A stretch of DNA of 64,000 nucleotides from Candidatus Methanomethylicia archaeon (GCA_029259155.1 JAPDJI010000001.1:57377-121376); one strand, 5' to 3'; positions 1 to 64,000 are shown, numbered from the stretch's first letter. Numbers and translations: made by a program. The notes: generated by a model not told the origin, from the letters alone.

Positions 1-293
1 CCTATGGGTACCTGGAACCTATGCGTTACCACCACTCTATAGGGTTTATCGGCTAGTTTAAGCAGCTCCTCTACGGTCCTCTTAGTCACCTTGAAGTCTA
101 CGACCTTTGAGCCTAGCTTAACCACCACTATGTTCCTATGGCTTCGACGAACCTCTACCTCCGTAAGCACGCCTAGGTTAATGGAGACCCCTGCCCCCCT
201 AGACCCTATTAAAAGGGGGTTGGAGCTTGTATCGCATATCTCGAAGAAGCCGGTTATGTGAGCTGGGCTAAAGGCATATGCCTTAGCCGTGAT
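1..293 (-). CDS. Pantoate kinase (GHMP family), runs off the window start; start codon uncertain
   Basis: Manual translation AYAFSPAHITGFFEICD...LLIGSRGAGVSI matches the archaeal pantoate kinase N-terminus; directly downstream of coaBC; not in the ORF track. Confidence 0.8.
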   Translation of the reverse strand, partial: MTAKAYAFSPAHITGFFEICDTSSNPLLIGSRGAGVSINLGVLTEVEVRRSHRNIVVVKLGSKVVDFKVTKRTVEELLKLADKPYRVVVTHRFQVPI

Positions 294-296
294 CTT

Positions 297-1550
297 TCAC
301 CCCTTAAGCCTCATCCGCTCAGCAGCTATGTCTAATATCGCCTTAGCCACCTCCCTCTTCGAGGAGAGTGGCACGTGAACTATGCGACATTCCCTATCTA
401 TGATGAATACTTCGTTAGTATCATGTCTGAACCCGCAACCCTTCCTGCTTAGGTCGTTAGCCACTATGAGGTCCATGTCGGCCTCCTCGAGCCTCTCGTA
501 AGCCTTCTTGACCAGCTCTTCGTCTGAAACTCCATACTCTGCCTTAAACCCTATGAAGAAGGCTTTAGGAGCTAGCTTCCTGATGCTCATAGATATCTTA
601 GGCCTAGGCTCAAGCTTAACTTCCAGAGTGGACGTGCCTGAAGGAATCTTATATGGGTAAGTGTGACTGAACCCATAATCTAGGGGCGCAGCGGCTAGGA
701 TGATGATATCGTAAGAGTTCTTAGAGATCTCCTCATCGACAGCATCATACATCTCCTTAGTGGTTACCACCTCTACTGCCTTGACCCCTGGAGGAGGGTT
801 ATATGTAGAGTTCGTGGGTCCTTTAATTAAGGTAACTTGTCCCCCTCTCCTCCAGGCTTCTTCGACTAGGGCAAACCCCATCTTTCCTGAACTGGGATTA
901 GTTAAGTATCGGACCATATCCAGGGGCTCTAGCGTAGGGCCAGCGGTGACGAGGAACTTAAGTCCTTTAAACTGGTCTCTACGCTCCAAGAGATCTACAA
1001 CCTTCTCCACGACCTCTGTGATGGGAGGTATCTTAGCCTTCCCCTCTTCCCACCTAGGTTCTACCACCTCCACACCCATCTCTTTAAGTAGAGCTAAGCT
1101 ACGTTGAAACGCAGGGTTCTTGTAGAGAGAAGCGTGCATGGATGGAACGAGAACCACAGGTATACGTGAACCGAGGGCTGAAGCTACCACTGCTGTCACA
1201 GCGGTGTCACAGATGCCATGAGCTGCTTTACTGACCGTGTTAGCTGTAGCTGGAGCCACTAGGACTAGGTCGACCTTTCCCTCTCCTTCCCCAGCCAAGG
1301 CTATATGTTCAATGTTTCCCGTGAGCCTAGTAACCACGGGGTTACCAGTAGCCCACTCCATGAACTTGGGATGTATGAGCCTGCTTGCAGCTTTGCTCAT
1401 AATGACGTAGACTTCTGCTCCAAGCCTCATTAACTCCCTAGCCAGCTCAGGACACTTATAGGCCGCAGCACTACCAGTAATACATAGAGCTATCTTTCGC
1501 CCTTTAAGGGTCTGTCCTTTAGTCCCTATGATATCCTTAGATGGGTGCAG
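297..1550 (-). CDS. coaBC: Bifunctional phosphopantothenoylcysteine decarboxylase/synthetase
   Basis: APATAN, PSMH, VTAGPT, NPSSGKMG and GFKAE motifs. The frame stays open upstream of the track ATG (1430) through HPSKDI...CITGSAAAYK to a CTG at 1550, preceded by an in-frame TAA. Confidence 0.92.
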   Translation of the reverse strand: MHPSKDIIGTKGQTLKGRKIALCITGSAAAYKCPELARELMRLGAEVYVIMSKAASRLIHPKFMEWATGNPVVTRLTGNIEHIALAGEGEGKVDLVLVAPATANTVSKAAHGICDTAVTAVVASALGSRIPVVLVPSMHASLYKNPAFQRSLALLKEMGVEVVEPRWEEGKAKIPPITEVVEKVVDLLERRDQFKGLKFLVTAGPTLEPLDMVRYLTNPSSGKMGFALVEEAWRRGGQVTLIKGPTNSTYNPPPGVKAVEVVTTKEMYDAVDEEISKNSYDIIILAAAPLDYGFSHTYPYKIPSGTSTLEVKLEPRPKISMSIRKLAPKAFFIGFKAEYGVSDEELVKKAYERLEEADMDLIVANDLSRKGCGFRHDTNEVFIIDRECRIVHVPLSSKREVAKAILDIAAERMRLKG

Positions 1551-1933
1551 CGTTTAACACCGAGCCGCCGGGGCTCGTGCATAGTACGTTTGTATAGTGA
1601 AAAAACTTATGTAAGTAGGTTACCTACGATGTAGAAACCTATTATAACCTACGTAATCTTAGTAGATAAAAAGAAAACTAGACTAGTTCTAAGTTTTTTG
1701 ATCGGCATAGAACCTTAAATGCTACAAGTATAGTTTTTATAACTTTATAGTTGTTAATTAATCTCCATTTGGATCCCTTTTCTCCATTATAGATTAAGGA
1801 ATTGCTGCCGATAAACTATACTTACATTGCCTTGGCTGACAAAGCTCTTTGTAAGATGTAGACTATATCTTAGAATTTGAGTGTAAAAAGCTAATGGTGA
1901 TGTGTTATTACGCCGTCTTTGTCCACGAGCCGT

Positions 1934-3337
1934 CTACGTCACTATCTCAGGCAATAAGTTCTTCTTGCACGCTCTCCTAACTTCTAAGGCTATCCTGTCG
2001 CCCACGCTCATTCTGCGCTTATACCTAGCTACAGCGTACTTACCGCCTACACCTAAGTGTACGTTTGCTCCTCCACCGTGGCGTAGAGCAACATCCTGGG
2101 TGTAGGGGACGTGCATATATGTTTCGGCTGCTTCAGGTACATCGTATAGGCCTAGCTTAACTCCCTCATAGACTTTTACCTTAGGTACCTTCGTCCAGGT
2201 GACGATCGTCTGAAGACACCAAGCTCCTATAATGCCTGGCGGCTCATAGAGCTGGGTAGCTTTAAGGAAAGCATTAGCAACTAAGTGGACGTCCTTCAAC
2301 AACGACTCCCTTATCGAGAGGTCTCCATGGAAAGTTACCTCGAAGCTTAAGGGGTAGGGGGTTTTAGTCCAATCTATCTTGAGCTGGACGTCTGCTGGTA
2401 GCCTAATAACTCCGTCATGGGTGGTTTCACGCCTCTCATCTATGGAGAGCAGCTCGTTGGCTAGGTATGATCTAGCCTCCTCAATGGTTATACTGTATAG
2501 CTTGGAGTACCACTGCTCTACGTCACCCCAGCTTTCCTTAGCGTTTATGGGTGAGTAGAAGAAGTTGAAGTTAGCGTGAGGTCCAGGTACGTATTCCTCG
2601 ACACGGGCATATTGTAGGCCTTCTTCATCGAGGTGGCCTGCTTCAACCTCCTTTCTAACTTTTTCTTCTAAGTCGTCTGAGTTAGCGGCGAAGATGAAGC
2701 CTCTCTCGAACTTTCTATGGGCAAACTCAGCCTTCAAGATTAAAGGCTGCTCTATCCTCTCCTCGAACTTTATCCCTGTCTTAACTACCTTGAACTTAAA
2801 CGCTTTAGGATAAGGTATCCCAGCTTTCTCAGCGAACCAGTAGTAATCCTTCTCTATTTCACCGCGGTTCTCTATTTTAAGAAGTCTACGTGAGCCTACA
2901 ATGGGCACGGCGAACTTATCCTCAATAACGCTGCACTTCTCATCTCCACCTACGTATACGCTGAAGGCTCTGTTAGGTATTTGGAGGCACTGCAGTTCAA
3001 GGAGGTCATCCACGTACTTAACCACGTCAGAATAGTGGTCGAAGATAACTATGCAGCTTCTCCATCCTTTCTTTTTCTTAGCGTCAGCTGGATCCTCCAC
3101 CACTATCACATCTCTTCTCACTAGCTCAGGTAGATCTTCAACTTCCTCTTCAGATGAGCCAGCCATAGCGTTCTGTAGGTATATTCTGGCTCTATCCTTC
3201 GTGGTGTATATCAACGCCTTTAGCCCATAGTTCCTAGCTCCCTGCCAAGCATCGAGCGCGCTATGGGACCCTAGGATCAACAATGTTGGTTCTTTAAAGC
3301 GTGAAGCTACTTCCTGCATCTCTCTCCTATTAATCAC
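1934..3337 (-). CDS. PurP-like ATP-grasp protein (DUF1246/DUF1297; AICAR formate ligase family)
   Basis: ILGSHSALD, QIPNRAF, RGF, EEYVPG and NFNFFYSP motifs; near pur genes. Confidence 0.8.
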   Translation of the reverse strand: MINRREMQEVASRFKEPTLLILGSHSALDAWQGARNYGLKALIYTTKDRARIYLQNAMAGSSEEEVEDLPELVRRDVIVVEDPADAKKKKGWRSCIVIFDHYSDVVKYVDDLLELQCLQIPNRAFSVYVGGDEKCSVIEDKFAVPIVGSRRLLKIENRGEIEKDYYWFAEKAGIPYPKAFKFKVVKTGIKFEERIEQPLILKAEFAHRKFERGFIFAANSDDLEEKVRKEVEAGHLDEEGLQYARVEEYVPGPHANFNFFYSPINAKESWGDVEQWYSKLYSITIEEARSYLANELLSIDERRETTHDGVIRLPADVQLKIDWTKTPYPLSFEVTFHGDLSIRESLLKDVHLVANAFLKATQLYEPPGIIGAWCLQTIVTWTKVPKVKVYEGVKLGLYDVPEAAETYMHVPYTQDVALRHGGGANVHLGVGGKYAVARYKRRMSVGDRIALEVRRACKKNLLPEIVT

Positions 3338-3540
3338 AGTCCTATCCCCAAAGTCACTACCATGCTACGCTTTAAAGAGGTTTCGAGGAGGGTGAATTTA
3401 GCTCCTTGGATGGTGCTGTTGAATGTCAGCGAAGCGATAAAAGCTCTTATCCTCACATGTTCCCTGATGTTCTCTACCATTGAGGCAGAGCTTTTTTAAT
3501 TACATATAGGAAAGATGGTTTCCATTAAAGGTGAGGACAC

Positions 3541-3756
3541 ATGAAGTATGAGGTTGAAGTAGAGTTCCACAAGGATTTTATCAAGGTAGATGGAAGTAGA
3601 ATCGTTGTCGGTTTAACCTCCAGGCCTGAAGGAGGTAAGGCCAACCTTGAACTAATTAAGAAGTTTGCTAAATACTTCAAAGTTTCCTCATCTCAAGTCA
3701 GGATACTGTCGGGTTTAAAGTCAAGGAGGAAGATAGTCGAGATAATCGAGAAGTAA
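3541..3756 (+). CDS. DUF167/UPF0235 (YggU-like) protein
   Basis: PEGGKANLELIK...ILSGLKSRRK signature; GGTGAGG RBS. Confidence 0.85.
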   Translation: MKYEVEVEFHKDFIKVDGSRIVVGLTSRPEGGKANLELIKKFAKYFKVSSSQVRILSGLKSRRKIVEIIEK

Positions 3757-3905
3757 AGTTTCCTCTAGCTCCCAGTCCAAAAGTTCAAGTTTCTTTACCT
3801 ACGGGTTTAAAATGAGTAGCTCATTTTAATGTCTATAGCTTGGGTAAGAAAAATTGGTTAACTTTAAAGAGAGCTACGAGTCAAAACTTTGACCGGCGAA
3901 TAAGG

Positions 3906-4163
3906 ATGAAGCTTAAGGCTAGGGTAGAGATCAGGCTTAAACCAGGCTTAACCGATGCGGAAGGCCTAGCTACCCTTGAATCTCTACGGGACCTAGGCTT
4001 CAATGTCCTAGACGTGAAAGTGGGGAAGATCTTCTACATGGTGCTTGAAGCCCCCAACTTGGAGGAAGCGAGGCAGCAAGTGGACGTTATGTGTAAGAGG
4101 CTTCTGGCCAACCCTGAAGTCAAAGATGACTACACTTACACCGTGGAACCTGAGGAAGGTTAA
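3906..4163 (+). CDS. purS: FGAM synthase subunit PurS
   Basis: LKPGLTDAEG...GK...LLANP; likely start is ATG 3906 rather than the track TTG 3840. Confidence 0.9.
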   Translation: MKLKARVEIRLKPGLTDAEGLATLESLRDLGFNVLDVKVGKIFYMVLEAPNLEEARQQVDVMCKRLLANPEVKDDYTYTVEPEEG

Positions 4164-4314
4164 GCTAGATCTGCTATGACCATAACTGGCGGGCGAAAGT
4201 TTAAAGGAGTTCTCTAGGCCTCTCTTCTGCTTTTTATGGTAAAGTCCGGCGAAACCTTCGCTGCTCTCTTAAACCCTAAATCTAAAAAGCTCGAGATACA
4301 TCTGCGGTAATGGT

Positions 4315-6699
4315 ATGCAGGGACAAGGACAAAGCTACACATTGAAGGTTAAAGACGTACCCTTCGACCTTTATCTCATCGACCTCCTCAAGGCAGATGA
4401 TGCGATGTTAATGAAGATCAGCGACGAAATGGGGTTATCGTTAAGCCTAGAGGAAATGAAGGTTATTCAACGACACTATAAAGATCTCAAGCGACTACCA
4501 ACCGACGTGGAGCTCCAGTCTCTGGGACAAGTATGGTCGGAGCATTGTTTTCACAAGACGTTTAAAGGTTATGTGATGGCAGGGCGTACGCGTGTGAAGA
4601 ACATGCTTAGGCGCTTCATAGCTAAGGTCGTAGCGGAGCTTAAGCCTGAGTGGTGCGTGTCGGTCTTTGAGGATAATGCTGGGATCGTGGATTTTGGTGA
4701 TGGTTACGCCGTAGCTATTAAGGTGGAGACTCATAACCATCCTTCAGCTATAGAGCCTTTTGGCGGCGCGGCTACGGGCGTAGGCGGAGTGATTAGGGAT
4801 ATCCTTGGAGTTTGGGGTGATCCGATAGCTAATACGGATGTGCTGTGTTTTGGCCCGCTTGACTACAGTTACGAGAAGCTTCCTCGAGGGGTTAAGCATC
4901 CTCGCTACCTTTATAGGGGTGTTGTGGCTGGGATCGGCAATTACGGCAATAACATGGGCATTCCTACGGTGAACGGAGCAATCGTATTCGATGAGGGGTA
5001 CGTGGGTAACGTCGTAGTTTACTGTGGCTGTGTGGGGATCTTACCTATTGATAGGTACTTGAAGTGGGCTAGAGAGGGTGATTGCTTGGTGCTTGCAGGC
5101 GGTAGGACTGGACGTGATGGGATACATGGTGTAACTTTTGCTTCAGCCGAGCTTACTGAGGAGTCAGAGGAGGTTTCTAGGCCAGCAGTGCAGATACCTA
5201 ATCCTATCGAGGAGGAGAGGCTTAAGAGAGCTATCTTAAGGATTAGGGATGAAGGATTAGCCACTGCTGTGACTGACCTAGGCGGTGGAGGGGTTTCCTG
5301 CGCTGTTAGCGAGACTGCTCACCGTTTCGGGCTTGGAGCTCAAGTATGGCTGGAGAAGATTCCGTTAAAGTATCCAGGACTGGCACCATGGGAGATCTGG
5401 CTGTCAGAATCTCAGGAGCGCATGTTACTGGTCTCGCCGCCTGATAAGGTAGACCGTTGCCTTGAAGCCTTCGAGGACGAAGAGGTTGAAGCCAACATCA
5501 TAGGTAGGCTTACAGGTACCGGAGAGCTCTGCGTAGACTACCTTGGATACCGCGTAGCTACCTTGGACCTAGATTTCTTATTTAAGCCTCCCACTGTCAC
5601 GAGAAGGGCTGAGTGGACTCCACCTGTCTTCGAAGAACCCTTCTTCAAGCCCCCTAAGGACTTAGGCGAGACCTTGCTTAAGCTCCTTTCCTCCCCTAAC
5701 GTTTGTAGTAAGGAGGAGGCTGTTAGGACCTATGACCATGAAGTGAAAGGAGCCACTGCCGTTAAGCCATTCCAAGGGTTGAGGGCTGGTCCCAACGACG
5801 CAGCTGTGTTGAAGCCTATAGTATCTTCTTGGAGAGGGATAGTGGTTTCCTGCGGCATTAAGCCTCGTTACGGTAAGATAGATCCCTACTGGATGGCGGC
5901 TTCGTCCATAGACGAAGCTATTAGGAATAACGTGGCGGTAGGCGGTAGACGAATAGCTTTGCTCGATAACTTTACGTGGGGCAACCCTGAGAAACCCGAT
6001 AGGATGGGCGGCCTCTTAAGGGCTGTGAAGGCGTGCTACAGGCTCGCTAAGGCTTATGGTACGCCTTTCATATCAGGTAAGGATAGCCTATATAATGAAT
6101 CCCCCCTAGGACCTGTTACCCCCACGCTACTCATAACAGCTTTAGGCATAATACCTGACGTTAGGCTCGCCGTCACCTCAGACCTTAAGAGGCCAGGTAA
6201 CCCATTATACCTCGTCGGCTTTACGAAGGCTGAGCTGGGCGGCTCCGAGTACTATTCATTAATGAACATCCTCGGTAGGTCAGTGCCTAAGGTGTACATG
6301 CCTATGGCTAAGAGGCTGGTTGAGGCGATGGTTGAAGCTATCGACCAGCAGCTCGTTAAGGCTTGCCACGACCTCTCTGAAGGTGGTTTAGGCGTAGCGG
6401 CAGCTGAGATGGCTATAGGTGGAGGGTTAGGGATGGAACTATACCTAGCTCAGGTGCCTAGGCCTAAGTCTCTTAGACGCGATGACTTCATCCTATTCTC
6501 AGAATCGAATACCCGTTTCCTCGTGGAGGTTAAGGCAGATGCTGAGGAGGAGTTTGAGAAGGTTATGCGTGGTGTTCCACACGGTAAGGTGGGACAAGTT
6601 CTACGTGAGCCAACGTTAGTGGTTAGAGGCGTAAGTGGAAAGTTACTGATGGAAGTAGAGGTGAGCGAAGCTGAGAAGGCGTGGAAGAGGCGTCTTTAG
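4315..6699 (+). CDS. purL: FGAM synthase subunit PurL
   Basis: WSEHCFHK, ETHNHPSAIEPFGGAATGVGG, DGIHG, SESQERM and ISGKDSLYN motifs. Confidence 0.96.
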   Translation: MQGQGQSYTLKVKDVPFDLYLIDLLKADDAMLMKISDEMGLSLSLEEMKVIQRHYKDLKRLPTDVELQSLGQVWSEHCFHKTFKGYVMAGRTRVKNMLRRFIAKVVAELKPEWCVSVFEDNAGIVDFGDGYAVAIKVETHNHPSAIEPFGGAATGVGGVIRDILGVWGDPIANTDVLCFGPLDYSYEKLPRGVKHPRYLYRGVVAGIGNYGNNMGIPTVNGAIVFDEGYVGNVVVYCGCVGILPIDRYLKWAREGDCLVLAGGRTGRDGIHGVTFASAELTEESEEVSRPAVQIPNPIEEERLKRAILRIRDEGLATAVTDLGGGGVSCAVSETAHRFGLGAQVWLEKIPLKYPGLAPWEIWLSESQERMLLVSPPDKVDRCLEAFEDEEVEANIIGRLTGTGELCVDYLGYRVATLDLDFLFKPPTVTRRAEWTPPVFEEPFFKPPKDLGETLLKLLSSPNVCSKEEAVRTYDHEVKGATAVKPFQGLRAGPNDAAVLKPIVSSWRGIVVSCGIKPRYGKIDPYWMAASSIDEAIRNNVAVGGRRIALLDNFTWGNPEKPDRMGGLLRAVKACYRLAKAYGTPFISGKDSLYNESPLGPVTPTLLITALGIIPDVRLAVTSDLKRPGNPLYLVGFTKAELGGSEYYSLMNILGRSVPKVYMPMAKRLVEAMVEAIDQQLVKACHDLSEGGLGVAAAEMAIGGGLGMELYLAQVPRPKSLRRDDFILFSESNTRFLVEVKADAEEEFEKVMRGVPHGKVGQVLREPTLVVRGVSGKLLMEVEVSEAEKAWKRRL

Positions 6700-7283
6700 G
6701 CTTGGTCGATGATGCAGCGTTTAAGTTAACTGAGCTTATTGCCTCCTGCAAGGCGTGTAGCACTGTGGATAAACCCCTCATTAAGTATGGAGCATACACC
6801 AAGTGGCTCCCTGAACGTGTTAAGGTGTTAGCTATAGGCGAGTCTCCTCCGCCCGGCTGCAAGGAAACAGTTTTCTATAACTTAGGTCTGTTTGACCGCT
6901 TTAGGTTGTCGATGAAACTTGTACTAGGCTTAAACGACGATGAAGGTATATTAAAGCTCTTTAAGTCGAAGGGAGTTTTCGTCACCGGCGCAGTTAAATG
7001 TAGACCTCCTAGCAGGGATTTTCTTGAAGAAATGAGGAAACGCTGTGTCTCTCTTCTCAGGGCGGAGCTGGAGCTTCTTAAGCCAAATAGAGTGGTAGCT
7101 ATGGGTAAAACTGCAGCTGCCTCTATTTCAGAGCTGCTCGGGGTTAAAAGGTCCTTCAAGGTTGATGAGCTGTTTGAGCTTAAACAGGGCAATCTCCACG
7201 TTGTCTTTACTCCGCATCCTAACTATATCTTCAGGTTTAGGAGGGATCTTGCACCTAAGCTTAAAGCTCTACTCACTTCCTAG
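6681..7283 (+). CDS. Uracil-DNA glycosylase superfamily protein
   Basis: CxxC, IGESPP, AVKCRPP, MGKTA and PHP motifs. Confidence 0.75.
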   Translation: MEEASLGLVDDAAFKLTELIASCKACSTVDKPLIKYGAYTKWLPERVKVLAIGESPPPGCKETVFYNLGLFDRFRLSMKLVLGLNDDEGILKLFKSKGVFVTGAVKCRPPSRDFLEEMRKRCVSLLRAELELLKPNRVVAMGKTAAASISELLGVKRSFKVDELFELKQGNLHVVFTPHPNYIFRFRRDLAPKLKALLTS

Positions 7284-8522
7284 GACCTCGCCTTTCATCA
7301 TCTTCTCTAACGTTTTCAGTTTGACTTCCTCCAATACTTCCCTTAAGGGCCTACGCTGCTCAATGGCTATGCGTTTCAGGTCCTCGAACTCAGGCTTCAC
7401 GTTAAGCAGTCTTCCTGAAGGGTCTCTAGATACCTTTACCTTAACCTTCTGTTGTTCGCCGCCGACCTCTACTCTTAACTCAACTTCCTCCCTCTCTGCG
7501 ATCACTCTAGGCTCCTCACGGACCCTGACGCCTAGCGTGCCGGTCTCGTTCATTAAAGTCTCCACCAGGTCTAAGTAACCCTCAGGCTTAGCTAGGACTT
7601 TAACTTGAAAGCTGGGCCTACCTTTCTTTCCTAAAGCTGGGATGACGTATACGTCGAGGGCACCCGTCTTCATAAGCTTCTCCGCTAAGTAACCAACTAC
7701 CTCTCCTGTTACATCGTCTAAGCCTGTTTCAAGCACCATAACCCTATCCATGGAAATAGCGTGAGCGGACCCTTCCACCATCCTTAAGACGTTGGGTATC
7801 CCTCCCAGCTCTTTTACCCCAGCTCCATAGCCGACCTTCTCCACTTTCATTGGTGGATAAAGGTCCACCACTTTTTCTGCTAGGTTGGTTAAGATAGCTA
7901 TCCCTGTAGGGGTCGTCAACTCTTCGTCGATGGAGACCTGTACGAAGGGGTAACGATGTTTTCTAAGGATCTCAAGGGTAGCTGGGGCAGGTCCTCTAAG
8001 CTCTGCATGAGGCAACTTGATGACACCTCCGCCCAACACCGGGGGTGTAGCATAAACCTCAACTTGGCCTAGGAAGCCTGCCTCGTCGAGAAGGATGGCA
8101 GAGCCCACTACGTCTATGAAAGTGTCTGGGGAAGAAAGCTGGTGTAGCTCTACGTCACCCTCCGTACCGTGGACTCGCTGCTCAGCCTCCGCTAGGTCCT
8201 CCATCACTTTAAGGGCATATCTGGAGGCCCGCTCAGAAGCTCTAGCTTCCCTACAAACTTTACGCGTAGTCTCCAACGCTTCAGAAGCCTTCAGAGAATA
8301 ATGCCTAGGCTCTACATCAACCTTAACCAGCTTAGCCCTCAATCCACCTCTCGAGGTCTCCGAAACTTCCACCTTTAACTCTCCGTGAAGGTTTAATGAA
8401 ACCTCCACGGCCTCAACAACCCTATGTAGCGGCTCTGTCTTACCTAATAGGTCTATGAGGGCTGCGAGGAACATGTCTCCAGCCACACCAGCTATTCTCG
8501 CATCTATTACTAATACTCGCAT
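7269..8522 (-). CDS. larC: Nickel pincer cofactor biosynthesis protein LarC family (DUF111)
   Basis: GVAGDMFLAAL, AEQRVHG, PAPATLEIL, ELTTPTG, ETGLDD, ETGTLGVR and KPEFED motifs. Confidence 0.88.
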   Translation of the reverse strand: MRVLVIDARIAGVAGDMFLAALIDLLGKTEPLHRVVEAVEVSLNLHGELKVEVSETSRGGLRAKLVKVDVEPRHYSLKASEALETTRKVCREARASERASRYALKVMEDLAEAEQRVHGTEGDVELHQLSSPDTFIDVVGSAILLDEAGFLGQVEVYATPPVLGGGVIKLPHAELRGPAPATLEILRKHRYPFVQVSIDEELTTPTGIAILTNLAEKVVDLYPPMKVEKVGYGAGVKELGGIPNVLRMVEGSAHAISMDRVMVLETGLDDVTGEVVGYLAEKLMKTGALDVYVIPALGKKGRPSFQVKVLAKPEGYLDLVETLMNETGTLGVRVREEPRVIAEREEVELRVEVGGEQQKVKVKVSRDPSGRLLNVKPEFEDLKRIAIEQRRPLREVLEEVKLKTLEKMMKGEVLGSE

Positions 8523-8580
8523 CTACCTCGCCTCAAATCACTAATCAACCTTAAAGCTAATTAACGCTGCTTACCCTTTC

Positions 8581-9411
8581 TTGGCTGGCGGAGCAGACTT
8601 GAAGAAGGTTAAGACCTGTGTTCTTAGGGTTGGAGGTACTAACTGCGACTGGGAGACGAAGGTGGCTTTTGAGGAGGCTGGTGCCGAGGCTGAAGTGTTA
8701 CATATGAAGAAGATCTTAGAGAAGGGGATCGACAGCTATCATATACTAGTTATACCTGGAGGTTTCTCCTACGGAGACTATGTTAGAGCGGGTGCTATAT
8801 GGGCGAAGAAACTTGCCTCTAAGCTGGGAGATCGCTTAACCAAGTTCGTAGAGGAAGGTCGCTTAGTACTAGGTATATGTAACGGTTTTCAGGTGTTGGT
8901 GGAGTCAGGTTTTCTCCCTGGATTTGAAGGGACAAGCGAGGTGCCTCAAGCCTCGTTAACAGTTAACGCATCGGCTAAATTTGAGTGTCGCTGGGTGCAT
9001 CTTAAACATGTCAACAATGGCCGATGCGTATTCACCAAGCTTATCCCTAAGGAGGCGGTCTTGAGAATGCCTGTGGCTCATGCGGAGGGTCGTTTCATCC
9101 TGTCCAAAGATAAGGAGGAGGAGTACCTTGCAAAACTTTATGGAGGGGATCAGGTGGTCTTCAGGTACTGCGATGAGAATGGTAAACCCGCTGAAGGTAG
9201 ATATCCCTATAACCCTAATGGAAGCCTCCACGATATCGCCGGTATCTGTAACCCTCAAGGAAACGTGTTTGGCTTGATGCCACATCCTGAGAGGGCCTAC
9301 TTCGGCTGGCAGCTACCTGACTGGACACGTTTCGACGAGCCACCTACTTATGGTGACGGCATGCTTATCTTTAAGGCCGCTGTTGAGTATGCTCAAAGAA
9401 ACCTTGCTTAA
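8581..9411 (+). CDS. purQ: FGAM synthase glutaminase subunit PurQ
   Basis: GTNCD, PGGFSYGD, GICNGFQ, AHAEG, NPNGS and MPHPER motifs. Confidence 0.95.
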   Translation: MAGGADLKKVKTCVLRVGGTNCDWETKVAFEEAGAEAEVLHMKKILEKGIDSYHILVIPGGFSYGDYVRAGAIWAKKLASKLGDRLTKFVEEGRLVLGICNGFQVLVESGFLPGFEGTSEVPQASLTVNASAKFECRWVHLKHVNNGRCVFTKLIPKEAVLRMPVAHAEGRFILSKDKEEEYLAKLYGGDQVVFRYCDENGKPAEGRYPYNPNGSLHDIAGICNPQGNVFGLMPHPERAYFGWQLPDWTRFDEPPTYGDGMLIFKAAVEYAQRNLA

Positions 9412-9505
9412 CTGATCGTAGCCCTAGGTCCTTTAAATACAGTCTTCGCTCAACCAGAGACGCTTCCGTGAAAGCTTATAAGCTACGTAGGCAAAAGCAA
9501 GGTAC

Positions 9506-9787
9506 ATGCCTTCAGCCTGTGGGATTGCATGTGAGGTTTGTGGTGGTCGTGCTAAAGGTACTTGTCCTATAGGAGGTTGCGTACCTGGTACTCAAGCTGC
9601 TGATAAACTAGAAGCTCAAAGAAAGATACTGGGCTTCACGTGCCCTATCCTTGAATGCGCCCTTAAACATGGCGTAGATCATTGTTCGAGAGACTGCCCA
9701 GATTTTCCTTGCGAGAAGTATTATCAGATGGAGATACCTTATAGCAAGAAGTTCTTGGACATCTTAAAGAAGGTGCTTAAGCATTAG
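9506..9787 (+). CDS. Small Cys-rich metal-binding protein (DUF3795-like)
   Basis: ACGIACEVC...CPILECA...HCSRDCPDFPCE pattern. Confidence 0.7.
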   Translation: MPSACGIACEVCGGRAKGTCPIGGCVPGTQAADKLEAQRKILGFTCPILECALKHGVDHCSRDCPDFPCEKYYQMEIPYSKKFLDILKKVLKH

Positions 9788-9847
9788 AGAAGAGCTAAGG
9801 CTTTCAGTAAACCTGATACTATGAGGATGGCTCTGTAAGCCCTTTAA

Positions 9848-9865
9848 ATGGGCTTTAAAGCCCAT
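9848..9865. repeat. 18-bp perfect palindrome ATGGGCTTTAAAGCCCAT between convergent genes
   Basis: Read directly; overlaps a second inverted repeat AGCCC-TTTAAAT-GGGCT (9838-9854). Confidence 0.6.
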
Positions 9866-9896
9866 GTCCTTTACTCTAATCTCTTTCCTTGACGTT

Positions 9897-10589
9897 TTAG
9901 TCTTCAATCTCTGTTTTTAGTTCTTTCAAGAAGGCTTTAAGGAACCTTGTTCTTCTCTCGGCCTCTTTTCTCCCCCTCTTCGTTTTCATAGCCTTCTTTA
10001 ACTTTAAGAGTTTAGTGTAGAAGTGATCTAATGTATATTTATCGTCGTCGAGCTCCCTTTTCTCAGCGAAGGGGTCTTCAAAGTGGTACAATGACCTGCC
10101 TCTTGTTGCCCCAAAAGCTATGGCCCTTAGTACACCTATTGCGCCCAGAGCATCGAGCATGTCTGCATCCTTAAGCACAGCGGCTTCCGGGCTTCTAGGA
10201 GCCATATTAGCTGTGTAGCGATGTCCCTTTATAGCTTCGATTACCTTGTTCATCTTGGCTTCTGGGAAACCTACCTCTTCTAAGAGTTGATGGGCAAGCT
10301 CTGCGGAGACCTCGGCATGGTCGCCCTCTAGCCTGAGAGCTCTAGCTAAGTCATGAAGCAGCGCAGCAGCTTCAACCACCTCTACATCGATTTCCTCATC
10401 TTCAGCCAGCTTCCTAGCCAGTTTTCTAACTCTCAGAGCATGTGTGAGCCCATGTCCATCCACGTCAACATCCTTCAGCAGCTCCTTTATCTTCCTCTCT
10501 AACATCGTTATCGGATGGGTCTTCAAGCGGCGTCCTCCGGATAATATTGAACCTTCAAGAATTAACTTTATTGCGGCGCAGATTCCCAA
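9897..10589 (-). CDS. HD-domain phosphohydrolase (YedJ-like); true start probably near 10505
   Basis: HGLTHALRV, AALLHD, DADMLDALGAIG and HFYTKLLKL motifs. Confidence 0.85.
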   Translation of the reverse strand: MGICAAIKLILEGSILSGGRRLKTHPITMLERKIKELLKDVDVDGHGLTHALRVRKLARKLAEDEEIDVEVVEAAALLHDLARALRLEGDHAEVSAELAHQLLEEVGFPEAKMNKVIEAIKGHRYTANMAPRSPEAAVLKDADMLDALGAIGVLRAIAFGATRGRSLYHFEDPFAEKRELDDDKYTLDHFYTKLLKLKKAMKTKRGRKEAERRTRFLKAFLKELKTEIED

Positions 10590-11580
10590 CCCCTTCCTCC
10601 TTCACCTTGATTATGTCCTCTCTACTCACCTCTCCTTTTTCAAGGTACACTCTGTATAGATCTTCTTCTAAGTCGAGCTCTGTATACACCCCGAGCTCAT
10701 GTAGTTTTTCATTTGCTTCTCTCAGGTCTTTTGCGTTGGCAAGGGCTTTTGCCATAGGGGAAGCCTTGTAGAGCTTTAACGGATCTAGGAAAAAGGTTAT
10801 GGCGTTTATTATGGTTAACCTTACGCCTCGAGTAGCTGCTCTAAGCGACTTATATCCATATGAACCTTTAAACGCCTCTAGCGGTAAAACACTGGATTCT
10901 GTTTTTACTTGTTTCACTACTTTTTCAAGCACTTCAGCTCCTTCCTTACCCATCCCAATGGCTCCAAGGTAACCTCCTCTTGAAGCAACTGAACTAATTC
11001 TCTTGGCTAACCGCTGAACCTTAAGCTCTCCATCAACCCCCAGTCCATGTACAGCTAGGATGGTCTTAAAACCCTTCATTTCAAGCTTTGCAAGGCAAGC
11101 TAGCATAACTTGATCTGCCAAAGGGCTCCATAGATCTTTCTCGAGGCCTGTTGCTAATACGTCTCCTCCTACATCAACGCCGAGTATGGCTTCAAATCGG
11201 CTTTTCACGAAGGTGTGTAGGGACTCTATTAGCCTCATAGGCCCTGGCCATAGATCGATAGCTAAGGCTTCTTCATTTAGAAGATCAGCTACTTGAGCTA
11301 GCTGAGGCTTAAAGACTCCACATCCTCTTAGAGCTCTGGTTTCCCCTGTAGCCCATCCTAGGCCAACATCTACTTGTCTTAGCGGCTCCAACTCATTTAA
11401 AGCGATAGGGCCAGGAATAGGATCTATAGGAAAACGCTCCCACACAACGCCTCCTATAATAGGTTTTGCTTTAAGAAGCTGTAACCAGAAGTGGATTAAA
11501 GAAGCAGTAGCTACGTCCCCTCCACCGCCTATGCCTAAAACAAGGACCCGTTTCCATCTCAGCTTTAGTAGCTCCTCCAA
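10555..11580 (-). CDS. DUF1152 family protein
   Basis: GIGGGGDV, GVDVGGD, SPLAD and GVDGEL motifs. Confidence 0.8.
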   Translation of the reverse strand: MEELLKLRWKRVLVLGIGGGGDVATASLIHFWLQLLKAKPIIGGVVWERFPIDPIPGPIALNELEPLRQVDVGLGWATGETRALRGCGVFKPQLAQVADLLNEEALAIDLWPGPMRLIESLHTFVKSRFEAILGVDVGGDVLATGLEKDLWSPLADQVMLACLAKLEMKGFKTILAVHGLGVDGELKVQRLAKRISSVASRGGYLGAIGMGKEGAEVLEKVVKQVKTESSVLPLEAFKGSYGYKSLRAATRGVRLTIINAITFFLDPLKLYKASPMAKALANAKDLREANEKLHELGVYTELDLEEDLYRVYLEKGEVSREDIIKVKEEGVGNLRRNKVNS

Positions 11581-11597
11581 CCTTTCCCCCTTTATCT

Positions 11598-13106
11598 TTA
11601 ATAATGCTTTAGACCATGTTTCCTGGCTTCCTCCATCCTTGCGTTAAACTCCTCCCACGTCATAGCGAAACGTCTTTCGATGGAGGGGCGATGGATGGTG
11701 TTCATGGAGCAGAATGGTATTATCCTGCCGTCAGGGATGCCGTAGTGTATTACACAGCGCTGTACGCGTTCGAGGTCAAAGTTATAAGCGTCCATGAAAT
11801 GCATGGACGCTATCAAGATAGCGTTGAAGTGGAAGTCCCGTAGTGACTCGTAGGTCCCGGTCTTCAGTATAGGCCATATAAGCCTTCTCAACAACCCCCA
11901 CTTTACGTGTCGGAGGGAGGATAGGAGCCTCATCTTAGCCCTAAGTTTATGTCCCTGCTTAGCCTGCTCGTAGGCTTGCTCCATCTTCTTCATAAAAGCC
12001 TCCACGTTGACCTTCCTGGTGATGGGAATCATCTTTTCTCCGCTCTCCTCGATGAATATATACGTGGCCATACCGCAGTGGGGATGCGCTGTGAACTCGG
12101 CGCCGTAACGATGGTTTTTGAGGGCGCCTATTGCTTTAGGTATGGGGACAACGAAGGGGACGGGGTACCAGTCACTAGTTTTTATCTGTCCGCCGGTCTG
12201 CTCTTCGGCCAGCTTCATGAGGTCTGGTATGGTTATGCGCATTTGTCTTAATTGCATCTTATCTATCCTGCCACATATTGAGACCGGCTGGAAGTTTACG
12301 CATCTAATTACATCGGCGTTCTTGGCTGCGAACTTTATGATATCCCCTACCTGGTGGTCGTTGACCCCTCTCACTAGCGTTGGCACCAATACGACAGCGT
12401 CGAAGCCTATTTTCCTACAGTTCTCTATAACCTTCTTCTTCACCTCTAAGAGGTCTACCCCTCTTGTCTTAATGTAGACGTCGCTAGTCACGCCGTCAAA
12501 CTGGAGGTATATGGCATTAGCTCCAGCGTCCACCAGTTCACGGCAGTAGTCTAGGCTTTGAGCAAGTTTGATTCCATTGGTGTTGACTTCGATGTGATGA
12601 AAACCTGCTTTATCGGCGTACTCTATGAGTTCAGGAAGGTCTTCACGAACGGTGGGTTCTCCACCGCTAAATTGAAGTCCTGGAGGCTTAGCGGGTTCAT
12701 TGGAGCGCAGATTATCTATTATCTGCTTTATTTCTTCTGAGGAGGGTTCATACACATAGCCAGCCGCTCCAGCGTTAGCGAAGCAGATGGGGCACCTCAA
12801 GTTACATCTATTAGTCACATCTATGATCGCCAACACGGTGAAGGACTTATGCTCATTACATATCCCACAGTCGAAGGGGCAACCCTTCTCTCGCTTAGTT
12901 CTCGGATTGGCCAGCCCATCCCCCACATGCTCGAATTGGAGTACCCTCATGTATTCCTCATAGCTTGACCAATAAACATCCTCGAACTCTCCGTGTTCCG
13001 GACACGTCTTAGAGATGTAGACGACTCCTCCCTTCTCGTATACCTTAGCGTCTATGACTCTAAGGCACTCAGGACATAAGCTCTTAGTGTCCTTTAGGTG
13101 TTTCAA
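11598..13106 (-). CDS. tes: Tetraether lipid synthase (GDGT-MAS/Tes; MJ0619-family radical SAM)
   Basis: N-terminal CPEC...CPEHG, CPFDCGIC, DVTNRCNLRCPIC, FSGGEPT, FTAHPHCG and MHFMD...CVIHY...IPFC motifs. Confidence 0.88.
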   Translation of the reverse strand: MKHLKDTKSLCPECLRVIDAKVYEKGGVVYISKTCPEHGEFEDVYWSSYEEYMRVLQFEHVGDGLANPRTKREKGCPFDCGICNEHKSFTVLAIIDVTNRCNLRCPICFANAGAAGYVYEPSSEEIKQIIDNLRSNEPAKPPGLQFSGGEPTVREDLPELIEYADKAGFHHIEVNTNGIKLAQSLDYCRELVDAGANAIYLQFDGVTSDVYIKTRGVDLLEVKKKVIENCRKIGFDAVVLVPTLVRGVNDHQVGDIIKFAAKNADVIRCVNFQPVSICGRIDKMQLRQMRITIPDLMKLAEEQTGGQIKTSDWYPVPFVVPIPKAIGALKNHRYGAEFTAHPHCGMATYIFIEESGEKMIPITRKVNVEAFMKKMEQAYEQAKQGHKLRAKMRLLSSLRHVKWGLLRRLIWPILKTGTYESLRDFHFNAILIASMHFMDAYNFDLERVQRCVIHYGIPDGRIIPFCSMNTIHRPSIERRFAMTWEEFNARMEEARKHGLKHY

Positions 13107-13228
13107 GGCACATCGCCGTTGTCGACTGAACGTTATATCCCTTCACGCCTCGTTATAACGCTTACCCCAAGCTCGCCTTCCCTTAACCTTTTAAAGCCTC
13201 TCTACCTCTATGATTAAATGGTGCAACT

Positions 13229-13669
13229 ATGAGCATAAATTTGCGGTATATGTCAAAGAAAGGCGTGGAGAAGAGCGTTAGAGCCCCCATTGAAACCTAC
13301 GAGTACTTGTTGAGCAATAGAGGTCGCTGGGAAGTGTTGATAGCGGACGAGGAAAAAGAAGTAAGAGCTGGGCTTTGTCATCTAGTAAAGATTAAGCCTA
13401 TTGAGCTACATCCGGAAGAAATAGTGTTACCATGCCCAACAAATAGACATGTATTGGGATCGGTGATTTCGGTAGGTAGGAGTGCTGGTAGGGTTCAACG
13501 TGTTGAAGAGAGGAGGAAGTTCGACGTAGCTATTTTCGCTGCGGTGAGAGATGGCACCATTTACGCGGGGGATAATATAGGGGTACTTAACGTGTTCCCG
13601 CAGGCTACGTTAATCTCGAGGGTTGTTCCGCCTCCAGGCTTCCGTAGCCCTCCTCCGCCTTATAGGTAA
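13229..13669 (+). CDS. DUF22-like archaeal protein
   Basis: WEVLIADE...HVLGSV...DGTIYAGDNIGVLNV resembles DUF22. Confidence 0.6.
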   Translation: MSINLRYMSKKGVEKSVRAPIETYEYLLSNRGRWEVLIADEEKEVRAGLCHLVKIKPIELHPEEIVLPCPTNRHVLGSVISVGRSAGRVQRVEERRKFDVAIFAAVRDGTIYAGDNIGVLNVFPQATLISRVVPPPGFRSPPPPYR

Positions 13670-13675
13670 ACGTTA

Positions 13676-13987
13676 CTAAATACTGCTTCTTTTTACCCCT
13701 ATCGCGAGGCCTATTAAGAAATTGATAGACCCTAAGAGCAGCCCGATTCCATAGAGATCAGCGCCTAAAGGATTCATTAGTGACGACTGTATCAGCTGAA
13801 CTAGTTCTGTTAGTCTCTCGCTTCTCAACTCGAAGATGCCAATGCTTAATGATAGGTAAGTTAAAAGGATGGTTAGAGATAGAGCAGTGATGACTGACCC
13901 TAGTTTTCTCTTAAAAAGGAATCCTAAGGTAAAGCCCACCGCTCCAGCCACGATAACGTAAATTACCGGCGTAATGGAGGCATCCAT
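13676..13987 (-). CDS. Small membrane protein (FUN14-like)
   Basis: GFTLGFLFKR and C-terminal FLIGLAIGVK; three hydrophobic segments. Confidence 0.5.
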   Translation of the reverse strand: MDASITPVIYVIVAGAVGFTLGFLFKRKLGSVITALSLTILLTYLSLSIGIFELRSERLTELVQLIQSSLMNPLGADLYGIGLLLGSINFLIGLAIGVKRSSI

Positions 13988-14508
13988 TCATAACACCTCC
14001 AGCTTACTGCATCTTCAACTCGACGCTCGTGCACGGGTTCATGGCTGGGCTTAAGCTTATCAAGGAGATCGCTATACTTTGACTTTAACTTCACTATTTC
14101 CTTAAGGTCCTTAAAGGTGAGGAGCCATATCTGATCGTCAACTTCATGAAAGCTTCCCTTTAAAAGCCTTGAAGCTTCTTCAACCTCCTTAACATCAGAA
14201 ATGTAAAAACCCTTGGCTTTCCAAAGATCAAAGGCGTGCTTAAGCCCAGCCATGGCCTCTAAAGGTTCTCCTTTGCGTACGATGAACACATGTGTAGGTT
14301 TTCCATCGATCTCTCTCCTCCAGGCAATATCGTATTGAAAACCATCATTCTTTAATCCTTCACTAACAGCTAGGCCCTGCTCTTCTCCTAGCTTTCTTAT
14401 GAATCCAAGCAGCTTTCTTCGCTCACTTTTGCGTAAAACTTCTCCTAGTAGAATTATCGACGCTACTGAGGTTACGAACGCTGCTATGAGAGATACTAGA
14501 TCAGGCAA
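13963..14508 (-). CDS. Membrane-anchored hypothetical protein with a possibly degenerate PD-(D/E)XK-like domain
   Basis: N-terminal TM helix; YDIAWRR...PTHVFIV segment. Confidence 0.5.
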   Translation of the reverse strand: MPDLVSLIAAFVTSVASIILLGEVLRKSERRKLLGFIRKLGEEQGLAVSEGLKNDGFQYDIAWRREIDGKPTHVFIVRKGEPLEAMAGLKHAFDLWKAKGFYISDVKEVEEASRLLKGSFHEVDDQIWLLTFKDLKEIVKLKSKYSDLLDKLKPSHEPVHERRVEDAVSWRCYEWMPPLRR

Positions 14509-14664
14509 GCCTAGCCCTCGCTAAGGACTGGCGTCGCTCTTAGCCTATTACACCTTGTAGTCTCCAAGTATTCTCTAGCTCTTCCAGGAATATTCCTAGA
14601 CCTTCCCGGCGCTTATTCTTATTTACAATTTTGTTTAAAATTAAACCTCTTTTTCTAGAAGTTT

Positions 14665-15726
14665 TTAAGTTAATTTTTTTAAAAGAGGCTTGATGTAATC
14701 GTAACCCTTAGCTTCAGGTGAGCCTACTAACACCCTAAAGTAGCTTCCACCTGCTCTATCTTCAACTCTCTCTAGCTTTCCTCTAACCATTATTCTCTCT
14801 CTAGGCTCAGCTATGTCAATGTATAAACCCTCGTAGCTGACAACTTCAACGATGTCCTCAGCCTCTCTTGGGCCATTTGTTACTTCCACGTCCTTCACGG
14901 TGTAGACTGCTGGCATGAAAAGAGCTTCCTGGTTATCAGCTACTGTAGCTTTCAACTCTACTACTCCAAGCCCCTTGAAAACTCTGTCCTCAAACCTACC
15001 TTTTACCTCTTCCTCGACTTTAACTGGATGAACGGAGAAATCTCTTCCCCTAAACATCCCCCTATTCCATTTCCTCATCGTAAGCTCGAACGCCTCTTCC
15101 CTGGTAAGGTGAAAGATCTTAACGCGTCTCTCTAATAATGCTTCAAGCTTAGCTCCTTCAACCCTCTTTAGGACATCTCCCTCCCTGTAGAGCTCCCTTA
15201 AAGTCTCCTTCACCCTCAGGGCGTTATTCCTTCCATAAACCACAAGGTCCACATCGGAGAACTCAGGCCTATGTATGTCCACTAGTATAGAACCTGTTAC
15301 TCCGAAGTTATTAAGAGAGATACCTGCTTGACCAGCTATGTATTCGGCTAGCTCTAAAGCTAGGCTTTCCAGCTCGTCTCTGCTCTCCTCTCTAAGATTA
15401 GCTAGCCTCTCCTCAGGCTTGAAGTGTTGTTTAATGTAATTTAACGGTACTGCTGAGATCTTGATCCCCATGAAGGGACAGTCGTAGACGTAGTGGGGGT
15501 ATTGCTGTTCAAGTAGCTGGATGGTGTTTAAAAGGGATGGTATGTCGTAGTAGGGCATCATCCTGCTATACTTGACCTTGTTACCCCAGAGCCCTGAACT
15601 ACTCGGGGCATACTTCAAGTATGCTATGACCCTATCTTGGGGATGTAGGTTAGAGACTACCGTGAAGAACAATCCTTCCACTGTCTCCACATAGTCTCTA
15701 TCCCTAAACCACCTCACGGCCTTCAC
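14665..15726 (-). CDS. Predicted nucleotidyltransferase (COG1665-like), paralog 1
   Basis: HPQDRVIAYLKY and GVTGSIL...SDVDLVVYG motifs. Confidence 0.8.
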   Translation of the reverse strand: MKAVRWFRDRDYVETVEGLFFTVVSNLHPQDRVIAYLKYAPSSSGLWGNKVKYSRMMPYYDIPSLLNTIQLLEQQYPHYVYDCPFMGIKISAVPLNYIKQHFKPEERLANLREESRDELESLALELAEYIAGQAGISLNNFGVTGSILVDIHRPEFSDVDLVVYGRNNALRVKETLRELYREGDVLKRVEGAKLEALLERRVKIFHLTREEAFELTMRKWNRGMFRGRDFSVHPVKVEEEVKGRFEDRVFKGLGVVELKATVADNQEALFMPAVYTVKDVEVTNGPREAEDIVEVVSYEGLYIDIAEPRERIMVRGKLERVEDRAGGSYFRVLVGSPEAKGYDYIKPLLKKLT

Positions 15727-15783
15727 CTTAGGGTAGCCTTAATAGCTTCTCGAGGGTAGAAATAGTCAGCGGTTATAAAGGAT

Positions 15784-16503
15784 GTGTGGATGGCGCTCAT
15801 GTCTAGGAGAGGGATTAGTAGTGAGCGTATCGCGCGCGGTGTATTGGAGAGAATGGGCTTCAAGGTTCTAAGCTCAAGGCAGAGGATAATCACTCAAGGG
15901 ATTGAAGTGGGTGAAGTTGATTTAGTGGCTGAAAGTCCTGAAGGAGAGAAGTACTCTGTAGAGGTGAAGGCTGGTAGAGCTAGTGTAACAGATGTCCGTC
16001 AAGCATACTCTAACGCTAAGCTACTAGGCTTAAAACCTATGTTAATATGTAAGGGCTATAGCGACGCGGCAGCTGAGGTGGTTGCTAAAGAGCTAGGCGT
16101 TGAGGTCATAGAACTACCTCAATTTTACTTGCTTCTTGAAGCTGAAGATTTGGAGACCGTGGTTAGGCAGGCGGTGATGGATGCGTTGGAGGACTACGAA
16201 GCGCCTATGGTACATATCAAGGTGGAGGCCGATGAGCTTAAAGCGTTAAAGGCGCTTGCTTCGGCCTCCTCTTGGGAGGAAGCAGCTAACCTCGTAGGCG
16301 GTCATGAGAAGCTTGAAGTTTGCGTCTCAAGGCTTAAGTCTAAAGGTGTGCTTAAACCTGCAAGAGGGTTTAAGGGGATTAGACGCCAAGCATCGAGAGC
16401 ACTAAGCTACTTAATGCTGAATTATAGGCTTAAGAGGGTGGAGAAGGCTCTAAAGCGTCTGTTAAGATCCCTTAATCATCCACAGCCAACAAGTAATCGT
16501 TAG
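15784..16503 (+). CDS. PD-(D/E)XK endonuclease (YraN/Mrr-cat-like)
   Basis: GISSE...GEVDLVAE...VEVKAG...VRQ motif. Confidence 0.72.
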   Translation: MWMALMSRRGISSERIARGVLERMGFKVLSSRQRIITQGIEVGEVDLVAESPEGEKYSVEVKAGRASVTDVRQAYSNAKLLGLKPMLICKGYSDAAAEVVAKELGVEVIELPQFYLLLEAEDLETVVRQAVMDALEDYEAPMVHIKVEADELKALKALASASSWEEAANLVGGHEKLEVCVSRLKSKGVLKPARGFKGIRRQASRALSYLMLNYRLKRVEKALKRLLRSLNHPQPTSNR

Positions 16504-17488
16504 GATCTCCTCCAAGCAGTAGCCTATAATGTGTCTCACCGTTTCTATCTGTAACCATCTCTAACTTGCCTCTCGCGGCGACTAAATCTCCTTCGTAAGC
16601 TTGTTCACAGAACCTTCCCCTGAAAGAGGTTATCTCGGTGAGCTTTTCTACACTTCGGCCTTCAAGGAACCTGACTTCGTTAACTATGTAGGTGCAAGGA
16701 GTAAAGATAGCGTCGCTAGCATCCACCACCCTTGCCACGATCTCTGCTCTACCCATTGGTTTGTATCTTCTATCTCCGTAGCGCTCCTCTACTTCTTCAG
16801 GATCCTTAATGAACCTTACGAAGAACTCTCTATCTTTAAACTTGGCTTGGATAACCTTCCTACCTTCTTGTTCTATAAACTTCTCAAGCGATACCTTCGC
16901 TTCACGTTCCCCATAAAGTCTCTTGAGCTCCTCTACGCTTAGTCTAGCTAGTCCTGCCTCCTGTTTCTCTAGGAGCTCCTGTAAGACGCCATGTACCCTG
17001 AAGCAGTTCTTTGAGCCGTATACCACGAAATCTATATCAGAGTTTTCAGTGGTCAACTGCACTAGAATAGACCCTGAGATACCTAAGCTACTTGAAGGGA
17101 CATTGGCTCTATCCCTTAATAGCTCGATTAGCTCTAAGGCGTCTCTCTCAAGCGGATTAAGCTCTTCTCTCTGCTTAACCATCCTGGCGACAGCTTCGCG
17201 AGGGCTATATACTTTAGCTATGTTACGATACGGTACGCCCTGCACCACCTCGTTGAATACTTCATCATAGAATATGTACTGTGGATAACGTTCCTTGAGC
17301 GCGTTGAACTGTTCCTCAAACTTGTACACCCTGGTATACCTAATTCCTCCTCTCTGTCTTTCTCCTTGAGGTGTAGGTAAGTAGCGTAAGTAAGCTATCA
17401 CTGCCTGAGGTGGATGAAGGTATCCTTTCACTGTGAAGATGAGGCTTTCAAAAGTCTCGACGTAGTATCCTTCAATCAACCTCTCCAT
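16472..17488 (-). CDS. Predicted nucleotidyltransferase (COG1665-like), paralog 2
   Basis: HPPQAVIAYLRY, GISGSIL...SDIDFVVYG and SFRGRFCEQ; clear paralog of 14665-15726. Confidence 0.8.
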   Translation of the reverse strand: MERLIEGYYVETFESLIFTVKGYLHPPQAVIAYLRYLPTPQGERQRGGIRYTRVYKFEEQFNALKERYPQYIFYDEVFNEVVQGVPYRNIAKVYSPREAVARMVKQREELNPLERDALELIELLRDRANVPSSSLGISGSILVQLTTENSDIDFVVYGSKNCFRVHGVLQELLEKQEAGLARLSVEELKRLYGEREAKVSLEKFIEQEGRKVIQAKFKDREFFVRFIKDPEEVEERYGDRRYKPMGRAEIVARVVDASDAIFTPCTYIVNEVRFLEGRSVEKLTEITSFRGRFCEQAYEGDLVAARGKLEMVTDRNGETHYRLLLGGDPNDYLLAVDD

Positions 17489-17509
17489 CGCAATTGACCT
17501 CCTCCCTAC

Positions 17510-18517
17510 TTAAGGCCTAATACCGCATAATATGGCCACAAATAAGCATGTGGCTGTTAAATCGGCTGTAGACCCTGGATTTAGGATTCCTCCGGCTTTC
17601 TTCAGTTCTCTATCCATTCTCTTCAGCTCTCTTCTCCCCTCCTCCGATAAGGCTCCGCCCAGCTTCAAGACCTCCTGCGCTCTCCTCATCACCTCCTCCG
17701 CCTTTACCATCCCTACCTCCACTGCCTCCGGGAGTTTGAGGTTTAAGGAAGCTCCGACGTTCCTAGCTATGAAGGTGTCTGGTTTAGAAGCCAGTAGCTT
17801 AAGGTAGGTTTGAACCGTTGCCAAGTTTATGTCCTTAGCCTCTCCGTACACTTTGAGGAACTCAGGTAGCGCTATTGTGAAGGTGGCTTCAAAGCCTCTT
17901 GAAAGCTCCCAAGCTACGTTATCCCATCTCTCCGCCTCCTTCATAACGTCTAGGAGGGTTAACCCCTCATTGATTATGGAGTCTCGGTAGCTTGGATCTT
18001 TAATGTCGGGGGCCTTAGTTGAAGATACTTCACTAAGTCCTGAAGGATTAGCTATGATTATGGCTTCATAGACCTCGACGGCGTCTAAGCTCGTGGTGTT
18101 CTTCATAACCTCAGCTGCGCTATTTCTAAGCCTCTCGGGCGTCAACGTACCGTACCTTGCATAAGTAAAGCCAGCAGCGACGGCTAAAGGTATAAAGAGG
18201 AGAGCTATTCCTAAGTGAGTGTTTCCTCCTCTATGCCATGATTTCACGTCTAAGACTGCCTTTTTAATTAGCCTTCCAACCTTAACCTCATCTTCTCTTA
18301 TCTGGAAGAGGCCCAAAGAGCCTCCTAGAACTGCGGCCTCTCTAAGGGCTGGTCCCATAGCTATGGATCCTGCTATGAAATGTTCAAAGTGTTTATGAGG
18401 GTAGTCAGAGAATCTATGAACGTTGCCTGGCTTAGGCCAAGCTGAGACCTCTAAAGCTGCGGCAAGCTGCCCTGCCCTCATAACTTCATCAGCGTAGGCA
18501 GCAACGCTATGTTCCAA
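17510..18517 (-). CDS. citG: CitG-like triphosphoribosyl-dephospho-CoA synthase family (H4MPT-associated type)
   Basis: LEVSAWPKPGNVHR, NTHLG and NPGSTADL motifs. Confidence 0.85.
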   Translation of the reverse strand: MEHSVAAYADEVMRAGQLAAALEVSAWPKPGNVHRFSDYPHKHFEHFIAGSIAMGPALREAAVLGGSLGLFQIREDEVKVGRLIKKAVLDVKSWHRGGNTHLGIALLFIPLAVAAGFTYARYGTLTPERLRNSAAEVMKNTTSLDAVEVYEAIIIANPSGLSEVSSTKAPDIKDPSYRDSIINEGLTLLDVMKEAERWDNVAWELSRGFEATFTIALPEFLKVYGEAKDINLATVQTYLKLLASKPDTFIARNVGASLNLKLPEAVEVGMVKAEEVMRRAQEVLKLGGALSEEGRRELKRMDRELKKAGGILNPGSTADLTATCLFVAILCGIRP

Positions 18518-18562
18518 GCCCTATACCCTCCACCTGGACCTTCTCTTCCCCCTAATATCAGG

Positions 18563-19198
18563 CTATGCCTTAAAGTACCAGGCCTCAACTTTCCGCTTAA
18601 TTTCCTCTGCTAATAGCGTGTACGTGGAGCTTGGGGCAACTCGTTTAACGAGGTTTACATAGTAATCTACTAACTCCAGGAGCGTTTCCGCCTTGTTCTT
18701 TAAGCCCTTAGCTGTGAACTCTTTGACCCTAGTGGCGTGAATAAGGGCCTCTATAACTGCTGGCTTAGCTCTACAATAGGCTGAAGGATAGATAAGATTA
18801 GCCTCTACATGTATTGGTTTACATTCTACTCGTGCTCTATCATTATCTTCTGCCAGGTGGGTTACCTTAGCCTCTACGTAGGCTTGAGCCCCCTTGATCC
18901 TTGGGGGCTTAACTGTCCTAGCCTCCTCAAAGATGAGCTTAGGCTCTTCGAGCTTGAGGGCGGTAATGGCGAAGATAGCTGGGTCATCGGTCACGTTAAG
19001 CACTACCTCCATGGTTGAAGCCAGGTTACGGTAGGTCCTAGAGGTTTTAAAGGGTCTAAGCACCATCAGACCTCCCTCTACCGTCACACCCATGGGTGCA
19101 GCGTTAGGCCTCCCTTCACGGTCAACGGTTGAGGCTACCACCTCGACTATTACCCCTTCAATGAACCCCAGCGAGCTTAATTCGACCAAGCTACCCAA
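18563..19198 (-). CDS. DUF447 family protein
   Basis: PNAAPMG, SRTYRNL and AVIEALIHATR motifs. Confidence 0.8.
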   Translation of the reverse strand: MGSLVELSSLGFIEGVIVEVVASTVDREGRPNAAPMGVTVEGGLMVLRPFKTSRTYRNLASTMEVVLNVTDDPAIFAITALKLEEPKLIFEEARTVKPPRIKGAQAYVEAKVTHLAEDNDRARVECKPIHVEANLIYPSAYCRAKPAVIEALIHATRVKEFTAKGLKNKAETLLELVDYYVNLVKRVAPSSTYTLLAEEIKRKVEAWYFKA

Positions 19199-19247
19199 CC
19201 ATTCACATATATAGGGCTCCTGCCTTTAAAGCGCCAGGGGTCTTTAT

Positions 19248-20189
19248 TTGCCTCTACCTGACATCCACCGTACTAGGCCTGCTGTAGCGATGCCTTTGAG
19301 GAAGGTGGGGATAAAGGGCATTAGAATGCCCATAAGCTTCACGAGGCTAGGTTCTAAGCGTGTTCTGTTAGTGCCTTCGTTTGACGTGTTTATAGACCTC
19401 CCTCCGGACCGCAAAGGTATAGATGCTTCTAGGAGCTATGAAGCAGTGGCGGACGTTTTCAGCATGTTTGCGAAGAGGACTTATAGGCTTGAGGATCTAT
19501 GCGCCCTGATAGCTAATGAACTGTTGAATAGACATGAATACGCCACGAGGGCAGAGGTAAAGGCTAGGGCAGGGGCTGTAGTGGAGCGTACAACACCTAA
19601 AAGCAGTATTTCTACCTTTGAACCTTACAAGGTTTATGCTAAGGCTGTGTCTAGGCTTATTGAAGGCTCTGTTCATACCTACAGAATGGTGGGGGTTAAG
19701 GTAGTAGGCGTAACTGCTTGTCCATGTGTCATGGAGGGTATTAAGGAGCTTTCAAAGACGGAACTAGCTGAGGCCTTAGGAATCCACGGCTTAGACCCTA
19801 AGCTACTAGATGTTCTCCCCATAGCTACACACATGCAAAGAAGCGAAGGGTTCTTGTTAATGGATTCTCCTGAAGGATATGATGTGGACGTCTCTAAGCT
19901 AATAGATATCGTGGAGGGGGCCATGAGCGCCCCTACCTACGAGTTGCTTAAGAGAGTGGATGAGGTAGAAATAGTGTTAAGGGCGGTGAGCAACGCTAGG
20001 TTTGTGGAGGACTCCATTAGGTTCATGGCCAAGGGCTTAGTGGAGACCTTCAAGGAATTACCGGATGAAACCAAGGTTCTACTGGCTCAGCGTAGCGAGG
20101 AGAGCATACATAAGCATGATATGGTGGCTATAAGGAAGGCTACGCTGGGGGGTCTTCGGAGAGAGCTCTTCTCACTCAACGAGGAGTAG
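19248..20189 (+). CDS. mptA: GTP cyclohydrolase IV (MptA/FolE2 family)
   Basis: LPDIH, KVGIKG, TACPC, THMQRS, LLKRVDE, FVED and ESIHKHD motifs. Confidence 0.9.
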   Translation: MPLPDIHRTRPAVAMPLRKVGIKGIRMPISFTRLGSKRVLLVPSFDVFIDLPPDRKGIDASRSYEAVADVFSMFAKRTYRLEDLCALIANELLNRHEYATRAEVKARAGAVVERTTPKSSISTFEPYKVYAKAVSRLIEGSVHTYRMVGVKVVGVTACPCVMEGIKELSKTELAEALGIHGLDPKLLDVLPIATHMQRSEGFLLMDSPEGYDVDVSKLIDIVEGAMSAPTYELLKRVDEVEIVLRAVSNARFVEDSIRFMAKGLVETFKELPDETKVLLAQRSEESIHKHDMVAIRKATLGGLRRELFSLNEE

Positions 20190-20195
20190 CTGACC

Positions 20196-20981
20196 TTGTT
20201 CAGGGTCGGCTTGGAAGAATGGCTTCCCGTCTATCGAGACATAGCTGAAAAGCTAAGGATAGATACAGGCCGTGACCGTTACGCTACAAGGCTTCTAAGC
20301 GAGCTCTTAGCTGGTAAGAGTGCGAAGGTGGAGGAGTTAGAAGCTAAGCTTCTAGGTAAACCTGTAGTAGTTTTCGGTGCTGGTCCTTCGCTTGAGAAAT
20401 ATTTAAGGGAGGAGGCCTTAGATTTCCTTCGCTCAAAGTGCATTTTCATAGCTGCTGATGGCGCTACCACCGCCCTTATGGAACGTGGTTTTAACCCTGA
20501 CGTTATATGCACCGATCTCGACGGTAGGGTTGAGGACCAGCTGGAGGCTAATATAAGGGGGGCATTGCTAGTGGTTCATGCTCATGGTGATAACATCAAC
20601 GCCCTACTCAACTATGTTCCCCTCTTTCACGCTCCTGTCCTGGGCTCTACGCAGGTTGAACCGGCTTTAAGGGTCTATAACTTCGGCGGCTTTACTGACG
20701 GCGATCGCTGCGCTTTTCTAGCTGAGTGGTGCGGGGCTAGCTTAATAGCGATGATAGGCATGGACCTTGGACGTATAGTAGGTAAATATTCTAAGCCCTG
20801 GCTTCAGGCCTCGGCGGAAGCAAGCCAAAGCAAGGCGTTGAAGCTATCCATTGCGGGTCAGCTTCTAGAGTGGTTAGCCTCTAAGGCTGAAGCCCCCCTA
20901 GTGCTGGTTGGGGGGGATAGAGAGCTTAGAGGAATAAGTAAGGTAAGCCTTGAGGAACTAGCCAGCATCGTGGAAGGCTAA
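20196..20981 (+). CDS. mptE: 6-hydroxymethyl-7,8-dihydropterin pyrophosphokinase MptE (DUF115)
   Basis: GAGPSL, AADGAT, TDLDG, VHAHGDN and NFGGFTDGDR motifs. Confidence 0.88.
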   Translation: MFRVGLEEWLPVYRDIAEKLRIDTGRDRYATRLLSELLAGKSAKVEELEAKLLGKPVVVFGAGPSLEKYLREEALDFLRSKCIFIAADGATTALMERGFNPDVICTDLDGRVEDQLEANIRGALLVVHAHGDNINALLNYVPLFHAPVLGSTQVEPALRVYNFGGFTDGDRCAFLAEWCGASLIAMIGMDLGRIVGKYSKPWLQASAEASQSKALKLSIAGQLLEWLASKAEAPLVLVGGDRELRGISKVSLEELASIVEG

Positions 20982-21010
20982 ATTTAAGACTTCTCTCCTT
21001 CAGCAGTAGC

Positions 21011-21415
21011 TTGGAGCTGAGGAGCTTGGAGGATCCTGCTAAGCCCTACTTTTATCAAGGACTAACCGATAGGGAAAGAGCGGTCTTCGAGGGAGCTATA
21101 GCTTTAGCCACCATATACCATCAATTCGTGGGCACTCCCGTATCGAGGAGTCGCAAGGTTATAAGGTCCTTGGAGAGGGCTATCGAACGTTCCATCTTGT
21201 TGCAGCCTTTTAAGGAAAAGGTGGAAGTTAGAATTATCCCTAAAAGACCGAAGAGCGGCAAGGGCCCTTATGCTTATTTCTCTTTAACGGGAGAGATGTT
21301 GGAGGTTAAAGTCGTAGCTAAGTATGGTAAAGCCAGAGCATACGTGGCTATGCGTTTTATCCCTGAGCTGGGCTACCCATTAATGTACGTGGAAAAGGTG
21401 GAGGAGAACGAATGA
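21011..21415 (+). CDS. mptD: Archaeal dihydroneopterin aldolase MptD (DUF381)
   Basis: TDRERAVFEG, IYHQFVGTPV and YPLMYV motifs. Confidence 0.88.
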   Translation: MELRSLEDPAKPYFYQGLTDRERAVFEGAIALATIYHQFVGTPVSRSRKVIRSLERAIERSILLQPFKEKVEVRIIPKRPKSGKGPYAYFSLTGEMLEVKVVAKYGKARAYVAMRFIPELGYPLMYVEKVEENE

Positions 21416-22134
21416 ATATCATGTGGGGGATAACGGGGGCAGGATGCTTTTTACGGGAGTCTTTTGAGGCGGTGGAGGAATCTAAGAGGAATTTTAACGT
21501 AAAGGTGACCATAGCCTTAACTAGAGCAGGAGAGGAGTTGGTGAGGATTTATGGTCTCGAAGATAGGCTGAAAAACATCTCTCCTGGTAGATACTATGAA
21601 GAAGTATTAACCGAGGGCACTGAAGGGCGAAGCGGATATAGGATAGGTAGATTAGCAGCAGGCCTCTACGACGCGCTCTTTGTTTCCCCTGCGACGGCCA
21701 ATACTGTGGCTAAAATAGTGATGGGTATAGCCGACACCTTAGTTACTAATGCTGTGGCTCAAGCTGTAAAAGGAGGGGTACCTGTCCTAATCGTTCCTAC
21801 CGATCAGAAGGAGCTCATCGAAACCCCTCTACCCCACAGAGTTGACCGTGAAGCCTGTGTTGGCTGTTCTCCCTGTCCGGCTGTTGAGGCCTGCCCCTAT
21901 GGGGCTTTAAAGATGGTGGCGGGAAAGGCGTGGATCGACCTGGCTACGTGCCACGGTTGCGGAGCCTGTGTTGAGGCTTGTCCCTACTCAGCGGTGAAGG
22001 GGGGGGAGAGAGTGATGGTTAGGGTCAGGAGGGTGGACCTAGAAAACGTTGAGAGATTAAAGCGTATGGAGGGGATCTCTGTACTAAGCTCCCCTTCAGA
22101 GCTAAGCTCTATGCTACGAAGACTTGAAGGCTAG
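21412..22134 (+). CDS. dmrX: Dihydromethanopterin reductase (iron-sulfur flavoprotein, DmrX-like)
   Basis: WGITGAG, PATANTVAKI...ADTLVTN, and two ferredoxin CxxCxxCxxxCP motifs. Confidence 0.82.
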   Translation: MNIMWGITGAGCFLRESFEAVEESKRNFNVKVTIALTRAGEELVRIYGLEDRLKNISPGRYYEEVLTEGTEGRSGYRIGRLAAGLYDALFVSPATANTVAKIVMGIADTLVTNAVAQAVKGGVPVLIVPTDQKELIETPLPHRVDREACVGCSPCPAVEACPYGALKMVAGKAWIDLATCHGCGACVEACPYSAVKGGERVMVRVRRVDLENVERLKRMEGISVLSSPSELSSMLRRLEG

Positions 22135-23717
22135 GGGAGGTATGAGATTCCATAAGCCAGCTCCTCAGCGGGATTCACGGTTACAATAGGTTCTATCGGG
22201 GCAAACTTTCTACCATATATGGGTTTAAACGGCTCTACGGCAATCCATCCTAGGTCCTCAACTCCTGAAGCTAAGTTTTCATCCTCGATTAAGACGCTAA
22301 ACTGATCTATAGACACGTCTTCGATCCTTTCTTCTCTTAGAGGTCCTGTATCGGTCATTATCTTAGCCATTACCGCGGGCTGGGTGGTAAAGGAGGACTC
22401 GAAGTCTACGTCGAGGCTACTCCCTACAGCCACATCCTCTTCTATACCTGTCTGGATCAGTAATCCTCCTGTAAACGTGGTATTAGCAATGCCCTCCTCG
22501 ATGGCTATGTAGCCTACTTCGCCGTCGGTTACCGTTTCCTCGGCCTCCACATGCATATTCTCGATGCCTGTAGTGGTGACGTCCTCTATCCTGGCGTGGG
22601 CGGCACGGGCATATACGTAATCCCTTCCTTGAAGTTGAGTTAGCGTTACCGGCTTGGAGCTAAAGTAGGAGGAGAAGGTTACATCGGTCGGCGTTTCTTC
22701 CAAACCGACCTCGACGTATAGTTCTCCTATCCTCCACTGCCCTCTTCTGAGAGCTAGCCAACAAACGGTCTCGTAACCATGGGTTTCGTATTCGTATTCT
22801 TCGAAACAAGCTTGAAACCCTGCAAGCGTAACGTTCCAAATTCTAACAACTCCTTCCGAATCAGAGGTCGTGTTTAGACGTGAAGGAGATGCCACCACTA
22901 CTGGTGGTTCAGAATCTGGATAAGCGTATAGAAAGCGCGTCTCAGTCCACCTGCTATCTACGCTTAGTAAACCTGCTTCTCCCACTATATCGAAGACATC
23001 ATTAAAGCTGCTTTCACTAGCTGCGTCTTTATCTCCATAGAACATATAGATGTCCACTTCACCTCCGCTAGGCAGCGAAGGCACCTTAACCCACACGATA
23101 CTTGTACCTTGTGTGTTCCAAGACTCTATCCAGTAACTAAGCTTACCAGTTGCGTTGGAGTAAAGATAGAACCTTAAATCTCCTCCATTCCACCTGGCCC
23201 TGGAATAATTGAAGTTATCGGGAGTTAGCTGGATTTCAACTTGAAAGTCGTGTAGTTCACCGTTTCCTGGAGGATTTTCTATGGTTATCCTTTTCACGTA
23301 GTACCCTTCATATTCTCCTTCAAAGATCCTCCTCCTTGTAACAACAAAAACTTCTGAGTCTGGGTTTATCTGGGAACCATTAAGAACTAGGACTACAGAG
23401 TTGCCTCCTGGGCTTAAGCCTAGATCAAGGCTGAAGACCTTATCTCCCACCCAGACGTGGTCGACGACCGTGAAGACTTGTCCTTTATTCACTATCGTGA
23501 GCTCCACTGCGGTGGAATTTAAGGCCTTAAACTTTACTTCGAGGTCTTCACTAAGCCTTTCTGCTTCCTCGTTTAGTGTTTCCCTAACGCTATTGATGTA
23601 CTTAGCGTACCTATCTTGCATGTAGAGGAGGGAAGCGAATGCTGCGCCGAAGATCACTATGAATATCATAGCTCCTACGATGGAGCTAAGAGCTCTATGG
23701 CTCGACCTCGACCTCAT
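22131..23717 (-). CDS. Type IV pilin-like surface protein with DUF2341 domain and lectin-like repeats
   Basis: Class III signal RA|LSSIVG followed by a TM; GGDLRF...YWIESWN...VWVKVP...IYMFYG (DUF2341); repeated P-V...E.hGWhA units. Confidence 0.7.
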   Translation of the reverse strand: MRSRSSHRALSSIVGAMIFIVIFGAAFASLLYMQDRYAKYINSVRETLNEEAERLSEDLEVKFKALNSTAVELTIVNKGQVFTVVDHVWVGDKVFSLDLGLSPGGNSVVLVLNGSQINPDSEVFVVTRRRIFEGEYEGYYVKRITIENPPGNGELHDFQVEIQLTPDNFNYSRARWNGGDLRFYLYSNATGKLSYWIESWNTQGTSIVWVKVPSLPSGGEVDIYMFYGDKDAASESSFNDVFDIVGEAGLLSVDSRWTETRFLYAYPDSEPPVVVASPSRLNTTSDSEGVVRIWNVTLAGFQACFEEYEYETHGYETVCWLALRRGQWRIGELYVEVGLEETPTDVTFSSYFSSKPVTLTQLQGRDYVYARAAHARIEDVTTTGIENMHVEAEETVTDGEVGYIAIEEGIANTTFTGGLLIQTGIEEDVAVGSSLDVDFESSFTTQPAVMAKIMTDTGPLREERIEDVSIDQFSVLIEDENLASGVEDLGWIAVEPFKPIYGRKFAPIEPIVTVNPAEELAYGISYLP

Positions 23718-24132
23718 ACCTAGTCCCCGTAGACGACACTACTAAGATCCTATAACTCTCCTCTGCCCACTCTGAGTAAGGTACATTAATGCTCCGCCAT
23801 TCTCCGGACGGTATGTGTTCGTCTACTTGGTTTAGGATACCATTTATGAATACTCCTCTAATGTCTGTGTCGATGCCTCCGTAGTTGTATACCACGACGG
23901 TTATGGTGTCGTTATGAGTGTTGAGAAATACCTTAGTTATAATGAACTTCTCTAGAAGCTCTCTTTCATGACTCTGAATAAGTCTATCCATAGCTCCGGA
24001 CATGGTCTGAAACTGAGTAGTACTATACATATACACTGATAGGCCGACTGAGAGAACGACCACAGCCATTAGGAGGTTCGTTATTATATCGCTAACTCCT
24101 CGTCTCCTTGTTATAAACGCCATGTCCAACAC
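23695..24132 (-). CDS. Archaeal type IV pilin
   Basis: RRRG|VSDII plus hydrophobic helix; VYNYG motif. Confidence 0.8.
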   Translation of the reverse strand: MLDMAFITRRRGVSDIITNLLMAVVVLSVGLSVYMYSTTQFQTMSGAMDRLIQSHERELLEKFIITKVFLNTHNDTITVVVYNYGGIDTDIRGVFINGILNQVDEHIPSGEWRSINVPYSEWAEESYRILVVSSTGTRYEVEVEP

Positions 24133-24208
24133 GTCTCATAAAACAAGTTTTTTATAGCTCGGTAAAAACCTTTACTTCCAGTAATATAACTGGAGGCCTC
24201 AGTCAATC

Positions 24209-27200
24209 TTGCGGTCTAGGCCAATTAGAGCAAGGAGGGGTATCTCTCCTATCATCGCAACCGTTCTTCTCATAACTATCGGCGTAGCAGCGGCAGCAGC
24301 TGTCTATACTTGGGCTCCTACAACCCTTTCTCCCTTAACGAGGCCTGAAGCGGCTGAGGAGTACCTTGAGAGGATCTCGATTGTCGAAGTGATCGTTAGC
24401 GAAAGTAACTTTACTGTGTTTTTCATGAATATAGGTGACATACCTGTTGAAGTGAATGCTATCTATGTTATTGACCCTGAGACGGATGTTCCCATGAAGG
24501 CCTACACCTTCAACCCTGTCGAAGCTCTCCCTGGCTATCTTGTGAACATAACGCTTCCTCTCCAAGAGGAAGACTCAGCTTTCATCAACTCGGAAAGAAC
24601 TGTAACCTTTAAGCTCACAACTACCTTGGGAACGGCCGCAACGCGTACTTTGACACCCATGTACAGCGAGCTTATAACATATCCTTACATTGTTTACCCT
24701 TCTTCGTACAATTTAATCCATGGCACATATGTAGGTGGCACGCTGCCCGATAGTGTCAGGTGGATCGACGGTAACTACTTCTCAATAGCCTCGGAGCCTA
24801 CTTCGACCGACACTGTTACTTCTCACCCTTCAAGTTATGCTCTTCTAAATGAAACTTCCCTAATAGGAGGAGATGTCGAAGACCTTTCCGCTAACGACGC
24901 TGAATACATGGTGTTTGAGAGTTACAGGGAAATCTCTGAAGTAGATTACCATCCTTCAAGCTATGAAACCCTTGGAGGCACCTCTCATGTAGCGGGAGGA
25001 GTTGAAAATTTGGTAGATAGCGATGATGACTATATGGTGTTCGAGAGTTATCCTTCCATGTACTCGGTAAGAGCCTTTACGGCTTATCGAAGTGATACAG
25101 GCAGTGGTAGCGATTACCCTAAAGTTAGGTGGTGGAATGGTACAGGGTGGGAAGCGGAAGAGGAGCTAATTAGTGCCGGGACCATCTATTGGGTGCGTGT
25201 AGCGTCTAACCCTAGTGAAGACGAGAAAATCGTCGCCGCTATGACGTGGTCTGCTCCCACTTCATCCTTATACGCCTATGTTTGGAATGGTACAAATTGG
25301 CAATCCACTTTGATAGCTCAAGGCTTGGAAGGAAGCACTTACCGGACAAGGTGCTTCGATGTAGCCTATGAACAATCTAGCGGAGAAGCGTTGATAGTCT
25401 ATGCTAAATTATCCTCTTACTCCAGCCAAGACTTTGCCGACCGCATCTGGAATGGTAATAGCTGGAGCGAAGAAAACTGGGTGGACGATCCCGATATAAC
25501 GATCACACGTAAAATATACTGGATGCATCTTGCCTCTAAGCTTGGAAGCAATGAAATAGGATTAATCTACGTCTACTATGACCAAGCTTCTCATGAAAGC
25601 TATGTGAGGGCATGTATTTGGAATGGTAGTGCATGGGGGAACTGGCAGACAATTTCTGGTAGTGGCGGGATATCTTATAACCCGTTAACAGAGATCTGTG
25701 GACTAGCTTATGAGTCACAGTCAAAGGACCTCGTAGCTGCCTCAATATACTACCAGAGCCAGTATCAAATAATTACTTATGAATGGACAGGCTCTTCTTG
25801 GGTATATAGGGGCGTTCACGACCCAAACCCAAACGCTGATGGTGACATACGATGGATCATGTTGAAGCCTGACCCCTCATCCGACAGGGTGATGTTAATG
25901 TGCTCTGATAGCTCATCAGATCTCTCAACTTCGCTGTGGACGGGGACCTCATGGTCTACGGGCGACAATATTAGGCACGATACACAGATAGAAACATATA
26001 GTAGGAGATGCTTTGATGGAGACTGGGAGCCTAGTGATAGCCGCTTCCTACTTGTTTAGGGGCATAGCAAGTACGACGGGTTCTACTATAAGGTATGGAC
26101 GACCTCAGGTTGGAGTAGCCTCAATACCTACAAACCTTCAGGAGTAACAGACCTACAATGGGTCAGGGCAGAGGGTTGTCCGTTGAGTGAAGGAGACGTA
26201 AGGGTTATGGTTGAGGTGATGGATGACAGACACGACATAACCGCAGCGACCTGGAATGGCTCACAGTTCACATCCGTAGAAGAGTTGACTGCGTCGTCGC
26301 TACGAGATTATGAGTGTTTCGACTTGTGTTTCGAAGCCTTTAATTCACCTATAAAACAAACTGTTGAACTTGAGTTTACAGGAAGTAGCGACTCAGAGTT
26401 ATGGTCATCACTGAGTTGGGGTGTTGAGATAGGATTGAATATAGACTATGCTAATGTGCAGCTTCAACTTTACGATTACGACAGTGAGAGCTATCCCTCT
26501 TCAGGCGACGGTTTCCAGGAGTTTACTGCTTATAGTGATGACACGGAGCACTTTCAGGACGTTTTAAGTAACTTTGATCGTTTTAGGGCTGACGATGGTT
26601 CATGGAAGATGAAGGTGAAGGTTACTAAGTTCAGCAGAAGTTCCTTCAGAGTTAGGCTTGACTTAGTCTCGTATAATAGATGTTACGATGTGTATAAGGC
26701 TGAAGTGGAGTTTACAGGATCAGTAGATGTAGCTGACTATGAGTGGGTGAACATTACATGGAAGCTCGATCTCTCCTTTAACGTCTCAGGTGTTACCACG
26801 ACTTTACGACTTTATAACTACGAGGACGGGACTTACGCCTCCTCCGGGGACGGCTTTGATTCATTTACCGCTAGCTCAGCGGGAGTTGATTATACACGCG
26901 TAAATAATGTCACAACAGATCCTGAAAGATTTAGGTCAAACGTTGGTGGATGGAAGGTTAAAGTTAGTGCCTCGATCCTTAATACCCCATCTCAAACCTA
27001 CCCCTTCACCATGAATATTGACCTTGTTGAGTACGAACCTAGCTACTACTCTGAGCAAGGCCTTGACGTAAGCTTTAACTTCACCGACGTAAATCCACCC
27101 TACGATCCTGAAAACTATAAGTTTACGGTGACCCTCAGTAGTACACGTAGCATTGAGTTATCTTTCTACTTCTGGAATTATACTGAGGGTGGTTGGAGCC

Positions 27201-27367
27201 TTCTAGGCAGTTATGTTTGGGATGGATCAGGAAGTATTAGCTTCACCGTAAACGCCACGCAGTGTGTAGAAGGAGGAATAGCAAAGCTCAGGATAGTTGG
27301 CTCAAGGAGTGGCTCAAATTTTCAGCTAAACATCGATAGGCTTAGATTACTAGCTTTACAAAGCTAA
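24209..27367 (+). pseudogene. Giant pilin-tipped adhesin (about 1052 codons) split by one in-frame TAG at 26057-26059
   Basis: RRG|ISPII prepilin signal; track ORFs 24209-26059 and 26183-27367 share a frame and 26060-26182 is open. Confidence 0.75.
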
Positions 27368-27609
27368 CTTTTCTTCTTTATGACTTCTTTGCTGCCTAGA
27401 GCTTACATATGATCGTGGCCTTCTTGGTTAGGGTGTCAGTTGAGCATTGCTGGCTTGTTTTTCGATGATTACCAATAGGGTTGCAGCTATGACTATCGCT
27501 ACTAGGGCTAGGTGTTCTATGAGCATGGTGAGATGGGTACTGGTAGCCTCGACGTGGTGAGTAAGCCGCAGGTTAGGGGGGTGATGGAAGCGTTACGTGG
27601 ATCGCTCTC

Positions 27610-28650
27610 TCAGCTAGCTAGGGGTGGAACAGCAGCCCATAAAAGAACCCTAAGCTCCTCCACGTCCCCCTCTACTTGATTGAGGGCCTCTTCAGCCTCC
27701 TTCATGAACTCCCTCAAGATATGGAGGGTCCTATCTATTCCTCCGCTTTTCTCAGCAAGCTCTAATATCATTTCAAGCTCTTCTAAGGTCAACTCCTTCT
27801 TGGTCAATAAATCGTATAACTTTTTTCCATGTCTCTTAGACTTAAGCGTATAGTAGAGTGGTAGTGGAAGGCTTTCGTGCTTGACCCTTGATTTCAACTC
27901 AACTTTGTAGTTTATGAGGTCTTCTAGGTCATCGCGTAATATAGCTATCGCGCCGAGTTTTCTACCGAATGTTCCAAGGGCGTCTACCTGCTTGTCGCTA
28001 CCTCCTCCTATTAAGGCCCCCACTCTTGCGTAGGCTTCCACGTCCGCCGCTTTCATCTCAACGACCTTCAAGTAGGCTTCCGGCGTAACCTTTAGGTTAC
28101 CAATGAACCTTAGCTCACAAGCTTCAGCATTTCCCAGCTCGAAAATTAAATCTAAGACCTTCTCGACCTCAGCTTCAGGTATTTTCAGCTCTCTTAGAGC
28201 AGAGGCCAGCATCCATAACCCCTTAATTAAAAGGGCATCTCCTAAGAGAAGAGTTACGTTCACCCCGTATCGTCCAAGAATCGTTCTACGACCTCTAGCC
28301 CCCTTTATGTAAGACCTATCAATGATATCGTCGTGTAGGTCGAAAGCCCCACTAATTAGTATAAGTGGCGCGGCCACTGAAGCGACATTTTCTCTTCTTC
28401 CCCCTATAGCTTTACACGACAGCGAGATTATCGCAGGCCTTGTGTAATCTCTCCACTTCTTGATAAAATCCATTAACGCTCTCCTAACCTCGGCAGACTC
28501 TATCTTCCAGCTTCTTGCAACTCTTCCAGCTTCCTCAAGTGCTCTTCCACCCTCCTCCATAACAATGGAGCGTGCTCTCTCTACGATCTCATTAAACCCT
28601 CTCAACTGACATCGCCATAAGACATAATCCCTGCGAGTAAAATATATCAT
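27610..28650 (-). CDS. Atypical polyprenyl synthetase/trans-prenyltransferase family protein; start possibly TTG 28605
   Basis: LHDDIID (FARM), LLLGDALL and LRDDLED (SARM) present; GGKR, RRG, GQxxD and KT motifs altered. Confidence 0.8.
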   Translation of the reverse strand: MIYFTRRDYVLWRCQLRGFNEIVERARSIVMEEGGRALEEAGRVARSWKIESAEVRRALMDFIKKWRDYTRPAIISLSCKAIGGRRENVASVAAPLILISGAFDLHDDIIDRSYIKGARGRRTILGRYGVNVTLLLGDALLIKGLWMLASALRELKIPEAEVEKVLDLIFELGNAEACELRFIGNLKVTPEAYLKVVEMKAADVEAYARVGALIGGGSDKQVDALGTFGRKLGAIAILRDDLEDLINYKVELKSRVKHESLPLPLYYTLKSKRHGKKLYDLLTKKELTLEELEMILELAEKSGGIDRTLHILREFMKEAEEALNQVEGDVEELRVLLWAAVPPLAS

Positions 28651-28696
28651 ATGGAGGAGTAAAGGTTACAAGCTCTGAAAAAGGAGGTTTAAACAG

Positions 28697-29674
28697 TTGG
28701 CTGCTATACCCCCTGATGCCTCCATCGCCGTTCTAAAGTCTCTAAGCCAAGAGGAGATTAATTTTCTCCTCGCGGCGGTGGAGGAAGAGGGGGGTACACT
28801 TAGACCTCACTTTGACTTTACTAAAGACCTTCACTTTCCACAAATTGAAGGGAAGATGGTAAGTGAGCTTAAACACGTTATTGAGAACTTGATAGCTAAA
28901 GGGCTCATAGACCAAAAGCTGTCGGATAGGTTGATAGCTTGTCCAGAATGTGGTTCTCACTTAATACTCACATACTATACTTGCCCGTTCTGTGGTAGCC
29001 GAAACGTGCTAAAGGAAAATCTACACGAACATTTCATCTGTGGAGCTATAAGTAGGGAGAGTACAGTTAAACAAGGCGATAAGCTGGTTTGCCCTGTATG
29101 TAAGAGGGAATTTAAGGCGTTAGGCAAGGATTACTCCATCGTAGGCGCCTGGTTTGAATGTGAGGACTGCAAAAAGACCTTTGAAGCTCCTGTAATAATG
29201 CATAAATGCTTGAATTGCGGCCTAGAGTTTGATGTAAGAGGAGCTAGATATGACCACGTGGTTGCCTATTCTCCTACACCTCTTGGATTAGAGGTTGCCA
29301 ATAGGCTGAAGTTGATGAAGGCTATAAGCGAGGTCGGGGCTTCATCGGGCTTTGAGGTAGAGTGGTTTGGAACCATGAAGGGTGTATCGGGCATAATCCA
29401 TGAATTTTCGCTTCTAATGAAGAAACAAGACCTCACCATAGCCGTGGATATAGCCTCTAACGGCAATCGAGGTCTAATTGGGCTTACTGCTACGTTAGCC
29501 AAAGTATACGACACGCCCACGGTTAAACCTGTCGTAGCGATTATCCCTAAAGCTCCTGCTGAGACTGCAGCACTAGCTGCCAGGTATAATATAGTGGTTG
29601 TGGAGGGGGACACCGCTGAGGTCATTAAGGAGCGCTTCGCTGATGTATTGAAGAGGTGGACAGGTAGCTCTTAA
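28697..29674 (+). CDS. Multi-Zn-ribbon TackOD1-like protein with C-terminal endonuclease-like fold
   Basis: CPECGS, CPFCGS, HFICG, CPVC, CEDC and CLNC, then GVSGIIHEFS. Confidence 0.68.
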   Translation: MAAIPPDASIAVLKSLSQEEINFLLAAVEEEGGTLRPHFDFTKDLHFPQIEGKMVSELKHVIENLIAKGLIDQKLSDRLIACPECGSHLILTYYTCPFCGSRNVLKENLHEHFICGAISRESTVKQGDKLVCPVCKREFKALGKDYSIVGAWFECEDCKKTFEAPVIMHKCLNCGLEFDVRGARYDHVVAYSPTPLGLEVANRLKLMKAISEVGASSGFEVEWFGTMKGVSGIIHEFSLLMKKQDLTIAVDIASNGNRGLIGLTATLAKVYDTPTVKPVVAIIPKAPAETAALAARYNIVVVEGDTAEVIKERFADVLKRWTGSS

Positions 29675-29727
29675 CCGCATAAACGCATATATCCTGCTTG
29701 AAGTCCTCCTATAGGACGGTGGTGTGC

Positions 29728-30717
29728 ATGGTAAAGTTCGGGATAGAGCTAGTTCCTGACAGGCCTGTGAGCAAAGTAGTGGAGTTGGCTGTTGCAGCTG
29801 AAGAGAAGGGCTTAGACTACGTATGGGTCACTGACCACTACAATAACCGCAATGTCTACATAACGTTAACCTTGATGGCAACGTCCACCAAGAAGATAAT
29901 GCTCGGGACAGGTGTAACTAACCCCTACGTCATCCACCCTGTGTGGACCGCATCTGCCATAGCAACTCTCGATGAGATAAGCGGAGGACGAGCAATACTA
30001 GGGATTGGTGCGGGTGATAGAGCTACCTTAGAGGGCGTAGGCATAAAATGGGAAAAACCTTTGACCTCGGTTAAGGAAGCCGTAGAGATTATGAGGAAGC
30101 TACTTGCTGGCGAGAAGATTAAGTTAGAGGGTGAAGCTTTCATGGTGGCTAAAGCTAGATTAAACTATAAACCTTCGAGAGTCCCGCCCATTTACGTAGG
30201 AGCTCAAGGACCTAAGATGCTAGAGGTGGCTGGCATGGTGGGCGACGGCGTCCTCATCAACGCTTCGAATCCCAAAGACTTTGAGGATGCTGTCAAATAT
30301 ATTAAGGCAGGGGCGGAGAAGGCTGGGAAGGACCCCTCAAAGATAGACGTAGTAGCTTATACCTGCTTCTCCGTTGATGAGGACTCTGCAGCAGCCAAGG
30401 AAGCGGCCAAGCCTATAGTGGCTTTCATAGTGGCTGGCTCACCTAGTCAAGTACTTTCCAAATACGGAATAACTGATGAAGCCGCTAATAAGGTGAGGGA
30501 AGCTATAGGGAAAGGAGATATTAAGGGAGCTATTGGCCTCGTGGACGATACCATGCTAAACGCCTTCTCGATCGCTGGTACCCCCAGTGAAGTTACCTCC
30601 AAGATAAATGAACTACTAAAGGCTGGCGTAACTCAAGTGGTCATGGGCTCTCCTCTCGGACCCAAGAAAAAGGCCGCCATAGACTTAATGAGCGGGATAG
30701 CCAGCAAATTCAAATAA
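29728..30717 (+). CDS. mer: F420-dependent methylene-H4MPT reductase
   Basis: KFGIELVP, WVTDHYNNRN, GVTNPY, GAQGPKML, LINAS and GVTQVVMGSPLGP motifs. Confidence 0.92.
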   Translation: MVKFGIELVPDRPVSKVVELAVAAEEKGLDYVWVTDHYNNRNVYITLTLMATSTKKIMLGTGVTNPYVIHPVWTASAIATLDEISGGRAILGIGAGDRATLEGVGIKWEKPLTSVKEAVEIMRKLLAGEKIKLEGEAFMVAKARLNYKPSRVPPIYVGAQGPKMLEVAGMVGDGVLINASNPKDFEDAVKYIKAGAEKAGKDPSKIDVVAYTCFSVDEDSAAAKEAAKPIVAFIVAGSPSQVLSKYGITDEAANKVREAIGKGDIKGAIGLVDDTMLNAFSIAGTPSEVTSKINELLKAGVTQVVMGSPLGPKKKAAIDLMSGIASKFK

Positions 30718-30749
30718 TCGCGTCCTTTTTTTGTTGATGGTGGCCCTTT

Positions 30750-31280
30750 TTGGGCCTACCAAGCAAGCTTAAGGCTGGCGCATTCACGGTTATAGCGGTA
30801 GTAGTTCTCGTAGTCCTAGCTACGACTTTATCGAACTTTATATCTTCGCCCTGGTACGTTGTAGAATCAAGGAGCATGGAACCAGTTCTCCACGTAGGCG
30901 ACCTTGTAATGGCGGTTCCTGTTAGTCCTGAAGAAATCAGTGCTGGGCCTCAAGGAGACATTATTATCTACCAGCCTCCGGTAGGTAAACCCATCATTCA
31001 CCGGGTTATCGATAAAGCATACATAGATGGAACATGGTTTTTCTTAACTAAGGGGGATAACAACCTCTTTCCTGATCAAGATCCTTACAACCCATATACC
31101 TGGGTCAGTGAGGATCACGTGATAGCTAAAATGCTGTTCTCGATCCCCCTAGTAGGTTTCCCTTTCCTAGAATCTGTGAAGCCCTTCACAGAAACCGTAC
31201 TGATAGTGGCGTTGGCTTACTTGATTTTTACCTCGTTATCTCCTTCGAGGAGCAGGAGCGCTAAGAAGAGTAGAAGATGA
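30750..31280 (+). CDS. Signal peptidase I (Sec11-type)
   Basis: SRSMEP..HVGD, IIHRV and TKGDNN motifs. Confidence 0.9.
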   Translation: MGLPSKLKAGAFTVIAVVVLVVLATTLSNFISSPWYVVESRSMEPVLHVGDLVMAVPVSPEEISAGPQGDIIIYQPPVGKPIIHRVIDKAYIDGTWFFLTKGDNNLFPDQDPYNPYTWVSEDHVIAKMLFSIPLVGFPFLESVKPFTETVLIVALAYLIFTSLSPSRSRSAKKSRR

Positions 31281-31331
31281 AAAATTTATTAAAGGAGATG
31301 ATCATTCATCCACTTAAGAGGGCTGGATGAA

Positions 31332-31886
31332 TTGTTCTCTAAGCCTAAGTACCGTATAGAGAACGTGGTAGCTTCCGTCACTCTCGATCAGACTCTAGAC
31401 CTTAACGTGATAGCTAGCGTAATACCTACCGCTGAGTATAACCCTGAACAGTTCCCTGGCTTAATATACAGGATTGATAGGCCTAAGACAGCCACGCTCA
31501 TCTTTAGCTCAGGCAAAATGGTCTGTACAGGAGCTAAAAGCGAGAAAGAGGTTTACAAGGCGGTGAAGAAAATCATTCAGGAGCTTAAGTCACATAAAAT
31601 CGTGATTCTAAAGGAACCGAAGATACAGATACAGAACATAGTTGCCTCCGCTAATCTTAATGCGGAGATAAACCTTGAGAAGGCAGCTTACTTGCTGGAG
31701 GACGCTATGTATGAACCTGAACAGTTCCCTGGCTTAATATACAGGATGGAGGATCTAGGCGTCGTTCTCCTCCTCTTTAGCTCAGGCAAAATGGTCTGTA
31801 CAGGAGCTAAAAAGGAGGACGATGTCAAGACCGCGGTCAATAGAATATATGAGAAGCTCAAGGAATTAGGCGTGCTTTACATCTAG
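31332..31886 (+). CDS. tbp: TATA-box binding protein
   Basis: Two ENVVAS/QNIVAS...[10 protein letters not shown]...[12 protein letters not shown] repeats. Confidence 0.97.
31443..31812 (+). repeat. Perfect intragenic direct repeats in tbp: 32 bp (31443/31716) and 39 bp (31501/31774), period 273
   Basis: CCTGAACAGTTCCCTGGCTTAATATACAGGAT and TCTTTAGCTCAGGCAAAATGGTCTGTACAGGAGCTAAAA each occur twice. Confidence 0.9.
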
Positions 31887-32030
31887 CTACATCTTTCTGC
31901 CGGCTTCTCTTTGATGTAGAGAGATATGGATCGCTACTCTCTGGTATTCTTCAGATAGTCCGAGTATATTCTTAATTTAGTAAAATCCGGCTTTTTGTCG
32001 TGGTTGACCGATAATTTAACGGTGAATAAA

Positions 32031-32177
32031 TTGACCTTTAAGGAGTCTTTCAAGGGCTTCTGCCATTTCTGCGGCAGAGATATTGTTGAGAAGATACATT
32101 GACTAGAACATCAAGGCAAAGCTCTAGTGTTCTGTAGTGAAAAATGTCTTGAAGATTACTTAAAGCAACAGAGCTAG
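32031..32177 (+). pseudogene. TRASH/YHS-like metal-binding mini-protein with internal TGA (32100-32102)
   Basis: GGTGA RBS plus TTG; MTFKESFKGFCHFCGRDIVEKIH*LEHQGKALVFCSEKCLEDYLKQQS. Confidence 0.65.
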
Positions 32178-32189
32178 TCCTTTTTTCTC

Positions 32190-33113
32190 TTAAACTCTTC
32201 CTGTGATTAAAGATAAGAGCGCCATCCTAACAGGTACACCGAAGCGAGCTTGTTTAAAGTAAGCTGCGTGTTTAGTGGCATCGATCTCTACAGGTAGCTC
32301 TTCCCTTCTAGGCAGGGGGTGTAATATGATAAGGGTATCTTTTACTCCTCTCAGCATAGACGTGGTTAATTTATAAATTCCCTTTACCTTTATGTATTCT
32401 TCCTTGGAGGGAAATCTTTCCTGTTGAATCCTAGTCATGTAGAGGACGTCTGCTTCCCTCAACGCTTCCTCGATGTTTGAGGTTTCTTTCATCCTCAGCC
32501 CTCTACCCACCAGCAATTCTTCAATTTCTGATCGAAGCTTCAGCTGAGGTGGAGATGCTAAGTATACCTCGACGTCGTTATACAATGTTAGTGCTAAAAG
32601 CAATGAGTTTACGGTCCTAGCATACTTGAGGTCTGCCATGAAAGCCACCTTGATACCATCAATTTTTCCCAATAGTCTCCAGATCGTGTAGAGGTCTACA
32701 AGAGCTTGGGTTGGGTGTTCTCTTGATCCATCACCTCCATTGATGACCGGGGCTTCAGCCACCTCAGCTGCCAGCTTAGCTGTGCCTTCAGAAGGGTGTC
32801 TTATCACCATGACATCGCAGTAGCCGTCGATGGTTCTTATGGTATCCTCGAAGCTTTCACCTTTCATCAACGAAGTGCTTTCAACCCCAGAGAACCCGAT
32901 GATAGAGCCTCCTAGCCTGAGCATTGCAGCTTCAAAGCTAAGTCTAGTTCTTGTGCTTGGTTCAAAGAAAAGCGTGGCTAAGATCGTGCCCTTTAAGAGA
33001 TTTCCGAAGTCACTTGGCCGCTCCTCCATAGAACGCGCCACGGTGAAAATTAAATCGAGCTCTTTTCTCGAAAGGTCTAGAATAGAAACTAGGTCTCTGC
33101 CTGTTAATGACAT
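32190..33113 (-). CDS. pyrB: Aspartate carbamoyltransferase catalytic subunit
   Basis: FFEPSTRTRLSF, HPTQAL, RIQQER and HPLPR motifs. Confidence 0.96.
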   Translation of the reverse strand: MSLTGRDLVSILDLSRKELDLIFTVARSMEERPSDFGNLLKGTILATLFFEPSTRTRLSFEAAMLRLGGSIIGFSGVESTSLMKGESFEDTIRTIDGYCDVMVIRHPSEGTAKLAAEVAEAPVINGGDGSREHPTQALVDLYTIWRLLGKIDGIKVAFMADLKYARTVNSLLLALTLYNDVEVYLASPPQLKLRSEIEELLVGRGLRMKETSNIEEALREADVLYMTRIQQERFPSKEEYIKVKGIYKLTTSMLRGVKDTLIILHPLPRREELPVEIDATKHAAYFKQARFGVPVRMALLSLITGRV

Positions 33114-34468
33114 TATCTTCGCCTCATCGCCCTCAACATTAAGCCAAACCCCAACTTACCTTTAACTTCTCCCTCCTCGGCTATAACCTCCCCCCTGAGT
33201 ATGGTTATCCTAGGTATGCCCTTGATCAACCTTCCTTCAAAAGGTGTTTGAGGATGCTTAGAATGCATTTTTTCTGCCTTTATCCTCTCCTCTCTTTTCA
33301 TGGAGACTATGACTAGATCTGCGTCAGCCCTCTCCTTTAAAACACCTTTTCTAGGGTATAGGTTAAGGATCATAGCAGGGTTGGTGGAGTATAGGTTTAC
33401 GAGCTGTTTAAGCGTAAGCAATCCTTTATTGACGCTATCCAGCATTAAACGTAAAGTGATCTCTACACCTGCAAAACCTGATGGGGCTTTGAGAAGGTCT
33501 TTCCAACCTTCTAGGCGTTCTTCAAGCCCGTGAGGTGCGTGGTCACTCGCTAAAACATCTATTAAGCCCTTCTGTATAGCCAACCATAGCGCTTTCCTAT
33601 GACGTCCCCCTTTTACTGGTGGATCTACCTTAGCTAAAGGTCCTGCTTTTTTAAGATCTTTACCAGTCAAGAGTAGATAGTGGGGACATGTTTCGGCGGT
33701 TACCTTAAGGCCTTGTTCCTTAGCTTTCCTTAAAGCTACAACTGATCCTTCTGCGGAGAGGTGGCACAGGTGTATCTTAGCTAAGGTTCTATGAGCCGCG
33801 TTTAAGGCTTTGCGAACCCCACTCCACTCTAGCCTTGCATCTCTAACTTTAGCGTAGGTCGTAGGGTCCGTTAAAGTATACTTTAAGTCTTTTAGCTTCT
33901 TGCGCAAAGCTTCGAAGTTTTCGGCATGAATCAAACACAAGGTATCGTGCTTAGCGGTTTCCTTAAGTATATTGATGATTTTATTGCTAGGTATAAGGAG
34001 TTCCTCGAAGTTAGTGGCCATGTATAGCTTCACGCCGATTGCTCCTAGTCTCAGTAATTCTCTTAGACGATGAACTGTGTGTAGCGAGGATCCGGCATAA
34101 AGGACGTAGTCGATTAAGGCCTTATCCTTGACAGTCTCGAGCTTTTCCTTAAAGGCTTCAGGAGTAATTGCCGGAGGGTTATTATTAGGCATATCAGCTA
34201 TAGTAGTAACCCCGCCACAGGCAGCGGCCATTGTGCCTGTGGCGAAGTCTTCTTTGTACGTATAGCCAGGGTCTCTAAAATGGACGTGCATGTCTATCAT
34301 GCCTGGCAGTACCAGGTCTCCATCAACGTCTAGGTATGCTTCAGCTTTAGGCATGAGGACATCTTTGGATATCTTAACTATTCTTCCTTGATTAATACCT
34401 AAGGCTGCCTCAACCACTTCGCCGTTGAGAAGAAGTTTGCCGCGCTTTACTACTAAGTCCAGGGTCAA
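33113..34468 (-). CDS. pyrC: Dihydroorotase
   Basis: DMHVHFRDPG, DMPN, HAE, ETCPHYL and SDHAPH; lies between pyrE and pyrB. Confidence 0.9.
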   Translation of the reverse strand: MTLDLVVKRGKLLLNGEVVEAALGINQGRIVKISKDVLMPKAEAYLDVDGDLVLPGMIDMHVHFRDPGYTYKEDFATGTMAAACGGVTTIADMPNNNPPAITPEAFKEKLETVKDKALIDYVLYAGSSLHTVHRLRELLRLGAIGVKLYMATNFEELLIPSNKIINILKETAKHDTLCLIHAENFEALRKKLKDLKYTLTDPTTYAKVRDARLEWSGVRKALNAAHRTLAKIHLCHLSAEGSVVALRKAKEQGLKVTAETCPHYLLLTGKDLKKAGPLAKVDPPVKGGRHRKALWLAIQKGLIDVLASDHAPHGLEERLEGWKDLLKAPSGFAGVEITLRLMLDSVNKGLLTLKQLVNLYSTNPAMILNLYPRKGVLKERADADLVIVSMKREERIKAEKMHSKHPQTPFEGRLIKGIPRITILRGEVIAEEGEVKGKLGFGLMLRAMRRR

Positions 34469-34471
34469 GTA

Positions 34472-35221
34472 TTAGCCCCTTGCCTTAACGTAGTTGATGA
34501 CGATATCGTAGGCCTGCCGGCTTAACAGCCCTTTCTTGAGGAGGATGTCGATTGCTTCAGTGACCTTCATTAGTGCATGGAGCCTTACTCCAGCTTTACT
34601 TAGAAGCTCCTCTGCTCCTTGTTCTCGGTCTACTAAGACCACTACATCATTAACTACTCCTCCAGCTTCCCTTACAGCCTCTACTGTCTTCAGAGCGCTA
34701 TCACCTGTTGAAACTAAGTCATCGACGAGCAGGACTTTCTCTCCTCTTCTCAGCACGCCTTCTATGGTTTTAAGCTGGCCGTGGACTCTAAGACGTTTCC
34801 TAACGTAGATGAAAGGCTTCTTTAACTTAAATGCTACTAAAGTCGCGAAAGGTATCCCTGCTGTGGGGACACCTGCTACCTTATCGAAGTCCTCTACTTC
34901 CTCCTTGATGAGCTTGCAATAGATTTCACAGATCTTATTGAACTTTTCAGGGTAACTTGGAATTAACCGCATATCTATGTAGTAAGGACTATTGAGCCCA
35001 GAGGTTAGCTTAAAGGAACCGAAGGATATAGCGGAGCTTTCATGAAGTATTAAGGCAGCTTCTTCAGCTAGTTTAGCCTTAACTTGAGCCCAGCTAGCCG
35101 CTGAGCTGTAGATGGCTGAAACCCACAACAACCTAGCCTTCAGGGGGGATTTAACATTTCCCCTAAGCAAAGAGAGGTCTAAAGCCACAACATTAGCGGG
35201 ACTGGCAGTGACGCAATCCAC
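34472..35221 (-). CDS. pyrE: Orotate phosphoribosyltransferase; true start likely about 35130 or downstream
   Basis: FKLTSG..SPYYIDMR, LLVDDLVSTG and VLVDREQG motifs. Confidence 0.92.
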   Translation of the reverse strand: MDCVTASPANVVALDLSLLRGNVKSPLKARLLWVSAIYSSAASWAQVKAKLAEEAALILHESSAISFGSFKLTSGLNSPYYIDMRLIPSYPEKFNKICEIYCKLIKEEVEDFDKVAGVPTAGIPFATLVAFKLKKPFIYVRKRLRVHGQLKTIEGVLRRGEKVLLVDDLVSTGDSALKTVEAVREAGGVVNDVVVLVDREQGAEELLSKAGVRLHALMKVTEAIDILLKKGLLSRQAYDIVINYVKARG

Positions 35222-36297
35222 ATCACGAAGAGTAAAATGAGCCCCAGTTTCCTAAGATTGCTAAGGGGAGATACGTCATTGAGGGCTCCTGGATGTCCTC
35301 TTAAAGCTATAAAGGCAGCTAGTATGGCCATTACCACGAAGCCTATCACCATCATAATGACTATGAACACAACTGACAGGATTAGGTGAAGCTTTTCATT
35401 GACAGCAGCCCTCAACACGTGTCCTCCATCGAGTTGCCCTACAGGGAAGGTGTTGAGGAAAGTTATCAAGAACCCAACCCATCCAGCCCAAGCTACAGGA
35501 TGAAGGTATATGAGAGAAGCTTCAGTTAGATCAGGGCGTACGAGAGGTATGAGGACTTCATAGATTAAGGGTGTAGGTAAAAACTGTGGGGAGACCCCTC
35601 CTTGCTCCATTTCCTCTATTAACTGAGTTGGGATTGGATAAGAGAGGCTTAAGCCTATAGCTGAGACGATTATGGAGATTAGAAAACCGAAAAGAGGACC
35701 TGAAATACCTATATCGAATAGATCATTTCTACTTAGAGGAGGGCTTTCCTGCATTATCAAGGCTCCTAAGGTGCCTATGGGGAACCAAGGTATGGGAGGG
35801 AAAGGGATGAACAGTGGAGGCGAGGCTTTAACACCATGTACTTTGCAGGCTATTTTGTGCCCTAGTTCATGGATGCCGACTATGCTAACCATAGCGACGG
35901 CGTAGCCTAAAAGATGAGGAAGAGGGTTTAAAGCCACGGTGGGGTCCAGGCGTTGAAGAACCTCGTCAAGAACAGTTATGAGGTAGCCTGCGGCGAGAAT
36001 AGTTCCCAGCGTAGCTATGAAAAGGCTGAGCGCCAAGAGTCTGCCGCGATGCTTACGTCTAGGTAAAGGTATGATCCTTAACGCAACTCTCCCCCTCACT
36101 CTCCTAAGCGTAGGTGTTAAGCCCAGTGGCTGAAGTTTCTCGCATAAGGCCTTGAAGGAGGAATCAAGGTTCTTCTCAGGCTTGATAAAGTAGACGGGCC
36201 AGCCTAGATCCAATATCCAGTCTTCTACCTGAAAGTAAGCTCTAACTAAGCTGTCGAGCTCAGCTATGTGTAGTGCTTGCGTATACAAGTAAGGCAC
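35179..36297 (-). CDS. Site-2 protease (M50) membrane metalloprotease
   Basis: HELGH and LNTFPVGQLDGGH motifs; multiple TMs. Confidence 0.9.
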   Translation of the reverse strand: MPYLYTQALHIAELDSLVRAYFQVEDWILDLGWPVYFIKPEKNLDSSFKALCEKLQPLGLTPTLRRVRGRVALRIIPLPRRKHRGRLLALSLFIATLGTILAAGYLITVLDEVLQRLDPTVALNPLPHLLGYAVAMVSIVGIHELGHKIACKVHGVKASPPLFIPFPPIPWFPIGTLGALIMQESPPLSRNDLFDIGISGPLFGFLISIIVSAIGLSLSYPIPTQLIEEMEQGGVSPQFLPTPLIYEVLIPLVRPDLTEASLIYLHPVAWAGWVGFLITFLNTFPVGQLDGGHVLRAAVNEKLHLILSVVFIVIMMVIGFVVMAILAAFIALRGHPGALNDVSPLSNLRKLGLILLFVMWIASLPVPLMLWL

Positions 36298-36356
36298 CTT
36301 AAAGGCAGCGCTAATGCTATTAAGGCCTGCTTTAAATCCTTTTTGCGGAAGGTGGG

Positions 36357-36845
36357 GTGGGGGGCTCGCAGAGTATATTCTTTAAGCTGCGGGTCTTTGA
36401 GCCAAGAGACCTAGATAGTGTCATATATATCAACAGGACTTGTCTACCTGAAAACTACCCACCTGACTTCTTCCTAATGCACCATCGAGAACACCCTGAG
36501 GCTTTCCTCGTGGCTGAACTTGATGGTGAGGTTATAGGCTACAGCATGAGCCGCGTAGAACATGGTTTCTCCAATTTTAGAAGAGTTTTCGCTAAGAAGG
36601 GGCACGTCATCTCCATCGCTGTCCTGCCGCGCGCTAGGAGGATGGGGATAGCCACTTCGCTTATGACAAGGACCTTGGAGGCACTACGTAAATATGGAGC
36701 CTCAGAAGTATACTTGGAGGTTAGGGTGACCAACGAACCAGCCATAAACCTATACAGGAAGATGAACTTTGAAATAGTGAGGAGGCTCGTAGGCTACTAC
36801 GTTGATGGCGAGGACGCCTGGTTGATGGCTAGGCAGCTATGGTGA
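36357..36845 (+). CDS. N-terminal acetyltransferase (Ard1/RimI family)
   Basis: CLPENY, GHVISIAV...RRMGIA, LEVRVTN and YYVDGEDA motifs. Confidence 0.9.
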   Translation: MGGSQSIFFKLRVFEPRDLDSVIYINRTCLPENYPPDFFLMHHREHPEAFLVAELDGEVIGYSMSRVEHGFSNFRRVFAKKGHVISIAVLPRARRMGIATSLMTRTLEALRKYGASEVYLEVRVTNEPAINLYRKMNFEIVRRLVGYYVDGEDAWLMARQLW

Positions 36846-37954
36846 GGGCCAGCTCCTTGACCGAGTGTAAGCTATGTGGTGTTAAAGACCCCCTAATATC
36901 TTCCCAGCTGGGTCTTTGTCCTAGCTGCGCGAGGAATGGAGGGGCTGAGGCGGTTAAGATAGCACAAGAAGCTCATGCAAAGGTTAGGGCTCGCCTACAC
37001 TTACCTGAAAGAATACCTAAAGACCCTAAGGGTGTGAAGTGTAGTCTATGTAGTAATGAATGCTCCATACCTGAAGGTGGAACCGGTTACTGTGGCCTTA
37101 GAAGAAACGTTGAGGGCAAGCTTGAACACCTAGCAGGCATCGATGTAGGCCTTCTCTACGCTTATTATGACCCCTTGCCCACTAATTGCTGCGCAGCTTG
37201 GTTTTGTCCAGGCTCAAAGGAGAGCGGCTACAACTTAGCTGTATTCTTTTATGGCTGCAACTTTGACTGCCTTTTTTGCCAGAACGCTTCTCATAAGAAC
37301 ATTATCGAGGGCTTCACGGTCACTCCTAGGGAGCTAGCTGAAAGAGCTGGCTTCAGCGTAAGGTGTATATGCTACTTTGGCGGCTCACCTGAGCCTCAGC
37401 TACCCTTCGCCTTGAAGGCTAGCCAGGAAGCTTATCATAAGGCTATCAAGGAAGAGAGGTCCTTGAAAATATGCTGGGAGTGGAATGGTTGCGGCAATAA
37501 AGAGCTCGTTAAGAAAGCAGCTGAGCTTTCCTTGATCACTGGAGGCAACATTAAATTCGACCTTAAGGCGCGTAGCCCCACGCTCAGCATAGCGCTAAGC
37601 GGAGTAGATAACTCTAGAGCTTACGAGAACTTTGCTATGATAGCCAAAGAGTTCTATGATAAACGCCCTCACGACCCTGTTTTGACCGCTACCACTCTCC
37701 TGGTTCCTGGTTATGTGGATGAAGACGAGGTAGATTCTATTGCTAGCTTCATAGCTGACCTCGATGCCACGATCCCTTATAGCCTATTAATTTTCTATGG
37801 AGCATTTGCTATGAAAGACCTACCCGTGACCCCTGTAAGCCAGGTAGTCTCATGTTATCGCGCCGCTAAGAGGCACTTAGAGAATGTCCATATAGGGAAC
37901 CTACACCTCATCGGCCTTAGCTGTATGGCTGAGTTTAAGGCGAGGCTGCTTTAA
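36839..37954 (+). CDS. Radical SAM protein (PFL-activase/AmmeMemoRadiSam-like)
   Basis: GCNFDCLFCQN, FGGSPEP and N-terminal Cys clusters. Confidence 0.8.
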   Translation: MVRASSLTECKLCGVKDPLISSQLGLCPSCARNGGAEAVKIAQEAHAKVRARLHLPERIPKDPKGVKCSLCSNECSIPEGGTGYCGLRRNVEGKLEHLAGIDVGLLYAYYDPLPTNCCAAWFCPGSKESGYNLAVFFYGCNFDCLFCQNASHKNIIEGFTVTPRELAERAGFSVRCICYFGGSPEPQLPFALKASQEAYHKAIKEERSLKICWEWNGCGNKELVKKAAELSLITGGNIKFDLKARSPTLSIALSGVDNSRAYENFAMIAKEFYDKRPHDPVLTATTLLVPGYVDEDEVDSIASFIADLDATIPYSLLIFYGAFAMKDLPVTPVSQVVSCYRAAKRHLENVHIGNLHLIGLSCMAEFKARLL

Positions 37955-38131
37955 CCTACACCTTAGCCAATCCGCTAGCAATAAGGCGGTAGGGATGTAG
38001 AGGACGAAGGCATAAAACGAGGCGTCAAGGTTTAACGGGGATTCTAGAGTTAGCTTAAGGTAGGTGAAAAGGAGAGCTAAGCCAAGCATCATTAAAACCG
38101 GGGTCGGTGAGTGTTTACTGTTTGTGTTCAC
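37901..38131 (-). CDS. Small membrane hypothetical protein
   Basis: Two hydrophobic segments; GGTG upstream of GTG. Confidence 0.4.
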   Translation of the reverse strand: MNTNSKHSPTPVLMMLGLALLFTYLKLTLESPLNLDASFYAFVLYIPTALLLADWLRCRLKQPRLKLSHTAKADEV

Positions 38132-38220
38132 GGCACACCAGCTTATTCAAAACTTAAAAACCCCCTATAACTTCTTTACTGCCCGCTCTCGGCCAGTATA
38201 AGGATTAGCGGCGAAGAGTC

Positions 38221-38520
38221 TTGAGTAAAAAGCAATCTAGGAGTATAAAGGCTGAGGAGGTTAAAGTCTGGCTGCCTCGGCTGACAAGGTACGAGAAAGC
38301 TAGGATAATAGGGGCTAGGGCTTTACAGATCTCCATGGGGGCTCCTGTCCTAATAGCTGTTCCTCCAGAGGGCATGGACCCTATCAAGATAGCTTCAATG
38401 GAGCTTGAGCTAGGCCTCCTACCCATGACAATTAGGCGTAGACTGCCTAATGGGCGCTACCAGGATATCCCTCTTTCATGGCTTCTTAAAGGTCGCCCAG
38501 CGTCTAGGGGTAGTGGGTGA
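38221..38520 (+). CDS. rpoK: RNA polymerase subunit K (Rpo6)
   Basis: LTRYEKARIIGARALQISMGAP...LPMTIRRRLP. Confidence 0.95.
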   Translation: MSKKQSRSIKAEEVKVWLPRLTRYEKARIIGARALQISMGAPVLIAVPPEGMDPIKIASMELELGLLPMTIRRRLPNGRYQDIPLSWLLKGRPASRGSG

Positions 38521-39150
38521 AGGCTCTAAGATCTCTTTAACAAAGTTTTCCTCACGCTCATATACGTGAAGGTTTTTGGAGAAGGCTACGCTAAAGCCCG
38601 GCTCTACGCCTATTTCTGCCGCCATCTCCTCCTTCAATAGTTGAAGCGCTGCCATGTTGGCTGGAAACCCTGCGTAGGCATCCCAGCTCCTAAAGTAAAG
38701 GTAGAAGTTCAGTTTTCCTCCTAGTATCTCAGTGTCTATTACTGTTAGACATGGAGGGTCATCGAGGTCTAGGTCTTGCGGCAGCCTAAGAACCATGGTA
38801 CACTGCCTATCCCCTTTAGCTTCCTTATACCTTTCTATCACTTTCTTTACCTGGTCTACAGGTCTTCTTAACCTCTCTCCATAAGTATAGGTTTCCTCGG
38901 GTTTACGCTCCCCCATGGCTAAGTACTCTAAATAATACTGATAGATATAAGACTGGGTGTATGGGGCCCTTTCATGTAGAAGAGGTCTAAGCTCAGGTCT
39001 CTCAACGAACACCAAGGACGCTATTTTCTTCGTACGCGCCTTTTCAGAGCCTCTTTCTACCTTAAACTCCTCTCCTTCAATTTGGATGAGCTTCAAGACC
39101 TGATACCAAGCGTCAGGTAGAGATAGAGCTTTTACCATATGGACCTTCAA
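38476..39150 (-). CDS. thyA: Archaeal-type thymidylate synthase
   Basis: YTYGERL, DPPCL, FRSWD..AGFPAN and LHVYE motifs. Confidence 0.85.
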   Translation of the reverse strand: MKVHMVKALSLPDAWYQVLKLIQIEGEEFKVERGSEKARTKKIASLVFVERPELRPLLHERAPYTQSYIYQYYLEYLAMGERKPEETYTYGERLRRPVDQVKKVIERYKEAKGDRQCTMVLRLPQDLDLDDPPCLTVIDTEILGGKLNFYLYFRSWDAYAGFPANMAALQLLKEEMAAEIGVEPGFSVAFSKNLHVYEREENFVKEILEPSPTTPRRWATFKKP

Positions 39151-39536
39151 GTGCTCCCCTCACCAACCTTAAATTTGAGACTGCCTCCTTTAACTACCAC
39201 TTCTACTTCGTCGCTTATGTCTGGTTTAGGCTCTAAACGCTCCCACTCATCATCGGTGAGCCATAAGGTAACCCTATGAAAAGTGGCCTTACCTTGCCTC
39301 GCGAAGGGGATAGCCTGTAGGACTTGGCTTACGATAGGCATTACTTGCCTTGCCCACTCAGCTCCTTCACGATTCTGGGAAATCATGATGGGTGGCGGTA
39401 GATCTCTCTCCTCGGCCATTTCTATTTTGATACCTTTGCCCAGCACAGGATCATTAAGCAGGGTCTTACTTACTACTACTGCTTTAAACTTGACTTCCAA
39501 AACCACTCCCTCCTCCTCTGCTAGGAGCTGACTCAT
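39147..39536 (-). CDS. Arcadin-1 homologue
   Basis: VVVSK..DP..K.IKIE..EERDLPPP...VMPIVSQVLQAIPF..GK....RVTLWLT.DE resembles Pyrobaculum arcadin-1 as recalled. Confidence 0.75.
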   Translation of the reverse strand: MSQLLAEEEGVVLEVKFKAVVVSKTLLNDPVLGKGIKIEMAEERDLPPPIMISQNREGAEWARQVMPIVSQVLQAIPFARQGKATFHRVTLWLTDDEWERLEPKPDISDEVEVVVKGGSLKFKVGEGST

Positions 39537-39622
39537 TTAAACTTGCTCTGAGTGAAATCACTATATTGCGTAATATATCATCTCCTAGCCTAGAGAGAGG
39601 ACTCGTTTATCATGGTGATAAA

Positions 39623-41242
39623 CTATAGCAGGTTTTCGTCCTGTACGTAGCTTCTCCCTATTTTTAAGGCCAATTCAGCCTTAGCTAGTTCATAACCTAA
39701 GTAGAAAGCATGTTTAAGGTCTGTCACAAGCCCTACCCTGATTATAGTGTCGCGTAGATCGAAAGCTCTTTGCCCCTCTATGATGACATCGGGCCTAATT
39801 TCTCCTCTTTTAAAGTGTAGGAGGGTGATTAAGTTCCTGCGCCGATCTACCATGACTTTAAATGAGCCTGCAGGATCTCTACGAGGCTCACCTTCCCCCT
39901 TAGCCTCGACGACTTTTACACCATCAGGCCTTACGTAATCTTCCTCTTTTCTTCTTTTCTCCTTCAATATGAGGAGATCAACCCCAAGATCTTTAGGAGG
40001 GGCTTGTCGTTTCCTCGCTAATGAAGCCATCTTCGCTGCAGTTACTAGTTCCTTAACGCAATTTACAGTCTTAGCGCTGCCTTCAGTTGTTAGAAGCAAT
40101 CCCACCCCTGTTTCCATGGCTAGGATGGCTAGGAGCGCGTTGAGTCCTTGGCTATCTGCGTCAATAAGCTCCGTCACGTTGCCAGCTCCAAGCATTAAAG
40201 GAACTCGGGGCATTTTTAAGGCGAAGAGGCGGCAGGTGGCGAAGGCTTCAAAGCATCCTGGGCTTATAGGCGGATCTACTAAAGGGTCCACTATGATCTT
40301 CCTGGCTCCTGCGTCTCTCAGCTCCTTGACCATGCCTGTTAATATTTCAACCCTCTCCTCAGCGCTACCTACTTTAGCTTCTTGAGGCTCAAAAGGGACA
40401 ACTACGTATGCCACGTTCTTAGCTCCCTCGATATCGAGCAGTTTTTTAACGTCCTTGATGGTGTATGGCGTTAGACTAAGTACCATGTCTACCTTAGATT
40501 TTAACCCCTCTCTTATTTCCTCCTTATCTAGCGAGTCTATGCTAACCGGTAAGTCTACGGTTTTTCTAATAGTCTTGACTAACCGCTTTACTTCATGAGG
40601 TCTAGGGTCTTCAGATAACATTCCTAAATCTATTACGTCAGCTCCCTCCTCAGCAAATTTCCTAGCCTTAAACATGAGTTCTTCTTGGCTGAGAAGAGGT
40701 ACGTCTAGAATTTCAGCCGCTACTCTTAAGGGTGCGCCTCCTCCTATCCATACCCCCTTCTTCTTGCCCACTTTAACTGCCTTGGAACGATCAACGTTTT
40801 TCTCAAGCATAAGAAGTTCCTCATTAATGGATACGCGGATTCTATCTTCAAGAAGTGCACACGCTGGCAGCGTTTTAGATAACACTTCTCCTTTCTCTAA
40901 GGCTTCTAGAACTACTGGTAGGTCAACAGCATGTTTAGGTCCTTTAAAAACTGGTAGGTCGAGTTCATCCTCAACAATAGAGGCATCTCCAGGTATCATG
41001 CCAGGAAGGAGGATGCAATCGTATCCTTTAACTCCTCTCTCCTTAAGCTCCCTCGTTATGTAGCTAAGGCTCATTAAAGCTGCTACGGGTTTAGGTAGTA
41101 CTTCAACCTTCACGTCGATCTTGCTCTTAGACACAACCTGGCTAACCAATTTACTTGCCATTAACCCTGTTACAACAAGTATCTTCACCACTTTGATCAG
41201 CCAAAGCTGAGGAAAGCACAGTCCTTTAAGTCCTTGACGCAC
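39623..41242 (-). CDS. Dihydropteroate synthase-like protein (MJ0107-type, DUF4346 C-terminus); start probably about 41190
   Basis: KILVVTG, KGPKHAVDL, GADVIDLG, SIDS, GNVTELIDADS, PKDLG and HAFYLGYELAKAE...YVQD motifs. Confidence 0.85.
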   Translation of the reverse strand: MRQGLKGLCFPQLWLIKVVKILVVTGLMASKLVSQVVSKSKIDVKVEVLPKPVAALMSLSYITRELKERGVKGYDCILLPGMIPGDASIVEDELDLPVFKGPKHAVDLPVVLEALEKGEVLSKTLPACALLEDRIRVSINEELLMLEKNVDRSKAVKVGKKKGVWIGGGAPLRVAAEILDVPLLSQEELMFKARKFAEEGADVIDLGMLSEDPRPHEVKRLVKTIRKTVDLPVSIDSLDKEEIREGLKSKVDMVLSLTPYTIKDVKKLLDIEGAKNVAYVVVPFEPQEAKVGSAEERVEILTGMVKELRDAGARKIIVDPLVDPPISPGCFEAFATCRLFALKMPRVPLMLGAGNVTELIDADSQGLNALLAILAMETGVGLLLTTEGSAKTVNCVKELVTAAKMASLARKRQAPPKDLGVDLLILKEKRRKEEDYVRPDGVKVVEAKGEGEPRRDPAGSFKVMVDRRRNLITLLHFKRGEIRPDVIIEGQRAFDLRDTIIRVGLVTDLKHAFYLGYELAKAELALKIGRSYVQDENLL

Positions 41243-41590
41243 CTATCGGGAAGTTTTAAAGTTTAAGGAGGATGAATTGGAGGAGATGGTGCCACAGCCC
41301 TCCTTGGTGACTGTCAAGCCCCCGTGAGCCCTTATACGGCTGATCATCCACCATGCGTTTGAAAAGTTAAGAGTGACTACGTATACCTTGCCTGAAGGGA
41401 TTGTTATAGGGTAGACAAAATTCGCAGTTAAGTTAACCAGAGTACTGCGATGATAAAAGTTCAGTGAACATGATCTAAGTAAAGAAATAGAACAATTGCA
41501 GGTATCTCTCCTACATTTCTCACCCAAACAGTTATGCTTACTTCGTCTATTACTATACGGGCTTGGGTCTCCATGGAGGGAACTGCGCTA
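41243..41590 (-). pseudogene. Degraded second pilin copy lacking the prepilin N-terminus
   Basis: PSMETQARIVIDEVSITVWVRNVGE...*, then a shifted frame with a pilin-like C-terminus; shares a 46-bp repeat with 41972-42017. Confidence 0.6.
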
Positions 41591-41655
41591 CGCCTAGCCA
41601 ATTATCTGGCATCGTCATGATAGTTTGCTTGGGCAAGTGATAAGAAAGATGACTT

Positions 41656-42146
41656 TTATGTCCTTGATGGGTAGAATGGTATTGGCGTTGATACAGCTAC
41701 TGCACCTTCAGCCGTTACAACCTTAACAAGGTAATGGCGCTCAGTACTTGGGTAGATCCCGCCTAATGAAAGATGTACTTTTTCAACTTCATCTGGCTTA
41801 AGGAATGGCTTCTGCATCGTTCCGTTCCAATTCCATTCTTAGTAGGTTACGTTACCATATATTAGTGTACCATTAACGTCTAGGAGGTATATGTGAGTTA
41901 TATGAACCGGTGTTTCACCAACGTTTCTGACATACGCAACAACCATGGGGCTTGTATACCGGCTTCGAGGTCAGTTATGTTTGCTTCGTCTACGACTATG
42001 CGGGCTTGGGTTTCCATTGGTGGAGAGGCGCTTGAACCTATGTAGCCCATGACGAAGCTATACACTACGATGGCGGCAGCGACAGCGATAACTATCATTA
42101 ACAGCACCGCTATTATCGGTGATACACCTTTCCTGCTTTTCTTCAT
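41656..42146 (-). pseudogene. Archaeal type IV pilin with a frameshift (about 41950) and an internal TAA (41839-41841)
   Basis: RKG|VSPIIAVLL signal; second frame VVAYVRNVGETPV...TY*EWNW...YLVKVVTAEGA. Confidence 0.75.
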
Positions 42147-42300
42147 TATTTACACCTACGCTATGCAGTGGTGGATGATTTTATTTATAATCTTTTTGCG
42201 GCTATAAAGTACTGTTATACAATTAGTTTTAACCTTTCCCGGTAAATGTTATAATCTTTGACTAGACATTGACTGAGATGTATTAAGGAACCACTGCGAG

Positions 42301-43010
42301 GTGACGGTATTTATGCCTATCTGGGACACGGACTACATTTACGGTAACAAAGCCTGCTTTGAAGCGTGGACAGTTCCGGGGAGTACTCCTAGTGTTCCGT
42401 CTTCAGTAGACCCTGTTATGGTTGTGTGGAGTGGATGGCCTAGACGCGTTTATAATGCTTCATGGTACCCCTTTGACGGTTACAACGTTACAGGGGATGT
42501 GACGCTCTACCTGTTAACCTCGGCTTTCGACTTTAAATGCCTAGTTTATGATTTTAGGGGGGAGCCTTTAAGAGGTTTCCTTGTAAATGTTTCCTTAAAC
42601 AATGTGTTGTTAGACTCGAGTGTTGTGGATGATAACCCACTGGTAGATTTTAGCTCAACTCCAAGCCTCTGTTACTGGTCCAACTACACGTACTCTCTCT
42701 CCTGCAACCCTCCCGATCCCTATGGAATTATTAGCTATCCTATGACCAAGTTTAGTGTTCTCACTGCTGGCTGGCCTCACGATGCTTGGGTCAACCTTAA
42801 CTTTGAAGGCTGTATCGTTGCCAACCTAAGGGATGCACTTGGTAGACCTTTCGGGGACGCGTTGGTATGCTTGGTTAATAATACAGGGCCTTCAACGGGG
42901 AGATAACGATCTATGTCGAGGCGGATGAAAACGGATTAGCTCAAATACCTGTGGGGATTAATGGTCTCTCCCGAGTTTTTCTTGCTTTAGTTTCTTCTGC
43001 CGCCATGTAA
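42301..43010 (+). pseudogene. Fragment of a surface/glycoprotein-like gene with a probable frameshift near 42900
   Basis: VYDFRGEPL and LRDALGRP beta-sandwich-like units with several N-x-S/T sites; alternative frame continues EITIYVEADENGLAQIP. Confidence 0.45.
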
Positions 43011-43105
43011 CCGCCGCTCAGCTTTTAATCTATGCTCAGTTGAAGTCGTTAAGGATTAAGCGACATAAAAGTTTAATGGGTAAACCACAGCTACATCATA
43101 CTTCT

Positions 43106-44176
43106 TTAACGAAGTAGACGCGCCTGCTCTTCCAGGAACCGCGCTACATCGTCTATTTTAGGGTGTTCTCCATGCAGGCTTGAGATATAGTAAGCCGCTA
43201 CAGCATTAGCTAAGATAAGCCTCTCTCTAGGGCTAAGCCCTAGCGCCCAGCCATAGATATTGCCTGCATTCCAGGCATCTCCTGCCCCTGTTACTCTTAG
43301 AGTTTTTACTTTAAAGCAGGGCACTAATGATCTTTCTGAAGAGCTGAAGGTAGCTGAATACTCAACGGTGTGTAGATCTACTCTTATGCCTAAGCTTCTC
43401 TGAAGCTCCTCAGCACAGGCTAAGGAATCCTCTGCGCTGCATCCTAGAGCTGAGGCATACCAGCGTGCCTCATTTTCGTTTACGCCCAAGGCGTCAAGCA
43501 AGGTAGGTTTAAACACCTTCTCAACAAGCTCAGGGATTTCTTCACGTCGCTGTGAAGGATCGGCGGTATCCATGAAGGTTTTAGCCTTACCTTTTGCCTT
43601 GATTTTCCTGAAGACCTCTTCGGCTAGCTTGGTTCCTTCAAGATTAGAGGTCCAATTGAATATGCATACGTAGTCTGAACGTGAGAGCTCTATATAGTCT
43701 TCTTCGCTTAGCTCTCCTGGGCCGTAGTGAGCTAAGGATCCAGGATCGCTTATCATTACGTTGCACAGTCTTCCTCTGTGGGCTAGCTCTATGGCAACTG
43801 TCATAGAGAGCTCGCCATCGCTTCTAACTCTCGATAGATCCACGCCGATGGGCATTAACATCTTCAGTAGCTCTAGTCCAATATGACTCGTTTTAAGGAA
43901 AAGCTTGACCCTAGCGCCTAGCCTAGCTAGAGCTGAGGCAGTGTTGGCAGCATTACCTCCTCTAATCAGGCTTTGTTTCCTGAACCCTAAGCTTCCCCCT
44001 CCTTGCTCAGCTATGCGTTTCACGTCGGTAAGGAAGCTTTCTAAACTCGAACCATAGGAAACTACCCTGTCTAGGAAGAAGTCGGGCATAACAGATATGG
44101 TTGGGCTTTTCTTTACCTTCAATATTTTATGAGCTAAATTTTCCAGCTCCTCAGGGCCCAGATCCTCTATCCTCAA
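43106..44176 (-). CDS. PfkB/ribokinase family kinase
   Basis: GGNAANTA, NENEA and VTGAGDAWNAG motifs. Confidence 0.88.
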   Translation of the reverse strand: MRIEDLGPEELENLAHKILKVKKSPTISVMPDFFLDRVVSYGSSLESFLTDVKRIAEQGGGSLGFRKQSLIRGGNAANTASALARLGARVKLFLKTSHIGLELLKMLMPIGVDLSRVRSDGELSMTVAIELAHRGRLCNVMISDPGSLAHYGPGELSEEDYIELSRSDYVCIFNWTSNLEGTKLAEEVFRKIKAKGKAKTFMDTADPSQRREEIPELVEKVFKPTLLDALGVNENEARWYASALGCSAEDSLACAEELQRSLGIRVDLHTVEYSATFSSSERSLVPCFKVKTLRVTGAGDAWNAGNIYGWALGLSPRERLILANAVAAYYISSLHGEHPKIDDVARFLEEQARLLR

Positions 44177-44885
44177 CTCTGCCTACCCCTCCCTCTGTGG
44201 AGGGGAGGGTTAAGGCAACCTCGATAGGGCATGGGGGCCTATCGAGGTTCCTCTTCCACTCCTCTCCGAAGGCTAGAAGCACGAATACGCCTATGGGATT
44301 AGCTTTGGCTTTCCTGGTTAAGTTCATGAGAGCTTGTATGGTCTTCCCTGACCTTATCAAATCATCAACTATTAATACATCGTCTTTAGGGCTTAAAGCC
44401 TCCTTGGGGACATAGAGGGTGGTGAGCATGGCTGGGCTTCCAGAGGGATAGGCTTCCTCAATAAACTCCTTTACTCCTATATCCTTGGTTCTCTTAGCCA
44501 CCACTAAGGGTATCTCTAGGTAGAGAGCTATGGAAGTGGCTAAGGGTATGCCATTTACCGCGGCGGTGAGAATTTTCGTCAGTCGCTTACCGGCAAAACG
44601 CATGGACGCCTCTAAGCTGGCTTGCATTAATAGGTGAGGATCATGGATTAGGTTAGTGGTGTCAGCAAAACCATAGTTATCGAACTTGAGCCTACTTCTA
44701 AGAGTCTCTGCGAAGTCTTCAAACCTGCTTAAAGCCTCCCAAAGCTCTCTTGCGGTTTCCTCGCCTGGCAAGACATCTCCCTTCACATACCTACACAATA
44801 CAGTCTCTGGTTTTCCTAGCTTCCTCGCTAGTTCATTGTAAGAGTAGGTTTTCTTGAGTAGTCTAAGCTTCTCTACTACCATCAT
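44151..44885 (-). CDS. HTH-fused purine phosphoribosyltransferase family protein (PurR-like regulator); start may lie upstream
   Basis: N-terminal HTH SYNELARKLG...LCRYVKG; VLIVDDLIRSGKT PRPP motif. Confidence 0.82.
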   Translation of the reverse strand: MMVVEKLRLLKKTYSYNELARKLGKPETVLCRYVKGDVLPGEETARELWEALSRFEDFAETLRSRLKFDNYGFADTTNLIHDPHLLMQASLEASMRFAGKRLTKILTAAVNGIPLATSIALYLEIPLVVAKRTKDIGVKEFIEEAYPSGSPAMLTTLYVPKEALSPKDDVLIVDDLIRSGKTIQALMNLTRKAKANPIGVFVLLAFGEEWKRNLDRPPCPIEVALTLPSTEGGVGRVEDRGSGP

Positions 44886-45192
44886 TCTAAACTTTAGATT
44901 TTCTTCTTTCCTCCGCGTAGCTCCGCACCCCCTGAAGCGTCTAAGCTACGCTGCGTGCTCGGATAAGCTTTGCTAGGGAGTTTATTAATACATTATCGTA
45001 AGCGTTAACCTTTTTCGAGCTTCTCCTATGACTACTTATCTACTCTAGGTCTTAACTATGACCTTAAGTAGTGGTGGATACCTTTGGAACCTCTTTAATT
45101 TGAACTTCAGGTTTAATGAGGCTGCTACCTACTTTCCAGCTCTTAAACGTTTAAGTTTAGTCAGTCTGACCTTCACGCTGTTGAAGGAACCA

Positions 45193-45858
45193 TTAGGCAT
45201 GCGTGGAGGGTTTACTTCTCACTGCACATTTAAAGAGGGCAGGGTTTAGCTCGTAGTATGGGCCTTTAGCTGTGGGCTTAAGCTGAGACATGGATATCAG
45301 GGGGCTTATGAAGCCTCCCCCCTTGAGCTCAGAGATTAACACTCCAGCCTCACTCTCGGGGAGGCCTACTTCGATGATGGATGTTTTTATTAGCTCGGCG
45401 TCGACTAACAGCTGGGAGGTCTTCGAAACCATGACTTTGAGAGCCTCCGTGAAGGAGCTAGCGTGAACTTCTCTTATAGCCTCAAAATACCTCTGGGCCG
45501 CATACTCATAGCTCCACCTCCCCGTCCACAGTAAACCTTCAAAAGCATAGTACACAGCAATGGGTACCTCCAGTTCCTCCCCGGGCTCCACCTTTAACGC
45601 TCTGTGCTCCCACGCCAATCCTCTACCTGTCTTAGACCTAACAGGTACCATTGCCCTAACACCTTCAAGGTCAAGCAGCGCGTCGTAGAGTTCTTCTTCA
45701 TCAATTCCCTCCTCTTCAGCTAGCGCTGCGACCTCAACCATCGTCACTCTCAGCTTACCCCTCTCCAGCACACGGCAAAGCAGGTTAGCGGTTTTCTCTT
45801 GGAGGTTTAGTGCCTTAGCCAATTCTCTACAGACTTCACGCCTTACCTGGCTGAGCAA
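45193..45858 (-). CDS. Hypothetical protein (possible tandem winged helix)
   Basis: 221-aa ORF with GGTGAGGGGG RBS; ISELKGGGFISP...YELNP. Confidence 0.55.
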   Translation of the reverse strand: MLSQVRREVCRELAKALNLQEKTANLLCRVLERGKLRVTMVEVAALAEEEGIDEEELYDALLDLEGVRAMVPVRSKTGRGLAWEHRALKVEPGEELEVPIAVYYAFEGLLWTGRWSYEYAAQRYFEAIREVHASSFTEALKVMVSKTSQLLVDAELIKTSIIEVGLPESEAGVLISELKGGGFISPLISMSQLKPTAKGPYYELNPALFKCAVRSKPSTHA

Positions 45859-46143
45859 CTTCTACCCCCTCACCTGAATGTTGCGTTGGCGACAATTAAA
45901 GAGCGGCGGCGTCCGCCTTTAAATCTTAACGAGGCGTCTACTCACCAACCATGTTAAGTAAGCGTTTACGTAACTTCCAAGTAGGTATGACGCTGTGCTC
46001 CACAGCTCGTCTAGGCGCTGGATTTACATTTTAGATGTGTTTAAGGAGGCTCCAAGCCATGGTTAAGGGGAGAGAGATGCCGGGAAAGAAAAGTTTGTTA
46101 AACCCTTATCTTCACCCGACTATCTATCCTCTACGGAGCTGAG

Positions 46144-47061
46144 TTGTCGAGGTTATCTTCTTTAATCGAAGAGGCTTACACGGTAAGCGCTGACGGCTTT
46201 ATAGAAGTAGTTGAGAATGTAATTCGGCTTCAGAGGACAGCGGTCGAGAACGGTAGGATTGGAGACGTAGTAGTGGAGGGGGATTTGATAACTATCCCTA
46301 AGAGAGGGGAATTAGTAGTGGTGGGCGACCTTCACGGCGACCTTCAAAGCCTATTATACATTATCGAGGATGGCTTCTCCTTTAAGGAAGATGTTAAGTT
46401 GGTTTTCCTCGGAGACTATGGAGATAGGGGGGTCCATTCAGTAGAGGTGTATTACGTGGTGCTTAAATTAAAGGAAAAGTATCCTGAACAGGTCTTCCTG
46501 CTTAGAGGAAACCATGAAGGACCACCCGATCTATTAGCCAGCCCTCACGACCTCCCCTTGATGATTTATAAACGCTTTTCTAGGCGGGGAGAGGAAGTCT
46601 ATGCTGCTGTGAGGAGGCTCTTCGACGTTTTTCATGTAGCCGCTATAGTGGAAGGTTCCTATGTCCTTCTACATGGTGGTGCTCCAAGCACATTAACCTC
46701 TCTTCAAGAGCTCTCTCAGGCTTCGAGGCTACATCCCTCTAAATCTATCTTGGAGGAGGTCCTATGGAATGATCCTGTGGATGGCGTTACGGGGTCATAT
46801 CCTTCACCTAGAGGAGCAGGAAGACTCTTCGGCTCTGACATAACTTCAAAGCTGCTAGGACTAGCTGGAGCTAAGACTTTAATTAGAGGACATGAACCCT
46901 GTCCTGAAGGAGTAGAAGTTAGACATGAAGGTAAGGTCCTCACGCTCTTCTCAAGAAAAGGTCCTCCATACATGAACTTGAGGGCTGCCTATCTAAAACT
47001 TAATTTGGATACAGAACCTTTAAATGCCTACGAACTAGCCAATAGGACTACTAGGTTCTAG
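46144..47061 (+). CDS. PPP-family Ser/Thr protein phosphatase
   Basis: GDLHG, GDYGDRG, LRGNHE, LHGG, LWNDP and RGHE motifs. Confidence 0.9.
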   Translation: MSRLSSLIEEAYTVSADGFIEVVENVIRLQRTAVENGRIGDVVVEGDLITIPKRGELVVVGDLHGDLQSLLYIIEDGFSFKEDVKLVFLGDYGDRGVHSVEVYYVVLKLKEKYPEQVFLLRGNHEGPPDLLASPHDLPLMIYKRFSRRGEEVYAAVRRLFDVFHVAAIVEGSYVLLHGGAPSTLTSLQELSQASRLHPSKSILEEVLWNDPVDGVTGSYPSPRGAGRLFGSDITSKLLGLAGAKTLIRGHEPCPEGVEVRHEGKVLTLFSRKGPPYMNLRAAYLKLNLDTEPLNAYELANRTTRF

Positions 47062-47070
47062 TATCCGATT

Positions 47071-47589
47071 ATGTGGAGGCGAGTCTGCTTGGAGAGGCTT
47101 TGGGCTCCTTGGAGAATGAAGTATATAACTTCCATAAGCTCCGAGAAGCCTAAAGAATGTATCTTCTGCCGTAAACCCAGCGAGGGCAAGGATGAAGAGA
47201 ACTTCATAGTTTATAGGGGGCCTAACTGCTTCATTATGTTGAACATCTTCCCCTACAATACGGGCCACCTACTGATAGCTCCCTACTCCCATAAACCAAG
47301 CTTGATGGACTTAACCGAAGAGGAGTTATTAGGCTTGATGAAGTGCACTTCTCTCGGTTTGAGGCTACTCACTGAAGCCTTAAAGCCTGATGGGTTTAAC
47401 GTGGGCATTAATATAGGTAGGTTTGCAGGCGCAGGGGTGGAAGGCCACATCCATGTCCATGTTGTTCCTCGCTGGGCTGGCGATACCAACTTCATGACTG
47501 TGGTGTCGGGGACGAAGGTATTGCCGGAGCTTCTGAAAGATACATACTCTAGGCTTAAAGAAGCGTTGGCTAAGTTAACCCAGCCTTAA
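47071..47589 (+). CDS. HIT-family hydrolase (Ap4A phosphorylase-like); start probably TTG 47089
   Basis: LWAPWR, CIFC and HIHVHVVPRW motifs. Confidence 0.9.
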   Translation: MWRRVCLERLWAPWRMKYITSISSEKPKECIFCRKPSEGKDEENFIVYRGPNCFIMLNIFPYNTGHLLIAPYSHKPSLMDLTEEELLGLMKCTSLGLRLLTEALKPDGFNVGINIGRFAGAGVEGHIHVHVVPRWAGDTNFMTVVSGTKVLPELLKDTYSRLKEALAKLTQP

Positions 47590-48871
47590 CAGCCTTTACA
47601 AGTATGGGCATAAGCTCTACTCCTTTCTCTAAAAGTCCCAGCTTACCTAAGGCGCAGCTTCTCTCCGAGAATGTTTGGACCTCATCTTCCTCCACGCCTC
47701 CTCCAGCTATTAATATGGGCACTGGGTCATCGCTATGGGCTTTGAGACTACATGGTGTGGCGTGGTCAGCAGTTACACATATCACAGTCTCGCTGAGCTT
47801 AACGCTACTTAAAAGAGGAGCCATAAACTCCTCATCCACCAGCGAGATCGCCTCCGCTTTGCGTCTGGCGTCTCCGTCGTGCCCTGGCTCATCAGGGCCT
47901 TTGATATGTATGTAAAAAGCATCGAAGCGTGGAAGCGCCTCTAGGAGTCTCTCGACCCGAAACCTATAATCGTTCTTCAAATCTCCTGTGGGAGGAGGTA
48001 TAGGGATGACCTCCATTCCAGCTAGTTTTGCTATTCCTCTCTCCACAGGCATGTCGGCTAAACAAGCAAACCTTAAACCGTATTTTTCGTTCAAGTTGAA
48101 GAGCTTAGGTGTTTTATCGCCTGCATCCCTCATTAACACGATATTAGCCTTAAGCTTACCTTCTTCAACCCTCTTAACATTAATAGGATGCTTCTCTAAA
48201 AGTTCCCTTGACTTCACCGTGAACTCGTTAACTAGTTCTGCAGCAGCCTTAGCTTCAGGTGTATCCTTTAAAGGCTCGCAGCGCTTGACCATTCTCTCCG
48301 GTTTTACGCTAGCTATGCCCATCCCTTCAAGCTTAACGTAGGCAGGGTCGGTGTTGGTTATGTCGGCCGATAGCTTAATCCCCCTCCCCTTTATAACCAA
48401 CACTGCTCTGTGCCCTATCGTGGTCTTAAATACGAAGTCGGCCGGATGGGACTCGAGCTTCACCTCCTTGTTGATAGCACTCCCTAACTCTGCGGCTTCT
48501 TCGCTAGTAAGACTCCTACCCACCCTCCTGTCAATGAGCTCCCAGTCGCCACCTACGGTAGCGAAGTTGCATCTAAGGGCTAAGTCCCCGTCTTTCATTT
48601 CTATACCAGCTCCTATAGCTTCTAACGGCCCTCGGCCTGTGTGGTATCGTCTAGGGTCGTAGCCTAGAATAGACATCACGGCTACGTCGCTTTCAGGCGC
48701 TACCCCTTTCTCTACAGTATACATTAACCCGGTAACGCCTCTCTTAGCTAAGCCATCAAGATTAGGTGTGGAAGCGTATTCTAAAGGAGTAAGGCCGTTA
48801 AGCTCCTCCAGGGGTCTATCGGCCATTCCATCTATGACAATATATATCAACTTCAACATATACACCGTCAA
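47570..48871 (-). CDS. apgM: 2,3-BPG-independent phosphoglycerate mutase (archaeal ApgM)
   Basis: DGMAD, PESDVA, GRGPLEA, KGPDEPGHDG and TADHATP motifs. Confidence 0.9.
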   Translation of the reverse strand: MTVYMLKLIYIVIDGMADRPLEELNGLTPLEYASTPNLDGLAKRGVTGLMYTVEKGVAPESDVAVMSILGYDPRRYHTGRGPLEAIGAGIEMKDGDLALRCNFATVGGDWELIDRRVGRSLTSEEAAELGSAINKEVKLESHPADFVFKTTIGHRAVLVIKGRGIKLSADITNTDPAYVKLEGMGIASVKPERMVKRCEPLKDTPEAKAAAELVNEFTVKSRELLEKHPINVKRVEEGKLKANIVLMRDAGDKTPKLFNLNEKYGLRFACLADMPVERGIAKLAGMEVIPIPPPTGDLKNDYRFRVERLLEALPRFDAFYIHIKGPDEPGHDGDARRKAEAISLVDEEFMAPLLSSVKLSETVICVTADHATPCSLKAHSDDPVPILIAGGGVEEDEVQTFSERSCALGKLGLLEKGVELMPILVKAVKAGLT

Positions 48872-49029
48872 CTTTTCCCTCTTTCAAAGATCGTAAACTG
48901 GCAGCTTCCACATGTCCATCGATCACTATGTTTAGCCATAACCTTACCACACCTAGGACATAACCTGTTCTTCAGTTTGATGGTGCCTTTTTCGTAGTCG
49001 TATTCGTAAAGCTGATGCCTAGTAGCCAT
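48868..49029 (-). CDS. rps27ae: 30S ribosomal protein S27ae (eS31); absent from the ORF track (53 aa)
   Basis: MATRHQLYEYDYEKGTIKLKNRLCPRCGKVMAKHSDRWTCGSCQFTIFERGKS. Confidence 0.9.
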   Translation of the reverse strand: MATRHQLYEYDYEKGTIKLKNRLCPRCGKVMAKHSDRWTCGSCQFTIFERGKS

Positions 49030-49096
49030 AGTATTCCCTCCTTCACCTGCGAGGCCTAAGCTGTATTTAAGCTTAATAGGTATTAACGTCTACTCC

Positions 49097-49996
49097 TTGA
49101 AGGGTAAAAACTTGAGGAGAGTAGGGCTAAAGGATAGGCTTTCGCTAATGCCTCCCAAGAAATTGAAACTTCTAGGCATACTGTTCTTCGTAATTGCTGC
49201 TCTCATGTTCCTAATTGGTCTAGCTGGTTTCTGGTTTGGCTTGCCCTCTCCTCCTCTCATGCTCGCGTTAGCCTTACCTTTCATTCTAATGGGGTTTGTC
49301 GCGGCGGGCATGTGGCTCATACTTTTCGCTTCAGCTAGATCATCGTTTGAGAAGAGGATATCTAAGTATGTAACCTCCGAGGAGCTAGCTAAGATAGAGG
49401 AGGAGGTGGAGAAGGAGCTTTCTCCGGACCTTAAGGAAGAAGAGAAGAAGTTGTTAAAGCAGCTTGGAGTGAAGAGACGGGTTGAAGCGCTATATAACGC
49501 CAAGGTAGAGGCAGAGTTTCTTGAGGCCTTGAAGAAGAGGCTCAGGTTTAAGGCTGGTGAAGAGATTCTATCTATGGTTTCTAAGCAGTGGTCTGGGTCA
49601 ACCCTCTTTCTCTTCTCCCTCCCCCTCCTCTTAATAGCGGTGATCGTACTGTCAGGCTACTTTGGTTGGATTCTGCTACTGGTGCTATTGTTTATGGCGC
49701 TCTACTTCTCATCATCTAACTACTCGGTGTTCTACATAGCTACCAACAGGCGGCTGATTAAGCGGGTCTACTCGTCGTCTCTCTTTAAAAGAAGTGAGAC
49801 AGGAGAGGAGCTTAGGTGGTCTGCGGTGAAGCAATTTAAGGTTAGCAAAGGACGTAGAGGATTTAAAGCGCAGGTTAAAGGGGAAGATGAAATAATAACC
49901 CTGGATAGGCTTAAAGGAGAAGATGCCGAAAAGTTGATCAAGGTTATCGAGGAACAGGTTTCCTTGGCTAAGGGCTCTTCTGGAAAGCTTTCCTGA
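49097..49996 (+). CDS. Membrane protein with C-terminal bacterial PH-like domain
   Basis: Four TMs; YIATNRRLI motif. Confidence 0.55.
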   Translation: MKGKNLRRVGLKDRLSLMPPKKLKLLGILFFVIAALMFLIGLAGFWFGLPSPPLMLALALPFILMGFVAAGMWLILFASARSSFEKRISKYVTSEELAKIEEEVEKELSPDLKEEEKKLLKQLGVKRRVEALYNAKVEAEFLEALKKRLRFKAGEEILSMVSKQWSGSTLFLFSLPLLLIAVIVLSGYFGWILLLVLLFMALYFSSSNYSVFYIATNRRLIKRVYSSSLFKRSETGEELRWSAVKQFKVSKGRRGFKAQVKGEDEIITLDRLKGEDAEKLIKVIEEQVSLAKGSSGKLS

Positions 49997-50522
49997 ACAC
50001 CTCGTCGAGATTTACGACCTCTGCTTTATATAGATCCTTCATCACCTCTATGCCTTTAACGTGTTTTTCATCGCTAAGGGCTTTTGTGCAGTCATCGACA
50101 ACTATCAGCTTGAATCCCCTATAGAAGGCATCAGCGGCGGTATGCTGTACGCAGATATCGGTTGCTACGCCTACGAGGATTAAGGTGTCCACGTTTAGTT
50201 CTCTTAGCAATAGTTCAAGGTCAGTAGAGTAAAAAGCGCTGTACCTACGCTTCTCTACGATGAAATCTCCTTTCTTGGGAGCTAGCTCCTCAACAACTTG
50301 AGCTCCCCAGCTACCCTTTAAAGCATGAGGTCCCCAGGCCTCAAGCTCCCTATCTACCTGAGGTAGATGGGAGTCACAAGCATAAATTACAGGGACGTGG
50401 TGGTTTCTGGCATGTTCAAGAAGTTTCCTTATTTTAGGTACGAGTTCCTCTGCTCCAGGGACTTTTAACGATCCTTTAATGAAGTCGTTGAGCATATCGA
50501 TTACCAATACTGCAGGCTTCAT
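49968..50522 (-). CDS. Isochorismatase/nicotinamidase-family cysteine hydrolase
   Basis: VIDMLNDF, EKRRYSAF and GVATDICV motifs. Confidence 0.9.
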   Translation of the reverse strand: MKPAVLVIDMLNDFIKGSLKVPGAEELVPKIRKLLEHARNHHVPVIYACDSHLPQVDRELEAWGPHALKGSWGAQVVEELAPKKGDFIVEKRRYSAFYSTDLELLLRELNVDTLILVGVATDICVQHTAADAFYRGFKLIVVDDCTKALSDEKHVKGIEVMKDLYKAEVVNLDEVFRKAFQKSP

Positions 50523-50526
50523 ACAC

Positions 50527-50961
50527 TCACCTTGGCTCTACATTGAATAATCTTAAAGCTAGGTTTTCAAGCTTCCTTACTTCAGTTTTTCTAAAACCTA
50601 TGTAGATTCCTCCGTATTTACCTCCAACCCAAGTCCTTGTTTTCTCCCCGGGTTTTAACACCTGGTTTAAGTGACTATTTTCCACCATTAAATTCTTAAC
50701 TCCTCGTTGAGGTGGATGGAAGCTTATCCTAAGCCCTCCTGTAACCCCTTGGATGGTTAGGAACTTACCTCCTTTAGGTGGAAGGAGGCCTGTCAGCTCT
50801 TCGTGTTCAATGTCTAGGTGGGTGACTCGTGCGAGCGAGTAACCTTTAACGTGGATGAAGACGTCGGCCTCTAGTTCCTTAAAACCGCCAGCCTCAAGCT
50901 CTAAGATTACTCTGGAAGCCAACCTAAGCTTGCCCTCAGCCTCGCCGGTCATGTTCCCCAA
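50527..50961 (-). CDS. Hypothetical protein
   Basis: 144-aa ORF; HVKGYSLARVTHLDIE and WVGGKYGGIYIGF look like conserved segments. Confidence 0.55.
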   Translation of the reverse strand: MGNMTGEAEGKLRLASRVILELEAGGFKELEADVFIHVKGYSLARVTHLDIEHEELTGLLPPKGGKFLTIQGVTGGLRISFHPPQRGVKNLMVENSHLNQVLKPGEKTRTWVGGKYGGIYIGFRKTEVRKLENLALRLFNVEPR

Positions 50962-50999
50962 AACTTAAAGCTCCTAAGCACTTTTAAGCCTGAGCTTAC

Positions 51000-52199
51000 A
51001 TGAGAGTCCTCATCTACACAGGTAAGGGAGGTACAGGCAAGTCGGCGTTATCCTGCGCTACAGCGGCCAAGGTCGCTGAAACGAGGCGTGACGTACTGGT
51101 CATGTCCTCCGACCCCGCCCATACCTTAATGGACCTCTTCGAGGCCGAGATAGGCCCTAAGCCGACGAAGGTAACCGACCATTTATGGGCTCTTCAAGTA
51201 GACCCCTTGAAGGAGGTGAAGGAAAAGTATGGGATAATTCAAGAATACGTCGCCATGGTGTTTAAGGCTAAGGGACTTGATGAAACTCTCGCCTATGAAG
51301 TAGCCTCCCTGCCTAATATGACCTCCTTCCTCTCTCTACTGAAGATAGTAGACATATTCGAGGAGGGAGGCTACGACGCTATTATTTTGGACACCGTGCC
51401 TTCAGGGGAGGCGTTAAAGAATCTTTACCTCCCAACCCTCATGGGATCAATGAGCAGGAAGCTCCTTAAACTAGCTGGGAGCCTAGTAGGGGCGGCCAAG
51501 GTTGTAGAGCCACTCGTTAAGATACCGGCTCCATCGAAACAGGTCATAGAAGCTGACCTTAAGCTACTGGATAGGCTAGAGAAGCTTAAAGAAATATTGA
51601 CCGACTCCAAGAAGACAAGCTTAAGGCTTGTAGCAAATCCCGATGCTTTCAGCATAGGTAACTTGAGGAGAACTTACATGACCGCAGGTCTCTACGGCAT
51701 TAACGCCGACCTGGCTGTGATAAACAAGGTACTTCCAGACGAAGTTTCAGACCCCTACTTTGAGGGATGGAGGAAGACGCAGGCCAAGTATCTCGCTGAG
51801 GCTGAAATCTCCTTCTATCCACTGCCTATAAGGAAGGTTAGATTATTTAAGGAAGAGTTGAAGGGGCTACGTCTGCTACGGAAATGTGCCGAGGAGCTCT
51901 TCGAGGATGATGAACCTCTCCGAGTATTCTATGAAGGTAGGCCTTTCAGCGTAGAGCAAGGTGAGGGATGGATGAAGTTCGTGATTAAGACCCCCTTCTT
52001 AGACAAGGAACGATGCGAGGTTGAGCGGCTGGGCGAGGAGATCATGGTGAAAGTGGATAGTGAAGTTGGGGAGGTGAGGTCTTTCATCCCCCTACCAGCT
52101 ATAACCTATAACATGAAGCTTAGCAGGGCTAAGCTTATTGGGGGTGAGCTCCATATCATATTCGAGGCTGAGGTGGATGAGCGAGGAAGAATTAGCTAA
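51000..52199 (+). CDS. ArsA/GET3-family ATPase with C-terminal HSP20-like domain (Get3d-like)
   Basis: GKGGTGKS, SSDPAH, DTVPSGE and VINK motifs; C-terminal beta-rich domain. Confidence 0.82.
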   Translation: MRVLIYTGKGGTGKSALSCATAAKVAETRRDVLVMSSDPAHTLMDLFEAEIGPKPTKVTDHLWALQVDPLKEVKEKYGIIQEYVAMVFKAKGLDETLAYEVASLPNMTSFLSLLKIVDIFEEGGYDAIILDTVPSGEALKNLYLPTLMGSMSRKLLKLAGSLVGAAKVVEPLVKIPAPSKQVIEADLKLLDRLEKLKEILTDSKKTSLRLVANPDAFSIGNLRRTYMTAGLYGINADLAVINKVLPDEVSDPYFEGWRKTQAKYLAEAEISFYPLPIRKVRLFKEELKGLRLLRKCAEELFEDDEPLRVFYEGRPFSVEQGEGWMKFVIKTPFLDKERCEVERLGEEIMVKVDSEVGEVRSFIPLPAITYNMKLSRAKLIGGELHIIFEAEVDERGRIS

Positions 52200-52416
52200 G
52201 CTATCGAAGCTCCCAGTTAGGCTAATGGACTCCATGGTTGTAAACCTATCTACTACAATAGTTGCTTGGGAGAGCTTCTTAGAGTCATGCCTAGAACTCT
52301 ACGTGCGCTTCTTGAAACTGATTGACTCCTTAATTGAAGCTCAAATTAAAGCCATAGAGGAGGTTAGGCCGTCGCTCAACACTGAGGTAAGAAGGGAGAA
52401 GGTGAAGGTGGAGTAA
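52177..52416 (+). CDS. Small helical protein coupled to the ArsA-like gene
   Basis: GAGGTGG RBS before ATG 52177; ends RREKVKVE. Confidence 0.6.
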   Translation: MSEEELAKLSKLPVRLMDSMVVNLSTTIVAWESFLESCLELYVRFLKLIDSLIEAQIKAIEEVRPSLNTEVRREKVKVE

Positions 52417-52442
52417 CGCTTAGGTGTTCCTAACGGTGTTGG

Positions 52443-52892
52443 ATGGAAACTTTAATTAGACTGCTTAGAAGAAGAAAATTGCAGTTACCGTGTCAAGTCC
52501 AGGGGTTTCTGCTCTTGGGCAAACCTTGCAGGCCTACTTGCCCCTTCTTTAGATGCGGCAATAAAGCCCTGATCTACAAGGGTACTAGACCAGTGAGACT
52601 TGGAAGGTTTGAGCGCGATAGGAGATCGATGAAACCCTCAACTCCGGTTGGCAGCTTCGCTGAGCCTCCGCTGGTGCTTTGCAGTTTAGATAATGAGCCT
52701 TGTCAAGGACCCAAGTGCAAATACGCTTTCTGCGAGAAACGTGCTTTACTACCTGACGGCTCCTGCGGCTTAGAGGAGCGTTTAGCGCCTAAACCTACGG
52801 TAAGCATAGAGGAAGAGGCAGCTAAGATGGAACGTGCGTTCCAACAGATCAGGGGGAGGCTGAAGAGGAGGGGACTCCTCGAAGAGCTTTAA
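52443..52892 (+). CDS. Cys-rich hypothetical protein
   Basis: CRPTCPFFRC...C...CQGPKCKYAFC...LLPDGSC. Confidence 0.6.
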   Translation: METLIRLLRRRKLQLPCQVQGFLLLGKPCRPTCPFFRCGNKALIYKGTRPVRLGRFERDRRSMKPSTPVGSFAEPPLVLCSLDNEPCQGPKCKYAFCEKRALLPDGSCGLEERLAPKPTVSIEEEAAKMERAFQQIRGRLKRRGLLEEL

Positions 52893-52924
52893 ACCTTATT
52901 TATCTTTTATTTGATGGAGAGAGC

Positions 52925-53611
52925 TTGCTACGCCAAGCGGTTTTGCTATGTGGCGGTAAGGGAGTTAGGCTTCGCCCCTTAACGGATACAGTCCCTAAGG
53001 TAATGGTCAGGATCGCCGGCAAACCTGTGGTAGAGTACTTGGTTGAGAAGCTAGAGGCACTGGGGGTTGAGGATATTGCTTTGGTTGTGTCATATAAGAA
53101 AGAGGTGATTGTTGATTACTTTAAAGATCGAGTTAAGTACTGTGAACAAGCCCATCCTATGGGTACAGCCGACGCGCTCTATGCTGCTAAGGGCTTTGTG
53201 AAGTATGATAAGTTCGCGGTCATGAACGGCGACCTCTTCTTCACCGATGATTTAAGGTGGATGCACAACGAGGATCCAGTAGTATTATCGGTCTATAGGG
53301 TAGAAGACGCTTCTCAGTATGGGATCGTTGAGGTTGAGGGCGAGGTAGTGAAGGATATTAAAGAAAAAGCTGGGAAAGGCCCCGGTTTAATTAATGCTGG
53401 GGTTTACCTCTTCAGTAAAGACATCTTTGATGCCCTAGAACATGTGAAGCTTAGTGAGCGTGGAGAGTATGAATTAACCGATGCGGTAAAGGAGTTGTTA
53501 AGGAGAGGGGTTAAGGTTAAGGTTAAGGAGCTTAAAGGGTATTGGAGGGATATAGGTAGGCTTTCTGACCTTGAAATGGTGGAAGGCTACTTAAACCTGA
53601 GCAAAAACTAA
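52925..53611 (+). CDS. Sugar-phosphate nucleotidyltransferase
   Basis: GGKGVRLRPLT..PK, GTADA, NGD, SERGEYELTD and WRDIG motifs. Confidence 0.88.
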   Translation: MLRQAVLLCGGKGVRLRPLTDTVPKVMVRIAGKPVVEYLVEKLEALGVEDIALVVSYKKEVIVDYFKDRVKYCEQAHPMGTADALYAAKGFVKYDKFAVMNGDLFFTDDLRWMHNEDPVVLSVYRVEDASQYGIVEVEGEVVKDIKEKAGKGPGLINAGVYLFSKDIFDALEHVKLSERGEYELTDAVKELLRRGVKVKVKELKGYWRDIGRLSDLEMVEGYLNLSKN

Positions 53612-53651
53612 AAGGGATCCATTCTAACGCTGCTTAAACGGTGTCTGAGCC

Positions 53652-55514
53652 ATGAAGCTGCTCCTGATACACGCTGATCACCTTGATTACAAGGTCACTG
53701 GAGAAGCTATGAAGAACCCTGAACCTATACCTAAGGGGGAGGGGGAGGCTAGTTTCAATGAATGCCTTGTAGTTTTCTGCGCGGTGGAAACGGTCGATGA
53801 GACAAATCCTTCCGCGTCGGTTGAGACAGGAATTAACGTGGTGGAGGATGTAGCTAAAAGGCTAGGGGTTTCACTAGTCGTGCTCTACCCTTATGCTCAC
53901 TTATCGAGCAACTTGGCTAAACCTACAGTAGCTTTAGAGATCTTGAGGTGCATGGAAGATGAACTTGGTAGGAAAGGCTTTAAGGTACATAGAGCTCCCT
54001 TTGGTTGGTACAAGGCTTTCACCCTTAGCTGTAAGGGCCATCCACTCAGCGAACTTTCAAGGTCTGTAGAGCCTGTAGCGCCCAGGGACCTAAAAGAAGT
54101 GGTAGAAGTTAAGCCAAGTAGGTTTATTATCTTGGATCCCTCCGGTAAGGAGTTCACCTTAGATCCTTCAAGGCTAGGAGAGCTTAAGATACTAGATGAG
54201 CATCCTCTACTTAAACAGCTGATAATGAATGAGCTCGGGTTGAAGGAAGGAAGTCGAGGGCCTCCTCCTCACGTTAAGCTCATGGTAAAGCTAGGCTTAG
54301 TGGATTATGAACCCTCATCTGACGTGGGGCATTTCAGGTTTTACCCTAAAGGTGCTTTACTTAAGGAGCTTCTAGAGGCTTTTGCTGATGACTTGGCAGT
54401 TAGCAGGTTGAAGGCGGTGAAGGTGGAAACCCCGATGATGTATAGGCTGAGTCAACGCGCCATAGCTGAGCAAGCCTCGAAGTTCAGGGAGAGGGATTAT
54501 AGGTTTAAGGTGGGAGGAGAAGAGTTTACGCTTAGGTTTGCAGGCGATTTTGGACTCTTTAGCATGATGAAGGATATATCCTTAAGCTACCGTCATCTTC
54601 CCTTGAGGGTCTATGAACTATCTCAATCGTTTAGGTTAGAGCAGCGAGGTGAGTGTGTTGGGCTTAAAAGGCTCCGCTCCTTCACCATGCCGGATATACA
54701 TTGTTTCTGCCGAGACTTAGCTCAGGGAATGGAGGAGTACCAGCTCCTCTTCCAGCTTTACACTGAGCTAGCTAAGAGCATGGAGGTAGACTTTACCGTA
54801 GCCTTCAGGGCAGCGGAAGATTTCTATAATATACATAAGGACTGGTTTGTTGAGCTCCTTAAAATAGTGGGACAACCAGCCCTCATAGAGCTCCTACCTG
54901 AACGTAAACACTACTGGGTGGTTAAACACGAATACCAGTTCATAGACTCCGTGGGGGGTAACGCTCAGCTATGTACCGTACAGCTAGATATTGAGGACTC
55001 TGAGCGCTATGGTATATATTACGTCGATGAGAAAGGAGAAAAGAAGGGATGCATCATTGTACACAGCTCTATGGGTAGCATAGAGCGATGGATCTATGCT
55101 CTTCTCGAGGAGGCGGTGAGGAAAATGAGGGAAGGCAAACCTCCTATGCTGCCGGTGTGGCTAAGTCCTACCCAAGTTAGGGTCATACCAGTATCTAAGG
55201 AGTATCTTGATCAAGCGCTGAAAGTAGCTGATAAACTTGAATCTGCTAGCTTGAGGGTGGATGTTGACGATAGGGAGGAGAGTGTGGCCAAGAAGGTTAG
55301 AGATGCTGAAACTGAATGGATCCCTTACGTGGTGGTGATAGGTTCAAAGGAAGCTGAGAGCGGGACGTTGACTGTTAGAGTTAGGAGAGATAAGAGCATC
55401 AAGACAATGAAGGCAGAGGAGCTCATAGATGAAGTCACGAAACTAATTGAGGGTAAACCGAAGCTTCCGCTCTATGAACCAAGATTGCTATCGCTTAGGC
55501 CTAAATTCAGTTAG
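53652..55514 (+). CDS. thrS: Threonyl-tRNA synthetase (archaeal type)
   Basis: YPYAHLS, APFGWYK...CKGHPLSELSR, FRLEQRGE and GSIER motifs. Confidence 0.95.
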   Translation: MKLLLIHADHLDYKVTGEAMKNPEPIPKGEGEASFNECLVVFCAVETVDETNPSASVETGINVVEDVAKRLGVSLVVLYPYAHLSSNLAKPTVALEILRCMEDELGRKGFKVHRAPFGWYKAFTLSCKGHPLSELSRSVEPVAPRDLKEVVEVKPSRFIILDPSGKEFTLDPSRLGELKILDEHPLLKQLIMNELGLKEGSRGPPPHVKLMVKLGLVDYEPSSDVGHFRFYPKGALLKELLEAFADDLAVSRLKAVKVETPMMYRLSQRAIAEQASKFRERDYRFKVGGEEFTLRFAGDFGLFSMMKDISLSYRHLPLRVYELSQSFRLEQRGECVGLKRLRSFTMPDIHCFCRDLAQGMEEYQLLFQLYTELAKSMEVDFTVAFRAAEDFYNIHKDWFVELLKIVGQPALIELLPERKHYWVVKHEYQFIDSVGGNAQLCTVQLDIEDSERYGIYYVDEKGEKKGCIIVHSSMGSIERWIYALLEEAVRKMREGKPPMLPVWLSPTQVRVIPVSKEYLDQALKVADKLESASLRVDVDDREESVAKKVRDAETEWIPYVVVIGSKEAESGTLTVRVRRDKSIKTMKAEELIDEVTKLIEGKPKLPLYEPRLLSLRPKFS

Positions 55515-55582
55515 TAGAGGCAAGGCTTCACGAGTTCCTCGCTTACTATCCTAACTTGTTCTATGTCAATATAAAAAGGAGG

Positions 55583-56140
55583 TTATGGCTTTAACACTTC
55601 ATCTATAACTGTGGTGAACCAGTCTAGGCCATAGTGGAAGAGTGGCTTAGCCGCCTTAGGGTTAAAGAGCTTATTTTTAAATACCTCCTCATCAGCGTAG
55701 GCAGCCACCACCTCTCCAATAAACAAGGTGTGATCCCCTGTCTCGACCTGCTTCGCTACCCTACATTCTAAGTGGGCCACGCACTCCTCTATGATGGGAG
55801 GCTTCACTACCTTAGCTTTCCCCGGCGTTAAGCCCGTTACCTTAAACTTGTCTAGATCTCTTCCACTTTTGGAACCTATCTGAAACGCTTGTTTAATTAG
55901 CTCAACAGTAGGGATGTTTATCACGAACTCACCAGTCTCCTCGATCAGGCTATGAGAATAACGCTGTGGAGCGACGCTTATTACAGCCATGGGTGGATTA
56001 AAGGAAGTGGGCATAGACCAGGATAACGTTATTGCATTAACCTTCCTCTCCCTGCCGCTACAAGTTACTATCACTACGTGGCGTGGGTGAAGGAGCCTTG
56101 TGGCAAAGGACAAGGCATCTACTTTCATATACTTCGCCAA
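55583..56140 (-). CDS. Flavin reductase-like (flavoredoxin) protein
   Basis: GEFVINIP, GSKSGR..DKF and LECRV...GDHTLFIGEV motifs. Confidence 0.88.
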   Translation of the reverse strand: MAKYMKVDALSFATRLLHPRHVVIVTCSGRERKVNAITLSWSMPTSFNPPMAVISVAPQRYSHSLIEETGEFVINIPTVELIKQAFQIGSKSGRDLDKFKVTGLTPGKAKVVKPPIIEECVAHLECRVAKQVETGDHTLFIGEVVAAYADEEVFKNKLFNPKAAKPLFHYGLDWFTTVIDEVLKP

Positions 56141-56259
56141 CCTTTGGTTTACACACTACTCTCTTATATCTCTCGGAGTTGATCGAGTGCCTGGATGATT
56201 CACTTAGCTGTCTGTCGTCAACGATCGCTTTTCTTCGACGACGTTTTAATAAACATGCC

Positions 56260-56487
56260 TTATGAAGAGATCAAGGTCATGGTTTTTACCACACCATTGA
56301 TATTTCTTATAGCTGTAACCACGTTGTCTAATTGAGCAATATTGTCTACTTCTACGCGAGCTAATGCATCGTATTCGCCAAAAAGCAGCCTAGCCTCAAC
56401 CACTCCTGGAAGTTTCAGTAACTCGTCTACAATAGATCTCTCCTTCGCCAGCTCGGTCACTATGAGTATAAACGCCACTACACCCAT
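56260..56487 (-). CDS. Lrp/AsnC ligand-binding-domain-only protein
   Basis: LFGEYDALARV...IRNINGVVKTMT. Confidence 0.85.
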   Translation of the reverse strand: MGVVAFILIVTELAKERSIVDELLKLPGVVEARLLFGEYDALARVEVDNIAQLDNVVTAIRNINGVVKTMTLISS

Positions 56488-56494
56488 GCATCCC

Positions 56495-56902
56495 CTACCT
56501 CATTGGTGATAGTAGCTTTATGGGACCATACTCTTCAAGCTCTTTACATATAATGTTTATAGGCTCTTCGTCCTTGCTATTGAACCCCACGATAGCGCAT
56601 CCATCGCTATGCACCCTAACGTAATGATCAAGGTCGAACCTAACGGTGAACTCACCTGCCCCTATAATTACCTTAAAAGGAGTCTTCGCGGCTACTAACT
56701 TCTCAACCAACTTCCACAGTAAGGCCTTATGCTCCTTCTTTAGGGAACGTCTTCCAGCGTATTTCTTGAGGTCCTTTACCTTCAATTTGATCTTAGAGAA
56801 ACCCTTAACCTCCTCAACTTTAACCTCGTCACCTTCAAAGTGTACCTCGAATCCTCTGCCACCATCGAGGAAGCTTTTTACGAGTCCTTTCCAGTCGCTC
56901 AA
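56495..56902 (-). CDS. Hypothetical protein
   Basis: 135-aa ORF with GGTG RBS, co-oriented with the Lrp-domain gene. Confidence 0.55.
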   Translation of the reverse strand: MSDWKGLVKSFLDGGRGFEVHFEGDEVKVEEVKGFSKIKLKVKDLKKYAGRRSLKKEHKALLWKLVEKLVAAKTPFKVIIGAGEFTVRFDLDHYVRVHSDGCAIVGFNSKDEEPINIICKELEEYGPIKLLSPMR

Positions 56903-57101
56903 AGTTTTACACCGATTAAGGAGTTATAACTATCGCCTTATAAAACTCAGGTCCTTAACTGAAACAGAAGCGTCATGGATACACGCTGAGCAAGAAGGAG
57001 CTTGAGAAAAGCCTTGTTAAAAGGTAAGATTTAAAAATGTGGGAAAGAATATTCTCTGACTATTACCCCCCTCATCCCCCTACACATATGAATTTATAAC
57101 C

Positions 57102-57170
57102 TTATGGAAGCCAAAGCCTTACAGGGGTAACAGTCAGACTAGCCCTTAACTCCTTTATCCTGCTGCTCAT
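57102..57170 (-). CDS. Candidate 22-aa peptide MSSRIKELRASLTVTPVRLWLP (ComX-like precursor?)
   Basis: ATG preceded by GGGGGAGG; TTTATA box at 57191-57196 on the minus strand; divergent from the MFS-like gene. Confidence 0.55.
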   Translation of the reverse strand: MSSRIKELRASLTVTPVRLWLP

Positions 57171-57310
57171 TTTCCTCCCCCATTACCTACTATAAACTTC
57201 TCATACAAAAACTTGTCGATTTGTAAAACATAGATACAAAAATGAAAAGAAATTTTTATGATCCTCTGGAACCATGTCTACTGTATCAAGGATGTAACAG
57301 GCGTTAGGGA

Positions 57311-58465
57311 TTGCTTGGACGTAACGGAGCCAAACTTTGGGGCGCTCCTCTTACATGGTATGTTTATGGAGCGTTAGAGGTCTCCTGGGCTTACTCGCTT
57401 ATACATTATATCCGTATTCACACATTAATTTTTGAAGACTCCATGTATACTACTTCTTTGATTGGAGTTTTTACCTGTCTATTCATGATTCTCGGGTCTA
57501 AAATGAAGAACCGCCAGTTGAGAATTGCATGGGATTGGCTAGGCCTCCTAGTACCTCTAACTCTCCTCCTTAAAGATGTTAGCCAAGGGGGCCTACTCAT
57601 ATTCATCCTTTACCTGCTTTTCTTCTCTTTCTGCTTGGGCTTGGGGCTACCTTCAGTTTTATCTGAAGTTATGCAAGCAACGAATTTTGAAAATAGAGGG
57701 AAGGTTTCAGGGCTGCTATGTGTGTTCGCTTTCTCGTCCGTCTTCGCTTTCATGTTGCTAGGTTCTCTCCTACTGGTGGCTTTGATGAAGGCTCTTGCCC
57801 TCGCCACATATCTCTTTAAGGTGAAGTTTGAACAGCTCGTAAAAGTCGATGGTTATCTTAAAGCAGGTCGAAGAGTTACATTATCCTTATTTCTTCTTTG
57901 GCTCCTCTTCTTGCTTATTGATAGCATAGCGTCCATGAACTTAACAGTGTTATTGAATGAGATAGACGTTTTAATCTTACGCTTATTTGTTATTCTTATT
58001 GGCTTACCAGCTCTTCTTGTCTCTGGCTTTCTTTTTGACCTATATGGTAGGAGGCTCTTTATTCTCACGGCTTTCCTCCTCCTAGGCGTTGAGTATGCTT
58101 TAATTAGCCTTGAGCCTTCTTTCATCATATTGTACCCGGTTTTAGATGGGGTATCTTGGGGTTTCCTCACAGTTTTCTTCACGTTAGTCGTATGGTCAGA
58201 TATTTCCCCGCCTGAAGAACGGGAGCTGTATTATGTGCTAGGTCTATCTCCACCATTTCTGGCAAATGCTTTCTCCGAATTATATAGGGTAATAGGGCCT
58301 CGCATTGAATTTTGGCAACTTTTTCCGCTTGTAAGTTTGTTCCTTTTCATGGCTGCTTTAGCTATGTTCTTTATCCCTGAAACCATGCCTGAGGCGGTGT
58401 TGGAGCGTAAACGCATGGAACGTTACATCAAGTCTGCTAAGAGGTTTAAGGAGAGGCGCGTGTAG
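57311..58465 (+). CDS. MFS-fold membrane protein
   Basis: About 11-12 TMs; FENRGKVSG, GFLFDLYGRR (motif A-like) and IPET followed by a charged helical tail. Confidence 0.72.
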   Translation: MLGRNGAKLWGAPLTWYVYGALEVSWAYSLIHYIRIHTLIFEDSMYTTSLIGVFTCLFMILGSKMKNRQLRIAWDWLGLLVPLTLLLKDVSQGGLLIFILYLLFFSFCLGLGLPSVLSEVMQATNFENRGKVSGLLCVFAFSSVFAFMLLGSLLLVALMKALALATYLFKVKFEQLVKVDGYLKAGRRVTLSLFLLWLLFLLIDSIASMNLTVLLNEIDVLILRLFVILIGLPALLVSGFLFDLYGRRLFILTAFLLLGVEYALISLEPSFIILYPVLDGVSWGFLTVFFTLVVWSDISPPEERELYYVLGLSPPFLANAFSELYRVIGPRIEFWQLFPLVSLFLFMAALAMFFIPETMPEAVLERKRMERYIKSAKRFKERRV

Positions 58466-58472
58466 ATAGGGC

Positions 58473-59240
58473 TTATGCCAGTTCAATTCGTTGAACTATA
58501 GACTCTAACTCCTTAGTGAAGGGATGTTCAAGGTTCTCGAGCACATAAATGAGTTTTCTAGACTGTGTAGCTACGTCGCATGAGCAAGGGATTACGCCTA
58601 TCACCTCTTCATTTAAGGTCTCTTTCATTTTCTTAATCATCTCTGCTTTATCTTCCTCGCTCGTGACCCCGATGACTTTATTCACGACTATGGCTACTTT
58701 ACGTTCGAGGAGGCGGTAGAGTTCGGAGAGCATTCTTCTTGTTCCCTCAACGTCAGAATCGTCGGCTGTGAGGACCACTACAGCTACATCGGCCGCAACT
58801 AAGGCATTAATAGATGAGTATAGGTAGCCTGGGCTGGTGTCTATAATACAGCGTTCATAACCTAGCTGGCCTAGCTTCCTTATGAAATCGAGGAGTCTAC
58901 CTAATGCTTCACGCTCCCAGCTTGTAGATTTAGCCATCATTTCCCTTATAGCTTCAGGTGATGGATTTGCGAAGGCTACGTTAAACTTCATTTTCAATTT
59001 TAGCTGCTCTGTTAGGTCTATGAGCGCTTCTTCGGCTTTACACCTACCATCAAGATAGTCGTTAAACCATCGCTTTACGTTTGAGGGGGTGAAGGCTACA
59101 TATAAGGTAGGGGCTCTGAAATCCATGTCTACAAGGCATGTAGGTAGTCCCTTAGTCGCGTAGAGCACTGCTAGGTTTGTCGCTATGAGGCTTTTACCTG
59201 TACCTCCTTTAAATGAATGAACGGTTATCACCTTAACCAA
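58473..59240 (-). CDS. MinD/ParA-family ATPase
   Basis: SFKGGTGKS, VDMD, IIDTSPG and VVNK motifs. Confidence 0.88.
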   Translation of the reverse strand: MVKVITVHSFKGGTGKSLIATNLAVLYATKGLPTCLVDMDFRAPTLYVAFTPSNVKRWFNDYLDGRCKAEEALIDLTEQLKLKMKFNVAFANPSPEAIREMMAKSTSWEREALGRLLDFIRKLGQLGYERCIIDTSPGYLYSSINALVAADVAVVVLTADDSDVEGTRRMLSELYRLLERKVAIVVNKVIGVTSEEDKAEMIKKMKETLNEEVIGVIPCSCDVATQSRKLIYVLENLEHPFTKELESIVQRIELA

Positions 59241-59251
59241 TTAACATCACC

Positions 59252-59617
59252 TCAAGGCTTAACTGTAAACACAACCTTCTTCCCCACCCGCTTCTTCTTT
59301 ATGTATCCCATTCTCACGAGCTGGTTTAGGTAGCCACTTTCAACAGCTCTTTCCCTACCTGTTATCTCAGCTACGTCGTCGGCCGTGCCTTCACCAAGCC
59401 TGTCCAGGGCTATAGCGGTTTTACGTAGATGATCAGGGAGTTTAAGGAGTGATAAGACGTCGAGGGCCCGAGGAGTAACCTCTTCAACCTCCTTCCTGAA
59501 CCTCTCCATCATTTTTCGTTGTTCTTCTGTTATCTCCATAAGCTTAACGTAAATCCTATCTAACCTATCAACCAGAGCCTCTAGCACTTCTATGACTCTC
59601 TTGGAGTCTTCACTCAT
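59252..59617 (-). CDS. Coiled-coil plus winged-HTH transcriptional regulator
   Basis: LPDHLRKT...TADDVAEITGRERAVESGYLNQLVRMGY..K.R.GK. Confidence 0.75.
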   Translation of the reverse strand: MSEDSKRVIEVLEALVDRLDRIYVKLMEITEEQRKMMERFRKEVEEVTPRALDVLSLLKLPDHLRKTAIALDRLGEGTADDVAEITGRERAVESGYLNQLVRMGYIKKKRVGKKVVFTVKP

Positions 59618-59753
59618 CCTTTTTCGCCTTTCTTACTGAGTTACCTGCCTACGGTCTTTTTCCAGGACTTATAGGTCTTATTATTATTTACGCTACTCTA
59701 AGTAAAGTTAAATCGCCCCTCTCAGCTATAACGGCCTTAGTGGTGCCCTCCAG

Positions 59754-61097
59754 ATGTTGGATGTGTTGGTAGTAGGTGCTGGAACGGGAGGCTGCTTAGC
59801 TGCTAGGAGAGCAGCTGAGTTAGGGCTTAAGGTCTTAATTATAGAGCAGAAACAGCTGGCATGTATAGGGGATAAGGTCTGCGGCGATGCTATTGGTAGG
59901 CACCACTTTGAGGATTTAGGTTTAACCCCACCTAGAGGAGAAGAGCTGGTTAATGAGATTAAAGGAATCGAGGTTTACTCTCCTGACAGGTCTACTGTGT
60001 TTAGGGTTGAGAGTGAGAGCCTACATGGCTACATGGTTAACCGAAGAGCTTTCGGGGCAAGATTGTTGAGAGAAGCTTTAGACGCGGGGGCGGAGCTGCT
60101 AGATGCATCGACAGCCCTCGACTTGTTGATTAAGGGTGGATATGCGAAAGGGGTGAAGGTTAGAGACAAGTACGGTGAATTAAAGGAAGTAGAAGCCAAA
60201 GTGGTGGTGGATGCTACAGGCTACCCAGCCACGCTTAGGAGAAGAGTTCCTGCTGATTGGTTAATGGAACCTTCACCACTCGAGGACTATGTGGTATGTC
60301 ATCGTGAGATAAGAAAGCTGAATGAACCTTTAGAGAAGCCTAGTTACTGTAAAATCTACCTGAACCAAGAGGCCTCACCAGGAGGTTACATCTGGGTCTT
60401 TCCTAGAGGTTTTCATGAAGTAAACACTGGGCTGGGCGTACAAGCCGGGAGAGGCCTTAATCCGCGAAGGTTGTTCTATGAACACGTTATCGGCAACCTG
60501 CTTCCCTCCAACTCAACGATTATGCATGCTGGAGGGGGTGTGGTACCTACTCGAAGACCTTTAACAAGCTTGGTGGGCGATGGCTTCTTAGTGGTAGGTG
60601 ACGCGGCTTACCAGGCCAACCCTATCCATGGAGGTGGCATAGGGCCTTCCATGAGAGCCGGAGCCTTGGCGGCTGAGGCTATAGCCGAGGCGCTTGACGC
60701 TGACGATGTCAGCCGGAGAGGACTTTGGAGCTATCCTCTAAAGTATAATACCGTTTACGGCCATAAGCAGGCCTCTCTAGACGCGTTTAGGATCTTTTTG
60801 CAGACGCTCAATAACGATGAATTAAACTGGGGGATGAAAATCCGTCTGATAACTGAACGCGATCTTCTTATGGCTAGCATGGGAGGTGAGCTTAAAGTAA
60901 GATTCACTGATAAAGCATTAAGGCTTCTCCGAGGTATAGGTAAACTGAGGCTCCTTACTAAGCTTAGAATCACCGCGAGGGCCATGAAGAGGCTTAGATA
61001 CCTCTACTTAAATTACCCCAGCCCGGAAGATATTGAAAAATGGAAGGCTGAGGTCGAAAAAGTCTTTGTAGAACTTAAGAGAGGCTTAGCACCTTAA
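59754..61097 (+). CDS. Geranylgeranyl reductase family (DGGGPL reductase-like)
   Basis: [25 protein letters not shown] and GDAA...NPIHGGGI motifs. Confidence 0.87.
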
Positions 61098-61993
61098 TCA
61101 TAGCTAACTAATACTCCTTCGCGAGGGTTTCTTGTAAGTCTACTGAACTCCTCCATTAACCGCCGCGTCACAGGCCCAAGCTTACCGTCACCTATAGGTC
61201 TACCATTAATCATGGTTATAGGCATAACCTCGGCTGCCGTACCGGTGACGAAGACTTCATCGGCCGTATAGAGCTCGGTCACGGTAATGTCTTTTTCCAC
61301 CAATTTGATGCCTAATTCCTCGCAGAGCTCGATCACTCTATTCCTTGTTATCCCTGGCAGGATGCCTGCCGTACGTGGAGGCGTATAGACGACGCCATTC
61401 TTCACTATGAATATGTTGTCGCCGGTGCCTTCGGATACGAAGCCCCGATGATCAAGCATGATTGCTTCGTCAGCTCCTGCAGCGCTAGCCTCTATCTTCG
61501 CCAAGATGCTGTTTAAGTAGTTTAGAGTCTTAGCTTCATGGCTAGTGGCGTCTACAGGATCCCTCCTAACCGAGGATATTATAGCTGTAAGCCCTCTTTC
61601 CTTAGCCTCTGTCCTGTAAATTTGTATTACGTCGGCTATTATTATCACACTGGGCTTAGGGCACATCCTTGGATCTAGGCCTAGGTCTCCTACACCTCGG
61701 GTTACTACAATCCTGACGTAGCCGTTCTTAATCCTGTTGATCCTTAGAGTTTCCACCACTGCATTTACCATTTCCTCCTTCGTCATAGGGATGTCGAGCT
61801 TAATGACCTTGGCGCTATCAAAAAGCCTATCAACGTGTTCTTTAAGCTTGAACACTAGCCCATCATACACTCTTATGCCCTCGAATACTCCATCGCCATA
61901 AAGCAAGCCATGGTCGAAGACCGAGATTTTAGCTTCGCTGGCCGGGTAGAATTTTCCATCAATATAGACTAGCTTCTCGCTGTTCGAGGCCAT
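61094..61993 (-). CDS. ilvE: Branched-chain amino acid aminotransferase
   Basis: [31 protein letters not shown] and GTAAE motifs. Confidence 0.93.
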
Positions 61994-62178
61994 GTTAGAC
62001 GCCTCCTAGGTAGCCTCCCTATTATAGTGCGCGTTAAGGTATAAGGGGTTTCATGGATCTGTGCCTATCCTTCTAGGAAAAGGTTGCTTTCATAACCCTG
62101 CTCGCTGCGAGCCTGTTAGATGATAGGTAGCCCACCTTAGCGAAAAACTTTTACTATCCTTGCCTTAACCCCACTATC

Positions 62179-62280
62179 GGGCCCGTAGCGCAGCACGGAT
62201 GCTATAAGCCGTAGAGCGCAGCGGCCTCCTATCTTCGTGGGGAAAGCCGTCGGTCGTGGGTTCAAATCCCACCGGGCCCG
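62179..62280 (+). tRNA. tRNA-Arg(CCT) with two introns (D-loop and canonical 37/38); CCA not encoded
   Basis: Acceptor GGGCCCG/CGGGCCC; D stem GCGC/GCGC with about 14 extra nt; anticodon arm GCGGC-CT-CCT-A[about 13 nt]A-GCCGT; T arm GTGGG-TTCAAAT-CCCAC. Confidence 0.85.
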
Positions 62281-62341
62281 CTCCTAACTGAGTGCAAATC
62301 CTTCATATATGAGCTGTGCGTTCTTTAAATCCTGACTGGAA

Positions 62342-62455
62342 ATGCAGGTAGGCAAGTATTCATCGTTGCTTAGGGACCCTCAGCTTAAGCGTTGGCATGC
62401 TAACTTAGCTAGGGGAAGCCCTACGACTGCTGAGGTTGCTTTAAGAAGGCTATAG
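62342..62455 (+). pseudogene. N-terminal stub of an archaeal tyrosine integrase
   Basis: MQVGKYSSLLRDPQLKRWHANLARGSPTTAEVALRRL* resembles, from recall, the N-terminus of tRNA-adjacent archaeal integrases; about 60 bp from the tRNA 3' end. Confidence 0.6.
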
Positions 62456-62621
62456 GCTTTGCGAGAATCATTGCTGCCCCTGCAATCATTATTGAGCCAA
62501 AAATTATCAAGCCCTTTGTTTTTTCCTCTTCCTCGCCAAAAATAAGCTTCATAGAATACGCTAACAGAACAAGCCAAACTATGAATGGTGTAGCCGTTAA
62601 CAGGGCAAGCAAGTCTTGCAA
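62421..62621 (-). CDS. Small two-TM protein (possible VirB2/TrbC-like pilin fragment)
   Basis: Two hydrophobic helices joined by an EEEEKTK loop; 3' end runs into the integrase stub. Confidence 0.4.
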   Translation of the reverse strand: MQDLLALLTATPFIVWLVLLAYSMKLIFGEEEEKTKGLIIFGSIMIAGAAMILAKPIAFLKQPQQS

Positions 62622-62729
62622 CCTGTAACACCAGAAAATATTGGAGGCAGCCTAACACCTTTAAAGCGTTCAAGCCTTTTTGGCTGTTAGCTTAAATACC
62701 TCAAAGTATACTTAGATTATGAGGACAAG

Positions 62730-63278
62730 ATGAGAATAAGTCTGGCTGAGCTTTTCCCATGCAAGCTGGATAGGGAAGCTGAGAGGCTTATTGAAGAGTT
62801 TAGAAGGATGGTTAAGTGGTGGATTAAAAAAGCCCAAGAACTGCCAAAAACCCTAAGCTACCAAGAGTTTAGAAAAAGGTTTTACAGGGAGTGGAAGGAA
62901 GAGTGGATGGACTGGAATACTCAACACGCCCACACAAGCAGCATGCTCGCATACTCGCTGACAAGAGCCTACAAGCCTCCAAGAATGAGAGAAAAACCTG
63001 AAAGGCTGAAGCTTAGAATGCCTCTTGCACTCATCCACTACTGGGCTGTAAGGCTTGAAGATGGAGGGCTAACAATACCAACAAAAAACGGGAGAAAAGC
63101 CTACGTTAAACTTGAACCTAGAAGCAGACACCAGCAGAAACTTCTAAGCCAGACGGAGAAAGGTCTATGGAAGATTGGACAGGTAACACTAACACCGAAA
63201 TGGGCAATAATCTCATTTGTGAGAGAAGTAAATCTGACAGAAGAGAGGCATCCAGAAATAGAGGAACTCCTTACCTAA
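62730..63278 (+). CDS. TnpB-like N-terminal (WED/REC) protein lacking RuvC
   Basis: LIEEFRRMV..WI, FRKRFY, LTIPT...AYVKL and WKIGQVTLT..WAIISFVREV; no GIDxG or Zn finger follows. Confidence 0.5.
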   Translation: MRISLAELFPCKLDREAERLIEEFRRMVKWWIKKAQELPKTLSYQEFRKRFYREWKEEWMDWNTQHAHTSSMLAYSLTRAYKPPRMREKPERLKLRMPLALIHYWAVRLEDGGLTIPTKNGRKAYVKLEPRSRHQQKLLSQTEKGLWKIGQVTLTPKWAIISFVREVNLTEERHPEIEELLT

Positions 63279-63394
63279 ACTTCCCTTTTATAATGGGATG
63301 GAAAAATACCGCTAACTACAAATAGACCTAGACAGTTAAGAAATTAATGAATCATTGTTGGGTTTGACCATGTTTTGTGGAGGTTTAGGTTTAC

Positions 63395-63829
63395 ATGTCT
63401 GATGCCTTTAAACGTCTTATGCTTTTTCTTTTTGATGGTGAAGATTTGAACCGTGAGGCTAGAAGACTCCTGTGTAGGCTTATGGTTAAACTTGGAAATG
63501 TTGATGTTAAAAGCTTTATTTCTAGTTTAATTGTTAAAGCCAAAACTTATGGTGTATGGAAAAGACTAAAAAAGCTTAGTAAAGCATTCTTAAAAGCAAT
63601 ATTAGAGGCAGAAATAAAATTTAAAAACCAAACACTCCTAGAAACACTAGCCAAACAAGTTAAAGAAATCCTAAAAATGTTAGGCTCAAAGATAAAATAT
63701 TTTCTTAAAGGCTACAAGATAGCCTACCAAGTTTGTGAAATAGCCAAAAAATGGGGAAACCCAAACACATCAAAATGGATAGAAAATCCATCATACAGCA
63801 TAATCTGGGGAATGTTCATAGATAATTAA
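63395..63829 (+). CDS. Hypothetical protein in AT-rich island
   Basis: 144-aa ORF with GGAGG upstream; KAKTYGVW...AKKWGNP..SKW. Confidence 0.55.
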   Translation: MSDAFKRLMLFLFDGEDLNREARRLLCRLMVKLGNVDVKSFISSLIVKAKTYGVWKRLKKLSKAFLKAILEAEIKFKNQTLLETLAKQVKEILKMLGSKIKYFLKGYKIAYQVCEIAKKWGNPNTSKWIENPSYSIIWGMFIDN

Positions 63830-64000
63830 CGCTCTCCACGGCTAAAATGAAAATAGTTTAGTTGAAAAATTGGTTTTGTTTAAACCCTATAATACTGATG
63901 AGGATGTTTGGAGAGAATTATTAGGTAGATTAATGCATGTTAGGATGTTGCTAAATTCTGGAAGCTAACATCTACATGAGTGTAGGGGAAAAGTAGGAAT

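Follow-up and report, generated by a model that had tools for sequence, protein, structure and literature searches.

Only a few bacteria are known to make ribosomal peptides whose tryptophan is lipidated by a synthase-derived enzyme (ComX, PalX, StheX and chryseoviridin-type peptides), and the characterised peptide prenyltransferases resembling trans-isoprenyl diphosphate synthases (hereafter trans-IDS) all act on Trp (PMC13290415, section 2.4). In the ComQ/ComX pair of Bacillus only a few residues follow the peptide's conserved Trp, which in ComX168 takes the third position from the end (PMC13731918, abstract), while the second Asp-rich motif of ComQ-type enzymes is degenerate, a pseudo-SARM without metal (excerpts of PMC10853753 and bioRxiv 10.64898/2026.08.29.745113). 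A Gln just upstream of this motif is common to ComQ, PalQ, ChrPC and Ord1 and has been proposed to read the indole NH (PMC13290415, same section). Likewise, the trans-IDS-like enzymes of the PalQ/PalX/PalP system of Paenibacillus alvei and of StheQ/StheX of Sphaerobacter work on a terminal or near-terminal Trp (same excerpts of PMC10853753 and bioRxiv 10.64898/2026.08.29.745113); as described there, the clusters of both carry a histidine kinase. PalQ retains the second Asp-rich motif and requires a terminal Trp, and its substrate PalX, an NHLP-type precursor, has a leader that is cleaved off and the core DNVRRFFW, in which basic and hydrophobic residues precede the Trp (PMC10853753, excerpts). 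The word 'archaea' occurs 0 times in the main text of PMC10853753, where no archaeal member is mentioned, and a full-text literature search returned no archaeal case of a Trp-lipidated ribosomal peptide.

The present analysis concerns a window of 64,000 nucleotides, the whole stretch of archaeal DNA that was analysed, in which a 22-codon gene probably specifies a peptide with a lipid tag, such as is known to date from bacteria only (Table 1). The reading preferred here, to which we would give an even chance, is that the product of this micro-gene is a leaderless RiPP-like precursor, likely prenylated on Trp by a polyprenyl-synthase-like protein (PSL) and exported, in Methanomethylicia- and Bathyarchaeia-type archaea.

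Table 1. Features of the locus and of the distant PSL gene, with positions counted from the first nucleotide of the window.
Feature	Coordinates	Strand	Remarks
Micro-ORF, candidate leaderless precursor peptide	57102..57170	-	22 codons plus stop; core TPVRLWLP
Shine-Dalgarno site GGGGGAGG	57174..57181	-	3 nt 5' of the ATG of the micro-ORF
Candidate promoter/operator block	57204..57238 (-68..-34)	-	window aligned with three related genomes, plus inverted-repeat scan
MFS-fold membrane protein, 384 aa	57311..58465	+	divergent from the micro-ORF; conserved PETxP
MFS protein, charged C-terminal helix (residues 361-383)	58391..58459	+	conserved; AlphaFold2 model
MinD/ParA-type (deviant Walker A) ATPase, 255 aa	58473..59240	-	Pfam; invariant CxC motif
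N-terminal segment of ~70 residues plus TrmB-type winged helix (wHTH), 121 aa	59252..59617	-	TrmB 25.9 bits vs cut-off 25.6
Geranylgeranyl-reductase-family flavoprotein	59754..61097	+	divergent from wHTH; GG-red-SF 209 bits vs cut-off 158.8
PSL, 346 aa, candidate peptide prenyltransferase	27610..28650	-	motifs; orthologues adjoining the micro-ORF elsewhere

Like ComX168, the window peptide carries its Trp at the third position from the end, and PSL shares with ComQ the all-alpha trans-IDS fold and the first Asp-rich motif. Unlike ComQ, however, PSL has a full DDxxD second motif, as elongating synthases do, and lacks the Gln, the position of PalQ Q197 being occupied by Ile, Val or Thr. The system is also archaeal, and its peptides are leaderless and of 13-24 residues, whereas ComX-type precursors comprise about 50-60 residues and have a leader that is cleaved off. 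The place of the ComP/ComA two-component pair, which is absent, is taken by the MFS protein, the MinD-like ATPase and the wHTH protein, and no histidine kinase was found in the window locus or beside the enzyme-peptide pairs of relatives. Finally, the comQ and comX genes are adjacent, whereas PSL and the peptide gene are adjacent in relatives but separated in the window. PSL and PalQ are alike in having kept the second Asp-rich motif. With PalX the peptide has in common the basic and hydrophobic residues ahead of the Trp (...PVRLW), but not the cleaved leader.

The initial annotation had pointed to an ORF of 22 codons with its own ribosome-binding site and TATA box. The ORF, which translates to MSSRIKELRASLTVTPVRLWLP with Trp as the third residue from the C-terminus and is contained in no annotation, is indeed there, conserved and protein-coding, and so is the ribosome-binding site. 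In 24 genomes of the class to which the window belongs, an ORF of 13-24 codons is found at the corresponding site (three more were left out because their contigs end), with Trp in 24/24 and a class-wide C-terminal pattern ...P-x-R-Φ-W-x(1-7). It reads MRRKELKASLSLTPVKLWLPLLPP and MRRSELKASLSLTPVRLWLPIP on the same strand in the two MFS-bearing members of the same family and, among the sister family, MK[STNK]YNPTP[VI]R[LFI]W..., with peptides there that finish W-Φ-P-x. With pN/pS of 0.18 in the own and 0.28 in the sister family (pS 0.62-0.64 vs pN 0.11-0.18), synonymous sites are close to saturation; variable sites at codon positions 1/2/3 number 3/4/11 over 16 codons and 7/5/11 over 12 codons, and codons for conserved residues switch within their six-fold sets, for Arg among CGA, AGA, AGG and CGT and for Ser among AGT, TCT and TCC. 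A Shine-Dalgarno site of the GGTGA/GGAGG type lies about 3-16 nt 5' of 16/16 distinct copies with enough upstream sequence (one further copy, with only 9 nt upstream, is outside this count), and start and stop are kept in every listed copy that likewise has enough. Tandem arrays of two to at least three copies are present in seven genomes. An exact DNA pattern matched in 13 of the 62 genomes of the class, as against one match for the reversed pattern; the peptide itself had no match in a collection of 15 billion proteins. These tests, together with the shuffles described below, put the ORF far above chance, and the preferred reading takes it as a real micro-gene that is translated.

The claimed TATA box, in turn, does not hold in detail: TTTATAG, at about -26 to -19 from the ATG, is without conservation and lies too near the ATG, so that a transcript starting from it would not retain the ribosome-binding site. 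Four related genomes share instead a block further upstream, consisting in the window of TGTA-N9-TACA (57222-57238), then AATCGACAAG (CGACA(A/G)G among the four), and then the T-run TTTTTGTA (57204-57211). The T-run is a candidate BRE/TATA element, and the block as a whole may act as promoter and operator.

In a relative (L005), which carries a pair of micro-ORFs, the micro-ORF is strongly transcribed and belongs to the most heavily covered RNAs of its neighbourhood. Mean word depth over the pair was 124k-196k, 27k-56k and 23k-38k in three RNA-seq metatranscriptomes, compared with about 2.4-3.7k, 0.9-1.6k and 1.0-2.0k over the flanking genes, that is about 10-80 times deeper, in strandless contigs of one study and with a tandem repeat that inflates the summed depth; single unique contigs reach 9k-20k. 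A 3' piece of the PSL mRNA that is stable could account equally well for this depth.

With respect to gene linkage, the 62 genomes of the class comprise 24 with both PSL and the MFS gene, three with PSL only (in one of which the contig stops just past the micro-ORF), one with an MFS fragment only, and 34 with neither, where true PSL scored at least 300 bits or was a fragment at a contig end and ordinary synthases scored at most 157 bits. The micro-ORF lies beside PSL in three gene arrangements: in the sister family the two are convergent; in G004, a genome of the same order, it reads MKVKALKAKLGVTPIYFWFP and lies 38 nt 5' of PSL on the same strand; and in Bathyarchaeia-type genomes it falls into the gap between PSL and the MFS gene. 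In the sister family and in another family of the class the PSL orthologue adjoins both the micro-ORF and the MFS gene, and in the 29 Bathyarchaeia-type loci it lies directly 5' of 25 of the 30 MFS genes. Of these 25 gaps, 14 hold an ORF of 8-30 aa on the expected strand that matches P.[RK].{0,5}W.{0,7}$, a pattern picked after the data were seen, compared with 0/25 on the other strand and a mean of 0.16 (maximum 2) in 300 shuffles. Reading the 29 loci by eye gave 18 candidate ORFs with Trp, six without, of which three carry Phe or Tyr instead, and five loci without an ORF. Synteny of the micro-ORF with the genes for the MFS protein, MinD-like ATPase and wHTH protein is found in all Methanomethylicia-type loci and in five Bathyarchaeia-type loci; in the majority of Bathyarchaeia cassettes the peptide is there without an adjoining MinD/wHTH pair, a radical-SAM/SPASM gene of peptide-maturase type being present instead.

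The grouping of the micro-ORF with these three genes is thus retained among relatives, and the proposed assignment of the distant enzyme as its partner is borne out by orthologues that directly adjoin the micro-ORF in other lineages. In the window genome 28.5 kb separate PSL from the peptide gene, and no second micro-ORF was found beside PSL. In G001, a family member whose genome is 98% complete, PSL is present and there is no MFS gene, nor was a micro-ORF found with the queries used. Comparison of the genomes shows the peptide gene, the MFS gene and PSL to be a conserved trio, PSL having moved away by 28.5 kb in the window's family. As grounds for rejecting its proposal the initial annotation had named the lack of a conserved short Trp-terminal ORF beside MFS homologues, the lack of peptide expression, and a grouping of the MFS protein with ordinary solute transporters, and none of the three refuted it.

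PSL scores only 73.4 bits against PF00348, compared with 206.3 and 142.2 bits for the two other polyprenyl synthases of the genome, and none of its 14 NCBIfam synthase equivalog matches reaches its cut-off (best IdsA_Meth, 100.8 bits vs 468). Its model is an all-alpha trans-IDS fold (AlphaFold2 pLDDT 90.1; top Foldseek matches trans-IDS, TMq ~0.8), and both Asp-rich motifs (FARM, SARM) are retained as HDDIID and DDLED, with H106, D107, D108, D111 and D244 invariant in 16 PSL sequences; the second, (I/V)LRDD[IL]ED, is intact and comprises D240, D241 and D244 in the window protein. Changed, in contrast, is the segment KKWRDYTRP, which aligns with RGGKRLRP and RGGKRIRP of the genome's own two synthases and replaces Lys by Asp and Arg by Tyr. 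Across PSL, GGKR becomes (K)W(K/R)DY and FQ becomes A/V/T-I. At the Gln position before the second motif PSL has Ile, Val, Thr or Met (A-I-L-R-D-D in the window), where the canonical synthases of the genome have FQ or YQ. GGKRxRP we take to be the basic IPP-binding motif near the N-terminus of chain-elongating trans-IDS; by this alignment PSL has lost the IPP-binding residues, and an ordinary synthase role is therefore unlikely.

The enzyme had been taken to be ComQ-like. Membership of the ComQ family is ruled out by the intact SARM, by the missing Gln that ComQ shares with PalQ, ChrPC and Ord1, and by nearest relatives that are ordinary archaeal synthases. The nearest sequences are archaeal GGPP synthases and the nearest folds ordinary synthases, the Trp prenyltransferase Ord1 appearing at Foldseek rank 43. 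As its sequence is closest to archaeal GGPP synthases, PSL looks independently derived, and it seems to reinvent peptide prenylation from an archaeal GGPP-synthase-like ancestor.

The layout of the remaining genes is as initially described, the MFS-fold gene being divergent from the ORF and convergent on an operon in which the wHTH gene lies upstream of the ATPase gene. The MFS fold with a charged tail, too, is supported by a model of 6+6 helices (residues 4-173 and 187-352) followed by the C-terminal helix (AlphaFold2 pLDDT 82), the top listed Foldseek PDB matches all being MFS transporters (TMq 0.6-0.7). Pfam gave no MFS match for the window protein and an MFS_1 match for a Bathyarchaeia homologue (L076:1468-2700, 47.5 bits vs 33.4); a conserved D243-x-x-G-R-R resembles MFS motif A. 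The ATPase matches AAA_31 (58.2 bits), CbiA (55.5) and ParA (43.6), each over its cut-off, and has the P-loop HSFKGGTGKS with G12, G13, G15 and K16 invariant and K11 in at least 90%. Since the equivalog cut-offs were missed (minD_bact 62.3 bits vs 212.9, minD_arch 47.5 vs 201.75), 'MinD' is used here as a family label and not as a statement of orthology.

A complex of the MFS protein with the ATPase was predicted with scores of 0.76, 0.77 and 0.76 in three runs, as against 0.02 for the best of three controls; 58 of 80 solved complexes attain this mark, as do 2 of 110 mismatched pairs. The partner has a pLDDT of 84, and all contacts (100%) are shared between the runs; in the model they join MFS residues 366-383 to residues 106-117, 139-149 and 173-179 of the ATPase at family-conserved positions. 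The MFS tail is thus predicted to dock on the MinD-like ATPase, and the model score may reflect remembered MinD-MinE or ParA-ParB peptide complexes. As in MinD-MinE, the N-terminal peptide of ParB on ParA, and ArsA-ArsB, a deviant-Walker-A ATPase would grip a short charged helix; here, however, the partner is an MFS tail, the ATPase has an invariant CxC, and the complex is known as a model only. We know of no described arrangement in which an MFS tail is the partner of such an ATPase.

A CPBP/Rce1-like gene is present in 24 of the 62 genomes of the class and lies directly 5' of PSL in at least 20, with EExxxR, FxxAH and HWxFN invariant in the gene beside PSL; EExxxR, FxxxH and HxxxN we take to be the CPBP protease motifs. 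The PSL operon of the sister family has this intramembrane protease gene fused into it, a pairing with a prenyl enzyme that recalls CaaX processing, and the W-Φ-P-x ends resemble a prenylation box with a few removable residues. Unlike in CaaX processing, the acceptor would be Trp and not Cys, and PSL is IDS-derived, whereas the CaaX prenyltransferase is an alpha/beta heterodimer. The window genome itself (94% complete) has neither a PF02517 nor an A5-profile match and is hence without a CPBP gene. Bacterial CPBP proteins act also in bacteriocin immunity. Of the 29 Bathyarchaeia-type loci, 21 have the radical-SAM/SPASM gene (TIGR04084, 307-312 bits, cut-off 225) 3' of the MFS gene, two of these with a reductase-family gene in between, and the next-best NCBIfam matches of its product are the PapB, nif11-type, SCIFF, DynA and YhhB maturases. 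There is no radical SAM gene in the window cassette; the one TIGR04084 member of that genome sits elsewhere, by genes that read as HypC and HypD on their sequence alone.

According to the preferred reading, PSL would ionise a prenyl diphosphate and then transfer the prenyl group to the peptide, the most likely acceptor being the invariant Trp at the third position from the C-terminus. In lineages with the Rce1-like gene in the PSL operon the residues past the modified Trp would be trimmed, and in many Bathyarchaeia the radical-SAM/SPASM maturase would add a further modification. The MFS protein might export the lipopeptide, or re-import and sense it, and its tail on the MinD-like ATPase, together with the wHTH protein, could couple the state of the transporter to transcription from the palindrome-bearing divergent promoter. 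That in methanogenic and other anaerobic archaea (Methanomethylicia, Bathyarchaeia) the lipopeptide, prenylated on Trp, trimmed past it by the Rce1-like protease in the way of eukaryotic CaaX processing, and exported, is moreover a diffusible cell-cell signal, re-read by MFS tail, MinD-like ATPase and wHTH at the peptide promoter (a 'WaaX' pathway), is unlikely; if true, this circuit would be the first archaeal peptide quorum sensing, and one without a two-component system.

It is somewhat unlikely that the micro-peptide acts unmodified as a small regulator of the MFS/MinD-like/wHTH module, PSL having a separate isoprenoid role. With its basic character and its Arg the peptide might then activate the ATPase or compete for it, much as MinE or ParB N-terminal peptides do, and PSL might make or handle a prenyl compound moved by the MFS protein. 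Short basic peptides stimulate ParA/MinD ATPases, and the peptides here are short and basic, with an Arg or Lys two residues ahead of the Trp that is nearly invariant; in G004, however, this Arg is replaced by Tyr while the Trp is retained. Similarly, the peptide gene of the window's family groups with MFS, MinD and wHTH away from PSL, and G001 retains PSL without the other parts, but the micro-ORF stays by PSL through all three gene arrangements, and most Bathyarchaeia cassettes combine the missing MinD/wHTH pair with a maturase-type gene. The predicted grip of the ATPase on a short charged helix and the geranylgeranyl-reductase-family genes beside or inside some cassettes would fit such a regulator, whereas the CAAX-protease-family gene in the PSL operon and the loss of the IPP-binding residues speak against it.

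That the peptide is instead modified otherwise, being cross-linked or oxidised by a radical-SAM/SPASM enzyme or a flavoprotein into a cofactor or cyclophane while PSL modifies another residue or only binds and chaperones the peptide, is quite unlikely: the maturase-like gene in the 21 loci, the six Trp-less peptides among the 24 Bathyarchaeia candidates and the missing indole-reading Gln of PSL would be in line with it, but all 24 genomes of the class have the Trp, selection acts on both metal/diphosphate motifs of PSL, and the window cassette does without a radical SAM gene. Barely credible, finally, is the view that there is no peptide and that the conserved stretch is a non-coding RNA, a promoter element or a chance ORF, for although the ORF is very short, the RNA contigs are strandless and the promoter region contains inverted repeats, changes are dominated by third positions with amino acids kept and synonymous sites near saturation, start, stop and Shine-Dalgarno site are retained, Rfam (E<=1) and tRNA searches over 55000-60500 gave no match, and the shuffles yielded a mean of 0.16 matching ORFs as against the 14 observed.

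Conservation of a micro-gene below the size limit of gene callers thus extends over 24 genomes in one class of archaea and probably over many Bathyarchaeia, and ORFs of 13-24 codons are recoverable by synteny together with codon statistics. A leaderless precursor of this length is unusual for a RiPP. If the preferred reading, prenylation on Trp by PSL followed by export, is true, archaea including methyl-reducing methanogens would gain a lipopeptide with its own exporter and an unusual relay of transporter, ATPase and repressor. Such methanogens can now be grown, and a single synthetic peptide (a 15- or 22-mer) plus a single recombinant enzyme would be enough to test archaeal peptide signalling or antagonism directly.

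The geranylgeranyl-reductase-family gene next to the wHTH gene is possibly an accessory gene of the cassette, although the link is weak. A gene of this family is likewise a neighbour in the related locus L042, and in two Bathyarchaeia loci (L079 and L048) one lies inside the cassette.

A short open reading frame and a ribosome site, both of which the initial annotation had placed divergently from the membrane gene of the window, are indeed present in the sequence, and comparisons with related genomes suggest that this micro-ORF, a candidate leaderless precursor peptide with a near-terminal Trp, is almost certainly a real peptide gene. Of 41 related genomes, 15 encode homologues of the membrane protein. 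In the window's own family the membrane gene occurs in two members, where the matching intergenic site carries MRRKELKASLSLTPVKLWLPLLPP and MRRSELKASLSLTPVRLWLPIP on the same strand, and in another family of the class (Methanomethylicia-type genomes) an ORF of 13-17 codons resides in the equivalent position, usually reading MK[STNK]YNPTP[VI]R[LFI]W with a further 1-5 residues behind it, with variants including MKTYSPTMIRFWH, MKKYQPVAIRLWF, MGKFNVTKMKLWFPW and MRKYNPVVVRTWLP. These genes occur in public records named Methanomethylicus, Methanosuratincola, Methanomethyliaceae and Nezhaarchaeales. The micro-ORF is present in 24 genomes of the class, a count that leaves out three further genomes with membrane-gene fragments where the contigs end, and the Trp is found in all 24; in seven genomes the micro-ORF is repeated in tandem, with two to at least three copies per array.

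Features of the window at and around the micro-ORF and the polyprenyl-synthase-like (PSL) gene
Feature	Position	Strand	Description
Micro-ORF	57102..57170	-	reads MSSRIKELRASLTVTPVRLWLP
Ribosome site	3 nt 5' of micro-ORF ATG	-	GGGGGAGG, from the sequence
Membrane protein, 384 aa	57311-58465	+	start 140 nt from micro-ORF, opposite strand; no usable Pfam match
P-loop ATPase, 255 aa	58473-59240	-	converges on membrane gene; matches AAA_31, CbiA, ParA (Pfam)
wHTH protein, 121 aa	59252-59617	-	upstream of ATPase, same operon; TrmB-type wHTH 25.9 bits, cut-off 25.6 (Pfam)
PSL	27610-28650	-	PF00348 at 73.4 bits
Protein of 135 aa	56495-56902	-	downstream of micro-ORF on its strand; no Pfam/NCBIfam match
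Stand-alone Lrp/AsnC ligand-binding domain, 75 aa	56260-56487	-	downstream of micro-ORF on its strand
Flavin reductase	55583-56140		
Protein of 325 aa	28697-29674	+	divergent from PSL; several CxxC pairs, no Pfam/NCBIfam match

In a codon test, changes in the micro-ORF concentrate at third codon positions (variable sites at positions 1/2/3 number 3/4/11 for a set of 16 codons and 7/5/11 for a set of 12), and pS amounts to 0.62-0.64 as compared to a pN of 0.11-0.18. Synonymous codons are used for Arg (CGA, AGA, AGG, CGT) as well as for Ser (AGT, TCT, TCC), and a GGTGA/GGAGG-type site lies about 3-16 nt 5' of the start in every copy listed that has enough upstream sequence. An exact degenerate DNA pattern for the peptide core matched in 13 of the 62 genomes of the class, the reversed-pattern control giving one match. 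That there is no peptide at all is nearly excluded; an exact look-up of three peptides of at least 20 aa in a collection of 15 billion proteins found none, which means no more than that gene callers passed over them. A leader peptide or uORF for downstream genes can be dismissed because the downstream neighbour varies by family, being the 135-aa gene in the window's family and the 3' end of the convergent PSL gene in the sister family. The neighbour that stays the same is the upstream, divergent MFS gene. Likewise, a known RNA gene is out, as Rfam gave 0 matches (E<=1, 55000-60500) and ARAGORN no tRNA within the window. The related loci L002, L004 and L042 have the flavin reductase, 75-aa Lrp/AsnC and 135-aa genes arranged in the same order.

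Evidence for transcription comes from a relative, locus L005, which carries two tandem copies of the micro-ORF. Three RNA-seq metatranscriptomes (X1-X3), all from one study, contain 78-89% of the words of the L005 stretch. The summed word depth over the micro-ORF pair, inflated by the tandem repeat and derived from contigs without strand information, is 124k-196k in X1, 27k-56k in X2 and 23k-38k in X3, as opposed to about 2.4-3.7k, 0.9-1.6k and 1.0-2.0k, respectively, over the flanking PSL and membrane genes; single contigs of unique sequence reach depths of 9k-20k. This local RNA peak cannot be explained by DNA carry-over. The same depth picture would also result if a 3' fragment of the PSL mRNA were stable. 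At positions 948-1019 of L005, inside the 3' end of PSL, a unique 72-nt contig from X1 is covered about 8 times as deeply as the remaining PSL gene; transcription of the micro-ORF may extend into PSL in antisense orientation.

The guess of the initial annotation that the distant enzyme (PSL), which is 28.5 kb away, pairs with the peptide is borne out by gene order in relatives. In the sister family the PSL orthologue, which has 38-43% identity to the window PSL and shares its KKW(K/R)DY(S/T)RP signature, is the gene just before the micro-ORF, and in G004, which belongs to the same taxonomic order as the window, PSL is preceded at a distance of 38 nt by MKVKALKAKLGVTPIYFWFP on its own strand. 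With a profile that gives PSL proteins at least 300 bits (or picks up fragments cut by contig ends) and ordinary synthases at most 157 bits, both PSL and the membrane gene were found in 24 of the 62 genomes of the class, PSL only in three, a membrane-gene fragment only in one and neither in 34, all being related genomes and not independent samples. Among the three genomes with PSL only, which include G004, the contig of G046 ends immediately past the micro-ORF, and in G001 (98% complete) no part of the cassette was found apart from PSL. The micro-peptide gene is very probably part of a PSL-MFS system. No second micro-ORF was seen beside the window's own PSL (23001-33000), and none of the related genomes examined showed the gene of the 325-aa CxxC protein next to PSL. 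A second, different PSL-MFS pairing occurs in the sister genus of the window's family (L106 in G002, 2024-3277, and L107 in G003), where the gene for an ordinary MFS_1 transporter (176 bits) overlaps the PSL start.

Outside the class, members of the membrane family turned up in 54 of the 401 phylum genomes sampled, with a concentration in a single family (20/25), and the named relatives of these carriers are Bathyarchaeia. Across 29 such loci, PSL is directly upstream of 25 of the 30 membrane genes, and the gap between the two usually has an opposite-strand Lys/Arg-rich ORF ending P-x-R-x(0-5)-W-x(0-7). Judged by eye, the candidate ORFs contain Trp in 18 of the 29 loci and lack it in six, with no ORF in five. 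A formal regex, picked after the data had been seen, detected an ORF on the expected strand in 14 of 25 gaps versus 0/25 on the other strand, compared to a mean of 0.16 and a maximum of 2 on 300 shuffles. Downstream of the membrane gene, 21 of the 29 loci have a TIGR04084 radical-SAM/SPASM gene (307-312 bits; cut-off 225), two of them with an intervening reductase-family gene, and the next matches of its product are peptide maturases of the PapB, nif11, SCIFF, DynA and YhhB types; in five loci a MinD/wHTH pair takes its place. In six loci the gene before PSL encodes about 110 aa, and all three copies scanned match PadR (62-67 bits). The one TIGR04084 (AF0577-type) gene of the window genome (G000:C4:67387-68445, L120; 462 bits) lies outside the peptide locus, and its neighbours may be read, from their sequences, as the hydrogenase maturation genes hypC and hypD; in Bathyarchaeia this family is found inside the peptide cassette.

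With regard to the enzyme itself, the PSL model has a trans-isoprenyl diphosphate synthase fold (pLDDT 90.1), and the two other synthases of the window genome reach 206.3 and 142.2 bits with PF00348. PSL falls below every NCBIfam synthase cut-off, Foldseek did not separate it from ordinary synthases, and both by sequence and by fold it is matched best by ordinary synthases, Ord1 being found at rank 43 (Foldseek). A small subunit of a heteromeric prenyl synthase was considered, since the large subunits HepT and HexB top the fold search, and was rejected on size and composition. Compared to the genome's own synthases, PSL retains HDDI(I/V)D and (I/V)LRDD(I/L)ED and has gained the conserved segment EL.SRI.(K/N)ESLPLP, while RGGKR(L/I)RP is changed to KKWRDYTRP (Lys to Asp, Arg to Tyr) and the FQ/YQ ahead of the second Asp-rich motif to A/V/T-I. 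Since the counterparts of the altered residues have roles in IPP binding and condensation, these changes suggest that PSL would still ionise a prenyl diphosphate but would have lost elongation with IPP.

PSL is outside the ComQ family, lacks its Gln and is closest to ordinary synthases. In the relevant sources (PMC13290415; PMC10853753; bioRxiv 10.64898/2026.08.29.745113), ComQ and StheQ are described with a pseudo-second motif, whereas PSL keeps its second Asp-rich motif, and ComQ, PalQ, ChrPC and Ord1 share a Gln just ahead of this motif that is proposed to bind the indole NH, a position that is hydrophobic in PSL. As a single mechanism, Trp prenylation by PSL ranks best, with chances for and against it that appear about equal, and if PSL does prenylate Trp, this capability would have been acquired independently. 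Alternatively, the peptide might work without modification, as a regulatory micro-protein that belongs to the ATPase/transporter module, or it might be modified otherwise, for instance by a radical-SAM cross-link or as a cofactor precursor.

A gene for a polytopic protein with invariant EExxxR, FxxAH and HWxFN lies directly upstream of PSL, often overlapping it, in the sister family as well as in one additional family. The Pfam Rce1-like family is reached by one of five copies (27.9 bits vs 22.4), three of six have weak NCBIfam CPBP matches, and the nearest Atlas clusters carry PF02517 (0.97, 0.96, 0.94); a PDB profile search with the alignment gave 0 matches at E<=10. This CPBP-like gene (Rce1-like CAAX-protease family) is found in 24 of the 62 genomes of the class, adjoining PSL in at least 20, and was not found in the window genome. 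Going by gene content, the mix of a prenyl enzyme, a prenyl-protease-family protein, a peptide-maturase-type radical SAM protein, a transporter and regulators is that of a putative peptide natural-product cluster. In the sister-family loci L041, L044-L046, L108, L110 and L111, a three-CBS-domain protein of about 300 aa is encoded before the CPBP-PSL genes and a myo-inositol-1-phosphate synthase after the wHTH gene.

The MFS fold assigned to the membrane protein by the initial annotation agrees with its model, which has 6+6 helices and a C-terminal helix (361-383) and has MFS transporters as all of its best matches in a fold search; a Bathyarchaeia homologue reaches Pfam MFS_1. Conserved are PETxP and the tail residues Y372, I373 and K377. 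The ATPase has a deviant Walker A with the signature Lys, DTSPG and an invariant CxC, and scores far under the MinD equivalog. Models of a transporter-ATPase complex scored 0.76, 0.77 and 0.76 in three runs versus 0.02 for the best of three controls, the mark applied being reached by 58 of 80 solved complexes versus 2 of 110 mismatched pairs. With a partner pLDDT of 84 and 100% contact agreement across runs, the MFS tail (366-383) is placed on ATPase residues 106-117, 139-149 and 173-179, including the invariant W108, A112, Y141, N145 and A146. The modelling lends support to a putative binding of the ATPase by the transporter tail, but the score may echo solved MinD-MinE or ParA-ParB peptide complexes. 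The motif P-C-x-C-(D/E)-V (C219, C221) is invariant in the ATPase and all 12 aligned orthologues, Pfam gives a full-length alignment to the NUBPL/Mrp iron-transfer P-loop family (PF10609, 43.6 bits), and the dimer interface might harbour a metal or Fe-S site. A second, diverged MFS-like gene of the window genome (G000:C1:22717-23853, L017; family-profile score 157 bits) has retained the charged ..ETLP..KYIEWAKRK tail, and no micro-ORF, be it upstream or elsewhere beside it, nor MinD or wHTH gene was seen there.

Full-text literature searches found no archaeal ComQ-like or trans-IDS-like prenylated-peptide system, and a review names only ComQ, ChrPC, PalQ and Ord1 as trans-IDS-like peptide prenyltransferases (PMC13290415). 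The window adds a Methanomethylicia branch with an invariant Trp, along with codon and RNA evidence, the CPBP association and the model of the MFS tail on the ATPase. A signalling role for the peptide is possible but rather unlikely. As to the region 5' of the micro-ORF, four related genomes have TGTA-N9-TACA, then CGACAG and a T-run, and in the sister family a GAAAAC-TTTTTATG element is separated from the ribosome site by inverted repeats with arms of 8-9 bp, which might plausibly be operators for the wHTH protein.
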